Part shown: positions 1 through 50,235 of the stretch, one piece after another | Layout: every line of letters begins with the position of its first letter | How positions within the stretch are numbered: position 1 is the stretch's first letter | Virus record (IMG/VR): IMGVR_UViG_3300036854_000038 | Span: 1 to 50,235 of that record | Length of the DNA: 50,235 nucleotides | DNA from: a virus | Taxonomy: Duplodnaviria; Caudoviricetes | Direction: 5' to 3' (one strand) | The notes under the pieces: model-generated | Told to the model about the DNA's origin: nothing | The model's input: the letters and a program-made list of their open reading frames with translations, nothing else | Database searches by the model: none | Translations under genes and position numbers: made by a program

Positions 1-150
1 GAGGCGACCGTGCGGATCATGGATGATCTGCCACCACGCGAGCGGGCCAAGACACTCGCCTTCTGTGTGGCGGTCCTCATCCTCACCCTGCTCATCATGG
101 CCACCGTGAGGCTGTGAACGCGGCAAGGCCCCGGTCTCGTATCCCGGGGC
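1..150. repeat. Terminal direct repeat, left copy (circular-assembly overlap)
   Basis: 1-150 matches 50086-50235 except at 127/50212 and 143/50228. Confidence 0.95.
10..117 (+). CDS. 35-aa single-TM peptide (same gene as 50095-50202)
   Basis: GTG start with AGGAGG RBS visible in the right-end copy; MRIMDDLPPRERAKTLAFCVAVLILTLLIMATVRL; followed by a hairpin. Confidence 0.6.
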   Translation: MRIMDDLPPRERAKTLAFCVAVLILTLLIMATVRL

Positions 151-160
151 CTTGCCGCGT
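118..160. terminator. Bidirectional terminator-like hairpin between convergent genes
   Basis: Perfect 17-bp inverted repeat ACGCGGCAAGGCCCCGG / CCGGGGCCTTGCCGCGT with a 9-nt loop. Confidence 0.8.
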
Positions 161-183
161 CATGGGGTGTTCTACGTCGGAGC

Positions 184-342
184 CTACACCTGGCGGTTCT
201 TCGGCGCTCGCGCGACTACGAGCGTCTGCCCGAGCGCGCCGAGCGCGAGCATCCACCAGGGCACATCAGTTGTCGGCAGCAGCACTGCGGCCTCCGCCAG
301 GCCGGCCACTGCGGCGGCGATCGCCTTGTTGTAGCGGGTCAC
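184..342 (-). CDS. Putative holin (52 aa, two hydrophobic segments)
   Basis: Not in the ORF track; AAGGGAG RBS + GTG; MTRYNKAIAAAVAGLAEAAVLLPTTDVPWWMLALGALGQTLVVARAPKNRQV; directly downstream of the endolysin. Confidence 0.65.
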   Translation of the reverse strand: MTRYNKAIAAAVAGLAEAAVLLPTTDVPWWMLALGALGQTLVVARAPKNRQV

Positions 343-464
343 GGCACTCCCTTCTTGTCGTCCCTGGCCCTCCGGCCAGCTAGCCCCCAGCCAGTCGCGG
401 GGCTGGGCAGCACTTCACCGGAGGGCCGAGGCCGCGCCGCGCCACGGCCAGGGTCTCGTTGCGG

Positions 465-1172
465 CTACGCCGGCGGCGGTGGGGGGGTGGTCAGCGCGTC
501 GATGAGCTCGGCCAGCTTGGCGTTCACCGCCGTGAGCTGGTCGAGGAGCTTCTGCGTGCTGGCGTGGTTGGGGCCGCGCAGCAGCGTCACGAAATCCTCG
601 TGGAGGCGGTCGAACTGGCCGGTGAAGTAGGCCTCGTCAGGCATGGGGTCCTCCTGGGGGACGTGGGCGGAAAGTGGAAGGCCAGCGGCGATCCAGGCGC
701 GGAGCTGGTCGCCTGGGCAGTCGGTCGCCTTGAAGTAGGAATGCGGCTGGACGCCGTGCACGCCGGCCCATGTGTTGCACCGGTCGACCGCCCACTTGAT
801 CGCCTGCCGGCCCGGGTCGGTGACGTCGTCGCGGTTGGCCGAGTCGTCGCCGAGGAAGCAGACGGCATGGTAGGCGGTGTTGCCGTGGTCGGTGCCGTTC
901 GCGGCCGTCCTGATGCCCAGGTCGCGGCCCATGAACACGTAGCCGTGCTTGCAGACCACATCGGAGTAGGCGATGTCGGCCCAGCCTTTGGTGTCCATGT
1001 GGTAGCTCTGGATGCCACGGACCCGGGCGGCGCAGTTGGCGTGGTCTGCCTGTTCGTCGGCGTCGGCGCCGGTGTAGTGGACGGCGGTTCCCTCCTGGGC
1101 GGAGCGGTCCAGGGGGGTACGGTCCTTGGGTGGGCGGGCGCCCCAGCCGTCGCGGGAGATGAGGATCACCAT
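465..1172 (-). CDS. Endolysin, N-acetylmuramoyl-L-alanine amidase (PGRP/Amidase_2-like)
   Basis: ISRDGWGARPP, VHYTG, IQSYHMDTKGWADIAY and H...TDCPG motifs; ATG overlaps the upstream TGA. Confidence 0.9.
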   Translation of the reverse strand: MVILISRDGWGARPPKDRTPLDRSAQEGTAVHYTGADADEQADHANCAARVRGIQSYHMDTKGWADIAYSDVVCKHGYVFMGRDLGIRTAANGTDHGNTAYHAVCFLGDDSANRDDVTDPGRQAIKWAVDRCNTWAGVHGVQPHSYFKATDCPGDQLRAWIAAGLPLSAHVPQEDPMPDEAYFTGQFDRLHEDFVTLLRGPNHASTQKLLDQLTAVNAKLAELIDALTTPPPPPA

Positions 1173-1411
1173 CAGCTGTGCTCCTTGCGGTAGGTGGTGA
1201 GCTCGGCTTCGAGCTGCTCGACACGCGCGGCGAGCCGGTCCCGTTCGCGTTCGACATGCGCGAGGCTCCGCTCCAGCGACAGCACGGCACGCTCTGCGCC
1301 GCCGGCGACGACGGACTGCCGCTCCGCGCCAGCACGCAGCAGCAGGACCAGGCCCTGGAGGAGTGTCCCGCCGAGCAGGGTAGAGATCAGGGGGACGAGC
1401 CACTCTCTCAC
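1172..1411 (-). CDS. Membrane-anchored coiled-coil protein of the lysis cassette
   Basis: N-terminal TM segment then heptad-rich helix; translationally coupled to its neighbours. Confidence 0.7.
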   Translation of the reverse strand: MREWLVPLISTLLGGTLLQGLVLLLRAGAERQSVVAGGAERAVLSLERSLAHVERERDRLAARVEQLEAELTTYRKEHS

Positions 1412-1851
1412 TCAGGTCCCGTCACCCTCTGCCGGATCGTGGCACCAGTGGCCCACAGGCCAAGCGCACGCAGGTAGGCGGCCGCGCCGAGCAGGCCGAT
1501 CAGGAGCGCGGCGACGATGCCGCGGCGACCGCCGATAGCCAGGATCACCGTGGCGTACACCAGCGTGGACGCGCCGAGCAGGCACAGCCCGGCGATCTCG
1601 ACCCGGCGGACCTTGCGGAGCAGGCCGGCCAGGCCGAGCGCGCCGCCCAGGAGCAGATCGGCGTTCCACAGGGCCACGACCGCAGGTGGGAGGAGCCTGC
1701 TGATCGCGCCGGGAGAGCTGAGTTGCAGCAGGTAGGACGCGCCGCTCAGGACACAGGCAATCTTGACGAACAGCGCCCACGGCTCCTGCAACAGCATCGG
1801 TGGGAGCCAGCGCACCAGGCGCAGCAGGAACGGCTGGAGCGTGGTCATCAC
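1408..1851 (-). CDS. Multi-pass membrane protein (holin-like)
   Basis: About 4 hydrophobic helices; lies in the lysis cassette. Confidence 0.7.
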   Translation of the reverse strand: MMTTLQPFLLRLVRWLPPMLLQEPWALFVKIACVLSGASYLLQLSSPGAISRLLPPAVVALWNADLLLGGALGLAGLLRKVRRVEIAGLCLLGASTLVYATVILAIGGRRGIVAALLIGLLGAAAYLRALGLWATGATIRQRVTGPE

Positions 1852-2312
1852 AGCACCGCGATTCGGTAGCAGCTCAGCCAGGCGGTGAAGTTCTGCGCCG
1901 ACCCGGTGCCGTGGCGGACCTGGCAGACGAAGCTGTCGGCGGCCAGCAGCGGGATGGTGATGCCCAGCGAGGCCCGCTTCAGCAGGCTCGCGTCCATCGC
2001 CACAGTGAAGTCGGCGGGCATCCCCGTGATCGCCGAGGTTGGCAGGATCAGGATTGCCGCGGTGCCAGCGGCGCCGGAGATCCCCGGGCCGCGGGCGTCG
2101 TAGGTGATCGCGTAGAGCCCATCCAGGCCGGTGGGGATGGTGATGGTCGTCGAGGTGACGGCGATGAAGCCGGAGGTGTCGACATCCTCGGTGTCCCAGG
2201 AGACGCTGGTGGTGACGCCCGAGCTGATGCTCTGGTTGGCGACGCGGCGGAGCCGGCAGCCGACATCCCCGGGGATGTCGCTGGCCCGGACGAAGTCACC
2301 TGCGGACGGCAC
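1848..2312 (-). CDS. Minor tail / tail-fibre-like protein
   Basis: Beta-rich sequence (NQSISSGVTTSVSWDTED...ITIPTGLDGLY); follows the large minor tail gene. Confidence 0.6.
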   Translation of the reverse strand: MPSAGDFVRASDIPGDVGCRLRRVANQSISSGVTTSVSWDTEDVDTSGFIAVTSTTITIPTGLDGLYAITYDARGPGISGAAGTAAILILPTSAITGMPADFTVAMDASLLKRASLGITIPLLAADSFVCQVRHGTGSAQNFTAWLSCYRIAVL

Positions 2313-2315
2313 GGC

Positions 2316-5078
2316 TCACCTCACGTAGACGACTGGGTGGTCCAGCGCGACTTCCGCGCCGGTGGAATGGGCCTTGACCACGCCGTTCACGCTCCTCGTC
2401 ACCGTGAAGGTTTGGGGGCTACTGGCACCTGAGATGGCGGTCACGGTCATGACCTCGCCGCCGATCCTGATGTTGAAGTTGCCGTCGTCGTGGGACCACA
2501 GGGGCCCCGAGGGGGTGGCCACGTCCACGTCGGTCTCGGTGGTCGTCAGGGCCTCGTTCAGGGTGCTGCCGTCGCTGGAGTAGCGGCTGTCCGGGTCGTC
2601 GTAGACGCCGACCCGGCCCCACGGTGTCTCCGGGGAGCAGTTGACCGCGATCCGGTGGGTGAAGTTCCCCATCGTCTCGACCATGCCCTGCGCGAGCTGG
2701 CTGATCGCATCAGGGGGCAGCCACGCTGGTGGGTTGTCGACGGTCAAGCGGTCGCCCAGGTCAAGGTCCTGCACGGCCAGCACCAGGCTGGAGTCGGCAA
2801 CGAACGGCGCCCGGGACAGGTCGACCATCAGCACCGGATAGCGGGCCTCGTCCACGGTGCCCAGCCACAGCAGCCACCCGGCCGCGTCCGGCACCTGCGC
2901 GTCCGATTCCAGGTTCAAGGTGACCTCGGTGTCGTACCTGCCCACCCCGTCCGGTGGGTCCAGGATCGACAGCGCGCCGGTCTCCAGCACCGCCCGCACG
3001 CTCGACCCGCCGGTGCGCTTGACGGTGACGTCGTTGCGGACCTGCTGGTCGTCGTCGGTCGGCTCGATCCCCGTGTCACTGCCGCTGCCCAGATGGTTCG
3101 CCGCATAGTCCAACGCCAGTGCCGCGTCCTGGTTGTAGAGGGATTCCCTAGTCCGGTAGGCCAGGCCGAACAGGTCCCTCGGCTCGTAGAGGAGGCCCCC
3201 ATCCGCGTCGGCGGCCTCCTGGAGCAGGTCGACCAGCTCGGCGGAAAGCTGGGCGCCCATCGCCGCGGTGGTGTCCAGCTCGCCGACCCCACGGAAGGTG
3301 ACCCCCTCCTCGCCGCAGAGCCGCTCGATCCGCCGGCCGGCGGCTTCCCCGACGTAGGCGTTGAGCTGGTCGGCCAGCTCGAACAGGCTGAGGATCTCGT
3401 TGTGGACGGCGATGTGTCCCACGGCAATGTTGTCGCCCAGGTCACCACCGCCGTTGACCCTGACCGAGTGGCAGCGGGACACCGTCTGGGCGGCCAGCGT
3501 GCCGCCGGTCCCGACCGCCGCCGACGCGCCGACCTCGAGGGTGTCGATCGACCAGTTGATGTCGGCGCCGTTCTGCTCAAGCTGGATACCGACCCGGACC
3601 AGCTTGTCGTCAAGGTTGAAGTTGAGCACCCCGGAGTCGAGCAGCTGCGTCCCGGCACTGTTGTAGGCACGTAGCCGCAGGTCACCGCCGGTGGCGTACT
3701 CCAGCAGCCACAACGCGACCGTCCCGGTGGTGTAGACCCCGATGATGTTCTGCCCGGAGGTCGCCGCGCCGGCCGGGAGGTTGAGCAGACACCACACTTG
3801 GATATTGCCGGTGCCGGTGTAGGTGGGCACCGAGCCGATCCAGTCGGAGGTGGCCACCAGCACCGGCAGCGCCGACGAGCATTTGAACCCGTCGAACTGG
3901 GCCGGGGAGAACGCGCCGAGGACGGTCATCGGCGGCCCGCCGATCCCGGAGGCGATCCGTGTGGCGTCGCTGGAGTCCTCGCAGGGCCAGTAGGCCTTGG
4001 GTGGGTTGGCCAGCGACGTCAGGCCCCGGTACAGGGTGGATTTCAGTGGGCTGCTGCCTTGGGTGAGCCGCCGCAGGATACCCGATGCCTCCAGGGGGAC
4101 GTACACGTCGGTGCCGGAGATGTCCCAGCGTGGCGGCCACTCGCTGACCTCGCCGACGAAACGCACCGCCGGGTCGACGATCGAGGCGTCCGCCAGCAGC
4201 GTCCAGGTGTTCCCCGACCCGTCGACGAAGGAGGCAGCGCCGGCCTCCTCATCGTCGAAGTCCACGTCGGCACGCAAGGTGCCCGCAATGCCCTGGTAGA
4301 CCTGGGCGGCGTACAGGCGGCCGGTGAGGTCGTTCGCGGAGCCGTTGCCCTGCGACCCGCCGATCTCCACGCTCGCGGTCGAGTCGAAGATGCTGGTGGT
4401 CCCGGCGGTGGTGACGGTGGCGCCGAGCTGCGACCAGGAGCCGCTGATCGTGTTGGCGGTGTAGAACTTCACATCGTTGCCGGCCGCGCCGTTGTCCACG
4501 TCCAGGGTGACCCTGACGGCCAGCCGGCCCGATGCGGGCGGCGACACCGCGGCGGTGCTCGTCTTGGTGATGGTCGTGCTGCCGTCCGCGCTCCAGCGGA
4601 AGCTCAGCGTGCTGTCGGCGTTGAGCCACAACGCCCAACTCCGCTGGTTGCCGGTTGACAAGTACTTGTTCGCCAGGCCCTGCGCCGCGGCCCACGAGGT
4701 GGGCTGGATGTCCAGGCGGATGTCGATGTCGCCGGTGATCGACAGGTTGGCGGAGTCGGGGGTGGAGGCGCGGTCGTCGTTGACCATGAGCAGGTAGCCG
4801 GGTGACGCCGGGTCCAGGCGGACCCGCATCCTGGTGTTGCGGCCGATCAGCCCGTAATAGCTGCCGGTGGGGTTGCGTGGGGAGAGGTTCCCGCTGCGGT
4901 TGTTGGCGGTGAGACTGCACGTCGACCGTTCGACCGTTGTCGCCTCGTTCGGCCGGCCGCGGGTGACCGTCACGTCATCGCGGCCGTACACCTGGTTCGG
5001 GTTGGCCAGCTCCGTCCACGTCCCGCCGAGGAGTACCTCCACGGTCAGGTCCAGTGGCGTGGCGGGGAACGTCACCAC
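2316..5078 (-). CDS. Large minor tail protein with lectin-like (LamG-type) beta domains
   Basis: About 920 aa directly after the tape measure; probable GTG start at 5078 or 5075 (the ORF-track extension overlaps the tape measure gene). Confidence 0.8.
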   Translation of the reverse strand: MVTFPATPLDLTVEVLLGGTWTELANPNQVYGRDDVTVTRGRPNEATTVERSTCSLTANNRSGNLSPRNPTGSYYGLIGRNTRMRVRLDPASPGYLLMVNDDRASTPDSANLSITGDIDIRLDIQPTSWAAAQGLANKYLSTGNQRSWALWLNADSTLSFRWSADGSTTITKTSTAAVSPPASGRLAVRVTLDVDNGAAGNDVKFYTANTISGSWSQLGATVTTAGTTSIFDSTASVEIGGSQGNGSANDLTGRLYAAQVYQGIAGTLRADVDFDDEEAGAASFVDGSGNTWTLLADASIVDPAVRFVGEVSEWPPRWDISGTDVYVPLEASGILRRLTQGSSPLKSTLYRGLTSLANPPKAYWPCEDSSDATRIASGIGGPPMTVLGAFSPAQFDGFKCSSALPVLVATSDWIGSVPTYTGTGNIQVWCLLNLPAGAATSGQNIIGVYTTGTVALWLLEYATGGDLRLRAYNSAGTQLLDSGVLNFNLDDKLVRVGIQLEQNGADINWSIDTLEVGASAAVGTGGTLAAQTVSRCHSVRVNGGGDLGDNIAVGHIAVHNEILSLFELADQLNAYVGEAAGRRIERLCGEEGVTFRGVGELDTTAAMGAQLSAELVDLLQEAADADGGLLYEPRDLFGLAYRTRESLYNQDAALALDYAANHLGSGSDTGIEPTDDDQQVRNDVTVKRTGGSSVRAVLETGALSILDPPDGVGRYDTEVTLNLESDAQVPDAAGWLLWLGTVDEARYPVLMVDLSRAPFVADSSLVLAVQDLDLGDRLTVDNPPAWLPPDAISQLAQGMVETMGNFTHRIAVNCSPETPWGRVGVYDDPDSRYSSDGSTLNEALTTTETDVDVATPSGPLWSHDDGNFNIRIGGEVMTVTAISGASSPQTFTVTRSVNGVVKAHSTGAEVALDHPVVYVR

Positions 5079-5160
5079 GCCACCCCCAAGGAAATAGCCG
5101 TGGCGCGAAATGGCGCAAAATACAGCCGCGCCCAGCCGCCGCCGGTCCTGTGGTGTGTCC

Positions 5161-6906
5161 TCATGCGGTGCGGACCACCTGGGCGAAGCCAGGGCGGGTG
5201 CGGATGGCCTTGGACAGCACCTCGACCAGCAGGTCATCCAGTTTCGACCCGCCGGAGCGGATCTCCAGCACCACCGGCTCACGGCCGCCCTGGCCGTGGC
5301 CGAGGGCGGCGCGGGTCTGTCCCGCCGGGACCACGCGGGAGCCGAAGGGAAGGTCCACCAGTTCCGGGCCCTGCTCCCCGACCAGCACCTGCCGTGCGCC
5401 GGCCAGCCCACCGGTCTGCATCCCCTGGGCGCCGACCAGCCCGCCGGTGGCGAACGGCCACAGCCCGGCAGCGGTACGGATGATGCTCTGCCTGATGGTG
5501 GTGACGATGTTGCGGGGGATGCGGCCAAGCCAGCCGATCAGACCCTGGATCGCGCGGATGGCGCTACCGGTCAGGAACTTGTAGACGGTGTTCCACGCGC
5601 GGGGGATGCGCCTGGTCAGGCCGGTGATCCGCAGGATCGTGGCGATGGCGTTGCCTGGCTTGAACAGGAACTGTAGGACCCGCCGCAGCGGGATGCGCCG
5701 GATCGCGCCGACGAGGCGGCCGACCCAGCCGATGACAGCCCTGATCTGCCTGATGGCCCCGGTGAATTCCTCCATCAACCGCTCAGCCACGAACGCGGCC
5801 GCCGGCCCCGCCTTTTTCAGCGTCTCGATGAACTCCTTGATCCTCCTGGTCCCCGTATTGAACAGCCTGGTTAGGAACCCCAGCGCGTCGCTGAGGAAGT
5901 TGATTACGCCGATGAGCCCGGTCAGTAGGTACCCGAACGCCTCGATCGTTTCCGGCTTCGCCATTTGCAGGAGCAGGTTTGCGATCGCGTCGGCCAGTTC
6001 CGGCGCCCGCGCTGCAAGAACCTCGAACATCTCGACCACGCTGGGCATCATCTTGATGATGGCTGGCAGGATCGTCTCTGCGAAGACGGCGAAGGTGTCG
6101 ACCAGTAGCGGCACGATCGGGGCGGCGGCGGCGAACAGCCGACGGAATTGCGGCTCCAGCTTGGCGAAGATGTCCGCGACCGACCCGGCGGCCTTGATGA
6201 AGACAGGCAGCAGCGGCGCGGCCGCTCTGGCAAGACTGTCCATGATCCGCTTGCCGGCTGTGGAGAAGGCGTCGGAAAGCGTCGTTGCCGCAGCGACGCC
6301 GGCAGCCTTGATTTTGGCGTTGTTGCGGAGCGTGGCATCAGCGATGGCGGCCTGGCCTTCACGCTGCACGCGGTTGATCTCATCCTGCGACGCCCCCGCC
6401 AGCCGCATATGCGCCAGGCGGGCACGAAGGTTGTCCCGCATGGCTTTCAGTTCAGCGGCCGAAGACTGCTTAACCCGCTTGAGGTTGTCCTTCGCCAGCT
6501 TCTGGTTGAGCTTCTCGCTGCCGAGCAGGATCGCGGCGCCGGCCGCGAGCACCCCACCGCCGACGCCGAGCAACACCGCCGACTGCAACGCCGCAGCGAT
6601 CGCGCCCGCGCCGTGGACGGCGATACTGGCGGCGATGGCCGCAACCAGCGGAATCGAAAAGGTTGTCTCCAGTGGATGCAGCAAGGCGCTGAGCACATCG
6701 CTTTTGACGGTGAACAGCCGCTTGAGGGCGCGGCTGAACACGTTCCCGCCGCCCTTCCGGCGGGCCGCTCGGCCGAATGCGTTCTCAAAGTGCTCGGAAG
6801 TGTCCTCGCCGGCACGCTCCCCGACCTCTTTGGCGGCACGCCGGAAACTCGCATCGTCGATGCGGCCGTGGACCTCGACGTAGCCGTCCGCGATCTTGAA
6901 GGCCAC
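5161..6906 (-). CDS. Tape measure protein (about 581 aa)
   Basis: MAFKIADGYVEV start, Ala-rich amphipathic helices, C-terminal FATGG...LVGEQGPELV motif. Confidence 0.85.
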   Translation of the reverse strand: MAFKIADGYVEVHGRIDDASFRRAAKEVGERAGEDTSEHFENAFGRAARRKGGGNVFSRALKRLFTVKSDVLSALLHPLETTFSIPLVAAIAASIAVHGAGAIAAALQSAVLLGVGGGVLAAGAAILLGSEKLNQKLAKDNLKRVKQSSAAELKAMRDNLRARLAHMRLAGASQDEINRVQREGQAAIADATLRNNAKIKAAGVAAATTLSDAFSTAGKRIMDSLARAAAPLLPVFIKAAGSVADIFAKLEPQFRRLFAAAAPIVPLLVDTFAVFAETILPAIIKMMPSVVEMFEVLAARAPELADAIANLLLQMAKPETIEAFGYLLTGLIGVINFLSDALGFLTRLFNTGTRRIKEFIETLKKAGPAAAFVAERLMEEFTGAIRQIRAVIGWVGRLVGAIRRIPLRRVLQFLFKPGNAIATILRITGLTRRIPRAWNTVYKFLTGSAIRAIQGLIGWLGRIPRNIVTTIRQSIIRTAAGLWPFATGGLVGAQGMQTGGLAGARQVLVGEQGPELVDLPFGSRVVPAGQTRAALGHGQGGREPVVLEIRSGGSKLDDLLVEVLSKAIRTRPGFAQVVRTA

Positions 6907-6907
6907 C

Positions 6908-7261
6908 TCAGCCTCGCTTCTTGTGGATGGCGCGGCGCATGAAGGCGTACTCGCGGTTGCCGGGATGGCTGACCCGCGGGACGGGGTGGGCAAGGCCTTC
7001 CCACCAGAGGGCCTGCTTGACGACCGGGTAGATCGGGTGGGGGCTGGTGCCGTACTCCAGGAAATGCCAGTGGTCGGTGCCGACGTACACGCGGGTGCCT
7101 TCCTGCCGCACCGACATGAGCAGGTCGCCAGTGTCGACCAGGCCGTCCGAGATGATGTTGGCGTGCACGTCGTCCATCACCTCACCGGCGATCTTGTGCT
7201 GAAAGCGGAGCGTGTGCTGGCGGACCTTCGCCCGCCACCCCGGCGCCATCACCACCCGCAT
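6908..7261 (-). CDS. HK97 gp10-like tail completion / neck protein
   Basis: VDTGDLLMSV...HFLEYGTSPH...V.HPG...FMRRA pattern. Confidence 0.75.
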   Translation of the reverse strand: MRVVMAPGWRAKVRQHTLRFQHKIAGEVMDDVHANIISDGLVDTGDLLMSVRQEGTRVYVGTDHWHFLEYGTSPHPIYPVVKQALWWEGLAHPVPRVSHPGNREYAFMRRAIHKKRG

Positions 7262-7870
7262 TCAAGGCCTCCATTGGCAGCTGGAGGTCCCCGAGGTCCT
7301 GTGGCTCCTCCTCGTCGGCCTCCCCGACCGGGGCCTCGTCGTCGTCGGCTTCTGCCTGCGCTTCGGCGTGGGCGCGCATCGCCCCCTGGTAGGCGAAGGT
7401 CCGTTCGCACAGGGCGATGAACCGCTCGGCCGAGAGGTCCCCGAACCGGCCGTCACCGATGCCGTCGATGCGGTAGAGGACGCGGAAGTCGGCGTCGAGG
7501 TCGTCGAGGTAGTCAACGACCCACCCTAGATCCGACGTCCGCTGCGTGAGTTTCCCAGGGTCTTCTTCATCTGCCCCATGAGCTTGCGCTCGACGATGCC
7601 CATGATCTGCCGCATCTGCTCGTCGGTGACCGCGTCACTCTCGGCCAAGGCCTCCATCGCGTCCGCGCCCAGCACTTCCCGCATCGCGGCGGCCAGCGCG
7701 TACTCCTGGCCCTTGTCGTAGGTGTCCTGGAGGTACTGGATGGTGATGTTGGGCCGGATGCGCTTGGGGATCGTGTACTCGGCCTCGTCGATGTAGAAGA
7801 GCGGCTCCCGCTCCTCCTCGACGATCTCGTCCGTGCGGATCTTGACTGGCTCGTACCCTGGGCTGGTCAT
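7182..7870 (-). CDS. Tail assembly chaperone, long form (programmed -1 frameshift)
   Basis: G GGA AAC slippery site at 7556-7550; the -1 frame is open (KLTQRTSDLGWVVDYLDDLDADFRVLYRIDG...) to a stop at 7182. Confidence 0.8.
7526..7870 (-). CDS. Tail assembly chaperone, short form
   Basis: Lies after the tail tube gene; ends ...KTLGNSRSGRRI. Confidence 0.8.
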   Translation of the reverse strand: MTSPGYEPVKIRTDEIVEEEREPLFYIDEAEYTIPKRIRPNITIQYLQDTYDKGQEYALAAAMREVLGADAMEALAESDAVTDEQMRQIMGIVERKLMGQMKKTLGNSRSGRRI

Positions 7871-7871
7871 G

Positions 7872-8276
7872 TCAGCTCCAGGTGGGAACGGTGCCGTCGC
7901 TGAGCACACCGGGCGCGCTCCAGGTCAGGCCCCCGTCTGCGTTGCGGGTCATCGCGTAGTCGGTGAACAGCAGCTCCCCGGCCAGCGTCTGCCCCGAGTG
8001 GGCCAGCGTCACGGTCCTGGCCACGCTGGTCGACGGAACCGTCTTGAAGACGGCATGGCTGAAGTTGGTGGCGTCGTCGAAGACGCCGTTGAGGGTGGTG
8101 GAGAAGTCGGCGAGGAGCAGCAGCCGCTCCATCGCGCTCTTGTCCACGCCGGTCACGTCCTGGACCCCCCGAGGGGTGGCCCACTCGAGGTTGGTGATGT
8201 CGTTGGAGATGGTCCGGGGGGTGCCGCCGGAGTCGTCCACCGCCACACTCAACCCGAGCCCTGATTCCTTGGACAC
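7872..8276 (-). CDS. Major tail (tube) protein
   Basis: 134 aa, beta-rich (ISNDITNLEWATPRGVQDVTGVDKSA...LLADFS); precedes the chaperone. Confidence 0.7.
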   Translation of the reverse strand: MSKESGLGLSVAVDDSGGTPRTISNDITNLEWATPRGVQDVTGVDKSAMERLLLLADFSTTLNGVFDDATNFSHAVFKTVPSTSVARTVTLAHSGQTLAGELLFTDYAMTRNADGGLTWSAPGVLSDGTVPTWS

Positions 8277-8279
8277 TGC

Positions 8280-8714
8280 TCAGCCCCTTTCGATGCGGTC
8301 TGCGAGCTGCTGCTGATGCTCGGCGAAGTCCTCCACCCAGTCCTGGCTGCGGGTGTGCTCGCGGATCAGACCAAGGTTGCCGCGGTGGTCCCCAGCCCTG
8401 GTGAGGTACCGCTGTGGCCGGGTGCGATGGTCGGCGAAGCACCGCTGCCCCGACTCAAAGCGGAACACGGTCAGCCCCTCGGCGGTGCGGAGCTCCCGGT
8501 GGGTGCGCATCGACCGCTGCCGGATGTAGGCGGCCTGCTGCATGCCCAGCTCGGTGCGCTCGTCCACGGTCGTGTCCCAGCCGTACCGCCACGCCAGGCA
8601 CCCGACCGTCTCACAGGCAAGGACCACGGTCTGGTCGGACGGCTGCCGCACCGCATACGTCTTGTAGGCACCCACCGGCCCGGCCGGCTCGATCCGGTTC
8701 AGCGGCCGGTCCAC
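8280..8714 (-). CDS. Hypothetical tail-operon protein
   Basis: GTG start coupled to the upstream stop; Cys motif (CETVGC). Confidence 0.65.
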   Translation of the reverse strand: MDRPLNRIEPAGPVGAYKTYAVRQPSDQTVVLACETVGCLAWRYGWDTTVDERTELGMQQAAYIRQRSMRTHRELRTAEGLTVFRFESGQRCFADHRTRPQRYLTRAGDHRGNLGLIREHTRSQDWVEDFAEHQQQLADRIERG

Positions 8715-9463
8715 TAGAACACCTGCCCGGCGGTCTCGTTCTTCACCACGACCACCGCGAAGACCAGGCTGGAGAATCCGCCGGTGGTGACGGTGATCGC
8801 ACGCAGGTAGCGGCGGACGGTGGCGGTGTTGCCGATGGCGATCCGTTCGGCCAGCGGCGCCCCACCGGTGACCTGCGTGAACGCCAGCGACGCCACGTCG
8901 GCGAAGCTGGAGTTGTCGGCGGAGTCCTGGATCTTCACGGTCACGTCGGTGCCCGAGAACGAGAAGACTTGCAGGTAGGCTTGCGCGCCGAACGAGGCTG
9001 AGGCGGTGGTGTCGATCGAGGAGCCGTTGGTCGCGCCGCTGTCGGTGCGCTTCCCAGCCGTCAACGACCGGCCCCACTCCAGCCCGTAACCGTTGGCCAG
9101 CGCCTGCACCGCGATGGTCAGCGACCCGTCGTTGCCGCGGCTGGGATCGTAGTTGACCTGCTTGGCAACCATCGACGCGGCCGGGTTGCCCAGTGTCGTG
9201 CCACGCAGGTAGGAGACGATCCGGTCGGTGATGGGCCGCGTCGACAGGGCAGGGTGGGCGGCGCCGGCGGCGTCGTTGAAGAAGCTGGAGAACTCGACTT
9301 GGCCGTTGCGGAGGCCGCCGAGCCGCTCGAAGCCGCTCTTGTCAATCGCGGTGACCTCGAGCGCTGCCGGCCCGCCAGCAACCGAGCCTAGGCTGCCGAC
9401 GTCGCCGGACAGGTCGTAGCCGCCAACGTACAGCTGGTCCCCCATGCCCGCCTGCTTGGCCAT
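8714..9463 (-). CDS. Virion structural protein (tail-tube-like N-terminus plus extra beta domain)
   Basis: LEVTAIDKSGFERLGGLRNG resembles QDVTGVDKSAMERLLLLADF of 7872-8276. Confidence 0.65.
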   Translation of the reverse strand: MAKQAGMGDQLYVGGYDLSGDVGSLGSVAGGPAALEVTAIDKSGFERLGGLRNGQVEFSSFFNDAAGAAHPALSTRPITDRIVSYLRGTTLGNPAASMVAKQVNYDPSRGNDGSLTIAVQALANGYGLEWGRSLTAGKRTDSGATNGSSIDTTASASFGAQAYLQVFSFSGTDVTVKIQDSADNSSFADVASLAFTQVTGGAPLAERIAIGNTATVRRYLRAITVTTGGFSSLVFAVVVVKNETAGQVF

Positions 9464-9466
9464 GGC

Positions 9467-9757
9467 TTACACCTCCGCCCGGATCGGGGTGAGCTCGCGG
9501 CGGCCCAGATGGGCCCGGTGGGTGGCCACGTGCTCCACGTTCGCCTTCGGGTCGCGGGCGAGCTGGTGGTGCACATCCATGGCCAGCCGGACCCATTCCT
9601 GCGGCAGGGTCTGGTAGTCGTCATCGTGGACGCTGACCCGCCTGCTGGACGCGCTGAGCGACGCCCGGTGGTCTTCTGCGGCGGCCATGGACCGGTACCA
9701 GCGCACGACCATGCCATCCATCACGGTCGGCGTGGCCACCACCACCGGGTTGCTCAT
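9467..9757 (-). CDS. Hypothetical protein
   Basis: ATGA-coupled ORF of 96 aa within the tail operon. Confidence 0.55.
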   Translation of the reverse strand: MSNPVVVATPTVMDGMVVRWYRSMAAAEDHRASLSASSRRVSVHDDDYQTLPQEWVRLAMDVHHQLARDPKANVEHVATHRAHLGRRELTPIRAEV

Positions 9758-10209
9758 GCGCTTTGCTCCCACACATCGTTCACAAGGACCGGGATGGCAA
9801 TGTCCATGACGCGGTAGATGATCCCGCTCAGGTTCATGAAGTGCGCGTTCGCGCTCAGCGGGACGCCTTCCATGCCGAGCAGGTCGACCGCGCGGACGCT
9901 GGCGCCAAGGTCGAAGTCGCCGGAGTAGGCGGTCAGCAGCGCCGAGGTGGCGTCGGTCATCGCCTCCTCCAGGTACGACTCCGGCGCGGCCTCGGTGGAG
10001 GAGAAGAGGCGGACCTTGAACAGCAGCCGCGCGCTGGTCGAGGCCAGCCCCGACGACTTGAGCGGGGTGATGTCGTCCACCCAGATGCCTGCGGTGAGCC
10101 TAGCCCCGGCGGGCTCGTCGATCTTGAAGGTGTTGACGCTGTCGAAGTGGCCGCTGGCCAGCGCGTGGGAGACGAGCTTGTCGAGGATTCCCCGGATGTC
10201 CAACGCCAT
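9754..10209 (-). CDS. Putative tail terminator
   Basis: 151 aa; size and position after the head-tail adaptor. Confidence 0.6.
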   Translation of the reverse strand: MALDIRGILDKLVSHALASGHFDSVNTFKIDEPAGARLTAGIWVDDITPLKSSGLASTSARLLFKVRLFSSTEAAPESYLEEAMTDATSALLTAYSGDFDLGASVRAVDLLGMEGVPLSANAHFMNLSGIIYRVMDIAIPVLVNDVWEQSA

Positions 10210-11297
10210 CAGACGGCCCTGACCCGGGCTTTGCGGGCGAACGCGGCGTAGGCCTGTTCGCGGATGTCGTCCAAGCCCCGCCCGGACGCCTCAATCGGGT
10301 TGCGGGCCTTCCCGGAGCCGCGTTCCTCGCCGAGGCCGGAACGGCGGGCGTACCCGGTGCCTTCCTGCTGCAACGTGTTGATCGCCTCGGCGATGTTCAG
10401 CTCGCGGACCAGCCCAGGGACCAGGTGCCGGTACACGTCGGCGCCGGTGGTGTGGGCGGCCAGGGTGGTGCCCAGCTGCGCGCGCGCGAGCTCCACCCCG
10501 GTCAGGGTGTAGATGTCCGCGTTGGAGGAGTGGGCGGCCAGGACGGTGCCGTCCCAGGCGCGCTTGACGGTGAGGTTGTTGCCGGCCTTGTCGACCACGA
10601 GCATCCGCTCGCTGCCGATCAGCAGCACCATCCCAACCGCGAACGCGGTCCCGTCAGTCACGGCCACGGTGACATCGGCCGCTGAGGCGGTGAGCGCCCC
10701 GCCGGTGTTCTGGGTCGAGTCGACCATGGTCTTGTCGGTGACGATCATCCGTTCGCTGTCGATCCGCAGCACATCACCAACCCCGATGTAGGGGGTCGTC
10801 CAGGTGGTCGTGGCCGTATCGGTCACGTCGGCGTCGAGGTTGGAGGTGAGGTCGCCGACTTGCTCCTCATCGTTGCGCCAGCCGAACAGGCAGGTTGCGG
10901 CGATGGCACGCTGGTGGGTGTCCCCCGAGGCGAACGCGCTCGAGGAGGCGAGGTCGATCTCGATGAAGGTGTATGGCGGCTGGTCCTCACCGTCGAAGTT
11001 GCGCAGGAAGTAGTCGCTGGAGGGGATCGTGACACCGCCGGCGACCAGCGAGGCCACCGAGATGACCTCGTGCTGGTTGAGCCACAGCCGCCACGGCCGG
11101 GTGCCACGCTGGGCCTCGTTGGGCCAGTCGAAATACCTGGTGGCCAGCACCGGCCGGAAGGTACGATGCAGGAGGCCCTCGACGCTGCGGGCGCCGGACT
11201 CGATGGCGCGGTCGACCTGCCGGTAGTTGCGGGCGGTCAGCTTCACGTCCAAGGCGGACGTGACGTCCTCCCTCGTCGTATACCAGGGTGCCGCCAT
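10209..11297 (-). CDS. Head-to-tail adaptor with inserted beta domains
   Basis: WYTTREDV...AIESGARSVEG..HR.F N-terminus; internally duplicated L.I.SERM.V motif. Confidence 0.65.
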   Translation of the reverse strand: MAAPWYTTREDVTSALDVKLTARNYRQVDRAIESGARSVEGLLHRTFRPVLATRYFDWPNEAQRGTRPWRLWLNQHEVISVASLVAGGVTIPSSDYFLRNFDGEDQPPYTFIEIDLASSSAFASGDTHQRAIAATCLFGWRNDEEQVGDLTSNLDADVTDTATTTWTTPYIGVGDVLRIDSERMIVTDKTMVDSTQNTGGALTASAADVTVAVTDGTAFAVGMVLLIGSERMLVVDKAGNNLTVKRAWDGTVLAAHSSNADIYTLTGVELARAQLGTTLAAHTTGADVYRHLVPGLVRELNIAEAINTLQQEGTGYARRSGLGEERGSGKARNPIEASGRGLDDIREQAYAAFARKARVRAV

Positions 11298-11328
11298 CGA
11301 CTCCTCGCCGCGTTGGCTGACGCTTGTG

Positions 11329-11343
11329 CTGACACTCCGTCAG
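11329..11343. promoter_or_regulatory. CTGAC-N5-GTCAG operator
   Basis: CTGACACTCCGTCAG, intergenic, identical to 18387-18401. Confidence 0.65.
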
Positions 11344-11355
11344 ATGCTGGTTAGC

Positions 11356-12909
11356 TTAGCCGATGCTGCCCGGCAGGGTGCCACGCCGGCTTGTGCCGCC
11401 CACGAGCGCCTCCGAGGTGACGATGACGGCGCCGACGATGATCGGGCCCGCCGGGTTGACGTTGGGGGTGACCTCGCCGAGCTGCTCCGGCAGCGGCAGC
11501 GCCACCAGCAGCACGACGACCGCCGGGGCCACCCCGACCGAGATGGCCGGGCGGGGGAGCGCGGCCAGCGCGGCGATGGTGGCAGGCTGAGCGAGCGCGT
11601 GGACGGCGATGGTGGCCAGCGGCAACGCGACCACCAGCGGGGCGACGGCTGGCGTGACGCCGACGCCGACGCCCGGCCGTGGGAGGGCTGCCAGCGCGGC
11701 GAGGACCGCCGGGGTTATCCCGACGCCCACGGCCGGCTGGGGAAGACTGACCAGCGCGGTGATGGTGGCGGGGGTCACGGTCGCGTTGCTCGAGTCCTCC
11801 CCGGCCGAGGTCACCAGCGGCAGCGTGACCACCAGGGGGATCACGGCCGGAGCCGCGCCAACGCCCACAGATGCCCCTGGAAGCGACGTGAGGGCCGCCA
11901 GGACAGCCGGAGACACCCCGACGCTGATCTGGACACCCGGAAACGCTGTGAGGGCCGCGAGGACTGCCGGGGCCACGCCGACACCCACGCCAGGCTGGGG
12001 GAGCGCGGCGACGGCCTGGACCTGGGCGGGGGCCGCACCGACCCCGACGCCCGCTTGCGGTGCGGCGGTCACCGCCGCAAGCACGGCCGGGGCGGCGCCC
12101 ACACCAACGCCTGCTTGCGGCAGCGCCGTGGTGCATGTGATCACGGCCGGGGTGACGGTCGCGTTCCCGGCGGCGGTGTCCGGGGAGCCAGCCCAGGGCC
12201 GCCAGCGGCCCTGCTGGATCAGCAGCCTCGCCAGCCTAGGGTCTGGGGCGAAGACAGAGGCGTCGTCGGTGCCGCGGAGCTCGAACGCGATGATCTGGCC
12301 GCGTTCGGTGGTGCCACGGTTAAGACTCAGGGTGAAGCTGCCGGCCGTGGCGACCGGGTTGGTGGAGTGGCCGGCCCCACCGCCGGTGGTCGCCGCGATT
12401 TGGCTGGAGTGGTCGGCGGTGGTGCCGGAATCACCGGCCGTAACGGTCGTACTGTCCCAGTTGCTGATGCCGCCCAGCACCCTGCTGTTGTCAAACAGGG
12501 TGGTGATGGCCAGCGTCCTGGGGTCAGCACTGCCGACCGCGAACGACGATTCGGCGGTCTGCCCTGTTGGGCTGCCAACCTTGTAGCTGGTCCACTCGTC
12601 GACCCAGCCGCCATGCGCGGCGGAGCTCGGCGGGGTGATGGTGACCGTCATCGAGGCGGGTGAGCCGCCGATCTCCTGATAGGCCCAGACCGCCGACGTT
12701 TGCGTGCCGGATTCGGTGGGGCCACGAGCAACAATCGTGGTCCAGGAGCCACCCAGCGAGTCACTGATCGAGCAGGGTTCACTGTCGGACCAGGCGTACA
12801 CCAGCAGGATCGAGTTGGCGCTAGGGGTGAAGCTGCCGCTGGTGGAGCTGGCCCCGTTGGTCGGGCCGAGGGTGCCCCGGCTGGTTGGCCCTGATGGCGG
12901 GGTTGGCAT
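11356..12909 (-). CDS. Putative virion fibre with about 20-aa tandem repeats
   Basis: N-terminal beta domain, then about 11 repeats of PAV(L/I)AA..ALP...V.VG(V/A). Confidence 0.7.
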   Translation of the reverse strand: MPTPPSGPTSRGTLGPTNGASSTSGSFTPSANSILLVYAWSDSEPCSISDSLGGSWTTIVARGPTESGTQTSAVWAYQEIGGSPASMTVTITPPSSAAHGGWVDEWTSYKVGSPTGQTAESSFAVGSADPRTLAITTLFDNSRVLGGISNWDSTTVTAGDSGTTADHSSQIAATTGGGAGHSTNPVATAGSFTLSLNRGTTERGQIIAFELRGTDDASVFAPDPRLARLLIQQGRWRPWAGSPDTAAGNATVTPAVITCTTALPQAGVGVGAAPAVLAAVTAAPQAGVGVGAAPAQVQAVAALPQPGVGVGVAPAVLAALTAFPGVQISVGVSPAVLAALTSLPGASVGVGAAPAVIPLVVTLPLVTSAGEDSSNATVTPATITALVSLPQPAVGVGITPAVLAALAALPRPGVGVGVTPAVAPLVVALPLATIAVHALAQPATIAALAALPRPAISVGVAPAVVVLLVALPLPEQLGEVTPNVNPAGPIIVGAVIVTSEALVGGTSRRGTLPGSIG

Positions 12910-12924
12910 TGGCCCCCGCTCCGG

Positions 12925-13623
12925 TTAGCTTCGCAGGTCGACAGCGAAGCGGTTCACCTTGATGGTGTTGGATGCGCTGCTGGTGCCCCACACCGCGCCG
13001 ACCTTGGGCGCGAGCGCGGTGCCGGTGTCGATCCCGGAGGCGACCGTCCGCAGCGCCAGGGTGGCCGGCATCGCCTGGACGGTGGAGAACGCCGTCAGTG
13101 AGGTGCCGATCATCCACCAGCCCATGACATGCACGCTGGCGGTCCCAGACGCGCCGACTACGCGGACCCGCATGTTCGCCTCGGCGTGCCACGGCCACGA
13201 CGTGGCGCCGGTGGTGGTGGTGATCGCCGTGCCAGCCGCCAGGGTCGTCGCGCCGAGCAGGAACCCCAGACCCAGCGTCGGCGTGCCAGTGTTGCTGAAT
13301 TCCCCATCGGCCTCCAGATGCAGCTCCGAGCCGACCTCCAGCAGGCTCGCGGCCAAGGTGACATCAGGCGCCGGGGTGATGGACTGGAAGGTGGTGAAGG
13401 TGTTGAACGCGGCGCCGTCCACGGTGTGGATCGGTGGGATCGGCTGGACGAGGTACATGCGGCTGCCACCGCTGATACTCCAAATCGGCTGGCCGGCCGA
13501 GTCGTAGCCGAGCATTTCGGCGCGGTGGATGCGCTGCCGGCCCGCGGTGCGGGCGTGGACCTCCGCGGCCCTGCGGGCCTGCTCACCGTGCTGGCCGAGG
13601 AGGATCGACCCCTGCGTGTTCAT
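12925..13623 (-). CDS. Hypothetical virion protein
   Basis: GGGGAG RBS before ATG 13623; Thr/Gly-rich beta domain. Confidence 0.65.
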   Translation of the reverse strand: MNTQGSILLGQHGEQARRAAEVHARTAGRQRIHRAEMLGYDSAGQPIWSISGGSRMYLVQPIPPIHTVDGAAFNTFTTFQSITPAPDVTLAASLLEVGSELHLEADGEFSNTGTPTLGLGFLLGATTLAAGTAITTTTGATSWPWHAEANMRVRVVGASGTASVHVMGWWMIGTSLTAFSTVQAMPATLALRTVASGIDTGTALAPKVGAVWGTSSASNTIKVNRFAVDLRS

Positions 13624-13667
13624 CGTGTCAGCTCCCCGAGTTGACGGTTCGCGCATAGGTGGACTGC

Positions 13668-14126
13668 TCAGGGGGTGAAGTCGATGGTGAAGATCCCGCT
13701 TGCCGACCGCTGGATCAGGAACGTCCCACCCGAAGAGCTGGCCGCGTTGACGAAGTCGGAGAGGAACACCAGCTCGTCGGCGGACTGGGCGCCGCCCCGG
13801 TCGAAGTAGCCGACCTCGGCCATCGCGTTGGCGATCGTCGAGGAGGCCCAGGAGGAGTCGGCCGCGTCGTAGGTGAGCACCCCGCCGGAGATGGTGATCT
13901 CGGTTGAGGTCAGGACCGCGCCGTCAGCGGTGTAGCCGGTGCCGGAGACTTCGTTGGCTACCACGTCGTCGAAGAAGTTGTCGGCGTTGAAGTCGGGGGT
14001 TTCGCTGTCGGTGATGAGCGCGCCCTTCACCGCCGTTTCCGACTCGAGGCCGCTGGCGGGCAGGCTGGTGACGTTGAGGAACTTCTCCAGGGTGAGCCCG
14101 TACAGGCCACTGGCGGTGATGCTCAC
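13668..14126 (-). CDS. Hypothetical virion protein (fibre/collar-associated)
   Basis: NEVSGTGYTA.G motif; lies in the head-neck region. Confidence 0.7.
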   Translation of the reverse strand: MSITASGLYGLTLEKFLNVTSLPASGLESETAVKGALITDSETPDFNADNFFDDVVANEVSGTGYTADGAVLTSTEITISGGVLTYDAADSSWASSTIANAMAEVGYFDRGGAQSADELVFLSDFVNAASSSGGTFLIQRSASGIFTIDFTP

Positions 14127-14383
14127 CGGTCACCTCCGGGTCGCTTCACACCTGCGGTGGCCTCGACCGTGGCAGGCCGCACCACCGCGTCGCCGACGCT
14201 GTCCTCTGGCGGGGCGGCTTCCCGCAGCGTCCGGTGCGCCAGGCGGGCCTCCCGCAGCGCCTCCTTGCACGCCCGGTACTCCTCAGCGTCGACGCTCACA
14301 GCCGGGTCGGCCTTCAACGCGACCAGGCGCGCCTCCAACTCGACCACGGCAAGCTCCGCGCGGAGCTCATCGGCGCGGCCCAT
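14123..14383 (-). CDS. Small helical hypothetical protein
   Basis: Coupled ORF, 86 aa. Confidence 0.6.
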   Translation of the reverse strand: MGRADELRAELAVVELEARLVALKADPAVSVDAEEYRACKEALREARLAHRTLREAAPPEDSVGDAVVRPATVEATAGVKRPGGDR

Positions 14384-14642
14384 ACCTGCCGTCCTTTCCC
14401 TTGAGTGGCCCCTCCGGGTCCGGGTGGCCGTGCGCGCCCCAGAAGCGCCTGACCTTGAGGCGGATCACATCCGGGCGGACGATCGCGTCCAGCCGGCCCC
14501 CATACTCGACGTGGGTCACGGTCCCGGAGTCGTCCACGGTGACCTTGGCGCGCTGCCCGTTGGGGAGGGTCACGGTGCGCTGGCGGGCCTGGTGCTTGAG
14601 CAGGGCCGGCGCCCCCTCCCCGGGAGTCCACAGGCCGCTCAC
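14367..14642 (-). CDS. Hypothetical protein
   Basis: GTG start overlaps the upstream TGA; MSGLWTPGEG... Confidence 0.55.
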   Translation of the reverse strand: MSGLWTPGEGAPALLKHQARQRTVTLPNGQRAKVTVDDSGTVTHVEYGGRLDAIVRPDVIRLKVRRFWGAHGHPDPEGPLKGKDGRYGPRR

Positions 14643-14803
14643 TGCTTCGCCCTCCGCCGCCAGATCACCAGCGGGACCGACCAGCCGGTGGCGAAGTGCA
14701 ACGCGACGAACCCCAGCCACCACCACAGCAGCTCGGCACCCTCCACCACGTCGAGGATCGCCAGGGCCGCGACCACCGCGGCGCATAGCGCGAATACGCT
14801 CAT
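14639..14803 (-). CDS. Small 2-TM membrane protein
   Basis: MSVFALCAAVVAALAILDVVEGAELLWWWLGFVALHFATG... Confidence 0.55.
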   Translation of the reverse strand: MSVFALCAAVVAALAILDVVEGAELLWWWLGFVALHFATGWSVPLVIWRRRAKQ

Positions 14804-14973
14804 CGTCCGTCCCTCGGGTACTGGTAGCCGTCGAACGGGCAGAACAGCTCCCCGGCCGGGCCCGGACGCAACGGCTCGCCGTCGTTGGGGCACGCCTGCG
14901 GGTCCGCGGCCAGCTCGGCAGCGGCCAGCTCGACGGCTTCCCGCTGAATGTCGAGGAGCTGCTCCCAGGCCAT
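14800..14973 (-). CDS. Small zinc-ribbon-like protein
   Basis: Not in the ORF track; MAWEQLLDIQ...ACPNDGEPL...LFCPFDGYQYP; coupled at both ends. Confidence 0.7.
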   Translation of the reverse strand: MAWEQLLDIQREAVELAAAELAADPQACPNDGEPLRPGPAGELFCPFDGYQYPRDGR

Positions 14974-15359
14974 CAGCCCTCGCCCGCCTCGGCCTCGGCG
15001 AGCCGGTCGCGCAGCTCATCCTTGCTGCCCGAGACCGACAGGCCCCGCGCGCGCAGCCGCTCGCGCAGTTCGCGGACGGTCGCCTGCGCCTCGGTCTCCG
15101 GCATCGGCTCCGGCTCCTGGTCGGCCGACTCGCTGATGGTCGCCTCGGCCAGCGATACCGCCTCCGGGGTCTCCGCGGGCTCGGCGGGTGGCTGATAGCC
15201 GGGCTGGCCCGGCTCGGCGAACTGGTCGCTCGGGCCGCCGTGCACGGTGTTCTTGGCCATCTCCTCACCATCCTCCCGGTAGTCGGTCGAGGTGCACTGC
15301 GGGCAGTACGGCAACCCCACCGCGTACTTGGTGCCACACCGCCCGCACACCCACAGCAT
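14973..15359 (-). CDS. Zinc finger + SAP-domain protein
   Basis: CGRC...CPQC N-terminus; TVRELRERLRARGLSVSGSKDELRDRL SAP motif. Confidence 0.75.
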   Translation of the reverse strand: MLWVCGRCGTKYAVGLPYCPQCTSTDYREDGEEMAKNTVHGGPSDQFAEPGQPGYQPPAEPAETPEAVSLAEATISESADQEPEPMPETEAQATVRELRERLRARGLSVSGSKDELRDRLAEAEAGEG

Positions 15360-15372
15360 GATTGGCCCCCGA

Positions 15373-15894
15373 TCAGGCGTTGAGCTGGGCCAGGTTCTCC
15401 GGCGCCCGCTGCACCTCCAGGTTGAACAGGATCGCCAGGATGCCGCCCGCGCGGGTACCACCGGCGCCGGGGTCGGCCATGTCCACGCTCACCCACTCGT
15501 AGCCGTCGGAGAGCTGCTCGGCGAGCACCTCGGCGACCAGGATCATCTGGAGGCCCGCGTAGGTCGCGCCGGTGAGCGAGATCTCGCTGGCGGCGGACTG
15601 GGTGACCTTCGTCCAGGTCTCGTCGCCGTCGAGGGTCGCCTCGCTCTTGTGGTACCAGGTCGTGACCACATCCAGGTCGGAGCTGGTGCCGCCGGACGCG
15701 GCGGTGTGCTGCTGCACGTCGGGGACGAAGGTGTCGGTCCCGGCGGAGACGGCGCCCATGTAGACCACGAACGCGACACCGCCGTAGTTCTTGAGGTGGA
15801 TGCGGTGGCCGGTCTGGGCGCCGGCGGCGAGGTCGGCGACGGGGACGACCACGCTGCCGAGGTCGAACAGGCGGCCGAGGGCCTTGACTCCCAT
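15373..15894 (-). CDS. Putative capsid decoration protein
   Basis: 173 aa, beta-rich, immediately after the major capsid gene, AAAGGAG RBS. Confidence 0.6.
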   Translation of the reverse strand: MGVKALGRLFDLGSVVVPVADLAAGAQTGHRIHLKNYGGVAFVVYMGAVSAGTDTFVPDVQQHTAASGGTSSDLDVVTTWYHKSEATLDGDETWTKVTQSAASEISLTGATYAGLQMILVAEVLAEQLSDGYEWVSVDMADPGAGGTRAGGILAILFNLEVQRAPENLAQLNA

Positions 15895-15956
15895 GATGTG
15901 CTCCTTTCCCGGCCGGGGCGTTACTGCCGGCCATTGAGCCGCACTGGGCGGGTTGA

Positions 15957-15989
15957 GCCGGGACCGGCCAGCCGTAGGCCGGTCCCGGC
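15957..15989 (-). terminator. Hairpin after the major capsid gene
   Basis: 13-bp stem GCCGGGACCGGCC / GGCCGGTCCCGGC. Confidence 0.6.
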
Positions 15990-15994
15990 CAGGA

Positions 15995-17380
15995 TCAGGC
16001 GGACAGCAGCGAGACGATCGGCGAGAGGGTCGCCGAGCTGTTCTTGGGGGTGATCGCCGAGTTCAGCCAGGGGCGGCCGTCGACGCGCTCGATGATGCGG
16101 AACACCGTCATGTCATTCTGGAACTTGTAGTGTTCCGAGCTCCTGGCCGACATGACCTGCCGGTCGCCGAGCAGGTAGAAACCGAAGTCGATGAAGTTGA
16201 GCGCGCCGGTGGTGCCGAGCGCGGGCACCTTCTCGGTCAGCAGCACCGGACGGCCCAGCAGCGACAGCATCGGGTTGCCGTGCATGTCGGTTGTCCACGC
16301 GCCGGCACCGCCAACGTTCTCGGTCCCGGCGACGTTCTTGACCGGCAGCGTCATCTTGGCGAGCTGCGGGAACGTGTCGATCGAGGCGACCCACACCGCC
16401 CGGTTCAGCGACCCGGGGAGCATCCGCGCGTACATCGCCACCACGTCGTCCCACAGGATCAGGTTGGCGGTGGTCTCGGTGACGGTGATCTTCGCGGCGC
16501 CGTTGAGGACGCCGAGGGGCTCGCCCACGCCGGAGCCGCGCAGGAAGGCGTAGTCCTCGTAGAAGCCGAGCGCCTCGGGGAAGATCTCGTCGATGAACGC
16601 CTGGAACGAGGTGATCGAGTCCGAAAGCAGCTCGTTGGGGACCTGGGTGTAGGCGGTGAGCTTCTTGGCGTCCAGGACGACCCGGCCGAAGCTGGCCTGG
16701 CTCTCGGTGAGCGCCGCGCCCTCCTCGGTCCAGTAGCCGACGATGCCGCCGTACACGCTGGACACGTTCGAGGTCGAGTCGATCGCCGGAAACGGGACTC
16801 TGAGCGTCTCCATCGGGATGACGCGGGCCCGCGGGCGCACGATCGAGGTCTCCAGCGACACCCGCAGCAGCTCGCTGCGCAGCGTCTCCGGGATCAGAAA
16901 GCCGCCCTCGGAGGGGACGGTGCTCGAGAAGGCGTTGCGGACCCGGCCCAGCTTGGCCTGCGCCTGCGCGTCCCGCTGCCGGTTGTGCCACACCAGCGAG
17001 AAGTAGTCGGCGGCGTTCTCGAATTCCTTGTCGAGGGCCGCGCCCATCGCCCGGGAGTTGTACAGGCCGCCGCGCGCGCTGGCCCGGTCGCGGACCCCCT
17101 GGGGGTTCTTGAAGCCCAGATTGACCGGGACGACGCCCTCTTTCTCCTGCTGCTCCCGCAGCCACTCGCCCAGGACCTTCTGGGTCTGCTCGCGGACCTG
17201 GGTGGCGATCTCCTGGTCCTTGTTGTGGACCGCCTTCGCGTAGTTGCGCACGAAGGTGGCGAACCCGTCGCGCTGCTTGAACAGGGCCGCCATCTTGTTG
17301 CGGTCCAGCATGAACTCCTCGAGCTGGGCCGGGGTCTCGGGGATCGTGAGGTCGTCGACCTCGGGCGCGGTCGTGGTCAC
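15995..17380 (-). CDS. Major capsid protein (HK97 fold)
   Basis: EGGFLIPE, W..EG, AKKL.A...V.NELL.DS, G.G.GEP.G, LLGRPV and R...RVDG motifs. Confidence 0.95.
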   Translation of the reverse strand: MTTTAPEVDDLTIPETPAQLEEFMLDRNKMAALFKQRDGFATFVRNYAKAVHNKDQEIATQVREQTQKVLGEWLREQQEKEGVVPVNLGFKNPQGVRDRASARGGLYNSRAMGAALDKEFENAADYFSLVWHNRQRDAQAQAKLGRVRNAFSSTVPSEGGFLIPETLRSELLRVSLETSIVRPRARVIPMETLRVPFPAIDSTSNVSSVYGGIVGYWTEEGAALTESQASFGRVVLDAKKLTAYTQVPNELLSDSITSFQAFIDEIFPEALGFYEDYAFLRGSGVGEPLGVLNGAAKITVTETTANLILWDDVVAMYARMLPGSLNRAVWVASIDTFPQLAKMTLPVKNVAGTENVGGAGAWTTDMHGNPMLSLLGRPVLLTEKVPALGTTGALNFIDFGFYLLGDRQVMSARSSEHYKFQNDMTVFRIIERVDGRPWLNSAITPKNSSATLSPIVSLLSA

Positions 17381-18342
17381 GGGCGCACTCCTTCCTGGAT
17401 GCCCTTGACAAACTCGTCGACGAAGTTGACCGGCTCCAGGGGAGGATCGGCCTTGACGGGTGGGGGGGCGGGCGCGTCGCCGTAGATGTCGGCGATCAGG
17501 GAGCCGACCACCTGCGGGTCGTAGCCGGCCATGGGGTCGAACGTCTCGTCGAGGCTGACGCGGAGGGCTTCGCCGACGGCGGCCCACTCCTCGTCAGTCA
17601 GCTCGTCGGCTGCCGCCGCGGCCGGCTCGGCAGCGGCCGGCTCACCGCTGCCCTGGCCCTCGTCGTCGTCGTCGGCTGGCTCGTCGTCGGCGGTGGAGTC
17701 GGCCAGGCCAGCCTCGACAGCCTCGGCGGCGCTGTACCAGGTCTCCGCGAGCATCCGCTCACGCCACTCGGCGACCGTGCTGCCAGCGCGGGCGGCGTAG
17801 ATCCCGGCGATCTCGTTGGAGATCCGGTCGAGCAGGTCAACCATTTGCCGGTGGTCGGCGGCGTTGCCGATGGTGAAACCGTGCGCGTCGTGGATCATGA
17901 ACTGGGTGCCGCGGTTCATGGCGATGGTGTCGCCGGCCTGCGCGATGAACGACGCGGCGCTTGCGGCGAGGCCGTCCACAACGACGTTGACCTCTCCGGG
18001 CCTGGTGGCCAGCAGGTTGTAGATGGCCGTCCCGTCGAACACGTCCCCGCCGGGGCTGTTGATGCGCAGCTTGATGGCACGGTCGGGGCCGATCTCGTCG
18101 AGGAGCTCGGCGAAGTCGTCGGCGGTGATGCCGAACCAGCCGCCGATGGAGTCGTACAGGCGGATCTCGGCGGGCTCGTCGGTGGCGGCCTTGTTGTGAA
18201 GCTCCAACTTCGGCCGGCGCTCCGGCGGGCGGGCCCCGAATGGCTGCCCGTCGCGGGCGCGCAGGTGCGCCTGCACGCGGGACATGACCACCTGGTCGAT
18301 GGGCGGGCCATGATCCCGCCGGACGAGCCGCCTATTGGCCAT
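17377..18342 (-). CDS. Head maturation protease, ClpP-like
   Basis: INSPGGDVFDG, DGLAASAASFI, MIHDA, ETWYSAAEAVEAGLAD. Confidence 0.95.
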   Translation of the reverse strand: MANRRLVRRDHGPPIDQVVMSRVQAHLRARDGQPFGARPPERRPKLELHNKAATDEPAEIRLYDSIGGWFGITADDFAELLDEIGPDRAIKLRINSPGGDVFDGTAIYNLLATRPGEVNVVVDGLAASAASFIAQAGDTIAMNRGTQFMIHDAHGFTIGNAADHRQMVDLLDRISNEIAGIYAARAGSTVAEWRERMLAETWYSAAEAVEAGLADSTADDEPADDDDEGQGSGEPAAAEPAAAAADELTDEEWAAVGEALRVSLDETFDPMAGYDPQVVGSLIADIYGDAPAPPPVKADPPLEPVNFVDEFVKGIQEGVRP

Positions 18343-18386
18343 CGGGCACCCTGGGGGTCACGCCGCTCCTCGTGTTGACGCTCGTA

Positions 18387-18401
18387 CTGACACTCCGTCA
18401 G
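18387..18401. promoter_or_regulatory. CTGAC-N5-GTCAG operator
   Basis: CTGACACTCCGTCAG upstream of the protease gene. Confidence 0.65.
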
Positions 18402-18446
18402 GCGGACTGTACCGCAAATGCCAACCCTGGCGTTACGAAACCCCGG

Positions 18447-19751
18447 TCAGGCGCCGTTGCCGTTGTGGCCGGCCAGCGCGAGCGCCCGCACGGCTTCGGC
18501 GAGGTCCCCGGTGCCCGGCGCGCCCGGCGTCGGGGTGGGCTTGGGCGCGGCCGGCTTGGTGTAGTCGAGCTGGGGCAGGCCACACAGCTCCAGCACCTGC
18601 TCGGCGTCGAATCCGGCCTGGATGAGCCGGATGGCCATGTCCACGGCGGCCTCACGCTCGAGCCGGTCAGCGTCACGGTCGGCCGGTGTCGGGTCGTCGT
18701 GGTCCCACTCGTACTGGTCGGCCACGTCACGGCCGAACAGCGGCAGAAAGTCCGAGTTGAGGGCGCCTTTGATGCGGTTGAGGCGCTGGCGGAGCACCCA
18801 CCTGGCGAAGACGACCTCACCGGCCTCAGCATTCGCGCGGTTGATGTCGACGACGTCACCGAGCATCGGCCGCGGGTAGCCGAACGCCTTGCGGATCTGC
18901 TCGTCGTTGACGGCCCGCAGCTCGGAGAACTGCATGTCCCGCATCGAGAACGCCCGGTCGACCCATTTGCCCTGCTCGATGACGGCGACCCGGTGGGCGT
19001 TGCGGACGCCCTGATGCTGCTCCCGCCACCGGGCCCCCATCTCGTCGAACTCGGCGTCGGAGAGGCGCTTGTCGACCTCGATGATGCCGCCCGGGGAAGC
19101 GTCGTTGAGGAAGAAGTTCCGGTTCCACTCGGCCGTGTAGCGCGTGCTGTCCAGGTCCGCCAGGACGCTCTGGACGGGCCCCATGCCGCGGTAGGGGTCC
19201 AAGGGGTTCGGCATCCGCAGGAAGACCACTTCGTCGGTGCCAAGGGGGATCTTCCGGCCGTCAGGGTCGGAGTAGATGTAGCCGGAGACGAACTTGGTGG
19301 GATGCGGCTCCGGGGCCATCTTGTCGGGGCGTATCGGCCACAGCGAGATGGGCAGGTCGCTGCGGGGGTTGCGGCCGACGACCCACCAGCCCTCGCCGAC
19401 CAGCTCCACATGCTGGGAGAACACCTCGCGGAACTCCTGCCCCGTCATGAACGGGTTGGGCTGGTGCCACACGTCCAGCGCCCAATGCGAGGTGACCTCG
19501 ACGCGGGTGTCCTCCACCGGCCCGTACCTGCGCCTGCGGTCGGTTTGCTTGCGGTACAGGTGCCACTGGACCTCGCTCACCGACGTGGCGATCCGGGAGA
19601 CGATGGCGAACAGGGTTCCGACGCTGCCGTACTGGCGCATCATCCGTTCCTGATGCGTCTCCGACCACAGCGGCAGGCTCACGGCGGTGCCGCCCTTGCC
19701 CACATACGGGACCGGCGCCCGGTTCAGCAGCGCGCCCAGGGGAGACCTCAC
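18447..19751 (-). CDS. Portal protein (HK97 family)
   Basis: PNPFMTG.EF, LWPIRPD, YRGMGPV, FF.N.A.PGG, DMQF.E motifs. Confidence 0.95.
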   Translation of the reverse strand: MRSPLGALLNRAPVPYVGKGGTAVSLPLWSETHQERMMRQYGSVGTLFAIVSRIATSVSEVQWHLYRKQTDRRRRYGPVEDTRVEVTSHWALDVWHQPNPFMTGQEFREVFSQHVELVGEGWWVVGRNPRSDLPISLWPIRPDKMAPEPHPTKFVSGYIYSDPDGRKIPLGTDEVVFLRMPNPLDPYRGMGPVQSVLADLDSTRYTAEWNRNFFLNDASPGGIIEVDKRLSDAEFDEMGARWREQHQGVRNAHRVAVIEQGKWVDRAFSMRDMQFSELRAVNDEQIRKAFGYPRPMLGDVVDINRANAEAGEVVFARWVLRQRLNRIKGALNSDFLPLFGRDVADQYEWDHDDPTPADRDADRLEREAAVDMAIRLIQAGFDAEQVLELCGLPQLDYTKPAAPKPTPTPGAPGTGDLAEAVRALALAGHNGNGA

Positions 19752-20146
19752 GGCGCCGCCGTCCGCTGCACCTCACGCACGACAGCCCGGTGGGCATCCG
19801 GGTGGTCGAAGACCTCGAAGCTGATGCGTGCCTGCTGGCCTGGCTGGACGTGTTCGGCGGTGGGGTTCGCCCAGTCGACCTGCGTGCCGGCCTTGTTCTC
19901 GATGCTGACCTCGATGTAGTAGTCGGACGGGCCACTAGTATGGTTGGTGATGAGGAGTCTGCCGACGTGGCGGACCACGCCGCCTTCCACGTCGGCCCGC
20001 TGGAAGGAGAGGAGCTTCACGTCGGCGGTGGCGTCTTTGGCGCCAAGGCCCCGGCTGACCGTCTCCCCGGTCTCAACGGACGCGCTGCATCCGGCCACCA
20101 GGGCACCTAGCAGCAGCGCACCGCAGACCCACCACCACCGCCTCAT
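19748..20146 (-). CDS. Lipoprotein with a small Ig-like domain
   Basis: Signal peptide with lipobox LVAG-C. Confidence 0.75.
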   Translation of the reverse strand: MRRWWWVCGALLLGALVAGCSASVETGETVSRGLGAKDATADVKLLSFQRADVEGGVVRHVGRLLITNHTSGPSDYYIEVSIENKAGTQVDWANPTAEHVQPGQQARISFEVFDHPDAHRAVVREVQRTAAP

Positions 20147-20167
20147 GGCACCTTTCTCCCTCGCGGC

Positions 20168-20446
20168 TTACCGTCGCCGGTCATCATCGCCGCTCAGGTA
20201 CTCCAGCACCAGCAGCGACACGCCAGCGGCGGCCAGGCCGGCAGGGACGGCGACCATCCACGCCGCGGTGGAGAGCAGGCCGAAGCCACCCACCGACAGC
20301 AGCGTGGTCCGGGCCCGGGGCAGCCGCTCGACCACCCGCGCGGCCAGCCGGCCCAGCACGGCCAGCAGCGGCTGGCGTGGTGGGAGTGCCGGCAGGGCCT
20401 GGAGCCGCGCGCGCTCCTGCGCGTAGGCGTCGCCGAGGGCGCTCAC
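20168..20446 (-). CDS. Small 2-TM membrane protein
   Basis: GGGAGG RBS + GTG; hydrophobic C-terminal half. Confidence 0.65.
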   Translation of the reverse strand: MSALGDAYAQERARLQALPALPPRQPLLAVLGRLAARVVERLPRARTTLLSVGGFGLLSTAAWMVAVPAGLAAAGVSLLVLEYLSGDDDRRR

Positions 20447-20603
20447 AGAGACCTCCCATAGGCCAGCACGCAGCGCACACCGGCAGGATGCCTCGGGTGG
20501 TCCCACTCTGGGCACCGCAGGCAGCACAGCTCGGACGGTGGCTCACAGGCCGTCGTGTGCCCCTGGCAGCAGACACCCGGTACCGCGACCGCGCTCATGT
20601 CGA

Positions 20604-20801
20604 TCACAGCCGTCCTTTCGGCAGGGCGAACAGCTCAGCCGGCTTCCCACACGGCACCGGCCGGCTCGGCAGGGCGCCTTCGGCGCTGCCGATCTGAGCG
20701 GCACAGCGGCCAAAGGTGGGCGAACCTACAAGCCGCAGGTAGGAGCGGTGGCCGTCCCCGCAGATGGCGAGGTACTCTCGCGCGTGATCGGTCAGGCTCA
20801 C
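20604..20801 (-). CDS. Hypothetical protein
   Basis: Coupled to the TerL stop. Confidence 0.4.
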   Translation of the reverse strand: MSLTDHAREYLAICGDGHRSYLRLVGSPTFGRCAAQIGSAEGALPSRPVPCGKPAELFALPKGRL

Positions 20802-22087
20802 AAGAACCTCACTCGTGGTCGTCCTTTCAGGTCCCGCTCGGCGACGATATACCGCATCGCGTCACAGCCGTCATCGTTCTCCTTGATGGGCTGCTCCTTG
20901 GTCTTGTAGTCGCCCCACACGTACCCGGGGACCTCCTCGGCCGTGCACGTCGGCTTGTGCTGCTCGTCCAGGTCCGGGTCACGGTAGACCCGGCAGTCCT
21001 TGAAGATGAGCAGCCTGCGGTCCCGCAGCCGGGTCTGCACCGCGTCGATGCCTTCCAGGACCTTCTTCACCGCCGGGATCGTCCCCACCCCCAGGTGATG
21101 CTCCAGGGTGGCCCGGTCCTCGGCGTCATGGTCGCAGATCACCGCCCGCGGCCGTGGTTCCGCCTTGGCGTAGGTGATCGCATCCTGGCAGTGCTCATCG
21201 ACCGTCCGATGCGTCCGGTACAGCTCCCGGTACAGGAAGAGCTTCCCATCGGGGTCTTCCGCCCACCACTGCATCACGAACGGGTGCACGAACCCGAAGT
21301 CCACCGACCACCACCTGGTCCAGTCGGTCGGGATCGGGAACGGCTCCACCACATGCACCGCCGGGTCCCAATGCTCGTAGATGACGCCCTCCGCGGCGAC
21401 CCACCGGCCCAGGTACAGGCGCTGATACCTGACGCCGGTCAGGGCCTGCAACTTCCCCAGATACGTCGCCCCCGTCGTGGTCGGCTCCCCGTCGGACCCG
21501 TACAGCAGCGGATTGTCGGTGTGCCGCGACTCCAGCAGCACCGTCCCCCCCCGGTCGCAGCGCTGCTTCAGCCAGTGTGTCGGCATGTCCGGGTTGCAGT
21601 CCGCCAGCAGCTGCTGATACGGCATCCTGCCGTACCGCAGCCGCGTGGTCAGCGCCTCCCAGTCGTCCTCCAGCAGCTCCGTGGCCTCCTGCACATAGAT
21701 CAGGTCATACTCCGTCGACATGACCTTGCTGGCCTTGTCCAGGCCACCCAGGATCACCCGCGACCCGTTCCGGTACCGGTACTGCGCCGGCTCCTGCGCG
21801 CTCCCCCCGTAGAACGCCACCACCCCCGCAGCCAGCGCCTCCGAGATCACAAACCGCGTCCACGTCACCAGCGCCCCCGCACTCAGCGACGTCGACGTCT
21901 TCCGCAGCAGCAGGCCCCGCATCCCCGGATACTTGAGCGCCGCCAGATGCACCTTCTCCAGGCACGACCGGCTCTTCCCGGTCCCCGCCGGCCCCGCCAC
22001 CAGCACCTCACTATCCCGGCGCCGCCACAGCTCCGCACACGCCCCCCGCGGCGAAAACCTGTGCACCATCGATGCCGTCACAGCCAC
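20798..22087 (-). CDS. terL: Terminase large subunit
   Basis: Walker A GPAGTGKS, Walker B-like IYVQEA, DCNP, nuclease VDFGF...DDGCDAMRY. Confidence 0.95.
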   Translation of the reverse strand: MAVTASMVHRFSPRGACAELWRRRDSEVLVAGPAGTGKSRSCLEKVHLAALKYPGMRGLLLRKTSTSLSAGALVTWTRFVISEALAAGVVAFYGGSAQEPAQYRYRNGSRVILGGLDKASKVMSTEYDLIYVQEATELLEDDWEALTTRLRYGRMPYQQLLADCNPDMPTHWLKQRCDRGGTVLLESRHTDNPLLYGSDGEPTTTGATYLGKLQALTGVRYQRLYLGRWVAAEGVIYEHWDPAVHVVEPFPIPTDWTRWWSVDFGFVHPFVMQWWAEDPDGKLFLYRELYRTHRTVDEHCQDAITYAKAEPRPRAVICDHDAEDRATLEHHLGVGTIPAVKKVLEGIDAVQTRLRDRRLLIFKDCRVYRDPDLDEQHKPTCTAEEVPGYVWGDYKTKEQPIKENDDGCDAMRYIVAERDLKGRPRVRFL

Positions 22088-22302
22088 CCCCCGGATGCTA
22101 GAGTCCCCCCGCTGGGGAGGGGGGGCTGGGGGGGAGAGGTTGGAGAGGAGAAGAGAGGAGGGGGAAAGGGGGGGAGAGACGAGGGGAGGGACCGCACCAC
22201 GCCCGGGTCGGCCAGCTCATCGTGGGCGCAGTCATAGCAGACCCCATCCACCAGGTCGTCAGCATCGACCTCGCAACCGCACACCCCACACACTGCTGTC
22301 AT
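22078..22302 (-). CDS. Small Cys-rich hypothetical protein
   Basis: CGVC...CYDC; Pro/Ser tail encoded by a purine/pyrimidine tract. Confidence 0.45.
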   Translation of the reverse strand: MTAVCGVCGCEVDADDLVDGVCYDCAHDELADPGVVRSLPSSLPPFPPPLFSSPTSPPQPPLPSGGTLASGGWL

Positions 22303-22429
22303 GCTCGCACCATTCGACCGAATCTAGTTTGAGTGGCTGCAACACGAACCGGGGGGCCCCAGTACCCAGGTGGCGGGACCTTCGGTATTTTCCCAGCCCA
22401 AGGGCCTTTCGTTTGTGTGTGTGGGTGGT

Positions 22430-22530
22430 GGTAGGTACCTACCTCCCATAGTACCCACACCCACCCTATACCTACCTACTGTACCCATAGTACCCATACC
22501 TACCTAGGTACTAGGGGTGGGGTAGGACCA
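22430..22530. repeat. Low-complexity TACC/GTAC repeat tract
   Basis: TACCTACCT x3 and CCCATAGTACCCA x2; noncoding, between TerS and TerL. Confidence 0.7.
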
Positions 22531-22538
22531 GGTCCCAC

Positions 22539-22889
22539 CTACAAGGCCTCCAGGTCGACCCCGTCGATGCGGTAGTCCACCTGTCCACCATCCACCTGCA
22601 CCTGGGTACTGCTCGGCCCGTACCCGCTGCGGTCCAACAGCGCCGTCGCAGCACGGACAGCGATCGCCTCATCAGGCGAGTCGAGCAGCTGCACCAGGCG
22701 GGCAGCCGCAGGATCGGCAGCCTCGAGGAGGCGACGGCGCGCCGCATTCTGCACTTGGGGAGCCTTGCCACCATGCAGGTTGCAGACCAGGGAGCCGGGC
22801 GCTGGTGTGCGTCCGCAGCGGCCGCCTGCTCGGTTGTGGGCGGTGCAGCGACGCTTGGGAGGCCCGTCGGTAGGGTGAGGCCCGTTCAT
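22539..22889 (-). CDS. Putative terminase small subunit
   Basis: C.A...G.RC...VC..HGG zinc motif plus helical LLDRSG domain; upstream of TerL; TATGCT 6 nt before the ATG suggests a leaderless transcript. Confidence 0.7.
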   Translation of the reverse strand: MNGPHPTDGPPKRRCTAHNRAGGRCGRTPAPGSLVCNLHGGKAPQVQNAARRRLLEAADPAAARLVQLLDSPDEAIAVRAATALLDRSGYGPSSTQVQVDGGQVDYRIDGVDLEAL

Positions 22890-22947
22890 GGGGTGAGCAT
22901 AGCAAGGCGCCCGGCCGCTGGTGGACGGCCGGGCGGTGGGCGAGGCG

Positions 22948-23148
22948 TCAGATGCGAACGATTCCGCTGGCGTTGTAGACGCTGCGCTGACGGAGCGAGA
23001 GCCGGTTGGTGTGTCGGTAGCAGAATGCCTCATACAGCAGTTCCCAGCGGATTGCGGAGTGGTGGTCTTGCTGACGGCGGGCGCGTTCGATGCGGCGGAG
23101 TGCGCGCATCCTGGTGGTGTGGGTGCGGGTTCCGGTGTAGCGGCCCAT
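22948..23148 (-). CDS. Small helical protein, paralog A
   Basis: AGGAGG RBS; own promoter; downstream hairpin 22908-22935. Confidence 0.7.
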   Translation of the reverse strand: MGRYTGTRTHTTRMRALRRIERARRQQDHHSAIRWELLYEAFCYRHTNRLSLRQRSVYNASGIVRI

Positions 23149-23173
23149 CTTGTTCCTCCTGGCTGGTCTGGTC

Positions 23174-23228
23174 TGTCGAGTCATGACTCTACGCTCTCCC
23201 TGGGATGCTGTCAAGGGATGACTTGACA
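23174..23228 (-). promoter_or_regulatory. Promoter TTGACA-17-TAGAGT with two 20-bp operators
   Basis: -35 at 23214-23209, -10 at 23191-23186; operators 23174-23193 and 23209-23228. Confidence 0.85.
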
Positions 23229-23280
23229 GACGGCTGAGCGCCCGGCCGTGGTGGGGGCCGGGCGCCTTGTGTGGTGGTGG

Positions 23281-23445
23281 TCAGTAGGTGAAGCCTCGGG
23301 CTTTCAGGTACCGGTCGTGTAGTGCGAGGTAAATTGCGTCCCAGCGTTGTACTGCGTCGATGTCACCGTTGTTCCATGCGCGGTGTGAGCGTTGGAATGC
23401 GCGGATGCTTGAGCGTTCCATGCGCTTCAGGCTGTGCTTTCCCAT
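23281..23445 (-). CDS. Small helical protein, paralog B
   Basis: Not in the ORF track; GGAGG RBS; MGKHSLKRMERSSIRAFQRSHRAWNNGDIDAVQRWDAIYLALHDRYLKARGFTY; hairpin 23238-23265. Confidence 0.7.
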   Translation of the reverse strand: MGKHSLKRMERSSIRAFQRSHRAWNNGDIDAVQRWDAIYLALHDRYLKARGFTY

Positions 23446-23468
23446 AGGGTCCTCCCTCCCTCCTCGCT

Positions 23469-23523
23469 TGTCGAGGCATGACTCTACGCTCCCTCATGGA
23501 TGCTGTCAAGCCATCACTCTACG
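23469..23523 (-). promoter_or_regulatory. Promoter TTGACA-17-TAGAGT with two operators
   Basis: -35 at 23509-23504, -10 at 23486-23481; operators 23469-23488 and 23504-23523. Confidence 0.85.
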
Positions 23524-23531
23524 CACTTCTC

Positions 23532-23586
23532 TGTAGAGCCATCCCTTGACGCTCTCCTCTCCCACCTGTAGAGTCATGGCATGACA
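23532..23586 (+). promoter_or_regulatory. Promoter TTGACG-17-TAGAGT with two operators (leaderless)
   Basis: -35 at 23546, -10 at 23569, ATG 6 nt after the -10; operators 23532-23551 and 23567-23586. Confidence 0.85.
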
Positions 23587-23745
23587 GAGAGCCACGCGAC
23601 AGCGAAGCGCCAATGCCCACGGTGCGGACGGGACATCACCGTCGATGATGGCCGGCTCGAGCCAGGGCGGAAAGGCCTGCTGCTTCGCCATCGTGACCCA
23701 GCTCGAGGCTGGAAGCGGTGCCCGTACAGGGGGCGTGGCAAGTGA
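23581..23745 (+). CDS. Small zinc-finger-like protein
   Basis: MTESHATAKRQCPRCGR...LRH...RCPY; stop overlaps the next GTG. Confidence 0.65.
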   Translation: MTESHATAKRQCPRCGRDITVDDGRLEPGRKGLLLRHRDPARGWKRCPYRGRGK

Positions 23746-24782
23746 CGGCGGCGGTCCAGACCCGTTGTGCTGGGTGTGGCCATTTCGTGCGCCGCCGCGC
23801 GGACATCCTTGACCCCGAGTTCAATGAGCTTGCGCGGAGTGAGGAGGCCTACTCGCGTGAGTGGGAGGAGCATGATTGCCCGGCCCAGTACAGCGAGAAT
23901 GCGGCGCCGCGGCGTGGGGAGTATGAGGCGTACCTGGAGAGCCTTGACGTTGACGGGCTTGTGGAGGAGCTGGGGGAGGCTGGCGCGGCCGCGTACCTGG
24001 GTGTGACAGCTGAGACGGTCGACGCTCCCGAGACTGCGGCGGCACCGGTTGCTGCTGCTGCGGCTGTTGAGGCTGCGGTGCCCGAGGTTGAGGCGGTCAG
24101 CCTCAGCGAGCTCGTGCGGCGCATGGATGCGGCCGCGAAGCCTCCGACAGTCCGGCCGCGGCGGCGGGTGACTCCGGTCAGCGCCGAGGACTGGGATGCG
24201 ATCATGGGCGCCCGGGTGGTCGCTGAGGCGGAGCGGATCACCCGGGCGATACCGGCAGCGTGGTTGGAGCCCGTCACGCCTGAGCAGCTGCACCTACTGG
24301 GAGGCGACGATGGTGAGGAGCCGAGCTTACGGGCGCGCGCGCGTCGCGACAGCGCTGGAATGCGGCCAGCGGGTGGCCGACGCGATGGCCAGAAAGGACA
24401 GCGGGACGCCGGAGCAACGGGCCGCCCAAATCGTGGCCCGCAGCCAGGATCTCCGACACCACGACGGGCCGATCGTGCAGCTCGACTTGGACGGCGGAGC
24501 GACACCACTCCCGTCCGCCCCTTGCCCTGGCCCGACACTCCCCAAGGGGAGCGGCCGACAGCTCAGCCTCCCCCTGGCCGTGCCGGTCGTCTACCAGTCG
24601 CCAGCGTGGAACGGGACCGTCGAACAGCCCCCACTCGACCTCGCCGCGGACGGCGAGGGTTGCGGCTGAGTCGCCTGCTGCGCTGGTTGCAGCAGGACGA
24701 CCCACGCTTGACGCATCGGCTTGAGCGGACAGCGCGGGTGGTCGAGTGGGTTGAGCGGCTGTTCGTCGCCGACCCACACTAG
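23742..24782 (+). CDS. Hypothetical protein (acidic N-terminal half; C-terminal half doubtful)
   Basis: RCAGCGHFV start; second half overlaps another ORF (24310-24669). Confidence 0.5.
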   Translation: MTAAVQTRCAGCGHFVRRRADILDPEFNELARSEEAYSREWEEHDCPAQYSENAAPRRGEYEAYLESLDVDGLVEELGEAGAAAYLGVTAETVDAPETAAAPVAAAAAVEAAVPEVEAVSLSELVRRMDAAAKPPTVRPRRRVTPVSAEDWDAIMGARVVAEAERITRAIPAAWLEPVTPEQLHLLGGDDGEEPSLRARARRDSAGMRPAGGRRDGQKGQRDAGATGRPNRGPQPGSPTPRRADRAARLGRRSDTTPVRPLPWPDTPQGERPTAQPPPGRAGRLPVASVERDRRTAPTRPRRGRRGLRLSRLLRWLQQDDPRLTHRLERTARVVEWVERLFVADPH

Positions 24783-24787
24783 CAATC

Positions 24788-24842
24788 TGTAGAGGGATGG
24801 CTTGACACACCCTGCCCATTCATGTAGAGTCATGACACGACA
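24788..24842 (+). promoter_or_regulatory. Promoter TTGACA-17-TAGAGT with two operators
   Basis: -35 at 24802, -10 at 24825; operators 24788-24807 and 24823-24842. Confidence 0.85.
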
Positions 24843-24865
24843 GAGAGACCAGTAGGGGAGGGGCG

Positions 24866-25030
24866 ATGGAGCAAGTCAGGAAGGCCCGGCGGTACACGGC
24901 CACGGTGGAGAGCGCCAGCGGAATCCTCCACACATTCGAGGTTCTTGCGCTCGACCTGAACGGTGCTCGTCATGCGGTGGCGCGCAAGTACCCGGGGACC
25001 TACTTGCGGGCACTGCGCCCAGTCAACTAA
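24866..25030 (+). CDS. Small hypothetical protein (54 aa)
   Basis: GGAGG RBS; MEQVRKARRYTATVESASGILHTFEVLA... Confidence 0.65.
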   Translation: MEQVRKARRYTATVESASGILHTFEVLALDLNGARHAVARKYPGTYLRALRPVN

Positions 25031-25049
25031 CCGAGAGGAGGCGCGAGCA

Positions 25050-25307
25050 ATGGGAATGACGCAGATGGTAAGCGCCGAGCAGATGAGCTCGGCGGCGAGT
25101 TACCTGATCCGGAACTGGGGCGAATACGGCTACAGGATCGGCGTGGAGGCTGCCGGGTTCACGCGCGCCGCGTTCCTATGCCGCGCATCGGACGGCTCAG
25201 AGTTCCGCTTCCTGGTCGACCGGTACGGCAACACGGTTGACCTTCCCGACGCGCCGAGCCTTGACCGGGCGCTCGAGCTGCTGCCCGCCGAGCAGGTGAC
25301 CTCATGA
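25050..25307 (+). CDS. Hypothetical protein
   Basis: AGGAGG RBS + ATG. Confidence 0.7.
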   Translation: MGMTQMVSAEQMSSAASYLIRNWGEYGYRIGVEAAGFTRAAFLCRASDGSEFRFLVDRYGNTVDLPDAPSLDRALELLPAEQVTS

Positions 25308-25498
25308 GCGCGGCCACGGTCGCCGTGTCGCTGGCCTGTGAGACGGGCCGGTGTGACCGGTGCCGCGGGACGGTCGTCAGCCTCACCCGCCCGGTGGGCG
25401 CGCAATGCGAGCACGACTGCCACAGCACCGACGACCAGGCCATCGAGGCGCAATTGGAGCGCGAGCACTTCGGCGAAATCGGCTACTGGGACGAGTGA
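25304..25498 (+). CDS. Small Cys/His-rich protein
   Basis: ATGA-coupled; CETGRCDRC...CEHDCH. Confidence 0.65.
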   Translation: MSAATVAVSLACETGRCDRCRGTVVSLTRPVGAQCEHDCHSTDDQAIEAQLEREHFGEIGYWDE

Positions 25499-25512
25499 GG
25501 AAGGGGAGAGCA

Positions 25513-25875
25513 ATGACCTACCGCAGAAGCTACGGGCGCCGGTCGAGTGCGCCGCGGCAGGGCCGCTGGATGGCACTTCGCTACGCGGGCACCTGCACCG
25601 CTGGCGAGACACTCGCCGCCGGGACCCGGGCGTTCTACGACCCGTCCGACCGGTCAGTCACGTGCACTGACCTGGAGCACGCCAAGGCGGCCGGGCTGAC
25701 AACGGAGAAGTGGCAAGGCTCGCCGACCAGCGGCAGCTATCAGACCGTGCTGTCCGACGTGCGCCGCGACACTGACGGCGTGGTCGTGGCGAACACGCGG
25801 TACGGCAGGCGGCGCGGCTACGAGTGGACCGGCAGCCGGTGCATCGACGCGCCGTGCTGCGGGTGCTGCGACTGA
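25513..25875 (+). CDS. Hypothetical protein with C-terminal RCIDAPCCGCC motif
   Basis: GGGGAG RBS; Cys cluster at the C-terminus. Confidence 0.7.
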   Translation: MTYRRSYGRRSSAPRQGRWMALRYAGTCTAGETLAAGTRAFYDPSDRSVTCTDLEHAKAAGLTTEKWQGSPTSGSYQTVLSDVRRDTDGVVVANTRYGRRRGYEWTGSRCIDAPCCGCCD

Positions 25876-25889
25876 CCAGGAGAAACACC

Positions 25890-26054
25890 GTGACTGATGA
25901 GGAGCTCGCCGAGCACATGCAACAGGTCCACGAGTGGTGGCCCATGGCGCCCGAGGTGGCCCGCAAGTTGCACGACCGCGACCACCGCCAGGCCATCAAT
26001 GGCACATACCGAGGACACCGCCACGACGACCAGGAGGAGGAGCAAGGATGCTGA
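25890..26054 (+). CDS. Small hypothetical protein
   Basis: AGGAG RBS + GTG. Confidence 0.55.
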   Translation: MTDEELAEHMQQVHEWWPMAPEVARKLHDRDHRQAINGTYRGHRHDDQEEEQGC

Positions 26055-26371
26055 CCAACACAACCGCCACGCTGGAGGAGCTCCAGGAGCTCGTGACCGC
26101 GGGCACGCACATCACCCTGTCGCGCCGGATGCCGGAGAGCACCCGGCCCGGGACCTTCTCGGGCGTGCTCAAGCAGGCCAGCGGGCCGTTCCCGCCCTAC
26201 GGCTTCGCCGTGTTGTGGCACGGCGACCAGGGCGAGCAGTCCTACCTCGCTCTGCCTCCCGACTGGGAATGGAGCATCGAGCGCACCGAGCACAGGCACA
26301 CCGACCTGCAAGAGCACGCGCACGACTACATCCAAGGCTCACGGGTGCTGATTCACCGCCACGCGAGCTGA
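26048..26371 (+). CDS. Hypothetical protein
   Basis: GGAGGAG RBS + ATG; stop lies 2 nt before hammerhead 1. Confidence 0.7.
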   Translation: MLTNTTATLEELQELVTAGTHITLSRRMPESTRPGTFSGVLKQASGPFPPYGFAVLWHGDQGEQSYLALPPDWEWSIERTEHRHTDLQEHAHDYIQGSRVLIHRHAS

Positions 26372-26373
26372 CA

Positions 26374-26427
26374 GGCCGAAACCGGCCGCCCGGCCGGTCC
26401 TAGCGTCAAGCGCTAGCTGATGAGGCC
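26374..26427 (+). ncRNA. Hammerhead ribozyme 1 (type II)
   Basis: GGCC-GAAA-CCGGCCG(CC)CGGCCGG-UC^-CUAGCG(UCAAG)CGCUAG-CUGAUGA-GGCC; all core nucleotides and three stems; predicted cut after C26399. Confidence 0.92.
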
Positions 26428-26458
26428 AGGCAGACCTCAAGCGAGGGAGGGCAGGGGA

Positions 26459-27529
26459 ATGGTCGAGATTATCCACACCAGGGCCGACGGGACCATGGCG
26501 CACGGCACCACCCGCGGCGATGGCAGCGCGCCGATCCTCAAGCGTGCCGGGTTCCGGTGGGCGCCGTCGCTCAAGACGTGGATTGTGCAGCAGTCCCGCG
26601 ACCGGGCCGTCAAAAGCTGGATTGTCGACGCGGCCGCCGAGGGGCTCCGCGCGGCCGGGTTCGAGGTCACCGTCTCGATCGACGACACCCCGCGCGCATT
26701 CGCGGAGGCCGAGGCCGAGCGTGCCGAGCGGATCAGCGAGCGCGCCGACCGGCTCGAGGGGCGCGCCGGGCGGGCCACCAGCGAGGCTGAGGCACGCTAC
26801 GCGGCCGCGCGCCGCGAGGCGGACCTGATCCCACCGGGCCAGCCGATCCTCGTCGGGCATCACTCCGAGCGTGGGCACCGCGCGGCGCTCAAGCGGATCG
26901 ACAACAACATGCGCCGCTCGATCGAGGCTGACCGCGCGGCGACCCACTACGAACGGGCCGCGAAGGTGGCCGGCCAGTACACCGCCCGCCGCGAGAGCCT
27001 CCCAACGACCCTGCGGCGGATCGCCAAACTCGAGGCGGAGGAGCGCAAAACCCGCCGGGACATGCAGCCGTGCCCGACGTCAGCACGGAAGGCGAAGGCC
27101 GGCAACGAGGGCCGCACGTTCACCTGCCCGCGCTGCTACAACGAGCAGACCATCGGGGCGGATCTGCTGGTGCCCGACCACGGCCGGCGGATCTCGCAGG
27201 CGACCGCGGATCAGCGCCTGGCGGAGCTCGCCGACGAGCTCGCCTACTGGCGCAAGGTGGTCGCCGACCAGGAGGAGGACGGCGCGAAGGTGTGGGGGCC
27301 GGCGGACTTCCGCCCGGGTGACCGGGTCCGGTACTGGGGCGGCTGGCGTGAGGTTCTCAAGGTCAACGCCAAGAGCCTCACCGTGCCATCCGGCTACTCC
27401 TGGGATGAGCGCCTCCCGTATGACGAGGTGCGCGGCCGGCGGGCGGCCGGCGACCCGGGCGGCCAGGTCGAGCACGTCGACCAGGAGGACGACGGGCCGG
27501 CCGACGAGTGCGACGGCGCCGACCGGTAG
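26459..27529 (+). CDS. DUF3560-like protein
   Basis: IPPGQPILVGHHSERGHR motif; N-terminal LKRAGFRWAPS..W; C-terminal SH3-like segment (DFRPGDRV...VLKVNAKSLTV). Confidence 0.85.
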   Translation: MVEIIHTRADGTMAHGTTRGDGSAPILKRAGFRWAPSLKTWIVQQSRDRAVKSWIVDAAAEGLRAAGFEVTVSIDDTPRAFAEAEAERAERISERADRLEGRAGRATSEAEARYAAARREADLIPPGQPILVGHHSERGHRAALKRIDNNMRRSIEADRAATHYERAAKVAGQYTARRESLPTTLRRIAKLEAEERKTRRDMQPCPTSARKAKAGNEGRTFTCPRCYNEQTIGADLLVPDHGRRISQATADQRLAELADELAYWRKVVADQEEDGAKVWGPADFRPGDRVRYWGGWREVLKVNAKSLTVPSGYSWDERLPYDEVRGRRAAGDPGGQVEHVDQEDDGPADECDGADR

Positions 27530-27586
27530 GCCGAAACGGCGCCCGGCCGGGTGCCGTCCGCGGGTAGGGCCCGCGCTGAGGAGGCC
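27529..27586 (+). ncRNA. Hammerhead ribozyme 2 (type II)
   Basis: GGCC-GAAA-CGGCGCCCG(GC)CGGGUGCCG-UC^-CGCGGG(UAGGG)CCCGCG-CUGAGGA-GGCC; predicted cut after C27558; loop AGGG can pair with CCCU at 27593-27596. Confidence 0.92.
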
Positions 27587-27612
27587 AGAGAGCCCTCACC
27601 AGAGGAGGAGCC

Positions 27613-27777
27613 GTGTACCTGTTCGCCGTGCTGATCGACGGGACCAGCGAGGCCGTCATCGTCGGGGCCGCCAGCAAGTCGCAGGCCATCGAGGCGGCCG
27701 GCCGGCTGCGACCCGGCGTCAACTTCGGCAAGACGTTTGTGCTGCTGACCAGCGACAACCACAGCCACGACTACTGA
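27613..27777 (+). CDS. Small hypothetical protein (54 aa)
   Basis: GGAGGAG RBS + GTG; MYLFAVLIDGTSEAVIVGAASKSQAIEAA... Confidence 0.65.
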   Translation: MYLFAVLIDGTSEAVIVGAASKSQAIEAAGRLRPGVNFGKTFVLLTSDNHSHDY

Positions 27778-27789
27778 GAAGGAGGCATC

Positions 27790-28047
27790 ATGCCCGAGAC
27801 CTACCCCGATGGCATCCCAATGGAGGCAATGACCGAACGTGACCCCGGCCTCGGCTCCAAACTCGCGGTCAACAGTGCAATCGCTTGCATGCGCGCGGTC
27901 GCCTACCACCGCGGCGCCGCCGAGACCTACGGGGCCGACACCACCAGCGGCGACAGCGGCATCCCGTCGCTGACACTGGCCGCGCAGTACACCGCCGAGG
28001 CGCAGGCGTGGGCGACCATCGCGCTCGCCATTCAGGCGGGACGCTAG
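27790..28047 (+). CDS. Hypothetical protein
   Basis: AAGGAGG RBS + ATG. Confidence 0.7.
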   Translation: MPETYPDGIPMEAMTERDPGLGSKLAVNSAIACMRAVAYHRGAAETYGADTTSGDSGIPSLTLAAQYTAEAQAWATIALAIQAGR

Positions 28048-28142
28048 CCGTGGCCATCGCCGGCCTTGCCCTCCAGGCCCTGCTGATCGTGGCGGTGGGG
28101 GCGCTGATCGTCCACAACGCCCGCATACCCCGCTGAGCCTCC

Positions 28143-28207
28143 GACCGGTAGGCGTCAAGGCTGTACTCGACGCCTACCGGTCAAGCATGTAAGGTCATGG
28201 CATGACA
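28143..28207 (+). promoter_or_regulatory. Hairpin plus promoter TCGACG-17-TAAGGT with two operators (leaderless)
   Basis: 14-bp inverted repeat 28143-28182; operators 28153-28172 and 28188-28207; ATG 6 nt after the -10. Confidence 0.75.
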
Positions 28208-28459
28208 ACCGTGGAGGAGGTGTGCCCGGTGGAGGTCATCGGACAGCCGGAGATCGCCAAGAAGTACGGTAAGACCCTGCAAACGGTGTGGCAGTGGCGC
28301 CGCCGCTACCCGGACTTCCCCGCCCCACTTCCCGGGCGGGTCGCCGGCGCGCCAGCGTTCAACGCGGCAGCCGTCGACCGGTGGTACACGGCCAAGTGGC
28401 CCGACCGACCCGCAGCGGCCGCCCACCGGGACGGCGATCAGGACGGAAGTAGGCCATGA
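28202..28459 (+). CDS. AlpA/Xis-like HTH regulator
   Basis: IGQPEIAKKYGKTLQTVWQWRRRYPDFPAP...F....VDRW. Confidence 0.8.
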   Translation: MTTVEEVCPVEVIGQPEIAKKYGKTLQTVWQWRRRYPDFPAPLPGRVAGAPAFNAAAVDRWYTAKWPDRPAAAAHRDGDQDGSRP

Positions 28460-28758
28460 GCGAGGGGCCCATCCGGTGCAGCGACGAATTGACCCGGCGC
28501 ATCCTAGAACACCATCGGCGGATCGGCGTAGCCCTTGGTGCGGCCGTCCAGCAGATGCAGCAGGACGGCCGCCGATTCCATGGCCGCATGGTCGAGGCGA
28601 CCCTGGCCGCAGAGCGCGCCCGGCTCCGAGCACTCCGCGATTACCGCATCGCCCACACACCACGGCTGCTGCGCCCGTTCGCGCGGGTGGTCGCGCACCT
28701 TGCCTACCAGATCACGCTGGCGTGGGAGGACCTACCGCCCGAGCGCAAACGTCGATAA
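28456..28758 (+). CDS. Hypothetical protein
   Basis: ATGA-coupled to the HTH gene. Confidence 0.5.
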   Translation: MSEGPIRCSDELTRRILEHHRRIGVALGAAVQQMQQDGRRFHGRMVEATLAAERARLRALRDYRIAHTPRLLRPFARVVAHLAYQITLAWEDLPPERKRR

Positions 28759-29115
28759 GCGAGCCCGGCTCAGCGCCGCTCCGGTCGGGTCGGGTTTGGC
28801 CGCGGTTTGAGCGCGGCGACCGCCGCGGCGGCAGGCACACCACGGAGGAACAGGGTGCAGACAGCGCACCGGTCGGCTGGTAGGTGATCGCCGGGCTGGA
28901 CAATGCCGGTGTCGTGCTCCAACCAGAGAATCCGGCGCCGCGGCTGGCCGCTCACGCCGGCCGCTGCTTGCGCGCGTCGTACCAGCGCCAGCCGGGAATG
29001 CCGTACGAGCGGCACGCGCCACACAGCGCCCAGCCGCACATCCCACTGGCGCAGTGCCGGCCGAGCTGACGCTGCCCACAGGAGGGACACTCGACCTCGG
29101 CGCGCGCGTCCCGGG

Positions 29116-29283
29116 TCAATCCTCTTCCTCGTAGTCCTCGCAGGGGCAGCCTTCGACGTCGCAGGGCGCGTAGCCCACAGCGTTCACGACGAGGGCGGGC
29201 GGGATGTTGTGCTGCCAGTCCGTATGACCACACCAGCGGCAAGGCCAGGTGTTGCCGATGCGCTCGGCGGTCGCCTCACTCAT
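29116..29283 (-). CDS. Small Cys/His-rich protein
   Basis: CRWCGH...H...CDVEGCPCEDY. Confidence 0.6.
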   Translation of the reverse strand: MSEATAERIGNTWPCRWCGHTDWQHNIPPALVVNAVGYAPCDVEGCPCEDYEEED

Positions 29284-29626
29284 CTGTCCCCTGACGGTTG
29301 GCGGCGTTCCAGTCGATGACCTCGGTGAGCGCGTCCATGGCCTGGCGGCGGCGGCGCAGCACGCCCCGGCCGACATCCTGGCGGGCGCCGAGGTAGCGGA
29401 CGGTGCGGGCCTCGACCTCGCGGAGCCGCTCCAGCTCCTCCCGGAGGGTGTTGGCGGTGATGTCGGACAGGAGCAGGCCGCTGGTGTGCAGCAGGCGCAA
29501 CTGCTCACGGAGCTGCTTGCCGTAGATGCTCGACCAGGGCAGGCCGAACAGGTCAAGGCAGCGGCCCAGCCAGTCGATGTCAGGGTTGTAGCCGGGCTGG
29601 TGGCCGCTGAGGGGCGGCTGGGTCAC
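29276..29626 (-). CDS. Hypothetical protein
   Basis: GTGA-coupled ORF. Confidence 0.55.
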   Translation of the reverse strand: MTQPPLSGHQPGYNPDIDWLGRCLDLFGLPWSSIYGKQLREQLRLLHTSGLLLSDITANTLREELERLREVEARTVRYLGARQDVGRGVLRRRRQAMDALTEVIDWNAANRQGTDE

Positions 29627-30003
29627 TGCTCGCGGCCTTCCAGGTCGGACGCGGCGCCGGCCCATGCGTTGCTGACGGTCTCGCTGAGGGGGCAGGGACC
29701 AGGCTGGTGGTAGCCGTCACACACCGGAGTCCGGATGTGCTGTGCGGCGTCGGCGTCGGCCTGGCCGGCGGTGGTGAGGCGGTAGCTGCGGGCGGCGGCG
29801 CGGACCTGCTCGAGGTCGTCGGCCCAGGCGTCCTCGCCGAGGCGGGGCTTGCCGTTCAAGCCGTTGACGTAGTCCTCGCGGAGGTTCTCCTCAAGGGCGT
29901 TGACGCGCCGTCCCAAGCCTCTGGCGTGCAGGACCAGCGGCACAACAGCGCCCAAGGCGACGAGGATGAGCACGAGCATGACGATCAGACCGGCGGCGAG
30001 CAT
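29623..30003 (-). CDS. Membrane-anchored hypothetical protein
   Basis: N-terminal TM helix; AGGAGG RBS. Confidence 0.65.
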   Translation of the reverse strand: MLAAGLIVMLVLILVALGAVVPLVLHARGLGRRVNALEENLREDYVNGLNGKPRLGEDAWADDLEQVRAAARSYRLTTAGQADADAAQHIRTPVCDGYHQPGPCPLSETVSNAWAGAASDLEGREQ

Positions 30004-30221
30004 TGGGCCTCCTGTGTCTGCTGGAGATGGTCGAGCTGGCGGGTGAACCGCTCACGGCGGCCGGTCTGCCAGTCGAAGGTGACGCCGGTCCCGCGGGCGA
30101 TCTTGGTGACGGTGGCGGGCGAGACGCCGAAGTGGCGGGCGATCTGATTGCGGATCGCGTCCGGCTGCCGACACGCCGCCGCGATCCGCTCGCACAGGTC
30201 CCGGGGGAGCGGGGCGGGCAT
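29985..30221 (-). CDS. HTH DNA-binding protein
   Basis: RNQIARHFGVSPATVTKIA. Confidence 0.75.
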   Translation of the reverse strand: MPAPLPRDLCERIAAACRQPDAIRNQIARHFGVSPATVTKIARGTGVTFDWQTGRRERFTRQLDHLQQTQEAQCSPPV

Positions 30222-30414
30222 CAGGCGGTCGCCTCGAAGGTGAGTTGCTGAGGACCTTTGCCATGCTGTTCGCGGCAATGCTGTTCGAAAGCGCGCTGTA
30301 GGCGGGCTTCATAGCCTCGCGCGTCGGCCGCATGCCAAAACCACCCGCAGCGGTTGCTGTCGGGGCACTCGAAGATCAGTGCAGGTGGCCACGGCTGGGA
30401 AGGGGTCTGTGGGG

Positions 30415-30879
30415 CTACCCGACCGGCAGAGTCCATTGGCGTTCCTTGTCGTCGGCGGCCGAGCCGGGAGCAGCCCCGGGGGGAGGCGCGCTCACCGGCC
30501 CGGCCTGGTGTGCCAGGGCCGCCCCCGCCGCGAGGCGGCCCTGGCTAGTGCTCCGCCCGAGAGTCGAACCCGGGTCCCGCCTGGCCTGGTGTCCGGCCGG
30601 CAGCGGGGCGCGCTCATGCGCCGAAGCTCCATCAAGGGCGGGGCAGGACCCCGGGTGCCAGTGCGGCGAGTCGCCCGGGAACAACTCCACCTCGGTGCCG
30701 TCGTCGAGCAGGACGACCAGCGCCGGGCCCGGCACAACCTCCAGGACCGTGCCGCGCTGGGTGACCTGCTGGTGCTGGGTGGGGGTGTAGCAGGAGGCGG
30801 TGTGGACTTCCACCAGGTCGCCGGGACGGTACAGAGCGCCATGCTGGCCCTGCCCGTCGTAGGTGCTCCTGATGCTCAT
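30415..30879 (-). CDS. Hypothetical protein (SH3-like N-terminus)
   Basis: YRPGDLVEV...RGTVLEV...VVLLDDG; C-terminal half is low complexity. Confidence 0.5.
   Translation of the reverse strand: MSIRSTYDGQGQHGALYRPGDLVEVHTASCYTPTQHQQVTQRGTVLEVVPGPALVVLLDDGTEVELFPGDSPHWHPGSCPALDGASAHERAPLPAGHQARRDPGSTLGRSTSQGRLAAGAALAHQAGPVSAPPPGAAPGSAADDKERQWTLPVG
30546..30644 (-). ncRNA. Degenerate tRNA-like element
   Basis: T-arm CCGGG-TTCGACT-CTCGG stacked on an acceptor-like stem GCCCCGC/GCGGAGC, 3' ACTA; non-canonical D and anticodon arms. Confidence 0.35.
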
Positions 30880-30933
30880 GCTGTCCCCCCGCCGCGTTTG
30901 ACCGGGCGATCATAACCGCTTGCTGACACAGTG

Positions 30934-31389
30934 TCATCCCGGAGTGTCGATGCGAGTGTCAGTCTGCGGGCGCGCTGAAATGCCCCGCCGTCGCGCGTGG
31001 CGGCCCCTGGAGCCGTTTTCAGCGTCCGGGGGTGCCTGTGTATGCCCTGGTGCTTCTGCGGCCGTCAGAACGGCTTGTACGGCCTCCAGGTCTCCCGGGC
31101 GCCACACATACACCTCGGCGCCGGCCGCCCGGAGCAGCCGCAGCCACTCCCGCTGGTCCGGCTGGAGCCGGCCGCCCTGCCGTTTGAGCTCGGCGAAGAC
31201 GACCCGGAAGACGCCCCGCTCACGGACCAGCACCAGGTCCGGGAAGCCGGGATGGCCCTGGATGGGCGTGGCCCACTTGCCGTTGCGGTTCATCGCCGCG
31301 CGGGCGTGGTGGACCCGCCAGCCGAGCATGCGCGCGAGCTGGACGACTTGGGCTTGCCAGGCCTTCTCACTCATCGCCGGCAGGCTCAC
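30934..31389 (-). CDS. VRR-NUC family nuclease
   Basis: SEKAWQAQV, GFPDLVLV, FAELK, Q..W, VWRP motifs. Confidence 0.9.
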   Translation of the reverse strand: MSLPAMSEKAWQAQVVQLARMLGWRVHHARAAMNRNGKWATPIQGHPGFPDLVLVRERGVFRVVFAELKRQGGRLQPDQREWLRLLRAAGAEVYVWRPGDLEAVQAVLTAAEAPGHTQAPPDAENGSRGRHARRRGISARPQTDTRIDTPG

Positions 31390-31814
31390 GCCTGCCTCCC
31401 GATGGCGGCGGTCAGCGCCGGCGCCTCGCCGTTGCGCTTGGAGCCGTGGGCGGCCAGGATGTCGATCGCCACGCGCACCGCCTCCAGCAGCCGGTCCTCC
31501 GCCAGCCCACGCTCCAGGCCGCGGCGGGTCTGGTCGACCGCCTCCAGCAGCTCTGCCTCCCGCGCCCGGGTGCGCCGCAGGGCGAAGTCGGCGGCGCGCT
31601 GGCGGTCCTCGGCCCGGGTGGCGCGTACCTTGGCCCGCTCCCGGTCGTGGCGCAGGCCACGGATGACCTCGTGGGCGTCGTGCAGCTTCGCCTCGGCCTG
31701 GGTCAGGCTGTCCAGCAGCGCGTCGCGCTCCATGGTGACCTGGCCGAGCGCGCGCGCCGCGTCGTCGCGTTCGCCGGCGACCTCGTGCACCCACTCGAAC
31801 GTTGCCCTATCCAT
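31386..31814 (-). CDS. Coiled-coil hypothetical protein
   Basis: Heptad-rich; coupled ORF. Confidence 0.65.
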   Translation of the reverse strand: MDRATFEWVHEVAGERDDAARALGQVTMERDALLDSLTQAEAKLHDAHEVIRGLRHDRERAKVRATRAEDRQRAADFALRRTRAREAELLEAVDQTRRGLERGLAEDRLLEAVRVAIDILAAHGSKRNGEAPALTAAIGRQA

Positions 31815-32496
31815 CGTGGTCGCTCCCTTCGGCGGGGATCAGCTGGAGCGCTGCACGGTGCATGGCCTCCAGCTCTCGGATTGCGCGTGGGCCCTCCTGC
31901 TCGGCCATGTCCGCCAGCAGCGGCAGGCCCGTGTCGATCGAGGCGAGGACCTCCGCGCGGGTGCTGGGGCGGCCCTCGGTGAACCACAGCGTCTGCGCCG
32001 GGTCGCCGATGCGGACGAGCATGCCGCCCTGCGGGTCGAAGATGAGCCGGAAGGTGCGGGTCACCCACACCAGCGCGACGCCGGGGTTGCGCTCGATCAT
32101 CACGCCGCCCGGCTTGACTGCGGCCTCGGGCTTGCCGGTCTCCCGGCGCCGCATCGCGGGGGTGGTGAGGAACGGGCAGGCCCGCGCGGACCAGGTGGCG
32201 CAGTCCCGGTGGGACGGCGGCTCGCTGCTGACGCGGTTGACCGCGCACATGGGCCCGATCACGAACGCCTTGTAGGCGCCGAGGCGTTCCCCGCACACCC
32301 AGCAGCGCTCCCCTTGGATGGCGTCCTCGAGTTTGCCGGAGCCGACGACGCGGAAGTCCGGCGTGCCGTTGCCGGCGGTGGTCTCGTTGCCGTCGTCGTC
32401 CAGCCAGGCGACGAACCAGGGCACCGGCCGGTGGTGGCGGTCGCGTGGCAGGCGGGCCATGCGGTCAGGCATCGGGCCGGGGTCGTTGGCGGTCAC
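31807..32496 (-). CDS. Zn-binding hypothetical protein
   Basis: PVPWFV...PDFR...CWVCG...EPPSHRDCA....ACPFL. Confidence 0.75.
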   Translation of the reverse strand: MTANDPGPMPDRMARLPRDRHHRPVPWFVAWLDDDGNETTAGNGTPDFRVVGSGKLEDAIQGERCWVCGERLGAYKAFVIGPMCAVNRVSSEPPSHRDCATWSARACPFLTTPAMRRRETGKPEAAVKPGGVMIERNPGVALVWVTRTFRLIFDPQGGMLVRIGDPAQTLWFTEGRPSTRAEVLASIDTGLPLLADMAEQEGPRAIRELEAMHRAALQLIPAEGSDHDG

Positions 32497-32762
32497 GATG
32501 CGCCTCCGATTCCGCAGCAGTCGGCGCAGCACACGCCGACGCCGCGCACGAAGCCGATCTGTTCGCCCTTCTCAACCCACCGGCCGCAGTCTTCAGCGCG
32601 GCACCAGGTCCGGTGGAACGCCTCCAGAACGTGGTAGGGCCGCAGCGCCGGCCGGGTGGGGAGGGCCTGCTCGAGCTCCCGGTGGCAGGCCGAGCAGGAC
32701 GTGGCCGGCCAGATCTCGTGCTTGCAGCGCTCCTGCGGCGGTGCGGCGGTGATCGTGGTCAT
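32493..32762 (-). CDS. Cys-rich hypothetical protein
   Basis: CKHE...CSAC...C...CG...CCADC. Confidence 0.65.
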   Translation of the reverse strand: MTTITAAPPQERCKHEIWPATSCSACHRELEQALPTRPALRPYHVLEAFHRTWCRAEDCGRWVEKGEQIGFVRGVGVCCADCCGIGGAS

Positions 32763-32808
32763 GACGCGCTCCTCTCAGCGCTTGGCGGTGGGATGAACCA
32801 GCGGCGCA

Positions 32809-33186
32809 TCAGTCAGCCCGCCAGCCAAAGCCCCCATCGGGGTTGTCCTCGTCCAGGTCCTCCTCATCGGGGTCGTCCTCGTACTCGGGGGCAGTGAGCT
32901 GGAGCGGTGAAGGCGGATACAGCAACCGCAGCACTTCCTCGCGCGAGTAGTAGGACAGCAGGTACAGGGCCGGCCCGCTCGGGTTGAAGGCGTACTCGCG
33001 GCGCAGCGTGATCCCGTCGGCCTCCGGGGTCTGCACCAGCAGCGCCCCGCTCAGCAGTTCGTCTTGGGCGATGCGGCCGGCGATCGTCTTGTGGCCCATG
33101 AGCTGGACGACGGCCCAGCGGCCGTCACGCGGCACAGCACGAGCCTCGTCGGCGGCGGTGTCGGCGATCGTGCTCTTGTCCCCCAT
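32809..33186 (-). CDS. Hypothetical protein with acidic tail
   Basis: WAVVQLMGH..IAGRI; AAGGGAG RBS. Confidence 0.7.
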   Translation of the reverse strand: MGDKSTIADTAADEARAVPRDGRWAVVQLMGHKTIAGRIAQDELLSGALLVQTPEADGITLRREYAFNPSGPALYLLSYYSREEVLRLLYPPSPLQLTAPEYEDDPDEEDLDEDNPDGGFGWRAD

Positions 33187-33188
33187 GG

Positions 33189-33680
33189 TCAGGCTCCCTT
33201 CGACGACTCCAGGGCTGGCCGGGCGGGCGGCGGGAGCTCCCGCTGGCTTGCGGCCATCTCGCGGCGGCGGCGCTGGAGGATGGACTGGTAGGCGTCCCGG
33301 AACTGCGCCCGGGTGGCAGCCGGGTTGGTGCTGGTGCGGATCTCGTACAGGCCGATGGTGCGGGCGGCCTGCTGGGCGGCCTCATGCGACCAGGGCCGGT
33401 CGGTGCCACCGGCGTGCTCCTCGGCCTCCGCCCAGGCGTCTTCCCAGCCGGGGGCCTGGTCACGCTGGTCGACGCAGCGCTGCCAGATGGTGGCGATCGA
33501 CGGCATGAACTCGCATTCGAGGGTGAGCGCGTCCACAACGGCGACGACCTCGGCCGGCTCGAACACGGCGAGACGCTTGGCGTAGGTGCGGCTGGTGCCG
33601 TCGATGGGTTTGGCGGCCGGCCAGGCCCTGAGCATGTCGGCCCAGATCGGGGCGAACCACGAATGGTCGCTGCGGTTCAT
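33189..33680 (-). CDS. Replicative helicase loader/inhibitor-like protein
   Basis: Directly after the initiator; FMPSIATI, EDAWAE, RAQFRDAY motifs. Confidence 0.65.
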   Translation of the reverse strand: MNRSDHSWFAPIWADMLRAWPAAKPIDGTSRTYAKRLAVFEPAEVVAVVDALTLECEFMPSIATIWQRCVDQRDQAPGWEDAWAEAEEHAGGTDRPWSHEAAQQAARTIGLYEIRTSTNPAATRAQFRDAYQSILQRRRREMAASQRELPPPARPALESSKGA

Positions 33681-34579
33681 GTGAGCAGCTCCTGGAGGCT
33701 GGCGAGGCGGCGCCGGTCGGCGTCGGTGAGTCGGTGGCCGTTGCGGCTGGCGCCGCGGGCGGCGGCGTCGATGAATGACAGCAGGGTTGCGGGGTGCTGG
33801 TTTGAGTGGTGCCATTCCCAGAGGCCGCGTTTGATGATCTCGGGGGGGTGGCTGGCCTCAAATGCGAGGCCGAGGTTTTTTGCGAGCTGGCCGATGGTGC
33901 GCCTGTCGAATCCGTTGACGCCGTTTTCGTGTCGCCAGTCGATATAGGCGGCCAGGACGGTCTGGGCTGTCTCCGGCTGGGGGCCGTCCTTGACGATCTC
34001 GGCGTCGATCGTCTCGGGGTCGTCGGCCGGAGGCGTCGGCGCAGCCGGCGCCGTAGGTAGTTCTTTGCTTTTAGGCTTTTCCCTTCTCTTCCTATTAGGC
34101 GAGTCCGGTGAGCGAGCCACTACGGGCTTGTGGCTCGGTGAGCGAGCCACTACTAGCGACTCGGTGAGCGAGCCACTAGCCGCTAGTGGCTCGGTGGGCG
34201 AGTCGCTACGGTCGGCGTCTAGTGGCTCGGTGAGCGAGCCGCTACGAGCTAGTGGCTCGGTGAGCGAGTCGCTAGCCTCTGTCTGTAGTGGCTCGGTGGG
34301 CGAGCCACTAGCGGGGTCCGGGACGAGGATGCGGTACGCCGTCGACCGTCGTCCGGCACCGGCCTCCAGCTTCTCCAATTCGCCACGAGCGATGAGTGAA
34401 TTCAGCGCCTCGTGCACCGTCGAGGTCGAAATACGCGCTTCCTTGGCCAGCCGCCGGCGGGACGCGGAGCATTCGCCGGTCTGCCTGTCGGCGCGAAATG
34501 CGATGACCACGAGTACCTTCCACGCCGCATCCGTCGAGGGGCTGTCCTCGACCACGTACTGCATCGCGGCGTAGTTCAC
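33677..34579 (-). CDS. Replication initiator (N-terminal winged HTH)
   Basis: VLVVIA..AD...C.AS...LAKEARIS.STV..AL..L...G.L; internal iterons. Confidence 0.85.
   Translation of the reverse strand: MNYAAMQYVVEDSPSTDAAWKVLVVIAFRADRQTGECSASRRRLAKEARISTSTVHEALNSLIARGELEKLEAGAGRRSTAYRILVPDPASGSPTEPLQTEASDSLTEPLARSGSLTEPLDADRSDSPTEPLAASGSLTESLVVARSPSHKPVVARSPDSPNRKRREKPKSKELPTAPAAPTPPADDPETIDAEIVKDGPQPETAQTVLAAYIDWRHENGVNGFDRRTIGQLAKNLGLAFEASHPPEIIKRGLWEWHHSNQHPATLLSFIDAAARGASRNGHRLTDADRRRLASLQELLT
34059..34310. repeat. Replication origin: seven 25-bp palindromic iterons plus an AT-rich tract
   Basis: TAGYGRCTCG-GTGRG-CGAGYCRCTA at 34154, 34184, 34220, 34250 and 34286, partial copies near 34101 and 34129; T-rich 34059-34097. 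Confidence 0.85.
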
Positions 34580-34707
34580 TCGGCGCTCCCCTTCCTGGAG
34601 GCGCCGACCCCGGGGTACAATGATCCCGAGTTGGACGGCTCCTCCCGTCCTCTGCGACCCGGCAGGCCCCGACAGCCGCCGGGTCGCTTCACGTTCGTAG
34701 GCGGATC

Positions 34708-35247
34708 TTAGCCGACTGCTGACGCTGTGTCAGCAGTAGTCGCAGCGGCAGTGTCAGGGTCGGCGAAGGTGGGATTCCACGCACGCAGGTGCGACCGCAC
34801 CAGCTGGTCGATCGGGCCTTCCCAGTCGGCCCGCTCGAGGCCTTCCACCAGCTCGGGGATCGCCGGGTGGGCCTGGGCGCGCACCAACCCCCGCGCAAGC
34901 GGGTCGCTGTCTTCGATGACGATCGGCTCAGGCGGGTCGTAGTCGTCCTCGTCGTCCTCTTCTGGCTCGCCGAGCACCACCCCGGCCTCATCGAACACAA
35001 CCAACTCGGGGGGCACCATCCTGGCCAGGCCGGGGCCACCGGTCAGGCCAACCTCGCGGAAGCTCTCAGGGTCCATGGGTTCCTCCTGGTCGAACAGGCG
35101 GCCCTGGCCGAGGCCTCGGCCGTGGTGGGCGCCCTCGCAGATACAGTCACAGTCCGGCCCGCGCGCCTGGTGGCAGCGCGCGTCACAGCGCCGCTCGCCG
35201 CCACCTGGGCCGCCGAGCGCGCCGCCAGCGCTGATCAGGGTGACCAT
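34708..35247 (-). CDS. Hypothetical protein (Cys-rich N-terminus)
   Basis: RCDARCH.A.GPDCDCICEG..HG. Confidence 0.6.
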   Translation of the reverse strand: MVTLISAGGALGGPGGGERRCDARCHQARGPDCDCICEGAHHGRGLGQGRLFDQEEPMDPESFREVGLTGGPGLARMVPPELVVFDEAGVVLGEPEEDDEDDYDPPEPIVIEDSDPLARGLVRAQAHPAIPELVEGLERADWEGPIDQLVRSHLRAWNPTFADPDTAAATTADTASAVG

Positions 35248-35582
35248 CGCTGTGGGGCCGGGGTGGTCGTGGTCGGGCCCGGCGGTGGCGGCGCGCCGGG
35301 GCGGCCCGACCCGGCAATGCCGAGGGCGGCCAGCAGCAGCGTGGCCACGACGACGAGGGCAACCCGGGCGGCCCCCCGCGCGAGGCGGCTACGCACCGGG
35401 CCCACCCGCCCGGCGGGCCTTGCGGCGCTCGTGGCGGCGACGCTCGTAGGCGGTCACGCAGCGCCTGGCGATCGCCGCGTACCGGGCGGTCACCTCGGCG
35501 GCGTTGTCCAGCCGCAACGCATCGACGACCCGCTGGCCGAGCTCGAAGCGGTCCAGGTGCACCCCTCGGATGTCAGCCGCCC

Positions 35583-36485
35583 TCACGCGACGACACCCCG
35601 CTGGAGCAGCTGCTCGCGCGCGTCGTGCATGCAGGTCGTCCAGTGCTGCATGTCCGGGTCGTTGTAGAGGTGGTGGTCACGGCCGAACCGCTGGAGCTTG
35701 GCGTTGCCCAGGGCGCGCTGGAAGGCCAGCGAGCAGGCTTCGGCGATTGCGCGTGCCTCGGCCAAGCTGCGGGAGTCAGGGCTGGGGAGTTGCCCGAGCC
35801 AGGCGATCGCCTCCGGGGTGGGCATGCCCTGGTCGATCATCGGCTCGGCCGAGACGACCTCGGCGTTTCCCGGCTCCGACCGGGCCGGCTGCTGGGCGGC
35901 CTTGGCGGCAGTGTCCGGGGTCTGTTGGGCGGGTACGGCCTGCTCAGCTTCGGCGTCCTGGTCGGGTTGGCCGTCCTCGTCCCGGCGTAGCTGGGTGTCG
36001 AGGAAGTAGTGCTCCTGCGCCCACAGGTGCAGCCCGAGGCCGAGACGCATGCAGCAGCGCTTGAGCGCATCCGAAGCCGCATCCTTGAGCCGGGCGCCGT
36101 CGTGGGGCCAGTTGTGGACGTCGCCGACGTCGCCGACCTCCTCGACCTCGACGCGCTGCCCGTCGACCGTGCAGGACAGCCGCCACACGCCGCCGACGAC
36201 GACGCTGTGGAGCGCCGGGGTGCCCTGCCGGGCCCGCCGGCTGCGGCCCTCCGAGTTGGGCGCGATTGCCGCGACGTCGCCGCGGACGACCTCGACCAAC
36301 TTGAAGTCGAACGGGCCGACAATGCTCAGCAGCCGCTGGTTGACGACGTGGTGGGCAACATAGTCGATGCCGTCCTTGCGCTCGATGAAACCATCGGGGA
36401 AGCGGCGGGCAAGCTGGCGGAGCTGCTCGCCTTCGCCAGCAGGAAGGATCTCGCCGCTGGCGGTGTCGACGCGCTGGCTGGTCAC
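35583..36485 (-). CDS. Rad52/Sak-like single-strand annealing protein
   Basis: DYV.H..V.QRL...G.F.F...KDAASDALKRC..RLGLGL.LW. Confidence 0.85.
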   Translation of the reverse strand: MTSQRVDTASGEILPAGEGEQLRQLARRFPDGFIERKDGIDYVAHHVVNQRLLSIVGPFDFKLVEVVRGDVAAIAPNSEGRSRRARQGTPALHSVVVGGVWRLSCTVDGQRVEVEEVGDVGDVHNWPHDGARLKDAASDALKRCCMRLGLGLHLWAQEHYFLDTQLRRDEDGQPDQDAEAEQAVPAQQTPDTAAKAAQQPARSEPGNAEVVSAEPMIDQGMPTPEAIAWLGQLPSPDSRSLAEARAIAEACSLAFQRALGNAKLQRFGRDHHLYNDPDMQHWTTCMHDAREQLLQRGVVA

Positions 36486-36724
36486 GGTGCCTCCCTGATG
36501 AGTTCGACCCGCCCGCCGCAGCGGGGGCAGGGCTTGGCGGTTCGGACCTCATGAACGGTGCGGCAGATCGCACATCCGGCCAGCGGATGCATCACGCTTG
36601 GCAGGGTCGGGGTCCGCGTACCCTTCCAGCCGCAGGGCTTCAGGCGGACATGGCTCAGATCCCGGGTACGGGTCGCCTCGCTCCAGAAGGGCGGATGTCC
36701 GGCGCACCGGACGTTGGCGGTCAC
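36482..36724 (-). CDS. Zinc-ribbon hypothetical protein
   Basis: PCGWKG.R...PCPRCGG. Confidence 0.6.
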   Translation of the reverse strand: MTANVRCAGHPPFWSEATRTRDLSHVRLKPCGWKGTRTPTLPSVMHPLAGCAICRTVHEVRTAKPCPRCGGRVELIREAP

Positions 36725-36963
36725 GGCAGCTCCTCCGGGTAGTGGGCGGCCTCGAGGAGGCGCTCCTCGCCCAGGCCGTCGTCGGGGATGTCGCCCAGGC
36801 CGAGCCGCTCCGACCGTTCGGCCTGCTCCCGCTCGTACTGGGAGCAGCCGGCCAACCAGCCCCGGGCGTAGTCGGACCCGGAGCCGGTGGGTGGCCGCCA
36901 GGTGTCACGGCCGGTGTAGCAGGCGGTCAGGGCGTCCTGGCGGCCCTGCTCATGCGGGATCAC
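36721..36963 (-). CDS. Hypothetical protein
   Basis: Coupled ORF; DYARGWLAG. Confidence 0.6.
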   Translation of the reverse strand: MIPHEQGRQDALTACYTGRDTWRPPTGSGSDYARGWLAGCSQYEREQAERSERLGLGDIPDDGLGEERLLEAAHYPEELP

Positions 36964-37253
36964 GACCCGCCCCCTACGGCCTGGTCGTAGGCGGCGATGA
37001 CCTCAGCGGCGGCGTCTCCATGCGGGGAGCCGGAGAACAAGCGCGCCGTTCCTCGGGCAAAGTCAACGGATCTGCGGGCGGCGCGCAGCTCGGCGGCCAT
37101 CCGGTCGCAGTCCTCGACGTACCAGCCGGCGATCATGGCGGCCGCGGCCTTGATAGCGCTGTTCAGGCCGTTGGTGAGGTCGTGGTCAAGGACGCCGACC
37201 CGCCGCTGGACCTCGTCGAGGTCGACCTGGCCGGCGGTGTGCTGCTCGCTCAC
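36960..37253 (-). CDS. Hypothetical protein
   Basis: GTGA-coupled ORF. Confidence 0.6.
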   Translation of the reverse strand: MSEQHTAGQVDLDEVQRRVGVLDHDLTNGLNSAIKAAAAMIAGWYVEDCDRMAAELRAARRSVDFARGTARLFSGSPHGDAAAEVIAAYDQAVGGGS

Positions 37254-37513
37254 GACCCGCCACCCCCCGACCGGGAGCGGCGCAGGGTGGTGACGGCGTG
37301 CCAGGGGATGAACACGGTCTCGCCGGCGCCATGCCATTCGTCGCCGGGATCGGACTTGACGACCAGCATGGTGGGCACCTCCACCTCCTGGTCGCCCCAG
37401 GAGTAGGAGAGGAGCGTGCCCCAGACCGTGCCGGTCGTCAGGCCGACCGTGACCTGCTGGTCGATGAGCTCGTAAAGCGCGGGGATGCGGGACTCGGATG
37501 CGGCGGTGGTCAT
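37250..37513 (-). CDS. Small Sm/LSm-like beta-barrel protein
   Basis: VTVGL..G.V.GTLLSY...MLVV...VFIPWHAV. Confidence 0.55.
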   Translation of the reverse strand: MTTAASESRIPALYELIDQQVTVGLTTGTVWGTLLSYSWGDQEVEVPTMLVVKSDPGDEWHGAGETVFIPWHAVTTLRRSRSGGGGS

Positions 37514-37694
37514 GACGTTCCCCCTTGTCAGCGGCCGATCAGCGCGGCGCCCACCACGAGGGCGGGCAGGACCAGGCCGATCAGGATGGTGGGCAGCAGG
37601 CAGCCTGCGCGGCGGGCGGCCAGCGCGCGGCGGCGACGCCGGTCGTAGCGGCGCTTCGCGGCGTCGGTGGCCTCACGGTCAAGCCAGCGGCTCA

Positions 37695-37841
37695 TCAGCG
37701 GCCGTCCTGCTCGTCCAGCAAGCCCCACAGCAGCTCGTTGGCCAATTCGATGTCGTTGAGCATGGAGGGCCGCAGCGTCTCCTGCTTGAGCAGATTGGCA
37801 GCCTGGATAATGCGTTCGAGCAGTTCCTCCTGGGTGGCCAT
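37695..37841 (-). CDS. Small hypothetical protein
   Basis: AGGAGG RBS; MATQEELLERIIQAANLLKQE... Confidence 0.6.
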   Translation of the reverse strand: MATQEELLERIIQAANLLKQETLRPSMLNDIELANELLWGLLDEQDGR

Positions 37842-37862
37842 AGGCACCTCCTGACAGTCGGG

Positions 37863-37877
37863 CTGACACGGTGTCAG
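37863..37877. promoter_or_regulatory. CTGAC-N5-GTCAG operator
   Basis: CTGACACGGTGTCAG palindrome. Confidence 0.65.
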
Positions 37878-38150
37878 CTAGCGGGCATGGGTGAAGGGCG
37901 CGAGCCGCGCCGCGACCTGCCGGAGTTGCGCCCAGACCGGGTCGTCGCCGAGGCCGGGCACGTCGCCCAGGTCGCAGGGCAGCTTGGCGTCGGCGCGGGC
38001 CTGCAAGGTGCCGCCATCGGCGAAGCAGATGGTGACCTCGCCGTCGTCGGCGGGCTCGACCGCGGCGACCTCACGCCAGCGGCCGAAGTCCACCTCCAGC
38101 TTGGCCCGGGCGGGGATCAGCGAGGCGGTGACGTGGCGGACGATGAGCAT
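37878..38150 (-). CDS. Hypothetical protein
   Basis: GGGAGG RBS + ATG. Confidence 0.65.
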   Translation of the reverse strand: MLIVRHVTASLIPARAKLEVDFGRWREVAAVEPADDGEVTICFADGGTLQARADAKLPCDLGDVPGLGDDPVWAQLRQVAARLAPFTHAR

Positions 38151-38159
38151 GGCACCTCC

Positions 38160-38438
38160 CTAGATCAGGCCCAGGTCACGGCGGAGCAGGCACACCCCGG
38201 CAAGGCGCATGCCGAGGAAATCAGCTCGCCATGACTCCTCATCGCCGACGTTCTCCGCCAAGCCAAAGGCGATGACCTGCGCGAAATACTCCCGGAGCAC
38301 GTCCGTGGTCAGGGCGATCCCCTTGCCGGTCAGTTCGTCGCGGATCGCGGCGGCTTCCTGGTCGACCGCTGCTCGCGTGCCGGGCTCGGCAGTGTCGTAC
38401 TGCTCGAGGATGCCGGCCATGAGCGTGTCGGTGTTCAT
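38160..38438 (-). CDS. Hypothetical protein
   Basis: GGGAGG RBS + ATG. Confidence 0.65.
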   Translation of the reverse strand: MNTDTLMAGILEQYDTAEPGTRAAVDQEAAAIRDELTGKGIALTTDVLREYFAQVIAFGLAENVGDEESWRADFLGMRLAGVCLLRRDLGLI

Positions 38439-38457
38439 GCGGCGGTGCCTCCCCTTT

Positions 38458-38667
38458 CTAGGCGGCGTCGGTGACGAGTTGCTCGGCCCTGACCTCGAGG
38501 GCCTTGGCGAGCCTGACGCCGACCACGAGACCCGGGGTGACCGCCCCGGACTCCCACTTGCGGATGGCTGCCTCGGTGACGCCGATCCGGGCGGCCAGCT
38601 GGGTGCGGCTCCACTGCTTGCCCTTGCGCAGCCGCGTGAGAAGCTCGTAGTCGAATTGTGCGGTCAT
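38458..38667 (-). CDS. Cro-like XRE HTH regulator
   Basis: LRK.KQWSRTQLAARIGVTEAAIRKWESG...P; first gene of the leftward early operon. Confidence 0.9.
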   Translation of the reverse strand: MTAQFDYELLTRLRKGKQWSRTQLAARIGVTEAAIRKWESGAVTPGLVVGVRLAKALEVRAEQLVTDAA

Positions 38668-38854
38668 GGGCTGGACCGGCCTCCCCTGGTTGACAGTAGT
38701 TCTGACAAAGTTTCAGGACACCGTGACCCTACGACGGGTGCCCACCAGTGTCAACAGCCGGCCATGCGTACACTCGTCAGAACAGCAGTATTGACTAGGT
38801 TTTCGACACGCGGGTACGCTCCCCGGAGTGTCCACCCCTCCGAAGGAGCCACGC
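38668..38854. promoter_or_regulatory. Divergent cro/repressor control region
   Basis: CTGACAAAGTTTCAG at 38702-38716 and further GTCA half-sites; TACGCT at 38815-38820. Confidence 0.6.
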
Positions 38855-39382
38855 ATGGCGGCAGAGCAGGAGCGCGGCGGCGCCGCGTTCGGCGCGCTCA
38901 TGGCACAACGGGTCCGCGAGCTCGAGCAGGAGCGCGGCGAGACCATCACCCCGGCGCAGGTGACCCGCTGGGTCTTCCGCGAGCTGGACGACGAGACCCG
39001 CGCCTACGACCAGCAGCAGGCCACCAGGGTCCTCAAAGGCGAGCGGGCCTTCCCCGACACCGAAGAGGTTGACGCCTGGTGCAGGGCGCTCCTGCTGACC
39101 GGTGAGCGCCGCGCCCGCGCGTTCTGGACGGTCGGGCTGCTCCCCCCGGAGGTCGACGCCGAGCAGCTCGCCGCGGCGATGAACGGTGATGGTGGTGCCA
39201 GCAAAAGGCGCGGCCGGCATCTGAGCACCTACCGGGCCCGGCCCGGGGCGACCACCGGCGGCCGCAACGTGCAGCGTCGGAGGACTACCACCCGGTTTGC
39301 TCCGATCGCAGCTCACAGCACGTCCCACGCGGACCTGTCTGCGATCCTGTGCCACGGTGAACGGCTCAACCCGGCCGCATGA
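38855..39382 (+). CDS. Putative immunity repressor (divergent XRE-like)
   Basis: Divergent from cro and upstream of the integrase; FGA.M..R...TRVLKGER.FP...W..AL. Confidence 0.6.
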   Translation: MAAEQERGGAAFGALMAQRVRELEQERGETITPAQVTRWVFRELDDETRAYDQQQATRVLKGERAFPDTEEVDAWCRALLLTGERRARAFWTVGLLPPEVDAEQLAAAMNGDGGASKRRGRHLSTYRARPGATTGGRNVQRRRTTTRFAPIAAHSTSHADLSAILCHGERLNPAA

Positions 39383-39604
39383 GCCCCCACCTGGTGGTCG
39401 GCGTGTGCATGGCCGCCGCGTTCCTGGGCGCTGCCACCGGCAGCGCCCTCGGCCACTGGGTCGCCGACCGGCTCAGGCTGGCATCCCCCCACGATCAACG
39501 TAACGATCGTTCCCCCATCTGTACGAAATTCCGGGACCGTAACACTGCTGTGACCAACCGGTCGGATGCTTCCGCCCCTCTACGCCGAGTAGAAGGGGGG
39601 CCCC

Positions 39605-40960
39605 TTGGAATCGTCCACGACCGCCGCAGTGGGCACGCGCCTGCTCGAACACTTCTCCGACCAGCTCCACCGTATCCCCCTAGGCTTCGGCCCCCGCCAC
39701 CTGGTCGCGCTGCTGATCCTGCTGGCCGTGGGGTACGTGGCTAGGCATGCACCGGACCCCCACGGCCAGCTGGCCGGTGCCCTGCCCGACTCGGGCAGCC
39801 TCCCAGACCCCGAGCTGTACATCGCCGGGCTGACCGGCGGCGGCCTGTGGGAGCGCTACAAGCTGACCATCTCCATGGACGGCCGTCACGAGCCGTCCAC
39901 CGTCGCCCAGTGGGGCGAGGTGTGGGACGACTGGCTCGTCTACCTGCACGCGGCCGGGTGCCGGCGCCGGCCGGGCCGCTGCGACCGTGGGGAGGGCTGC
40001 AAGGGCATCCCCTGGCAGCGCGCCCGGGAGCGGCACTTGAAGGCGTTCCTGGACCTGCCGTGCCGCAGCGGCCCCCGCAAGGGCATGGCCAAGACGGTCG
40101 CCACCAGGGCGGCCTACCTCAAGGCGATCAAGCCGGTGTACCAGTTCGCCGTCCGCAAGCGCATCCTGAGCCGCGACCCGTTCGCCGACGTCCGCCCACC
40201 CAAGGTCGGCGACGGGCTGGCTATCGCGTTCTCCCGCGACCAGCTCGCCAAGATCCTGACCGCCGCGGCCGGCCACGCCGACCGGCGGATCTACATCATG
40301 TGCTGGCTGGGCTACCACGGCCTGCGGTGCATGGAGATCGCCGGGTTGCGCCGCGAGCATGTCCGCCTGGACGACGAGCCGGTGCTGCTGGTGCACGGCA
40401 AGGGCAGCAACCGCCGGGAGGTCCCGGTGATGCGCCTGTTCGTACCGGTGCTGGCCGAGTGGACCCGGGACATGGGGACCTTCGACCCGCTGATCGTCGC
40501 CCACGACAACCAGTGCCGGCCGACCGCGCAGCCGCTCAGCCCCTCCCGGATCTCGGGGATGCTGAGCGACTTCATCCGCCACGACGCGGGCGTCGGCGGC
40601 AGCGCCCACCGGCTGCGGCACACCGCGGCGACGTTCATGCTCGACGAGGGCGACGGGGAGAACCTGCATCATGTCAGCCGGTTCCTCGGGCATGCCAGGC
40701 TCGACACGACGATGATCTACGTGCGCGCGCACCAGTGGAACGTCCGCAAGTGGGTCGACCGGATGCCGGACCCGGCTGACCCGACCCGCCGGCAGCCCCA
40801 GCCGCAGCGCCTCGGTGAGCTGCTCGGCGAGGCACTGCGGCAGACGCTCACCCCGGAGATGAGCCGGCGGCTCCGGGACCTCCCCGAGGACCTGGCCGCA
40901 ACCTACCGGCCGCTGCTGGAGCTTGGCCACCTGCTCGCAGCCGATCAGGCCGGCGGTTGA
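39605..40960 (+). CDS. int: Tyrosine integrase/recombinase
   Basis: Catalytic set GLRCMEI (R), HGKG (K), HRLRH (HxxR), LGH...TTMIY (H, Y); start uncertain. Confidence 0.9.
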   Translation: MESSTTAAVGTRLLEHFSDQLHRIPLGFGPRHLVALLILLAVGYVARHAPDPHGQLAGALPDSGSLPDPELYIAGLTGGGLWERYKLTISMDGRHEPSTVAQWGEVWDDWLVYLHAAGCRRRPGRCDRGEGCKGIPWQRARERHLKAFLDLPCRSGPRKGMAKTVATRAAYLKAIKPVYQFAVRKRILSRDPFADVRPPKVGDGLAIAFSRDQLAKILTAAAGHADRRIYIMCWLGYHGLRCMEIAGLRREHVRLDDEPVLLVHGKGSNRREVPVMRLFVPVLAEWTRDMGTFDPLIVAHDNQCRPTAQPLSPSRISGMLSDFIRHDAGVGGSAHRLRHTAATFMLDEGDGENLHHVSRFLGHARLDTTMIYVRAHQWNVRKWVDRMPDPADPTRRQPQPQRLGELLGEALRQTLTPEMSRRLRDLPEDLAATYRPLLELGHLLAADQAGG

Positions 40961-41148
40961 CCCTCGCCGGCGGTTGACCGCAGCCATGCCTGCACGTCTG
41001 CCCACCGGTACCTGGGGGACCGGCCGGCCCGCACGAACGGTGGGCCGGTCCCCTGGCTGCGCCAGCGTGCCAGGGTGCGCCGCGAGACCTTCAACTCGCG
41101 GGCAAGCTCGGCAGCGGTCAGCAACTCGCCAGGCTCATGTTCACGCAT
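40945..41148 (-). CDS. xis: Excisionase-like HTH protein
   Basis: LLTAAELARELKVSRRTLARWRSQGTGPPFVR.G...RY....VQAWL. Confidence 0.8.
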   Translation of the reverse strand: MREHEPGELLTAAELARELKVSRRTLARWRSQGTGPPFVRAGRSPRYRWADVQAWLRSTAGEGQPPA

Positions 41149-41149
41149 C

Positions 41150-41332
41150 GGACCCCCAAGGCCATCAGGGGCGGATTGTACCCGCCCGGCACCTGATGGC
41201 ATCACCCGGCGACTCGGGGCATCTACGGTCAGCATCCTTCGTCATCCTCCGGCACTACTTGACATCTTCGGGGAGCCTGGCGAACGATGACACAGGCGGG
41301 GCGTGGTGTCCTCTTGGACCCCCAAGGCCATC
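41150..41332. repeat. 17-bp direct repeat with interspersed CATC boxes
   Basis: GGACCCCCAAGGCCATC at 41150-41166 and 41316-41332. Confidence 0.7.
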
Positions 41333-41411
41333 GGGACGCCGCGCCCCAGAAAAGAAAGGCTCCCCGGGCGCGACCGGGAAGCCTTTCATCGGAGCAAGAG
41401 GGGGCCACCTC

Positions 41412-41603
41412 ATGCCCACTACGGGTGAAGTCTACGCGGCCTTGGCTGCCGAAGCAGCCGGCCTGCGGTTCCAGGTCAAGCGGTTCCTGCGCCTGCTGCG
41501 GGAAGCCGGCGTCGACCCTCCCGGCAGCCTGGCAGGCGCCGAGCGGACTCTCCACCAGCTTGAGGAGACCATGGCCGAGCAGGCAAGGCAGGCGGCGCAA
41601 TGA
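41412..41603 (+). CDS. Small hypothetical protein
   Basis: GAGGGGG RBS + ATG. Confidence 0.55.
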   Translation: MPTTGEVYAALAAEAAGLRFQVKRFLRLLREAGVDPPGSLAGAERTLHQLEETMAEQARQAAQ

Positions 41604-41893
41604 TCGCGGTCGTCAGCCCGACCCGCCGCGTGGTGTTGTGTACCCCGCCGCCACCCGGGACCGTCGTCCAGCAGCTCCAGGTCAGCCCGGGTACCCCGTC
41701 CGCGAAGGTCCTCGCGGGTGCCGCGCAGGTGCTGGAGCCGGCCGCGGTCGTCGAGCTGTGGCAGCGGCTGGCCAGCGCCGGTGACGACGTCGACCTTGAC
41801 AGGGTGCTCGAGCATGCCGCGCAGGTGCTGCCACCCGGCAAGGTCGACGAGCTCCGCGAGCTGCTGGAACCACCGTTCCAACGGGCGGATTAG
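41600..41893 (+). CDS. Hypothetical protein
   Basis: ATGA-coupled. Confidence 0.5.
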   Translation: MIAVVSPTRRVVLCTPPPPGTVVQQLQVSPGTPSAKVLAGAAQVLEPAAVVELWQRLASAGDDVDLDRVLEHAAQVLPPGKVDELRELLEPPFQRAD

Positions 41894-41980
41894 CCGTAAC
41901 CGTCCGCAACAGTGTAACTGCCTGGAACAACCTACGGCGCGTAGATTGTCCTTTAGCCATCGCGCGAACAAGGGGGGCGT

Positions 41981-42187
41981 TTGGCCGTGGCATCCGCAAT
42001 CCCACCGCGACGCAGGTTCCACCGCGAGACCGCGGGCCTGTCGAGCAAGATCACCCACGTCCTCGAGGCCGCCGCCGAAGAAGGTGTCGACATCCACAAC
42101 CACGTCTTCAATCTGCTGCTCGACACCAAACGCTGGGCGGACCAGCAACGCGGCGAGCCGGACGGCAAACCCAAGGACGGGGTCTAG
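41981..42187 (+). CDS. Small hypothetical protein
   Basis: AAGGGGGG RBS. Confidence 0.45.
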   Translation: MAVASAIPPRRRFHRETAGLSSKITHVLEAAAEEGVDIHNHVFNLLLDTKRWADQQRGEPDGKPKDGV

Positions 42188-42199
42188 CGGCCGGCTTGG

Positions 42200-42528
42200 T
42201 CAGCGGAGCACTGACGTGTCATCAATTTCCGGGTCAAACCCGAGGCGGGCCACGCAGTCGGCCTCCCATGATCCCGGCCGGCGGGCGAGCAGGCGGGTCA
42301 TCCCGCCGGCCTTGGCGCTGGCCTGGCGGATGCCGTCCGACAGCCAGCCGGCAATCTCGATGCCGTCGGCGTGCGCCCAGCCGATCAGCGTGGCCAGCGC
42401 GTCGGTGTACTCCGTGGCGTACTCCGTACTCCACGGCGGGGCTCTGGGTCGAGGTCGCTGCCGGGTCGGATAATCTGCTGGTCGTCAGCAGTTCTGCCAG
42501 TGGCTGAGTCGATTGGGTTGTCGGTCAT
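42200..42528 (-). pseudogene. Apparently frameshifted gene
   Basis: The ATG frame stops after about 47 codons; the -1 frame reads EYATEYTDALATLIGW...LLARRPGSWEADCV and has no start before this segment. Confidence 0.4.
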
Positions 42529-43229
42529 TGGCTTTCCTCCCGGAGGCGGCGGGACAGGGTGGTGCGGGCCATGCCGACCGCGCCGGCGACCTCGTCAAGG
42601 CTCAGCCCGCCCGCGGTCAGCAGCTCCCTTGCGCGCGTGACCTGACCTGCGTCGTTGTGCCGTGGACGGCCTCCTGTGCGGCCTCGCGCGCGCGCTGCTT
42701 CCAGGCCAGCGCGGGTGCGTTCGCGGAGCAGGTCCCGCTCGAACTCGGCCAGCGCCGCCATGATGTGGAACAGCAGCCTGCCGGCCGGCGTGCTGGTGTC
42801 CAGCGCCTCGGAGAGGCTGTGGAAGGCGACGCCGCGGCGCTCCAGCTCGCCGACGACCTCCAGGAGGTGCTTGAGGCTGCGGCCGAGCCGGTCCAGCTTC
42901 CACACGACCAGCGTGTCCCCCGGGCGCAGCTGCTCCAGGAGCGCGTCGAGCTCCGGGCGGTCCTGGCGGGCGCCGCTGGCGTGGTCGGTGAACACCCGCC
43001 GGCAGCCGGCCCGCTGGAGCGCGTCAAGTTGGAGCTCGGGATGCTGGTCGACGGTGGACACGCGGGCGTAGCCGAGCTGGTAGCCGGACCACTCTGGCGG
43101 CGGGCCGAAACCCGTCGTGTCGGCCTGGTCGGCGGCCAGGGTTTTGGTCGACGGTTTTGGTCCCGGACGATCGCCGTTGGCGCCGGCCGGGCCCGGGTCG
43201 ACCACAAGGGAGCGTTTCTGCCCGGTCAC
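42525..43229 (-). CDS. Small serine recombinase (resolvase/invertase family)
   Basis: GYARVSTVDQ, RPELD.LL..LRPGDTLVVWKLDRLGRS, AEFER....ERT.AGL.AARARGR.GGRP, C-terminal HTH. Confidence 0.95.
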   Translation of the reverse strand: MTGQKRSLVVDPGPAGANGDRPGPKPSTKTLAADQADTTGFGPPPEWSGYQLGYARVSTVDQHPELQLDALQRAGCRRVFTDHASGARQDRPELDALLEQLRPGDTLVVWKLDRLGRSLKHLLEVVGELERRGVAFHSLSEALDTSTPAGRLLFHIMAALAEFERDLLRERTRAGLEAARARGRTGGRPRHNDAGQVTRARELLTAGGLSLDEVAGAVGMARTTLSRRLREESQ

Positions 43230-43684
43230 GTCTTGCTCGCTCGGTCGTAGTCGTCGAGCCACCGCTGCGCGTATTCGCTGAGCCGGTAGTACTCCTCCGG
43301 GTGCAGCTTCGGATCGCCGCCGTGCTTGCGCTTCATCCAGCCGAGCAGGTCGCCGATGATCTCGAAGGCTTCCTGATCGGCCTTGCGCAGCCGTTCGACC
43401 TCGCCGATGAGGTGGTCGGTATCGTCGGGGGCATGGGCGATGAACTCAGCGTCTTCGCGTTTCCAGACGCCAGCTTCACCATGTTCGGTCGCCACGATAC
43501 TGTCGTCGTCTTCCCGGCCGAGGATGTCCCAGTGCCACTGGGCCGACTCCTCATGTGATGGCCGTGAGCGGCGCCATGCTTCGCCGATCCGATCGTGAAC
43601 CCGCCACGGCGGCCGGGTGATGGCTGCTCTGCGAGCCTTGATCTGGTCGAGGTTGAGCGGATCGGGGACGGCAGGGTCAGTCAT
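43226..43684 (-). CDS. Ead/Ea22-like phage protein
   Basis: IKAR.AA.T..PW...DAEFIAHAP.D...L..EVERLR. Confidence 0.7.
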   Translation of the reverse strand: MTDPAVPDPLNLDQIKARRAAITRPPWRVHDRIGEAWRRSRPSHEESAQWHWDILGREDDDSIVATEHGEAGVWKREDAEFIAHAPDDTDHLIGEVERLRKADQEAFEIIGDLLGWMKRKHGGDPKLHPEEYYRLSEYAQRWLDDYDRASKT

Positions 43685-43824
43685 GCGGCGGCCTTTCTCC
43701 CGTAGCGTTTCTGCCCGGTCACCAGTCGTTCCCCCGGCGCGGCCTGTTCAGCAGCCATATCAGCAGCAGACCGAGCGCGCATCCAATGACTGCGCCCAAC
43801 ACGCTCCAGCCGGCGGCAACCCAA

Positions 43825-44130
43825 TCAGCGTGCGTCATGCTGTGACCTCCCGGTACCTGATCGCCGCGTGGCCGCGTCAAGGTCGGCGCGCAGCGTGCGG
43901 ACCAGCCAGTTGAGCATCCGCTCGTCCACCGGGTCGTCGCCGAGTGGCCGCAGCGCGCCGACCAGGGTCGCATAGGCACTGATCGTGCGGCGGGCTATCT
44001 CGCGGTCGGGGCGAAGCTCCGATTCCGGGGCGTCGCTGTTGACGAAGGGGTCGAGCAGGTCGCGGAGCAGGCCGAGCGCTTCGGCGACCTGCTCGGCGGG
44101 CACCGTCGGCGCGGGACGGGTCTGGGTCAT
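43825..44130 (-). CDS. Hypothetical protein
   Basis: GGAGG RBS; ATGA-coupled. Confidence 0.6.
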   Translation of the reverse strand: MTQTRPAPTVPAEQVAEALGLLRDLLDPFVNSDAPESELRPDREIARRTISAYATLVGALRPLGDDPVDERMLNWLVRTLRADLDAATRRSGTGRSQHDAR

Positions 44131-44354
44131 CGGGACGCCTCCAACTCGCGGGCCACCTTGGCAGCCTGCTGGGCCATGTCGGCGAGACGCTCAAAATCGA
44201 CCGCTCGGCCAGTGATGATGACCGAAGGTGTTATGTCGAATTGCGCGAGCGCGTTGCCCTGGTCCCAATGCGCATGCGGTGGCCAGGGCAGACTGGCGTC
44301 GCCTAGATGGACGAAGGTGATGGCGTGCTGCCGGTACTCGCTGCTGGTGCTCAT
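44127..44354 (-). CDS. Hypothetical protein
   Basis: GGGAGG RBS + ATG. Confidence 0.6.
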   Translation of the reverse strand: MSTSSEYRQHAITFVHLGDASLPWPPHAHWDQGNALAQFDITPSVIITGRAVDFERLADMAQQAAKVARELEASR

Positions 44355-44532
44355 GCTGTGACCTCCCGGTCAGACGGTGCTGGTGTACCACGGCCACGCA
44401 GGCGCCGCACTCTAGGGGGTGGCGCCGGCCAGGGTGGCTCCAAGAGCGCGTCGCCCAGGCAGAGCGCGCACGCCACCAGAGCACCGCGGCGGACCAGTTC
44501 GGCCTCGCAACGGCAACGCGGGCAGACGCCCA

Positions 44533-44826
44533 TCAGCGGTGCCCCGCTGGGCGGCTGAGCACCAGCGCGATCACCGCGAGACTGATCGCGCCCATAGTGA
44601 CCATGCCGGCGACCGCCACTGCGGCGGTGAGCACGGCGGCGACCAGCGCGACGATGGCGACCACGCCACCGACGACCATGCCGGCGGTGGTGAGCACGAT
44701 GGTCACGGCGGTGGCAGGGTGCATCCGGGCCAGCGAGTCGAGCACCAGCACCGGCGTGGGTCTGGGTGGCATGTCGGCCTGGGGGACGATCTCCACCGGC
44801 CGGCAGGCGGGTGGTTGTGGGCGCAT
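44533..44826 (-). CDS. SpdD-like membrane protein
   Basis: Pro-rich N-terminus then a long Ala/Val hydrophobic hairpin; downstream of the FtsK gene. Confidence 0.6.
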   Translation of the reverse strand: MRPQPPACRPVEIVPQADMPPRPTPVLVLDSLARMHPATAVTIVLTTAGMVVGGVVAIVALVAAVLTAAVAVAGMVTMGAISLAVIALVLSRPAGHR

Positions 44827-44835
44827 CAGGGTCTC

Positions 44836-45147
44836 CTAGTTTCTGAGCAGCTCGAGGACGCGGCCGAGCCGCGCGGTCGGCTCGGCGTGGCCCTTCTCGC
44901 TGATCACTCGGGTGGGCTGGCCGCCGACCAGCCGCGCGCTTGGCGCGCCGGAGGCGACGAACGCCAGCGTTCGGAACGTCTCCACCGCGTCGAGCACGCG
45001 ACGATGCTCGGCGTCGGGGATGGGCAGGTCGTAGACCAGCGTCGGGCCTTCGCTGGCGAGCGCCATGTGCCGGGGTAGCCGGCCGCGGTAGGCCGCGAGC
45101 AGCCGGCCGGCCTGGTCGACGACCAGGAAGGTGCGTCCGTGGGACAT
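44836..45147 (-). CDS. Hypothetical protein
   Basis: GGAG RBS; MSHGRTFLVVDQ... Confidence 0.55.
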   Translation of the reverse strand: MSHGRTFLVVDQAGRLLAAYRGRLPRHMALASEGPTLVYDLPIPDAEHRRVLDAVETFRTLAFVASGAPSARLVGGQPTRVISEKGHAEPTARLGRVLELLRN

Positions 45148-45181
45148 CGGGTCTCCGTCACTGTGGGTGGTCGGGCGGTCG

Positions 45182-45343
45182 GGTCTAGCTAGCGACGGGC
45201 GGCACCCACCGCGGGGCCGGTTTCGAGGCCCAGGAGGGCCGTTCGAGCGGCCGGCCGCTAGCCGATAGGCTCCTGGTCGGGCAGGGGATTTGCCGCTAGT
45301 GGGGCCGCTAGACCTAGCGGGGTTGGGCGCTAGGTCTAGCGGC
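45182..45343. repeat. GCCGCTAG repeat cluster (clt-like) and 16-bp hairpin
   Basis: GCCGCTAG at 45254, 45292 and 45304, inverted at 45336; eight CTAG in 155 bp; stem 45304-45343. Confidence 0.7.
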
Positions 45344-45352
45344 GTTCCGGGG

Positions 45353-47473
45353 TCAGGAAGCACGGCGCCTCCGGTCACGCTCGGTGGCCACGGCGACGAC
45401 ATCGGCGCGCCAGATCCCGCGCCGGTTGGCACCCTGGCCGGTCGCCGGGTCGGTGGCCCACACCTGCCCGGTGGCGTCGATGTCGAGGTCCTTGAGCGCG
45501 GCGGTGAGGTGCTCGCGGCTCCAGGTGCCGTACACCTGCGGCCGGTAGGCCGCCAGCCGCTCCAGCAGGATCTCGCCCCACAGCCGGTCCTCGTTCGGCG
45601 GCACCACCACGAGCACGTCGGCGAGGAGCTCCTCGACCTTGGCCAGCGTGCCGCCGGACTCCGGCTCCTCACCGATCGCGTGGCCGGAGAGGGTGCCTGC
45701 CTTCTCCCGCGCGTACCGGGCGCGCGCGGCGATCCGCTCGGCCGCTGGGGCGTCCACGTAGAACGTCCGGGCAATGACGGGATCGTCGCCCTCGCCGGCC
45801 AGGTAGCCGATGCCCAGGTCACGGCGGGTGAACATGGTTGCCCTGATGCCGTTGCGGTGCGCCGAGCCGCCCAGGACCATGTCATTCTCGACGTGCGACA
45901 TGACCTTGAAGCAGAAGCGGAGCACCGCGTTTGCCGAGATGCCCTTGGGCAGGCTCTTGGCGTCGGGCCGCTGGGTGGCGAGGATGAGCATGATCCCGAC
46001 CGCCGGGCCCCGGCGGATGATGTCCTCGCACACCGAGGCCAGCTCGTCGCCGAACTCGGGATGCTCGAACCACGCTTGGCACTCGTCCACGCCGATGACG
46101 ATCGGGTGGAGCCGATACTGCGGCAGCTTGACCAGCTCCCGGGTGATCTTGCTCTCCGGCGCGAGATGGCGGGGCAGGCCGCGGATCTCCTTGGTGCGGC
46201 GGCGCATGTCGTCTCGCACCTCACGCATGCACCCCAGCGCGAACGAGACGTCTCGGTCCTCGTCGCCCGCGCGGTACCGGTGCGAGACGAACTCCAGTGG
46301 GCCGAGATCGCCGGTGCCTTTCAGGTCGTACACATGCAGCTCAACGGTGGGGTCGAGCGCGGCGGCGAGCAGCGCGAGACGCAGCGAGAAGGTCTTGCCC
46401 ATCCGGGGCACGCTGCCGATGACCATGCTCGCGTACATCAGCGTGAGCGGCACGATACGGCCGCGCGGGTCGGTGCCGAACGGGAACGCGCGGAACAGGT
46501 TGACCGTGCCGGCCCTGATAAGCGGCCAGGCGGGCTGCTTGGCCTGGCTCATGTCCTCATCGCCGACCCAGAGGACGAGACGGCCGGCGTGCTGCTCGTG
46601 CGCGGGCTCCGGCCACACCGAGCCGAGTGGGCGGCGCAACGCCGAGGCGAGCTTGTCTCGCCGCTCGATCACGTCGCTGGCGGTGACCCCGTGCGGCAGG
46701 TCGATGTCGGCGCGCCACCCGGGCCCGTCCCGGGTGATCGGCGCCGGGAAGGTGATCGCGCCGGTGTTGCGCTCGCTCATCCCGCTGATGCCGAGCGAGA
46801 CGAACGCGCGCCTGACCATCTCGCTGGTGAGCCTGCTGGCCTTCGCCTTGACCACGGCGGTGTCCAGCAGCGGCTTGTCGGGCCGCTTGCCGAACGCACC
46901 CAGGACAACCACCCCGGCGACCGCCAGCACCGCCCGGCCGATCGGCCCGGCGGCGACCGCCAGCACCGCGACGATGCCGACCAGCGGCACCACGACGATG
47001 GCCGTGGCGGTGCCACGCACCTTGACGCGGGCGTCGCGGTGCCGCTGGAGCCGCAGGTACTGGCCCGCGTCGGCCTGGTCACGCGCCGCGCGGCGCACCG
47101 GATGGCCCTCGAGGTCGAGCATCCAGGTGAACGTTGCGGCGGCGATCCTCCAGGCGCCACGCGGGGAGCGCAGCGCGAGCCGGCCGAGGTACAGCGTCGG
47201 CACCCTGACCGCCTGGAAGGCGGCGATGTATGCGGCGTAGGTGATCGCCCAGGCAACCGTCTTGCGCAGCGCCTGGAGGGAACGCAGCCACGGTGGCAGG
47301 ATCGGCCGCCTGGTGGCCGTGCGCGGGTCGGGCCGGGGCGGCCGCTGTGCCTCCGCACTGTCGACCAGCACCCGCTCACCGTCGTCGTCGTCGGCGTCGG
47401 TGGTGAAGTGGCGGGTCGCGTCGAGGTCGACCTGTTCGGCGTGGCCGTTGTGTTCGTGCAGGTCACTGCTCAT
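45353..47473 (-). CDS. FtsK/SpoIIIE-family DNA translocase (TraB-like)
   Basis: N-terminal TMs; Walker A GSVPRMGKT, YDLKG.GD, Walker B IVIGVDECQ, ILATQRP; C-terminal wHTH-like domain. Confidence 0.92.
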   Translation of the reverse strand: MSSDLHEHNGHAEQVDLDATRHFTTDADDDDGERVLVDSAEAQRPPRPDPRTATRRPILPPWLRSLQALRKTVAWAITYAAYIAAFQAVRVPTLYLGRLALRSPRGAWRIAAATFTWMLDLEGHPVRRAARDQADAGQYLRLQRHRDARVKVRGTATAIVVVPLVGIVAVLAVAAGPIGRAVLAVAGVVVLGAFGKRPDKPLLDTAVVKAKASRLTSEMVRRAFVSLGISGMSERNTGAITFPAPITRDGPGWRADIDLPHGVTASDVIERRDKLASALRRPLGSVWPEPAHEQHAGRLVLWVGDEDMSQAKQPAWPLIRAGTVNLFRAFPFGTDPRGRIVPLTLMYASMVIGSVPRMGKTFSLRLALLAAALDPTVELHVYDLKGTGDLGPLEFVSHRYRAGDEDRDVSFALGCMREVRDDMRRRTKEIRGLPRHLAPESKITRELVKLPQYRLHPIVIGVDECQAWFEHPEFGDELASVCEDIIRRGPAVGIMLILATQRPDAKSLPKGISANAVLRFCFKVMSHVENDMVLGGSAHRNGIRATMFTRRDLGIGYLAGEGDDPVIARTFYVDAPAAERIAARARYAREKAGTLSGHAIGEEPESGGTLAKVEELLADVLVVVPPNEDRLWGEILLERLAAYRPQVYGTWSREHLTAALKDLDIDATGQVWATDPATGQGANRRGIWRADVVAVATERDRRRRAS

Positions 47474-47486
47474 GAGGGGCCTTCTT

Positions 47487-47768
47487 TCAGGCGTAGGCGT
47501 AGGCCAGCGCGGGCCGACGTTCGGGCGGGGGTGGATAGGCGAGGTAGCTGCGGACCGCCTGCACCAGCCCGGCGATGCCGGCGCCGATCAGCACCAGCAC
47601 GACGCCGGCCACGCATGCCAGCCGGGCGGGGCTGACTCGGTGGGCGAGCCGGACGGACAGGGTGGCGCCGGCCGGGGTGGTGGCGGGCCGGCCGAGGATG
47701 GCGTTGGCGATCAGGGCCAACGCGACGAGGTAGACGAGGACGATGAGGGTCAGGGTGTCGGCGGTCAT
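47487..47768 (-). CDS. 2-TM membrane protein
   Basis: AAGGAG RBS; two hydrophobic helices. Confidence 0.65.
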   Translation of the reverse strand: MTADTLTLIVLVYLVALALIANAILGRPATTPAGATLSVRLAHRVSPARLACVAGVVLVLIGAGIAGLVQAVRSYLAYPPPPERRPALAYAYA

Positions 47769-47843
47769 GGCGTGCTCCTTGGTGGTCGGTGGCTGGCCGG
47801 GTCGAGAGGCGCTCCGGGCGGGCCGGAGGACCTCCTGGCCCTG

Positions 47844-48032
47844 TCAGCGGCGGATAGCGGTACCGGCCTGGGCCTGCGCGTCGAGCTCGGCGGTGCGCTG
47901 GTCGTACTCGACGCGGATGGCGATGGCCCGCTCCGCCCAAGTGCTCGCGTTCTCTGCGGCCAGGCCACCGGCCACGAGGCTGCCCTGCTCTGTGATGTCG
48001 GTCTCGAACCAGCGGTCGCTGTGGTCGCTCAT
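47844..48032 (-). CDS. Small hypothetical protein
   Basis: ATGA-coupled. Confidence 0.55.
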   Translation of the reverse strand: MSDHSDRWFETDITEQGSLVAGGLAAENASTWAERAIAIRVEYDQRTAELDAQAQAGTAIRR

Positions 48033-48652
48033 GGCGTCCCTTCCTTTCCGGCGGCGGTCCCGCCGTTGACGGCGGCCAGCTCGCGGAGCACGCGCCGGCC
48101 GTAGTTCTTGGTGCCGAATTGGCGGTCAAGATCAGCGCCGGTCGGGTCTCGCCCTTCGGCGCGCTCGGCGAGCACGTACGCGCGCATCCGGTCTCCGACG
48201 CGCGCCGGGCGGCCGGCCTTGCGGCGCGTGCGAGACGGCGTGCGAGACGCAGACCGGGCCGTCTCGCTCGCCGTCTCGGCCTTGCCGGCGGTCTCGCGCA
48301 TGCGGGGCAGCTCGAGGACGACGATCGCCAGCAGCAGCGCGACGGGGGGGACAGCGCGGGCGAGCCACGCGGGCGGGGCGAGGACCTGGAAGGCGACCGA
48401 GCAGGTGAACGCGAGCAGCAGCATCGCCCAGGCGCGCCAGTCTCGCCGGTCATCGCGGACGCCGAGCGCGCCGGAGGCAGCGGCGGCGTCGATCACCAGC
48501 GCCCACCCGGATGCGAGCAGCTTGCGTGGCAGGATCGCCTGATCGGGGATGACGCCGGAGTCCAGCGCCTGCGCGCGGAGCGCGTCGAACGAGAGCACCG
48601 CCGCGGCGGCGGCGAGAAAGACAACGAGCCAGCGGCGCGCGTGGGCTTGCAT
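48029..48652 (-). CDS. DUF2637/SpdB-like membrane protein
   Basis: LSF.ALR..A...G..., W.LVID, SVA.Q, AVPPVALL; 4 TMs plus HTH-like tail. Confidence 0.75.
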   Translation of the reverse strand: MQAHARRWLVVFLAAAAAVLSFDALRAQALDSGVIPDQAILPRKLLASGWALVIDAAAASGALGVRDDRRDWRAWAMLLLAFTCSVAFQVLAPPAWLARAVPPVALLLAIVVLELPRMRETAGKAETASETARSASRTPSRTRRKAGRPARVGDRMRAYVLAERAEGRDPTGADLDRQFGTKNYGRRVLRELAAVNGGTAAGKEGTP

Positions 48653-48757
48653 GCGGCCTTCGCCTCCAAATGCGATCGGCCCTGAGCTGGTTGCGCAGCT
48701 CAGGGCCGATCACGACGGGTGATCTTCAACGAGGAGGCATCAGCGCGCAACCGCCAA

Positions 48758-48853
48758 TGTTCAGGTCTCTGTACGACCCTAAGCGTACAGGGATCTGAAC
48801 ACCTGTCAAGGGTGGGCTGTTCAGAGGCCTTCACGGCTGCGTATGCTGCCGTC
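48758..48853. promoter_or_regulatory. Divergent promoters with three 18-bp operators
   Basis: TGTTCAGGTCTCTGTACG (48758), CGTACAGGGATCTGAACA (48784), TGTTCAGAGGCCTTCACG (48818); leftward TTGACA-16-TACGCT; rightward TATGCT 6 nt before ATG 48854. Confidence 0.7.
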
Positions 48854-49174
48854 ATGCCCGAGGACCAGTCCGCCGCCGCGGCAGCGCGGCTCCAGCAGGC
48901 CATCGACGCCCTCACCAGAGCGTTCGAGGATGCGCTCGCGCTCGTCGACGCCAGCATCCGGGAGGGCGACCGGCAGGAAGCGCTCGACCTGGCGGTGACG
49001 CTGTTCGAGGCGATCGAAGCCAAGTACCATCAGACTGCCAAGCGCCGCAAGGCAGCCATCCGCCGAGTCTGGGACGAGGAGAAACCCTCCGTCCGTCAGA
49101 TGGCGCGGCGAGCGCGCATGTCGACAACCCGCGCGCACCAGCTCAAGCCCGGCGGCCAGAAGGAGGAGCCATGA
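48854..49174 (+). CDS. Regulator with C-terminal HTH (Kor-like position)
   Basis: SVRQMARRARMSTTRAHQL; divergent from the transfer operon. Confidence 0.7.
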   Translation: MPEDQSAAAAARLQQAIDALTRAFEDALALVDASIREGDRQEALDLAVTLFEAIEAKYHQTAKRRKAAIRRVWDEEKPSVRQMARRARMSTTRAHQLKPGGQKEEP

Positions 49175-49815
49175 CCAGCCTCGCAACCGACCTGCTGGCG
49201 ATCCTAGAGGCCCAATGGCGCGACACCGGCCGGCTCTTCCGCGCCGACATCGCCTGGCTACTGGAGGAGGCCCGGCAGCTCCGCACCGGTTACAAGCGCG
49301 TCACTGTCCAGGTGTTCCCACTCTGGGCCGGCAGGGAAGGTATCTGGCTGCTGTCCGGCGCCTGGCCGTGGTCCAGCGGCGCGATCCTCGACGGCGTCAG
49401 GAACCACCAGGTCGTCGAGGACCTGCTCCGGCAGCACGGCATCCCGGTCGACCAGCGCACCGTGCCGCTGCTGCACGAGACGTCCTGCATGGACCTCCTC
49501 AAGGTCGAGACCCACACCTACCTCGCCGAGGTCCGCTGGCGGGAGCCGATCCGCCGTGACTGGCCGGATGCGATCCCGATCGACCCGGAGGAGGTCGAAC
49601 GGATGGGGCCGCCGCCGACGCACGGCGCCGCGGAGGAGCCGGACTCGCGCGTGTGGGACCCGCTGATCCACGGCATCGGGGTCTTCCACACCGAGCGGGA
49701 CAAGAACGCGACGACCAGGCGGGACATGAGCCCGCTGATGCGCCGCCACGTCAGCAGGTTCGAGAAGACGCTCTACCGGCTGTACGAGCAGGAGCACCCG
49801 GCGACGGTCGCCTAA
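49171..49815 (+). CDS. Hypothetical protein, possibly a degenerate NUDIX-like fold
   Basis: AAGGAGGAG RBS, coupled to the HTH gene; V.VFPL...I.LL...LLHETS...TYLA.V pattern; no intact NUDIX box. Confidence 0.6.
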   Translation: MTSLATDLLAILEAQWRDTGRLFRADIAWLLEEARQLRTGYKRVTVQVFPLWAGREGIWLLSGAWPWSSGAILDGVRNHQVVEDLLRQHGIPVDQRTVPLLHETSCMDLLKVETHTYLAEVRWREPIRRDWPDAIPIDPEEVERMGPPPTHGAAEEPDSRVWDPLIHGIGVFHTERDKNATTRRDMSPLMRRHVSRFEKTLYRLYEQEHPATVA

Positions 49816-49893
49816 CCTCCCCCTTGTGTTGAGAGAGGTCACTCTCTATCCTCTCAAGGTGACAAAGGATGTCACGCACCGGGGAGGATCACC

Positions 49894-50019
49894 GTGCGAC
49901 ACTCCAAGACCTGGCCCATGCGCGCCTGGCGGCGCGTCTCGCTCACCATCATCAGCGCCGGCGCCGCGGCCTTTGCCCTGGCTGGCCTGGCCAGTCCGGA
50001 TCAGTTCATCTGGAACTGA
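49894..50019 (+). CDS. 41-aa secreted propeptide (candidate signalling peptide)
   Basis: GGGGAGG RBS + GTG; MRHSKTWPMRAWRR-VSLTIISAGAAAFALAGLA-SPDQFIWN. Confidence 0.7.
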   Translation: MRHSKTWPMRAWRRVSLTIISAGAAAFALAGLASPDQFIWN

Positions 50020-50032
50020 TCCCAACTCCTCC

Positions 50033-50079
50033 CAGCGCCGGCCCCGCCCTGCCCGGTTCCGGGGCCGGCGCTGTCCTTT
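50033..50079 (+). terminator. Terminator-like hairpin after the propeptide gene
   Basis: 14-bp stem CAGCGCCGGCCCCG / CGGGGCCGGCGCTG followed by TCCTTT. Confidence 0.7.
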
Positions 50080-50085
50080 GGTCAG

Positions 50086-50235
50086 GAGGCGACCGTGCGG
50101 ATCATGGATGATCTGCCACCACGCGAGCGGGCCAAGACACTCGCCTTCTGTGTGGCGGTCCTCATCCTCACCCTGCTCATCATGGCCACCGTGAGGCTGT
50201 GAACGCGGCAAAGCCCCGGTCTCGTATACCGGGGC
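50086..50235. repeat. Terminal direct repeat, right copy
   Basis: 148/150 identical to 1-150. Confidence 0.95.

Follow-up and report, generated by a model that had tools for sequence, protein, structure and literature searches.

Organization of the locus

The window analysed here is the 50,235-base sequence IMGVR_UViG_3300036854_000038, a complete viral contig that carries major head, tape measure, and integrase genes and has a G+C content of about 70%. The source is a temperate, high-GC soil phage whose host is probably an actinobacterium. No RNA sequencing run was listed for the phage, and the sole run listed was a soil-metagenome DNA run, possibly that from which the contig derives. A near-identity search of positions 25800-28200 against 50,697 GenBank phage records gave no match.

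Genes on the plus strand run from 24866 to about 30800 (Table 1). The only terminator-like site within 22000-32000 was located on the minus strand (24411-24399), and five promoter-like sites were found in the same interval, compared with 0.5 expected from shuffled sequence. The site at 24802, just ahead of the gene run, matched 10 of 12 consensus positions.

The central gene was assigned to DUF3560 (Pfam PF12083, E 2.1e-27), which confirmed the identity given in the initial annotation, and its third-position GC was 0.92. A total of 500 homologues were retrieved at E<=1e-10, the named ones being from Streptomyces, Frankia, Kitasatospora, and Actinomadura. The protein had no match in PADLOC, its profile gave nothing below E 0.1 against PDB sequences, and its AlphaFold model (pLDDT 91.8) had no match at E<=0.001 when compared with the PDB using Foldseek. 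Upstream, the 25934-26371 frame was taken as coding because of its third-position GC of 0.79, the value for the overlapping 25897-26403 frame being 0.60. The small downstream ORF had a third-position GC of 0.95 and no match in Pfam or PHROG.

Table 1. Features of the DUF3560 gene region and elements of the two flanking hammerhead motifs (window positions)
Feature	Positions	Strand	Description
Promoter-like site, TTGACA-17-TAGAGT	24802..24830	+	Candidate start of rightward early transcript; consensus match only
Upstream ORF	25934..26371	+	Up to 145 aa, no family match; TGA stop 26369-26371
HH1, type II hammerhead	26374..26427	+	Gap before DUF3560 gene
HH1 stem II	26374-26377, 26424-26427		GGCC (5' strand), GGCC (3' strand)
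HH1 GAAA	26378-26381		
HH1 stem III	26381-26398		ACCGGCC/GGCCGGU, 7 bp, loop GCCC
HH1 C17	26399		Predicted cleavage directly 3'
HH1 stem I	26400-26416		CUAGCGU/GCGCUAG; 6 Watson-Crick pairs and closing U.G
HH1 core strand	26417-26423		CUGAUGA
HH1 3' tail	26428..26439	+	AGGCAGA-CCUCA
DUF3560 gene	26459..27529	+	356 aa; ribosome-binding site GAGGGAGGG at 26443-26451
HH2, type II hammerhead	27529..27586	+	Gap after DUF3560 gene
HH2 stem II	27529-27532, 27583-27586		GGCC (5' strand), GGCC (3' strand)
HH2 GAAA	27533-27536		
HH2 stem III	27536-27557		9 bp, loop GGCC
HH2 C17	27558		Predicted cleavage directly 3'
HH2 stem I	27559-27575		CGCGGGU/GCCCGCG
HH2 core strand	27576-27582		CUGAGGA
HH2 3' tail	27587..27598	+	AGAGAGC-CCUCA
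Downstream small ORF	27613..27777	+	54 aa, GTG start, ribosome-binding site GAGGAGGAG in front

Structure and detection of the hammerheads

Each gap adjoining the DUF3560 gene contains a full sense-strand type II hammerhead, as the initial annotation had reported; direct reading of the sequence, Rfam, pattern searches, and the family model described below all agreed on this. The order of elements is the same in both copies (5' strand of stem II, GAAA, stem III hairpin, C17, stem I hairpin, CUGANGA, and 3' strand of stem II), and the topology is that of type II, with stems I and III closed by loops and stem II open. Stems I, II, and III comprise 7, 4, and 7 bp in HH1 and 7, 4, and 9 bp in HH2. 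Both copies carry the core consensus (C3 U4 G5 A6 N7 G8 A9, G12 A13 A14, A15.1-U16.1, and H17), and the pairs adjoining the core (G10.1-C11.1, C1.1-G2.1, and A15.1-U16.1) are all standard, in conformity with the criteria that Perreault et al. (PMC3088659) set for accepting hammerheads. Every pair of stems I and III except the core-adjoining one differs between the copies while pairing is kept, and only the core and stem II are common to both, in line with the original description of the motifs. The same description had placed each motif at or within 2 nt of the preceding stop codon, which was borne out: the upstream TGA ends 2 nt 5' of HH1, and the last base of the DUF3560 TAG stop (27527-27529) is a G shared with the first position of HH2. 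The distance from the end of the motif to the next start codon is 31 nt for HH1 and 26 nt for HH2, and the two motifs are 1101 nt apart (as measured for the family pairs below). They make up a gene-flanking cluster, i.e., at least two coding-strand hammerheads located in phage operon gaps so that they bracket one or more genes.

The window contained no match to any Rfam model at the gathering thresholds. With the RF02276 (Hammerhead_II) model, HH1 scored 29.5 bits (E 0.0014) and HH2 22.9 bits (E 0.076), both below the gathering score of 37 bits, which is a model score and not a biochemical feature; the Rfam scan proposed earlier thus located both copies, with neither reaching the threshold. 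Both alignments to RF02276 cover the full model (1-66 of 66) and keep the core in register; additional stem II pairs of HH1 fall in an insertion, and the tail matches little. When the whole window was searched with Rfam at E<=5, only HH2 and five weak unrelated matches (ctRNA_p42d, Mu-gpT-DE, and three snoRNA models) were returned, and no other ribozyme class was found.

For a covariance model (R1), 92 hammerheads from other viral contigs, among the matches listed, were used, with the window copies left out. HH1 scored 65.7 bits (E 1e-16) and HH2 60.5 bits (E 3e-15) against a next best match in the window of 16.1 bits, part of these scores following from model construction, since the invariant core and stem II of R1 were set by a search pattern derived from the window's own motif. 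The stemless pattern CGAAA..GTC..CTGANGA had two matches in the window, both on the plus strand and identical with HH1 and HH2, compared with 0.14 in the shuffled window, and none of 100 shuffles reached two. Chance resemblance within G+C-rich intergenic DNA, for which nothing speaks except that the high G+C content makes hairpins frequent, was ruled out by these shuffles, by the R1 E-values, and by a reversed-sequence control (0 matches of a generic type II descriptor in 766,396 bases), and its probability is considered negligible.

The minimum-energy fold was the hammerhead fold both for the exact 54-mer of HH1 (-27.4 kcal/mol) and for the isolated HH2 motif (-34.8 to -36.3 kcal/mol). Placed in a 154-nt context, HH1 had a competing fold of -62.7 kcal/mol, versus -58.6 kcal/mol with the hammerhead enforced; this fold, about 4 kcal/mol more stable, becomes possible once the 3' AGGC has been transcribed. 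The corresponding gap for HH2 was 3.0 kcal/mol.

Both motifs are followed by a tail of the layout AG-N5-CCUCA, and the CCUCA of either tail (26435-26439 in HH1) could pair with UGAGG in the core or with the GAGG of a ribosome-binding site. Activation of translation by cleavage through these tails was considered and rejected: the predicted unpaired probability of the ribosome-binding site was 0.41-0.49 in precursor and product alike, and this equal exposure before and after cleavage lends it no support. Among the matches listed, YCUC was weakly enriched in family tails (17 of 139) over upstream controls (9 of 139), and a tail covarying with core position N7 was found in about a third of the relatives. 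A literature search for a tail that sequesters the hammerhead core returned nothing relevant, which leaves prior publication possible. According to Perreault et al. (PMC3088659), a majority of type II hammerheads form a pseudoknot of at least 4 bp between loop I and a tail following stem II, and fast cleavage required it in the construct tested there, many hammerheads being without such a contact. Inspection by eye indicated a possible 4-bp pseudoknot in HH2, between CCCU (27593-27596) and AGGG of loop I (27566-27569), and no complement between loop I and the tail in HH1.

Occurrence in other phages and at other DUF3560 loci

A scan with a pattern that included the GGCC stem II recovered at least 119 loci of this hammerhead family. 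In an alignment of 92 relatives, among the matches listed, 98.1% of cells were paired compared with 72.9% in shuffles, changes on both sides were present in 12 of 17 stem pairs, and none of 500 shuffles reached this level. Stem-preserving covariation was thus present among these relatives, with the qualification that the rows had been pre-selected for paired stems and that the search pattern itself imposed stem II.

Placement was evaluated in the 115 cleanly folding members among the matches listed, which include HH1 and HH2. The motif starts -1 to +3 nt from the stop codon of a long ORF in 80 of them, the stop being a TAG that overlaps the GGCC in 38, and a start codon lies within 120 nt downstream in 111 (median 27 nt). 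With stop offsets and start distances of +2 and 31 nt for HH1 and -1 and 26 nt for HH2, the two copies are typical of the family. Adjacent hammerhead pairs around small genes are common in the family: among the matches listed, 25 same-strand pairs, 208-3169 nt apart, were counted in 14 of the 119 loci. No shared function was apparent among the 127 proteins encoded 3' of the family hammerheads, among the matches listed; each Pfam family was represented in at most two and each PHROG in at most three. When 13 window proteins were compared with the hammerhead loci by tblastn, the sole match, among those listed, was to a locus that itself lacks a hammerhead (L003).

The suggestion that DUF3560 homologues might be ribozyme-flanked elsewhere was not upheld. 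The generic type II descriptor, which gave no match in the reversed control of the same sequences, located hammerheads in 2 of 160 DUF3560 loci (766,396 bases), in agreement with R1, and in none was the gene bracketed; a specific association between ribozyme and DUF3560 was accordingly rejected. One of the two hammerheads lies 29 nt upstream of the DUF3560 start (L231) and the other 2.1 kb upstream of the gene (L203, 61 bits with R1). The L203 protein is the closest relative of the window's DUF3560 protein (69% identity), and the absence of a hammerhead adjoining its gene indicates that the arrangement is not under long-term conservation.

This absence from the same positions in the nearest relative could also mean that HH1 and HH2 are inactive or decayed and, not cutting, now act solely as hairpins between genes, e.g., as exonuclease barriers. 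The Rfam scores below threshold, the more stable competing fold of HH1, and the lack of a clear tertiary pseudoknot in HH1 on inspection by eye point in the same direction. However, HH1 and HH2 have both kept thirteen core positions despite fully diverged stems, decay would strike the unpaired core first, and their R1 scores (60-66 bits) are in line with those of relatives such as L203, so that inactivity is regarded as quite unlikely.

Predicted processing of the transcript and comparison with known systems

HH1 and HH2 are probably genuine type II hammerheads by which the rightward early transcript would cleave itself to give a DUF3560 mRNA of 1159 nt. Such an arrangement is conventionally taken to process a polycistronic transcript, by analogy with known cases: cleavage was shown for three tandem hammerhead arrangements in vitro and for one in E. 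coli (Perreault et al. 2011, PMC3088659), and three type II hammerheads of Desulfovibrio vulgaris cleaved in vivo (Olzog et al. 2021, PMC8782182). Each motif would fold while the operon is being transcribed, putatively from the 24802 promoter, and would cut 3' of C17, i.e., after 26399 and after 27558. Three pieces would result, one with the upstream genes, one with DUF3560 only (26400-27558, the 1159 nt calculated in the initial annotation), and one with the genes further downstream. Each cut is directly flanked by two closed stems in the type II topology. The upstream products would carry a 2',3'-cyclic phosphate and terminate in the G+C-rich stem III hairpin, 28-29 nt past a stop codon, and the downstream products would start in the stem I hairpin with a 5'-OH, 54-59 nt before a start codon, these ends being those of established hammerhead chemistry. 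The products would be joined by the 4-bp stem II only and should therefore separate easily. The DUF3560 message would then likely be uncoupled from its neighbours in both amount and lifetime.

Cleavage could instead be gated by translation, being restricted to times of poor translation of the upstream ORF, which would make the message's fate dependent on ribosome traffic. Since the motif starts at the preceding stop codon, stem II and the GAAA would lie under a ribosome that is terminating there, and the motif would be unfolded. Abutment of the stop codon is family-wide (the 80 of 115 members noted above, among the matches listed) and holds for HH1 and HH2, and regulated cleavage of phage hammerheads in general is raised by Perreault et al. 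(PMC3088659). The compactness of phage genomes and a conserved A before stem II explain the placement equally well, however, and co-transcriptional cleavage is likely to occur ahead of the first ribosome; gating is accordingly judged unlikely.

Release of a linear message may also be set against a circular or spliced RNA, in which reversal of the hammerhead or an RtcB-type ligase joins the 5'-OH and cyclic-phosphate ends of the 1159-nt piece to each other or, alternatively, the outer pieces are joined and the DUF3560 gene is deleted from the message. As both motifs have the same GGCC/GGCC stem II and self-contained stems I and III, the ends of the excised RNA could rebuild a complete hammerhead, a hybrid of the 5' half of HH2 and the 3' half of HH1. 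The possibility is named by Perreault et al. (PMC3088659), and paired hammerheads generate circles in retrozymes (PMC7761336). Against this, the GGCC stem II is defined by the search pattern in all of the at least 119 loci, so that its being shared says nothing special of HH1 and HH2, a stem II of 4 bp would clamp ends separated by 1159 nt only weakly, and Perreault et al. report that no such products were detected in their systems. Rejoining of either kind is thus considered very improbable, and so is the product that religation or a host RtcB ligase would yield, a protein-coding phage mRNA that is circular and resistant to exonucleases.

Gene-flanking phage hammerheads have been known since 2011 (PMC3088659), and HH1 and HH2 are a further example. 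As in the prophage clusters described by Perreault et al., same-strand hammerheads of type II layout in operon gaps bracket an individual gene, and processing to a single-gene mRNA was already proposed there; the flanked genes vary both in that report and in the family survey presented here. The differences lie in the host lineage, which here is a high-GC soil phage, probably actinobacterial; in the flanked gene, DUF3560 rather than ardA or others; in stem II, which has 4 bp here with no obvious pseudoknot in HH1, as against the very short stem II and subsequent pseudoknot of the published consensus; and in that cleavage of HH1 and HH2 is predicted from sequence while theirs was assayed. Dataset S1 and Figures S1-S5 of that report may already include hammerheads of the GGCC family, examples from actinophages, or the tail feature.

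The type II hammerheads of Desulfovibrio vulgaris, like HH1 and HH2, adjoin hypothetical and phage-like genes, and they include a same-strand pair spaced by about 250 nt (PMC8782182). Their 2',3'-cyclic phosphate and 5'-OH ends have been captured, whereas those of HH1 and HH2 are predicted. Retrozymes and viroid-like RNAs share with the present locus the delimitation of an excisable unit of about 1 kb by two hammerheads (PMC7761336). Those RNAs, however, are eukaryotic and mostly non-coding, carry type I or III hammerheads in repeats, and have been shown to circularise (PMC7761336), while the unit described here is a protein-coding one from a phage, and HH1 and HH2, sharing core and stem II only, are not the direct repeats that mark such RNAs.

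A 2019 review states that additional work is needed to define the purpose of phage hammerheads (PMC6765202). The rules obtained in the survey that bear on mechanism, namely the start at a stop codon, the hairpin-ended predicted products, and the N7-covarying tail in about a third of the relatives, among the matches listed, leave the classification unchanged, the arrangement being already known. The locus offers a clean experimental case: in the complete genome of a temperate phage, two canonical type II hammerheads that are not identical flank one 1.07-kb gene, and the near relative L203, which carries the same gene without adjoining hammerheads, provides a natural comparison with and without them.

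The two motifs and their family

Two type II hammerhead motifs, HH1 and HH2, were found by sequence inspection to bracket the DUF3560 gene at the sites described in the initial annotation, and the flanked gene was confirmed as DUF3560 by its match to PF12083. HH1 stem I consists of six Watson-Crick pairs and a closing U.G, and HH2 stem I is unrelated to it in sequence. The distance between the predicted cuts, directly 3' of core position C17, was again obtained as 1159 nt. Coordinates are collected in the table.

Coordinates of features in the window and in related loci
Feature	Location	Strand	Details
HH1	26374-26427	+	GGCC, GAAA, stem III of 7 bp (loop GCCC), C17 at 26399, stem I, CUGAUGA, GGCC
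HH2	27529-27586	+	HH1-like layout, stem III of 9 bp, C17 at 27558, CUGAGGA
DUF3560 gene	26459-27529	+	PF12083, E 2.1e-27
Promoter-like	23186-23214	-	TTGACA-17-TAGAGT
Promoter-like	23481-23509	-	TTGACA-17-TAGAGT
Promoter-like	23546-23574	+	near-identical, TTGACG-17-TAGAGT
Promoter-like	24802-24830	+	TTGACA-17-TAGAGT
Integrase	39605-40960
Head and tape-measure genes	window	-
Hammerhead array	L012:1130-5157		7 copies in 4 kb
Hammerhead array	L024:2913-4012		4 copies in 1.1 kb

A core pattern without stems matched the window twice, both times at HH1 and HH2 on the + strand; shuffled sequences predicted 0.14 matches and reached two in 0 of 100 cases. At gathering thresholds no Rfam model matched the window. 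In a local scan RF02276 (Hammerhead_II) matched both copies over the full model, but HH1 (29.5 bits, E 0.0014) and HH2 (22.9 bits, E 0.076) stayed below the threshold of 37. Compared with the published type II consensus, both copies have a stem II of 4 bp and HH1 is without an evident loop I-tail pseudoknot, which probably explains the low scores.

IMG/VR was scanned with the pattern GGCCGAAA..TC..CTGANGAGGCC, which returned at least 119 stretches. Together with the window these held 146 pattern starts among the matches listed, 115 of them with clean stems (stem III of at least 4 bp, stem I of at least 5 bp, no interruption) and 31 with stems that were bulged or mismatched by this crude test. 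In an alignment of 92 distinct copies from the matches listed, with the window's excluded, 98.1% of stem cells were paired, against 72.9% in shuffles, and 12 of 17 pairs had changes on both sides; these rows had been chosen beforehand for paired stems, and the search pattern itself dictated the core and stem II. R1, the covariance model built from these 92 copies, was run on the window with filters off and scored HH1 at 65.7 bits (E 1e-16) and HH2 at 60.5 bits (E 3e-15), the third-ranked match reaching 16.1 bits. Both copies are also family-like outside the search pattern, in the A before and the A after stem II and in the stem I closure G-U...G-C, whose U.G occurs in 78 of the 92 copies. Because of the rarity of the core pattern in shuffles, the R1 scores and these additional features, HH1 and HH2 are judged from sequence to be real members of a large family of phage type II hammerheads. 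They are unlikely to be inactive relics, since divergence has touched the stems and left the core of each copy intact.

Placement at gene junctions

The TGA of the upstream ORF, the coding frame by third-position GC, ends 2 nt ahead of HH1, and the last G of the DUF3560 TAG is the first G of HH2; the next start codons follow 31 nt (HH1) and 26 nt (HH2) after the motif ends. Among the matches listed plus the window, a long-ORF stop lies within 40 nt upstream in 105 of 115 clean members, and the motif starts -1 to +3 nt from it in 80. In this set, offsets peak at -1 (n=38, TAG overlapping GGCC), 0 (n=16) and +2 (n=17), a start codon follows within 120 nt in 111 of 115 (median 27 nt), and HH1 and HH2 occupy the two commonest kinds of position. 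A less likely rival reading suggested by this placement rule is cleavage gated by translation. In the main text of PMC3088659, the term 'stop codon' occurs 0 times.

The arrangement is confirmed in the window and is not new in kind, because the same arrangement is already present in Figure 3 and its text in Perreault et al. (PMC3088659). The purpose of such hammerheads is still listed as open in a 2019 review (PMC6765202). Among the matches listed, 25 neighbouring same-strand pairs occurred in 14 loci at spacings of 208-3169 nt, the loci ranged from 39 to 71% G+C, and most genes 3' of the hammerheads were small and lacked annotation, no family recurring among them. On some viral contigs dense arrays bracket nearly every small gene.

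Predicted folding and processing

Self-cutting 3' of C17 is established hammerhead chemistry, and each motif would cut itself there. Because the type II layout sets closed stems I and III immediately beside the cut, a hairpin would stand at both new RNA ends: the upstream RNA would end in a G+C-rich hairpin 28-29 nt beyond the stop codon, and the downstream RNA would open with one right at its 5'-OH end, the 4 bp of stem II being the sole link between the products. In this way the phage would probably keep the lifetime and translation rate of the DUF3560 message separate from those of the neighbouring genes. By analogy with the tandem arrangements reported to cleave (three in vitro, one in E. 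coli) in PMC3088659, and with the in vivo cleavage of three Desulfovibrio type II hammerheads in PMC8782182, this processing reading is reasonable for HH1 and HH2. Circularisation or splicing after both cuts is possible on paper and would suit the stem II common to the two copies; however, GGCC stem II was demanded by the search pattern and hence is present in every fetched relative, and circular or spliced products went undetected by Perreault et al. (PMC3088659). Exposure of the ribosome-binding site by cleavage found no support, as folding predicts no cleavage-dependent change in site exposure.

Under energy models that leave out core tertiary structure, the minimum-energy fold of each exact motif was the hammerhead (HH1, -27.4 kcal/mol; HH2, -34.8 kcal/mol). 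When HH1 was extended by the 3' AGGC, a competing fold was favoured (-34.4 kcal/mol, 63-mer), and in a 154 nt context the values were -62.7 kcal/mol versus -58.6 with the hammerhead enforced. The competing fold (26374-26431) combines GGCCG/CGGCC with pairing of the stem III 3' strand to GGCC-AGGC and is about 4 kcal/mol more stable in context. Co-transcriptional cleavage stays plausible, because stems III and I form earliest in stepwise folding.

Of the 139 distinct hammerheads of the family among the matches listed, 52 (for example L010:3340-3404, L014:4449-4521 and L079:2200-2273) have a 5-nt tail after stem II that exactly complements the core CUGAN, at offset 0 in 40 cases and 1 in 7. The tail covaries with the variable core position N7: N7=C went with 33 GUCAG and 0 AUCAG, N7=U with 18 AUCAG and 0 GUCAG, and N7=A with 1 UUCAG. 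The resulting CUGAN-GAGGCC-NUCAG hairpin is incompatible with the active fold and may serve as an off-state or lock the RNA after cleavage. The tail does not track loop I, which ruled it out as the published pseudoknot; it was not found in HH1 or HH2, and a literature search on core-complementary tails yielded nothing on them. Both window copies are followed at equal spacing by AG-N5-CCUCA (26428-26439 and 27587-27598), in which CCUCA is complementary to the core UGAGG and also to the GAGG in the ribosome-binding site that follows 4 nt downstream. YCUC was weakly enriched in family tails (17/139 vs 9/139, among the matches listed).

The DUF3560 gene and its phage

ORF finders extend the DUF3560 gene to 26420, because the ATG at 26420-26422, within the HH1 CUGAUGA, is in frame. 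The start at 26459 is likelier, since third-position GC is 0.62 in 26420-26458 versus 0.92 in the gene. The AlphaFold model of the protein was confident (mean pLDDT 91.8), with an N-terminal alpha/beta domain, long helices that include the DUF3560 part, a short stretch with strands at about residues 220-231, and a small beta domain at the C-terminus. Nothing in the PDB matched the protein at E<=0.001, and PADLOC gave no hit either.

The initial annotation had asked whether other DUF3560 homologues are ribozyme-flanked. A generic descriptor of type II hammerheads, applied to 766,396 bases in 160 DUF3560 loci of metagenomic and viral-contig origin, found a hammerhead at two, L203 and L231 (reversed control, 0), and DUF3560 homologues were present at 0 of the at least 119 hammerhead loci, among the matches listed. 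These counts indicate that DUF3560 is not specially tied to hammerheads. The closest relative of the window gene (L203:2501-3562, 69% identity) has tight junctions without a ribozyme; the hammerhead of that locus (L203:351-403; compensated stem II GGUC/GACC; R1 61 bits) lies 2.1 kb upstream of DUF3560 and precedes a gene homologous to the one at 23718-24782 in the window. The second, an unrelated type II hammerhead (L231:2416-2472; R1 23.7 bits, E 8e-4), has stem II UGUC/GACA and a longer stem I, and its end lies 29 nt ahead of the start of a 43% identical homologue. This adjacency may be a coincidence, given two hammerheads in 160 loci. Between related phages, therefore, hammerheads are quickly gained and lost at given positions.

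The window is a complete viral record (50,235 bases, CheckV 100%) of about 70% G+C, with no tRNA genes, and a single public run, of soil-metagenome DNA, contains its sequence. An actinobacterial host is probable, because the named homologues of the DUF3560 protein are from Streptomyces, Frankia, Kitasatospora and Actinomadura. Plausible genes from about 24866 to 30800 are all on the + strand, downstream of the promoter-like site at 24802-24830. Five promoter-like sites were found in 22000-32000, against 0.5 predicted from shuffles. Three identical sites and one near-identical site, pointing both ways, lie at 23.2-24.8 kb, an arrangement that resembles a divergent control region for early functions or immunity.

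Follow-up and report, generated by a model that had tools for sequence, protein, structure and literature searches.

Type II hammerhead motifs on both sides of a phage DUF3560 gene: probable intergenic cutting of an early transcript, and stem II sequences shared within hammerhead arrays

Introduction

In the 50,235-nt stretch of phage DNA analyzed here, referred to below as the window, two hammerhead ribozyme motifs, HH1 and HH2, bracket one gene encoding a 356-aa DUF3560 protein. This arrangement raises the question of what would become of the RNA located between the two predicted cuts, which could serve as a linear message, be closed into a circle, or be left out of a rejoined transcript, and also whether the motifs could instead matter at the DNA level, as boundaries of gene modules.

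Clusters of hammerheads, type II examples among them, were described on one strand between the genes of prophage operons, and were shown to cleave in vitro and, in one case, in E. coli (Perreault et al. 2011, PMC3088659). The same study proposed that long phage transcripts are processed to messages of one gene each, an idea repeated in a 2019 review, while circular or spliced products were proposed for the prophage clusters, and were undetected (data not shown; PMC3088659). Additionally, both cleavage ends were found in vivo by cyPhyRNA-seq for three type II hammerheads of Desulfovibrio vulgaris, two of which are about 300 nt apart (PMC8782182).

Sequence and fold of the two hammerheads

Both motifs were read directly from the sequence, and their parts are as follows:

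26374-26427, + strand: HH1, type II hammerhead, 54 nt
26374-26377, + strand: GGCC of the HH1 5′ half, stem II 5′ strand
26378-26380, + strand: GAA of HH1
26381-26398, + strand: stem III hairpin of HH1, 7 bp, A-U pair first
26399, + strand: C17 of HH1, predicted cleavage directly after it
26400-26416, + strand: stem I hairpin at the start of the HH1 3′ half
26417-26423, + strand: CUGAUGA of HH1
26424-26427, + strand: GGCC of HH1, stem II 3′ strand
27529-27586, + strand: HH2, type II hammerhead, 58 nt
27529-27532, + strand: GGCC of the HH2 5′ half
27533-27535, + strand: GAA of HH2
27536-27557, + strand: stem III of HH2
27558, + strand: C17 of HH2, predicted cleavage directly after it
27559-27575, + strand: stem I at the start of the HH2 3′ half
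27576-27582, + strand: CUGAGGA of HH2
27583-27586, + strand: GGCC of the HH2 3′ half

The hammerhead core is defined by C3 U4 G5 A6 N7 G8 A9, by G12 A13 A14, by the A15.1-U16.1 pair, and by H17, which is not G. HH1 contains CUGAUGA and HH2 contains CUGAGGA, and both have GAA, the A-U pair and C17, with no core deviation and no mispair adjoining the core. Of the 117 hammerheads from other phages among the matches listed, 5 also have a G at core position 7, as HH2 does. The order of elements, GGCC-GAAA-hairpin-GUC-hairpin-CUGANGA-GGCC, in which stem II is open while loops close off stems I and III, is the type II topology. When each motif was folded alone, the minimum-energy fold was the canonical three-way junction (−27.4 kcal/mol for HH1 and −34.8 kcal/mol for HH2), with a 4-bp GGCC/GGCC stem II, a 7-bp stem I, and a stem III of 7 or 9 bp. 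Hence, HH1 and HH2 are genuine canonical type II hammerhead motifs, which are predicted to cleave. The first-pass annotation had stated that both ribozymes use an identical GGCC/GGCC stem II and that their stems I and III are self-contained hairpins, and the sequence and the folds bear out both points.

The bare core pattern occurred twice in the window compared to a mean of 0.32 in 100 shuffled sequences, 4 of which reached two matches, and when the three helices were required together with the core, no match was found in 200 dinucleotide shuffles. A covariance model, R1, which was built from 55 hammerheads of other phages only, gave scores of 65.2 bits for HH1 (E 1e-18) and 50.8 bits for HH2 (E 6e-14), while the next-best site in the window scored 14.4 bits. 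The Rfam model RF02276 (Hammerhead_II), which has the same core and the same permuted topology, matched both motifs end to end with 29.5 bits for HH1 and 22.9 bits for HH2, which is below its gathering score of 37 bits. Because R1 scored the same sites at 65.2 and 50.8 bits, the values below the threshold were read as a limit of the Rfam model for this subfamily; its short stem II and pseudoknot tail are unfit for HH1 and HH2, and part of the GGCC is treated by it as an insertion. A scan of the whole window against Rfam (E ≤ 1, stricter filters, 50 kb) returned one chance-level snoRNA match only, in which the hammerheads were missed and no other ribozyme class was seen.

Within the family, 13 of the 16 model pairs covary, with changes on both sides, in a set that was preselected for pairing, so that its percentage of paired cells is partly a matter of construction. 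Most type II examples are described as having a pseudoknot between loop I and the 3′ tail (Perreault et al. 2011, PMC3088659). HH2 could form an AGGG:CCCU pairing of this kind, while HH1 has no such match, and among the 117 listed members of the subfamily the pseudoknot was not enriched, as the best match was no longer than with the tails of other hammerheads. That HH1, HH2 or both are relics without activity, or resemble hammerheads by chance, might be argued from their scores under the Rfam gathering score, and from the fact that their activity is predicted from sequence alone. This explanation is, nevertheless, very improbable given the intact cores, the lack of structured matches in shuffled sequences, the E values obtained with R1, and the covariation of the family, even if that set was chosen for pairing.

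Gene context and probable intergenic cutting

The genes and signals around the ribozymes are the following:

23546-23574, + strand: second promoter-like site, consensus match only
24802-24830, + strand: nearest upstream promoter-like site, TTGACA-17-TAGAGT, consensus match only
25934-26371, + strand: upstream ORF, 145 aa, with a TGA stop ending 2 nt before HH1
26400-27558, + strand: predicted excised RNA, 1159 nt, from the two predicted cut sites
about 26445-26450, + strand: ribosome-binding site of the DUF3560 gene, GGGAGG-type
26459-27529, + strand: DUF3560 gene, 356 aa, ATG at 26459, stop TAG at 27527-27529
27613-27777, + strand: downstream ORF, 54 aa, GC3 0.96, with a GTG start 26 nt past HH2 and an AGGAGG-type site before the start

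The product of the central gene matches Pfam PF12083 (E 2.1e-27, residues 88-200) as well as PHROG 6744 and 17519, both of unknown function, and no related solved structure was found. In the portions of the papers considered here, DUF3560 is mentioned only as a common plasmid gene. Among 50,697 phage records there was no DNA match for the region 25900-27800, and the DUF3560 protein gave a single weak match with 30.8% identity. The upstream ORF has no family match in Pfam or PHROG and no relative in the viral contigs. Four promoter-like sites were detected versus 0.3 expected from shuffles, all by consensus match only, and no terminator-like site was seen on the + strand between the two listed above and the ribozymes.

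Both hammerheads lie between genes. The first G of HH2 is the last base of the TAG stop codon of the DUF3560 gene, which makes a 1-nt overlap, and the next starts follow 31 nt after HH1 and 26 nt after HH2. This placement is conserved across the family: among the matches listed, an ORF stop was located at most 150 nt upstream of 104 of 117 hammerheads in other viral contigs (median 2 nt), and a start at most 120 nt downstream of 92 of 117 (median 28.5 nt). Many hammerheads of this kind are solitary: among loci whose flanks were complete and which contained one or more structured hammerheads, a single one was present in 32 of 47, 27 of 50, and 29 of 55 in three samples. Because solitary hammerheads are common, cutting alone must be useful.

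These data suggest that HH1 and HH2 most probably cleave in cis and thereby punctuate the intergenic gaps of a rightward early operon, in a soil phage that is temperate and siphovirus-like, giving linear messages. Because each ribozyme needs only 54-58 nt, it would fold locally during transcription, and it would then cut after GUC. Three pieces of the polycistronic RNA would result: the upstream part, a message with DUF3560 as its only gene, and the downstream part. The first-pass annotation had placed the excised piece at 26400-27558, and these coordinates are exact, given C17 at 26399 and 27558. The predicted excised RNA contains the whole DUF3560 reading frame together with its ribosome-binding site, and would have a 5′-OH ahead of its stem I hairpin and, following the stem III hairpin, a 2′,3′-cyclic phosphate. 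At each cut the 5′ piece would end with a stem III hairpin bearing the cyclic phosphate, while the 3′ piece would begin with a 5′-OH and a stem I hairpin, followed by about 30 nt with a ribosome-binding site. Since the upstream stop precedes the cut, ribosomes would terminate normally, and every piece would stay translatable in this layout. The effect of cleavage, which we infer to take place in vivo, would likely be insulator-like, with the stability and translation of neighboring genes uncoupled from each other.

The layout has been known from phages since 2011, and the locus is a further example of it. As in the clusters of that study, the hammerheads are intergenic and on the same strand of a phage operon; there the flanked genes vary, while here the flanked gene encodes DUF3560 (Perreault et al. 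2011). In the subfamily stem II has exactly 4 bp, the stem I hairpin spans 17 nt, and the pseudoknot is not enriched; the subfamily may already be present in the supplementary alignments of the same paper. Another parallel is provided by D. vulgaris loci 2 and 3, where two type II hammerheads are a few hundred nucleotides apart near phage-like genes, although that context is chromosomal and prophage-like, in a delta-proteobacterium, and the parts of that study considered here are silent on stem II matching and on circles (PMC8782182).

Counting against this explanation, both motifs score below the Rfam gathering threshold, and in the parts of Perreault et al. (2011) and of the 2019 review considered here, a benefit of cutting for stability or translation is undemonstrated for any phage hammerhead.

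Stem II sequences within and between phage arrays

The stem II sequences were compared in samples of about 130 listed matches each from viral contigs, which represent a fraction of all arrays. In a sample drawn irrespective of stem II, exactly 4 complementary stem II bases were present in 101 of the 126 listed hammerheads, in many sequences, and stem II differed between phages, with GGTC/GACC in 29, GGCC in 21, and GGAC/GTCC in 15 of the 126. The idea that GGCC is a constant of the subfamily was rejected on the basis of its presence in only these 21.

The data showed that stem II was shared by 62% of 87 pairs within arrays versus 13% between arrays, among the matches listed. When one pair was randomly drawn per array, it matched in about 15 of 20 arrays (binomial P ∼7e-9), and stem II was still the same in 9 of 10 within-array pairs that had strongly diverged, compared to 12.8%; in two further samples the partners matched in 17 of 25 and 34 of 51 cases (all among the matches listed). 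The G+C content was rejected as the cause, because between-array pairs of similar G+C matched in only 17.6% of cases. As the matching within arrays is far above chance, the identical stem II of two neighbors is not just a constant of the subfamily. Stems I and III differ within arrays while stem II is shared, and within-array hammerheads are also more alike elsewhere (8.9 versus 5.3 of 13 positions, among the matches listed). The cause of the matching may be common descent or selection.

Because stem II is shared within an array, the arrays are hybrid-compatible, and any two neighbors could form a hybrid ribozyme. What is new here is that stem II varies between phages, with GGCC in about a fifth, yet is shared within arrays. 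We found no paper on phage hammerhead circles or on stem II matching beyond Perreault et al. (2011) and reviews, in sources whose coverage of subscription journals was thin and which were available in part. If the matching is selected rather than inherited, then this would point to RNA joining, in the form of circles or re-ligated pieces, or to recombination at ribozyme boundaries, as part of the function of phage hammerheads, a question that is fifteen years old. Processing alone makes no prediction of an excess of stem II sharing within arrays, which counts against the explanation by intergenic cutting.

Hammerheads as possible boundaries of gene modules

The first-pass annotation also suggested that the two ribozymes bound an exchangeable gene cassette. 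Nine other loci with DUF3560 relatives (L003, L138, and L345-L351) were compared; all nine were scanned with the pattern, seven with R1 with filters off, and L003 and L138 also by eye. A hammerhead beside the DUF3560 relative was found in none of the nine, including L138, in which the gene has 71% DNA identity to that of the window. Moreover, DUF3560 was absent among 22 genes located between tandem hammerheads in other contigs. Because the nine other DUF3560 loci lack an adjoining hammerhead, the gene and the ribozymes do not travel together. The positions of hammerheads also differ among the three closest phages, and the proposal of a cassette is weakened by both results, as well as by the solitary occurrence of roughly half or more of such hammerheads.

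A broader role at the DNA level would be that hammerheads are module boundaries, at which genes are gained, lost or reshuffled by recombination between ribozyme copies, with the shared stem II keeping the chimeric ribozymes functional. Several features of the related phages fit this explanation. The homology between the window and L138 covers the DUF3560 gene only (from 26444/26528 to 27527) and ends where HH1 and HH2 lie. In L145 a hammerhead is located at a breakpoint of gene order, between homologues of the window genes 25360-25875 and 23718-24782, and the hammerheads of L145 and L138 have stem I and the downstream gene in common, while stem III, stem II and the upstream gene differ. On the other hand, phage mosaics commonly show homology that stops at gene ends where no ribozyme is present, and the comparison includes three related phages only. 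The stretches of identity between HH1 and HH2 are all short, and recombination between the two is therefore not favored. Overall, a DNA-level role appears rather unlikely. A search of sequencing runs for this DNA listed no RNA run and one soil DNA run, which may be the source of the contig. Among the contigs of that run the source contig spanned all of 25800-28200 and no alternative DNA joint was seen at the ribozyme boundaries, which is uninformative either way because the contigs come from a single run.

Hybrid hammerheads and possible joining of the RNA ends

According to the first-pass annotation, the ends of the excised piece are two halves of one complete hammerhead. This was upheld by folding, as the hybrid of the HH2 5′ part with the HH1 3′ part formed the canonical fold at −31.3 kcal/mol, with an association energy of −6.9 kcal/mol, equal to that of the native ribozymes, which means that on paper the ends of the excised RNA can re-form a ribozyme. 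In the computed ensemble of the 1159-nt RNA, the end-to-end GGCC:GGCC helix ranked first among 23 possible GGCC partners, with a probability of 0.021.

A circular, translatable DUF3560 mRNA with its own ribosome-binding site and stop is geometrically possible in these models. The 5′ GGCC (26424-26427) would pair with the 3′ GGCC (27529-27532), the active site of the hybrid would hold both the 5′-OH and the cyclic phosphate, and the circle would be sealed either by the ribozyme running its reaction backwards or by an RtcB-type ligase of the host. The canonical fold with native-like association energy, and the top rank of the closing helix, are consistent with this route, as is the excess of stem II sharing within arrays seen in each of the samples, for which G+C fails to account. 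Harmful cross-pairing between neighbors would predict the opposite pattern. However, the closing helix has a probability of only about 2% in the ensemble, at least half of such hammerheads lack a second one within 1.5-2 kb, and in the close relative L138 this gene is flanked by no ribozyme at all. A Pfam scan of 68 ORFs of the window recognized no RNA ligase family. The stem II matching may also arise by duplication within a genome, in line with the greater likeness of within-array hammerheads at other positions, or an open helix of 4 bp may change at a slower rate, and the pair in the window would share GGCC in about 1 of 5 cases by chance alone.

Both outcomes have been realized in synthetic constructs: in RiboJ insulators ribozyme cutting gives defined, hairpin-capped message ends, while in Tornado flanking ribozymes whose ends are held together give circles sealed by RtcB. 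They demonstrate that either outcome is feasible, with no indication of which one occurs at the DUF3560 locus. Hammerheads are described as able to ligate, and ribozyme-cut RNAs as being circularized in viroids and retrozymes (PMC7761336 and a 2019 review). In retrozymes and viroid-like RNAs, a unit-length RNA is cut out by tandem hammerheads and circularized by joining of its ends, but these are non-coding or replicating eukaryotic elements, with identical type I or III hammerheads and a host tRNA ligase (PMC7761336), while the present locus, known from its sequence only, has one protein-coding phage gene and two non-identical type II ribozymes. In the part of Perreault et al. (2011) considered here, circular or spliced products of the prophage clusters were sought and none was detected (data not shown), and the D. 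vulgaris fragments keep free cyclic-phosphate and 5′-OH ends in vivo (PMC8782182). Hence, it is unlikely that arrays keep a genome-specific stem II so that released gene-length RNAs close and are sealed, with the DUF3560 message as a natural circular mRNA, and the linear message produced by intergenic cutting is preferred.

Skipping of the gene, in which the outer fragments (ending at 26399 and starting at 27559) would be ligated via the other hybrid into a message without DUF3560, is hardly credible, since after both cuts the outer pieces would be two separate molecules with only 4 bp between them, which nothing in the sequence holds together, and since the spliced product named as a possibility by Perreault et al. 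(2011, PMC3088659) was undetected in that study, even though the reverse hybrid of the HH1 5′ part with the HH2 3′ part also forms the canonical fold, at −30.9 kcal/mol.

Two type II hammerheads flank the DUF3560 gene

The window is a complete IMG/VR virus record of 50,235 bases (G+C 70%), which encodes an HK97-type capsid protein, a ClpP-like protease, a portal protein, a large terminase, a tyrosine integrase, a serine resolvase, and an HTH repressor. The combination of structural genes with integrase, resolvase, and repressor marks the phage as tailed and temperate; its source is apparently soil. The two recombinases, of tyrosine integrase and serine resolvase type, are at most 3 kb apart, at 39605-40957 (+) and 42528-43262 (-). 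The small genes of the plus strand form a block from about 23,580 to 29,100, in which two hammerheads, HH1 and HH2, enclose the gene of a DUF3560 protein:

23546-23574 (+), promoter-like TTGACA-17-TAGAGT, consensus match, ahead of the small-gene block
24802-24830 (+), promoter-like TTGACA-17-TAGAGT, consensus match, second of the pair assigned to this block
26374-26427 (+), HH1, type II hammerhead, predicted cut after 26399
27529-27586 (+), HH2, type II hammerhead, predicted cut after 27558

No terminator-like site was found inside this block. The promoter-like sequence occurs four times in the window versus 0.3 expected, the other copies being 23186-23214 (-) and 23481-23509 (-); one of the four has TTGACG, and three are grouped in a divergent control region with the packaging genes to one side and the small-gene operon to the other.

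In both HH1 and HH2 the conserved core is complete (CUGAUGA or CUGAGGA, GAAA, and GUC), stem I and stem III each form a closed hairpin, and stem II is an open 4-bp GGCC/GGCC helix. The bare core pattern was found twice in the window, where 100 shuffles averaged 0.32 matches; core and helices together gave no match in 200 shuffles. The Rfam Hammerhead_II model (RF02276) aligned end to end with HH1 (29.5 bits) and HH2 (22.9 bits), both below its gathering score of 37. A covariance model trained on 55 hammerheads from other phages, with HH1 and HH2 left out, scored them at 65.2 bits (E 1e-18) and 50.8 bits (E 6e-14), and the next best site in the window at 14.4 bits. Changes on both sides were present at 13 of 16 pairs in the training alignment; its 99.8% of paired cells is partly by construction, as the sequences were chosen for pairing. 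The shuffles and the covariance model, well beyond chance, bear out the two hammerheads proposed in the first-pass annotation, and its limits for the excised RNA, 26400 to 27558, agree exactly with the predicted cuts.

Position of the hammerheads relative to genes

The ORF between HH1 and HH2 (26459-27529, 356 aa) matches Pfam DUF3560 (E 2e-27) and two PHROGs of unknown function; no solved structural relative of the protein was found, and in the literature DUF3560 figures chiefly as a gene that is frequent on plasmids. Upstream, the preceding ORF ends 2 nt ahead of HH1, and the G of the DUF3560 stop codon TAG is the first G of HH2, a one-base overlap. The following start codons are 31 nt past HH1 and 26 nt past HH2, each behind a purine-rich ribosome-binding site. 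The ORF finder began the DUF3560 frame at an in-frame ATG (26420-26422) within the CUGAUGA core of HH1; the ATG at 26459, preceded by the ribosome-binding site, is more likely the true start.

A motif scan of viral contigs with GGCC stems returned at least 130 stretches, and the layout was counted in 117 distinct structured hammerheads among the matches listed. An ORF stop was located within 150 nt upstream in 104 of these (median 2 nt), and 92 had a start codon no more than 120 nt downstream (median 28.5 nt); in 35 the stop codon and stem II overlapped by one base, the final base of the codon opening stem II (TAG-GCC type overlap). Perreault et al. (2011; PMC3088659) describe the same arrangement for phage hammerheads, and the DUF3560 locus thus belongs to a layout already described. 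The genes between tandem hammerheads were small and unknown, 21 of 22 among the matches listed having no Pfam match and none matching DUF3560. The subfamily, which gave at least 130-144 stretches in each of three scans of viral contigs, is marked by an exact 4-bp stem II and a stem I hairpin of 17 nt (101 of the 117 listed) centred on G-U-N-A-N-G-C. It gives no sign of a pseudoknot: the one between loop I and tail, which the same paper attributes to the majority of type II hammerheads, was not enriched across the 117. A member on another contig, L145, also falls under the RF02276 gathering score, and the hammerhead of contig L138 had no RF02276 match at E≤5.

Most probably, HH1 and HH2 cleave themselves co-transcriptionally and divide the early operon transcript into linear pieces. 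Every piece would retain an intact stop codon, a 3′ hairpin bearing the cyclic phosphate, and a 5′-OH hairpin leader ahead of the next ribosome-binding site. In support of this, solitary hammerheads are common (only one in 32 of 47, 27 of 50, and 29 of 55 full-flank loci among the matches listed), so that cutting alone must be useful. A ribosome terminating at the upstream stop would sit over the 5′ strand of stem II, which could couple cleavage to translation (stop codon to stem II 5′ strand, 26369-26377 and 27527-27532 in the window).

Relatives of the gene and of the phage

Relatives of the DUF3560 protein are few: one locus in viral contigs, three in metagenomes, and four, distant, in Bacteroidota genomes; a ninth, L138, was reached via the terminase. 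None of the nine has an adjoining hammerhead. L138 is close to the window phage (terminase 75% protein identity, DUF3560 gene 71% DNA identity over 1016 nt), and there the upstream gene continues directly to the ribosome-binding site and ATG of DUF3560, whose stop overlaps the next start. Its single hammerhead is 2.1 kb upstream of the gene, ahead of a homologue of window gene 23718-24782. Hence, gene and ribozymes do not move together, which weakens the ribozyme-bounded exchangeable cassette suggested earlier. Homology between L138 and the window ends exactly at HH1 and HH2, but these points are also the gene's own ends. A role at the DNA level, with the ribozymes as module boundaries, is compatible with the other readings and seems unlikely.

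Among 80 terminase-related loci (964 kb) only L138 and L145 contain a hammerhead, and the ribozymes in this clade are sporadic and recently placed. That of L145 stands at a gene-order breakpoint, flanked by homologues of two genes that are separated in the window. The hammerheads at L145:160-211(-) and L138:4291-4343(-) share the downstream gene and a near-identical stem I with one compensatory G-C to A-U change, while the upstream gene, stem III, and stem II (GGCC versus GGTC/GACC) differ; around the cut site the ribozyme has the look of a chimera.

Predicted pairing of the excised ends and stem II matching within arrays

The predicted 1159-nt excised RNA begins with stem I followed by the CUGAUGA core and then GGCC, and ends with GGCC, GAAA, stem III, and GUC. 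As had been proposed, these ends make topologically one complete hammerhead: folded together they form the canonical junction at -31.3 kcal/mol, with an association energy (-6.9 kcal/mol) that the native ribozymes share. A hybrid hammerhead (-30.9 kcal/mol) can likewise be folded from the outer fragments. At equilibrium, the ensemble computed for the full excised RNA contains the closing helix as a minority state (probability 0.021), although it ranks first of 23 possible GGCC partners. Circularization of the DUF3560 message is improbable. The idea of circles or splicing by phage hammerheads is not new, and Perreault et al. (2011; PMC3088659) report a negative attempt. The ends left by Desulfovibrio vulgaris type II hammerheads stay free in vivo, according to PMC8782182; literature listings contained no published demonstration of circles from phage hammerheads, and later reviews still treat what hammerheads do in bacteria and phages as an open question. 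Some indirect support for a circle comes from stem II matching within arrays of tandem hammerheads.

A second scan was keyed to the stem I loop motif with stem II unconstrained, and it overturned the notion that GGCC is a constant of the subfamily. Among the matches listed were 126 structured hammerheads, 101 with exactly four complementary stem II bases; across the 126 the most frequent types were GGTC/GACC (29), GGCC (21), GGAC/GTCC (15), GATC (6), and AGGC/GCCT (6), next to others. The following values refer to the first approximately 130 matches listed in each scan, in which many pairs come from large arrays. Adjacent pairs within arrays were cross-compatible in 35 of 42 cases versus 33% of random pairs, and stem II was identical in 62% of 87 within-array pairs versus 13% between arrays. 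With one pair drawn at random per array, about 15 of 20 arrays matched (binomial P ~7e-9). As a fraction of between-array divergence, that within arrays came to 0.67 (stem I), 0.58 (stem III), and 0.29 (stem II); where stems I and III had strongly diverged, stem II was still shared in 9 of 10 pairs (5 arrays) versus 12.8%. Two additional samples gave the same picture, with 17 of 25 partners matching in GGCC-conditioned arrays and 34 of 51 in GGAC/GTCC-conditioned arrays. Similar G+C as the cause was rejected, as between-array pairs of similar G+C match in only 17.6%. The loci concerned are L214-L344, L004-L133, and L352-L431 of viral contigs, and the two in the window.

This regularity is the part of the DUF3560 hammerhead locus worth pursuing, and it may reflect either common descent or selection for cross-pairing. 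Array members are also more alike elsewhere (8.9 versus 5.3 of 13 positions), which fits duplication within a genome and argues against selection. Also against selection, intermediates may be less well tolerated in a 4-bp open helix than in a 7-bp hairpin, so that the short helix would change more slowly, and the long hairpin stems may be pushed apart, avoiding recombination between direct repeats. HH1 and HH2 themselves agree at 4 of 13 positions, no more than unrelated hammerheads, and their chance of sharing GGCC is about 1 in 5.

Follow-up and report, generated by a model that had tools for sequence, protein, structure and literature searches.

A conserved gene pair for a helix-turn-helix-like protein and a boxless Nudix-fold protein, and a neighbouring small gene with a hypervariable tail, in a temperate actinophage-like element

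In the arbitrium (AimR–AimP–AimX) and Rap–Phr systems of Bacillota, a regulator or sensor is followed by a signal-like ORF of about 40 codons, whose product has a short, variable C-terminal tail, and then by a small gene. Prophage morons, by comparison, include genes for small membrane proteins that function in superinfection exclusion or defence. In a different setting, the regulators NrtR, AraR (Bacteroides) and NadQ use a Nudix-like domain as the ligand sensor for gene regulation. [quoted passage not shown]

We analyzed a stretch of viral DNA of 50,235 nucleotides (hereafter the window). An earlier note, based on the letters alone, had proposed that one end of it holds a three-gene peptide-communication module, in which a helix-turn-helix (HTH) regulator and a putative sensor are followed by a secreted propeptide. 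The ORFs on which that proposal was built, of 106, 214, 41 and 35 codons, are present (Table 1), and so are all other sequence features that the note had listed. The record encodes a terminase, a portal protein, a major head protein, an endolysin and an integrase, i.e., the gene content of a temperate actinophage-like element, and the source, which had been described as a probable actinophage, is a temperate phage of high-GC soil bacteria. The two ends of the window repeat 150 bp with 2 mismatches; the locus therefore carries on at position 151, into the lysis genes at the window's start. The 35-aa ORF falls within this repeat and has a second position at 10-117.

Table 1. Features of the locus and its surroundings (positions in the window)
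Feature	Position	Strand	Remarks
Two-way terminator hairpin	112..165		between 35-aa ORF (+) and 52-aa ORF (-); -44.4 kcal/mol, z -6.5
52-aa hydrophobic membrane ORF	184-342	-	comes after the endolysin gene; convergent with 35-aa ORF
Endolysin	465-1403	opposite to 41-aa and 35-aa ORFs	phrog_1493, E 7.9e-28
FtsK-like gene	45353-47473	divergent from the pair	phrog_1358, E 9.5e-28
Perfect inverted repeat, 16 bp, 6-nt loop	48674..48711		divergent intergenic region, upstream of the minus-strand 207-aa gene
Operator-like inverted repeats TGTTCAG / CTGAACA, three copies	48758..48835		upstream of 106-aa gene; putative binding site
-10-like hexamer TATGCT	48842..48847	+	leaderless-type start of the 106-aa gene, 6 nt ahead of its ATG
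106-aa protein	48854..49174	+	helical N-terminal part, C-terminal helix-turn-helix-like segment
214-aa Nudix-fold protein lacking a Nudix box	49171..49815	+	ATG overlaps TGA of 106-aa ORF (ATGA)
Promoter-like TTGTGT-N17-TATCCT	49824..49875	+	putative; overlaps palindromes; read by eye
Ribosome-binding site GGAGG	49883..49887	+	6 nt ahead of the GTG of the 41-aa ORF
41-aa ORF, GTG start	49894..50019	+	basic N-terminal region, hydrophobic stretch of 19-20 residues, tail SPDQFIWN
Perfect hairpin, 10 bp	49998..50022	+	covers the DQFIWN codons and stop; -17.2 kcal/mol, z -4.95
Terminator-like hairpin	50033..50073	+	follows 41-aa ORF; arms 50033-50046 and 50060-50073, 14 bp, perfect
35-aa ORF, C-terminal transmembrane stretch	50095..50202	+	own GGAGG at 50085-50089

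As a conserved, translationally coupled pair, the 106-aa and 214-aa genes are common in actinobacterial mobile elements. Of 25 strong homologous loci, 24 have an ORF of the 106-aa family just upstream of the Nudix-like gene; in the remaining one, the sequence extends upstream for only 70 nt. In the window, the pair is divergent from the genes that run from 48029-48652 through 45353-47473, and the proposal of a coupled pair that faces a transfer operon is borne out by the ATGA overlap on one side and the FtsK-like translocase on the other. The same gene order is found in a Nonomuraea locus (L063), where the FtsK-like protein is 45.5% identical to the window's over 690 aa. In a second Nonomuraea element (L096), the pair is adjoined by genes for an integrase, DUF3987, Prim-Pol, an FtsK-like protein and WhiB. 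On Nonomuraea chromosomes, then, the pair faces an FtsK-like translocase within integrative elements. In two homologous loci (L051 and L010), a canonical Nudix-box gene adjoins the pair, which argues that the degenerate Nudix protein is not simply an equivalent of Pif. The locus counts given here take in one locus (L058) from a genome that is flagged as unpublished (G005), and no claim depends on this locus alone.

Searches for relatives gave few matches. A word-index search with the 214-aa protein returned only the protein itself. However, this search missed a 55%-identical relative that an exhaustive search found, so its silence is weak evidence. There was no match when the 214-aa, 706-aa and 41-aa proteins were compared with phages and plasmids by tblastn, or when positions 47400-50235 were compared with phages by blastn. 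Scans of IMG/VR with the 214-aa, 706-aa, 106-aa and 41-aa proteins and with one alignment likewise gave no confirmed match, and the ESM Atlas yielded nothing usable. A DNA pattern scan of IMG/VR recovered two stretches, one of which (L099) has the pair at the edge of the locus, where the sequence ends before the downstream region. Endolysin relatives found in IMG/VR by tblastn (10 loci, 30–46% identity) are not accompanied by the other genes of the locus.

The family to which the 214-aa protein belongs has no name and includes 110 cluster representatives. The protein itself has no match in Pfam, NCBIfam or PHROG, and a profile search of PDB sequences with the family alignment found nothing significant. 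Its predicted structure (pLDDT 90.1, pTM 0.81) nevertheless allows the Nudix fold, an alpha/beta/alpha sandwich, to be predicted with confidence. When the model was compared with known structures using VIA-align, nearly all of the 50 matches listed were Nudix proteins, the highest Z being 9.2, with an rmsd of 3.1–3.4 and 114–134 residues aligned. These include NrtR (3gz5_A; Z 9.2, rmsd 3.4, 134 residues aligned), AraR (5bs6_A, Z 9.1) and NadQ (7q91_A, Z 7.8). With Foldseek, the best matches are AraR, NadQ and Nudix hydrolases, at E values of about 1e-3, the regulator entries being 5deq and 7q93. The suggestion of a sensor thus gains some ground, in that this fold is the ligand-sensing domain in NrtR, AraR and NadQ. 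It is important to consider, however, that a plain Nudix hydrolase (3i9x) scores as well as NrtR does (Z 9.2), so the likeness is at the level of the fold and not of the regulator subfamily. The structural alignments span residues 30–199 of the model, mainly its Nudix part, and four C-terminal helices lie at 163–206. The Nudix box (GX5EX7REUXEEXGU) occurs in 0 of 50 aligned family members according to a regular-expression search, as does the relaxed core RE..EE, and none of the 50 is matched by the Pfam NUDIX family. We conclude that the 214-aa protein retains the Nudix fold and has lost the catalytic box.

The assignment of the 106-aa protein as an HTH regulator is backed more by its family than by this copy, for which it is weak. 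Among 18 aligned family members, Pfam matches at E <= 0.05 were to HTH_10 (7 members), Rv2175c_wHTH (4) and Sigma70_r4 (3); these are weak, generic HTH matches, and GntR is not among the 25 Pfam families listed for the 18 members. The window's copy has a degenerate HTH and no Pfam HTH match. When the family alignment was used in a profile search of PDB sequences, it found only designed helical proteins and RpoH (E 0.025). In the region upstream, the 16-bp inverted repeat has a predicted folding energy of -36.6 kcal/mol (z -9.0), which was equalled by 0 of 200 shuffles, and the operator-like region includes one 18-nt repeat with 89% complementarity and another with 78%. Of 25 family ORFs, 22 have a TANNNT hexamer 6–8 nt ahead of their start, as compared with 1.3% of all ATGs in the loci. 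The earlier note had recognized no TPR or RRNPP receptor, and we agree for the window proteins scanned: the 214-aa protein has the Nudix fold, ten further window proteins contain no TPR, and the 106-aa protein scores 15.7 bits against TPR_20, below the cutoff of 25.

The 41-codon ORF, which begins 78 nt downstream of the 214-aa gene, is a real gene. Its GC content at third codon positions is 0.88, versus 0.62–0.65 in overlapping frames on both strands. The strong ribosome-binding site that had been reported is present, as is a candidate terminator of its own: the hairpin that follows the ORF (-35.8 kcal/mol, z -4.67) was equalled by 0 of 200 shuffles, and it was passed over by a consensus terminator scan because it has no T-run. 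The ORF had been called unannotated, which is incorrect for the protein collections: they contain it, called at 33 aa from this record and at 41 aa from another assembly. Both palindromes that had been noted upstream exist as written, although they differ in how far they exceed expectation. TTGAGAG-N15-CTCTCAA (49829-49857) has 1 match versus 0.08 expected, a count reached in 8 of 100 shuffles, whereas GTGACA-N5-TGTCAC (49859-49875), with up to 2 mismatches, has 2 matches versus 1.82 expected and so is not beyond chance by this test. Folding of the upstream region as RNA is not unusual (z -1.37), and a scan for promoters of the E. coli type found none. The hairpin over the tail codons was considered as a conserved element and set aside, since variant tails could not keep its pairing; judging from the protein sequences only, variants with a different tail probably do not preserve it.

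Ten distinct variants of the 41-aa ORF are available. All are from metagenomes, several differ at only a few residues, and all have the same length, with the frame open down to 66% identity. Their mean pairwise difference is 0.076 in residues 1–14, 0.25 in residues 15–33, 0 in residues 34–35, 0.67 in residues 36–38 and 0.31 in residues 39–41. In other words, an almost invariant, basic N-terminus and an invariant LASP precede three hypervariable residues, which are followed by IWN or GWS. Trp40 is invariant, residue 33 is Ala throughout, and residue 31 is restricted to Gly, Ala or Ser. Small residues at -1 and -3 are expected for a signal peptidase I site, and actinobacterial signal peptides have a length and composition like those of the 33-residue basic and Ala/Gly-rich hydrophobic stretch. 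The uncharged stretch of 20 residues is also compatible with a membrane anchor. A Tat signal (RR ahead of the hydrophobic stretch) was set aside, as two variants have KR and the remaining motif is poor, and a lipoprotein was rejected because the product has no Cys. The 35-aa ORF likewise has a third-position GC content (0.83) above that of overlapping frames on both strands (0.62–0.65), and its 90% cluster contains this phage only, from two assemblies. The maximum hydropathy of the 41-aa and 35-aa peptides is 2.03 and 3.1, respectively, and both are single-helix.

If the small ORF were part of a three-gene module, it might be expected to accompany the pair. We therefore searched for same-strand ORFs of 20–110 aa that start within 450 nt downstream of the pair and have a hydropathy of at least 1.8 and a third-position GC content of at least 0.75; both window ORFs pass. 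Nineteen homologous loci have 300 nt or more of downstream sequence, and such an ORF was found in 0 of them; four further loci were too short downstream to be included. The proteins of the 19 loci are only approximately 28–36% identical to the window protein (BLASTP), and the count says little about close relatives. At a convincing score, the 41-aa peptide family was found neither in the 5 genomes that have the pair nor in 401 sampled genomes of the class. Indirect matching of the contigs with peptide variants to those of the Nudix-like family members listed (at least 120) revealed no apparent contig in common, save this record. The homolog check that the earlier note called for thus had a divided outcome. 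A variable, Trp-containing tail is indeed found among the ten variants, but the downstream small ORF is found in none of the 19 loci, a result that the note itself had named in advance as refuting the three-gene module. The pair is widespread without any peptide gene, and the three genes are not a conserved unit. We conclude that the small ORF is a real gene with a variable tail and that, in the loci compared, it does not travel with the pair.

Our preferred reading, which we hold at a probability of roughly one half, is that the locus consists of two units side by side, a regulatory pair and an independent, moron-like gene for a membrane miniprotein, and is not a three-gene module. The 106-aa and 214-aa genes would form an operon, transcribed leaderlessly, that is a backbone part of AICE-like integrative elements of actinobacteria, where it faces the operon of the FtsK-like translocase. 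The HTH protein would bind the inverted repeats of the divergent promoter region, and the Nudix-like protein may be its non-catalytic partner, either of a ligand-binding or of an immunity type. The 41-codon gene would be independent of the pair, with its own ribosome-binding site, probable promoter and terminator hairpin, and situated between the pair's operon and the convergent lysis genes. Its product would be inserted in the membrane such that the conserved basic and aromatic N-terminus is cytoplasmic and the short tail is outside. We suggest that it could be a prophage-borne accessory miniprotein, with a role in, e.g., exclusion or defence, whose outward tail diversifies.

The 41-aa ORF also fits an exported propeptide, given Ala33, the small residue at 31, and an invariant SP and near-invariant IWN around the three hypervariable residues. 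The product would be exported and cut after Ala33 (or Ala30), and the SPxxxIWN octapeptide or a shorter piece of it would build up extracellularly and be re-imported. A receptor outside the RRNPP family, formed by the Nudix-like and HTH proteins or by another protein, would use the tripeptide for specificity and tune lysis-lysogeny or transfer. Much in the ORF accords with this: it is nearly all signal-like sequence plus an 8-residue tail, the residues at 31 and 33 are kept small, SP and Trp40 are invariant while residues 36–38 are hypervariable among the ten variants, the ORF comes with a ribosome-binding site and a terminator hairpin of its own, and it lies 78 nt downstream of the gene for a protein with a fold that NrtR, AraR and NadQ use to sense small molecules. 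AimP and Phr precursors are similar to it in size and layout. Nonetheless, we consider this account doubtful. Neither the homologous loci (0 of 19) nor the pair-bearing and sampled genomes provide a peptide gene that goes with the pair, there is no TPR receptor among the window proteins scanned, and Nudix-type regulators are known, from the titles of the matched PDB entries, to bind nucleotides or sugars and not peptides. In addition, conservation within the ORF is highest in the n-region; this would be unusual for a signal peptide that is discarded, and a retained cytoplasmic segment is a better fit. The strongest version of the account is that this would be the first peptide communication in an actinobacterial phage, with an SPxxxIWN-type peptide, a tripeptide that gives phage-specific identity and a receptor that is not of the RRNPP/TPR kind; in its boldest form, the degenerate Nudix and HTH proteins would themselves sense the peptide and so set the FtsK-like transfer operon or lysis-lysogeny. 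We regard this as a long shot.

The 41-aa and 35-aa peptides might instead be lysis-timing accessories or small membrane toxins, acting as a holin modulator or resembling type I toxins. Both are short and single-helix, and the endolysin and the 52-aa hydrophobic ORF are within 1.5 kb. However, the peptides are encoded on the opposite strand from the lysis operon and convergent with it, with a strong two-way terminator in between. Nor would one expect a holin modulator to have an outward tail that is hypervariable. No antisense RNA or partner was found; an Rfam scan of 48000-50235 returned only sub-threshold microRNA models at chance level. This explanation strikes us as improbable. It is also conceivable that the small ORFs have no function and that their conservation reflects recent common ancestry of near-identical phages, a view with which the purely metagenomic origin of the variants and the few residues that separate several of them are consistent. 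But differences are distributed over the 41 residues in a strongly non-uniform manner (0.076 versus 0.67), none of the ten variants departs from the common length of the open frame, the third-position GC content exceeds that of the other frames, and the ribosome-binding site is strong, so we judge absence of function to be very improbable.

As a two-gene unit, the HTH and boxless-Nudix pair has no name and is widespread in integrative elements of actinobacteria; here it is also found in a phage with an AICE-type FtsK-like translocase. Study of the pair could explain how such elements sense the timing of transfer, which the 2008 review (PMC2440964) described as unknown. The small gene, with a conserved frame around a hypervariable tripeptide, is a compact test case. 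If its product is secreted, phage peptide signalling extends beyond Bacillota; if the product remains membrane-bound, it belongs with prophage products that are exposed at the surface and diversify, a kind linked to exclusion or defence.

Each of the described systems resembles this locus in part. Like arbitrium and Rap–Phr loci, it has, in this order, a regulator or sensor, a signal-like ORF of about 40 codons with a short variable tail and a small gene, and it shares with arbitrium the setting of a temperate phage. It differs in the lack of a TPR receptor, in the phylum of the host and in that the peptide gene is not a conserved neighbor of the putative receptor (0 of 19 loci). No report of arbitrium in actinophages was among the literature matches listed, and the only listed match that mentions arbitrium concerns Bacillus. 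NrtR, AraR and NadQ are the best structural matches and use their Nudix-like domain as a ligand sensor; however, that domain is fused to a C-terminal winged helix, whereas the DNA-binding candidate here is encoded by a separate upstream gene. With KorSA–Pif, the pair has its setting in common: regulator and Nudix-fold genes lie together in an integrative element, next to its FtsK-like transfer gene, and the homologous Nonomuraea loci carry the AICE gene set. [quoted passage not shown] The likeness to KorSA–Pif is one of position. As for prophage morons, no sequence relative of known function was found for the 41-aa product. It is similar to them in being a small single-helix product of a gene with its own ribosome-binding site, promoter-like site and terminator hairpin; the gene is inserted between two operons in a temperate phage, and only some relatives carry it.

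We rate the locus as two units: a putative regulatory pair, formed by the 106-aa HTH-like gene and the 214-aa Nudix-like gene, and an independent small gene, the 41-codon ORF. The underlying sequence observation of the earlier note is confirmed as a whole, since the ORFs, the ATGA overlap within the pair, the GGAGG sites, the hairpin after the 41-codon ORF and both palindromes upstream of it all lie where it had placed them. By third-position GC, the 41-aa frame (0.88) and the 35-aa frame (0.83) score as coding and the frames overlapping them (0.62-0.65) as non-coding. The TTGAGAG-N15-CTCTCAA palindrome is seldom expected by chance (1 found vs. 0.08 expected), and the GTGACA-N5-TGTCAC palindrome does not exceed chance in a 2-mismatch test.

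The 214-aa protein has no match in Pfam, NCBIfam or PHROGs. When 1.84 billion representatives were searched exhaustively with HMMER, 110 relatives came up at E <= 0.001, with 35 of them at or below 1e-10 and 2 at or below 1e-30; the majority have lengths of 170-190 aa and align to query residues 44-210. The named members from public genomes, among those listed, are all annotated as "hypothetical protein", and belong to Dactylosporangium, Nonomuraea, Streptosporangium and Planobispora. From an alignment of the protein with 49 of the 110 relatives (A1), AlphaFold2 produced a model with a pLDDT of 90.1 and a pTM of 0.81. The top Foldseek matches in the PDB are AraR, NadQ, NrtR and many Nudix hydrolases, at E-values of about 1e-3, and an independent all-against-representatives structural alignment returned Nudix proteins almost exclusively, among the matches listed (NrtR 3gz5_A, Z 9.2, rmsd 3.4 over 134 residues; 3i9x, Z 9.2; AraR 5bs6_A, Z 9.1). 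Neither the Nudix box nor a Pfam NUDIX match occurs in any of the 50 aligned members. Together, these results point to a predicted Nudix fold that lacks the catalytic signature, and the proposal that this protein has a sensor-type fold holds. In one family member of 346 aa (P0006), the profile matches two stretches (368 bits), in what looks like a tandem double Nudix-like domain.

A DNA pattern for the family motif located 62 stretches in species-representative genomes, of which 18 encode a family member, 8 of them strongly; a metagenome scan contributed 17 further loci, giving 25 strong loci in total. An iterative search starting from the 106-aa protein of the window placed a relative of it upstream of the Nudix-like gene at 24 of these 25 loci, and the remaining locus has just 70 nt of upstream sequence. 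The 106-aa family shares a C-terminal segment of the type SLAxLAxRIGVSKxRAxQL, with weak matches to HTH_10 (7 of 18 members), Rv2175c_wHTH (4 of 18) and Sigma70_r4 (3 of 18); the window's own copy is more degenerate and has no HTH match. A TANNNT hexamer lies 6-8 nt before the start codon in 22 of the 25 family ORFs, vs. 1.3% when every ATG of these loci is counted, and the window's gene has TATGCT at 6 nt. We read this placement as suggesting that these genes are transcribed leaderless. Two Nonomuraea loci have a divergent second HTH-like paralogue on the opposite strand, 1.2-1.8 kb downstream of the pair, and the pair also occurs at the locus edge of another IMG/VR contig (28.8 kb; see table).

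The earlier note had joined the pair and the small ORF into a three-gene peptide-communication module, and this proposal fails the refuting check that the note itself had set, the presence of the small ORF at homologous loci. Among 23 loci with a family match below 1e-50, 19 extend 300 nt or more beyond the end of the Nudix-like gene, and none of these 19 has a same-strand small ORF there with a hydrophobic segment and coding-like GC3, a filter that both small ORFs of the window pass. Two homologous loci instead carry a non-hydrophobic ORF of ~106 aa. This test weighs heavily against a module shared across the family but carries little weight against a recent coupling confined to one lineage, because the loci tested are distant relatives (about 28-36% identity by BLASTP). 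Neither the five pair-holding genomes nor 401 genomes sampled from the class gave a convincing match to a profile of the peptide (best scores 20.8 and 21.4 bits). The longest contigs of the peptide variants have no size in common with those of 120 listed Nudix-like members, this record aside.

The 41-codon ORF itself is a real and conserved gene. It occurs in this record, again in a separate assembly of this phage, and as further variants in metagenomic contigs ranging from 2.3 to 61 kb, with ten distinct 41-aa sequences in all. Mean pairwise difference is 0.076 in residues 1-14, 0.25 in residues 15-33 (conservative hydrophobic changes), 0 at Ser34-Pro35, 0.67 in residues 36-38 (DQF, NQF, THF, NAA, TRT, AKA, TKF) and 0.31 in residues 39-41 (IWN or GWS). 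Trp40 does not vary, so the variable, Trp-containing tail that had been predicted is borne out. The codons for DQF and the stop region form a perfect 10-bp hairpin (z -4.95), which, judging from the variant proteins, could not be maintained with other tails.

Our preferred reading is that the 41-aa product would be a diversifying membrane miniprotein. Its basic and aromatic N-terminus, presumably cytoplasmic, is its most conserved part, and a run of 20 residues carries no charge; both features suit a retained membrane anchor. A secreted signal is the less likely alternative. In its favour, Ala is always found at position 33 and Gly, Ala or Ser at position 31, residues compatible with cleavage by signal peptidase I, and the hypervariable residues 36-38 lie between fixed flanks, an arrangement typical of signalling peptides.

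The record is a temperate actinophage-like element, with genes for the terminase large subunit, portal, major head protein and endolysin, two recombinases (see table), a G+C content of about 70% throughout and no tRNA genes. Positions 1-150 repeat 50086-50235, differing at 2 sites (repeat positions 127 and 143), so the assembly should be circular or carry a short terminal repeat, although the IMG/VR class is linear. Gene order therefore continues from 50,235 to about position 151; the locus spans the junction, with the 35-aa ORF inside the repeat. Downstream on the circle are a very strong two-way hairpin (-44.4 kcal/mol, z -6.5) and, on the opposite strand, a 52-aa hydrophobic ORF and then the endolysin gene. 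The divergent upstream side encodes a 207-aa membrane protein, two small ORFs and a 706-aa FtsK/SpoIIIE-like protein (phrog_1358, E 9.5e-28; TraB and EccC matches weak). Just upstream of the 207-aa gene is a perfect 16-bp inverted repeat with a 6-nt loop, whose z-score (-9.0) is the most extreme among five hairpins folded at the locus. A region of lower G+C (0.637 at 23-24 kb) that separates the terminase gene from the early genes has no ORF passing the codon-position filter.

Features of the window and of homologous loci (L-numbers)
Feature	Sequence	Position	Strand
Low-G+C region	Window	22100-24900	
Candidate AICE-type block	Window	38800-48652	
Tyrosine integrase	Window	39605-40960	
Serine recombinase	Window	42525-43262	
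FtsK-like translocase	Window	45353-47473	
16-bp inverted repeat	Window	48674-48711	
Hairpin at variable-tail codons	Window	49998-50022	
Canonical Nudix-box gene within about 3 kb of boxless gene	L051	near 1599	-
Canonical Nudix-box gene within about 3 kb of boxless gene	L010	near 7766	+
Second HTH-like paralogue	L064	3842-4144	-
Second HTH-like paralogue	L024	2363-2674	-
HTH + Nudix-like pair	L099	1-1021	-

Divergent from the pair in Nonomuraea roseola (L063) are genes for a small membrane protein, a WhiB-like protein, a 248-aa membrane protein and an FtsK-like protein, the last, in an integrated element of the chromosome, being 45.5% identical to the window's over 690 residues. In Nonomuraea montanisoli, the FtsK side goes on with Prim-Pol, DUF3987 and a tyrosine integrase. 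[quoted passage not shown] According to a review (PMC2440964), pSAM2 is kept in its integrated state by its repressor KorSA together with the Nudix protein Pif, and the two also confer conjugal immunity; genes for a regulator and a Nudix hydrolase are present in most AICEs, and the trigger of transfer is recorded there as unknown. The window-type pair agrees with KorSA–Pif in position and fold. However, it differs in family, having neither a GntR domain (among the Pfam families listed for 18 members) nor a Nudix motif (in the 50 aligned members), and two pair loci (L051 and L010) hold a canonical Nudix gene besides the boxless one; no canonical Nudix box occurs in any frame of the window. We rate the pair as a conserved, probably regulatory Kor/Pif-like pair of AICE-type backbones, here carried by a phage.
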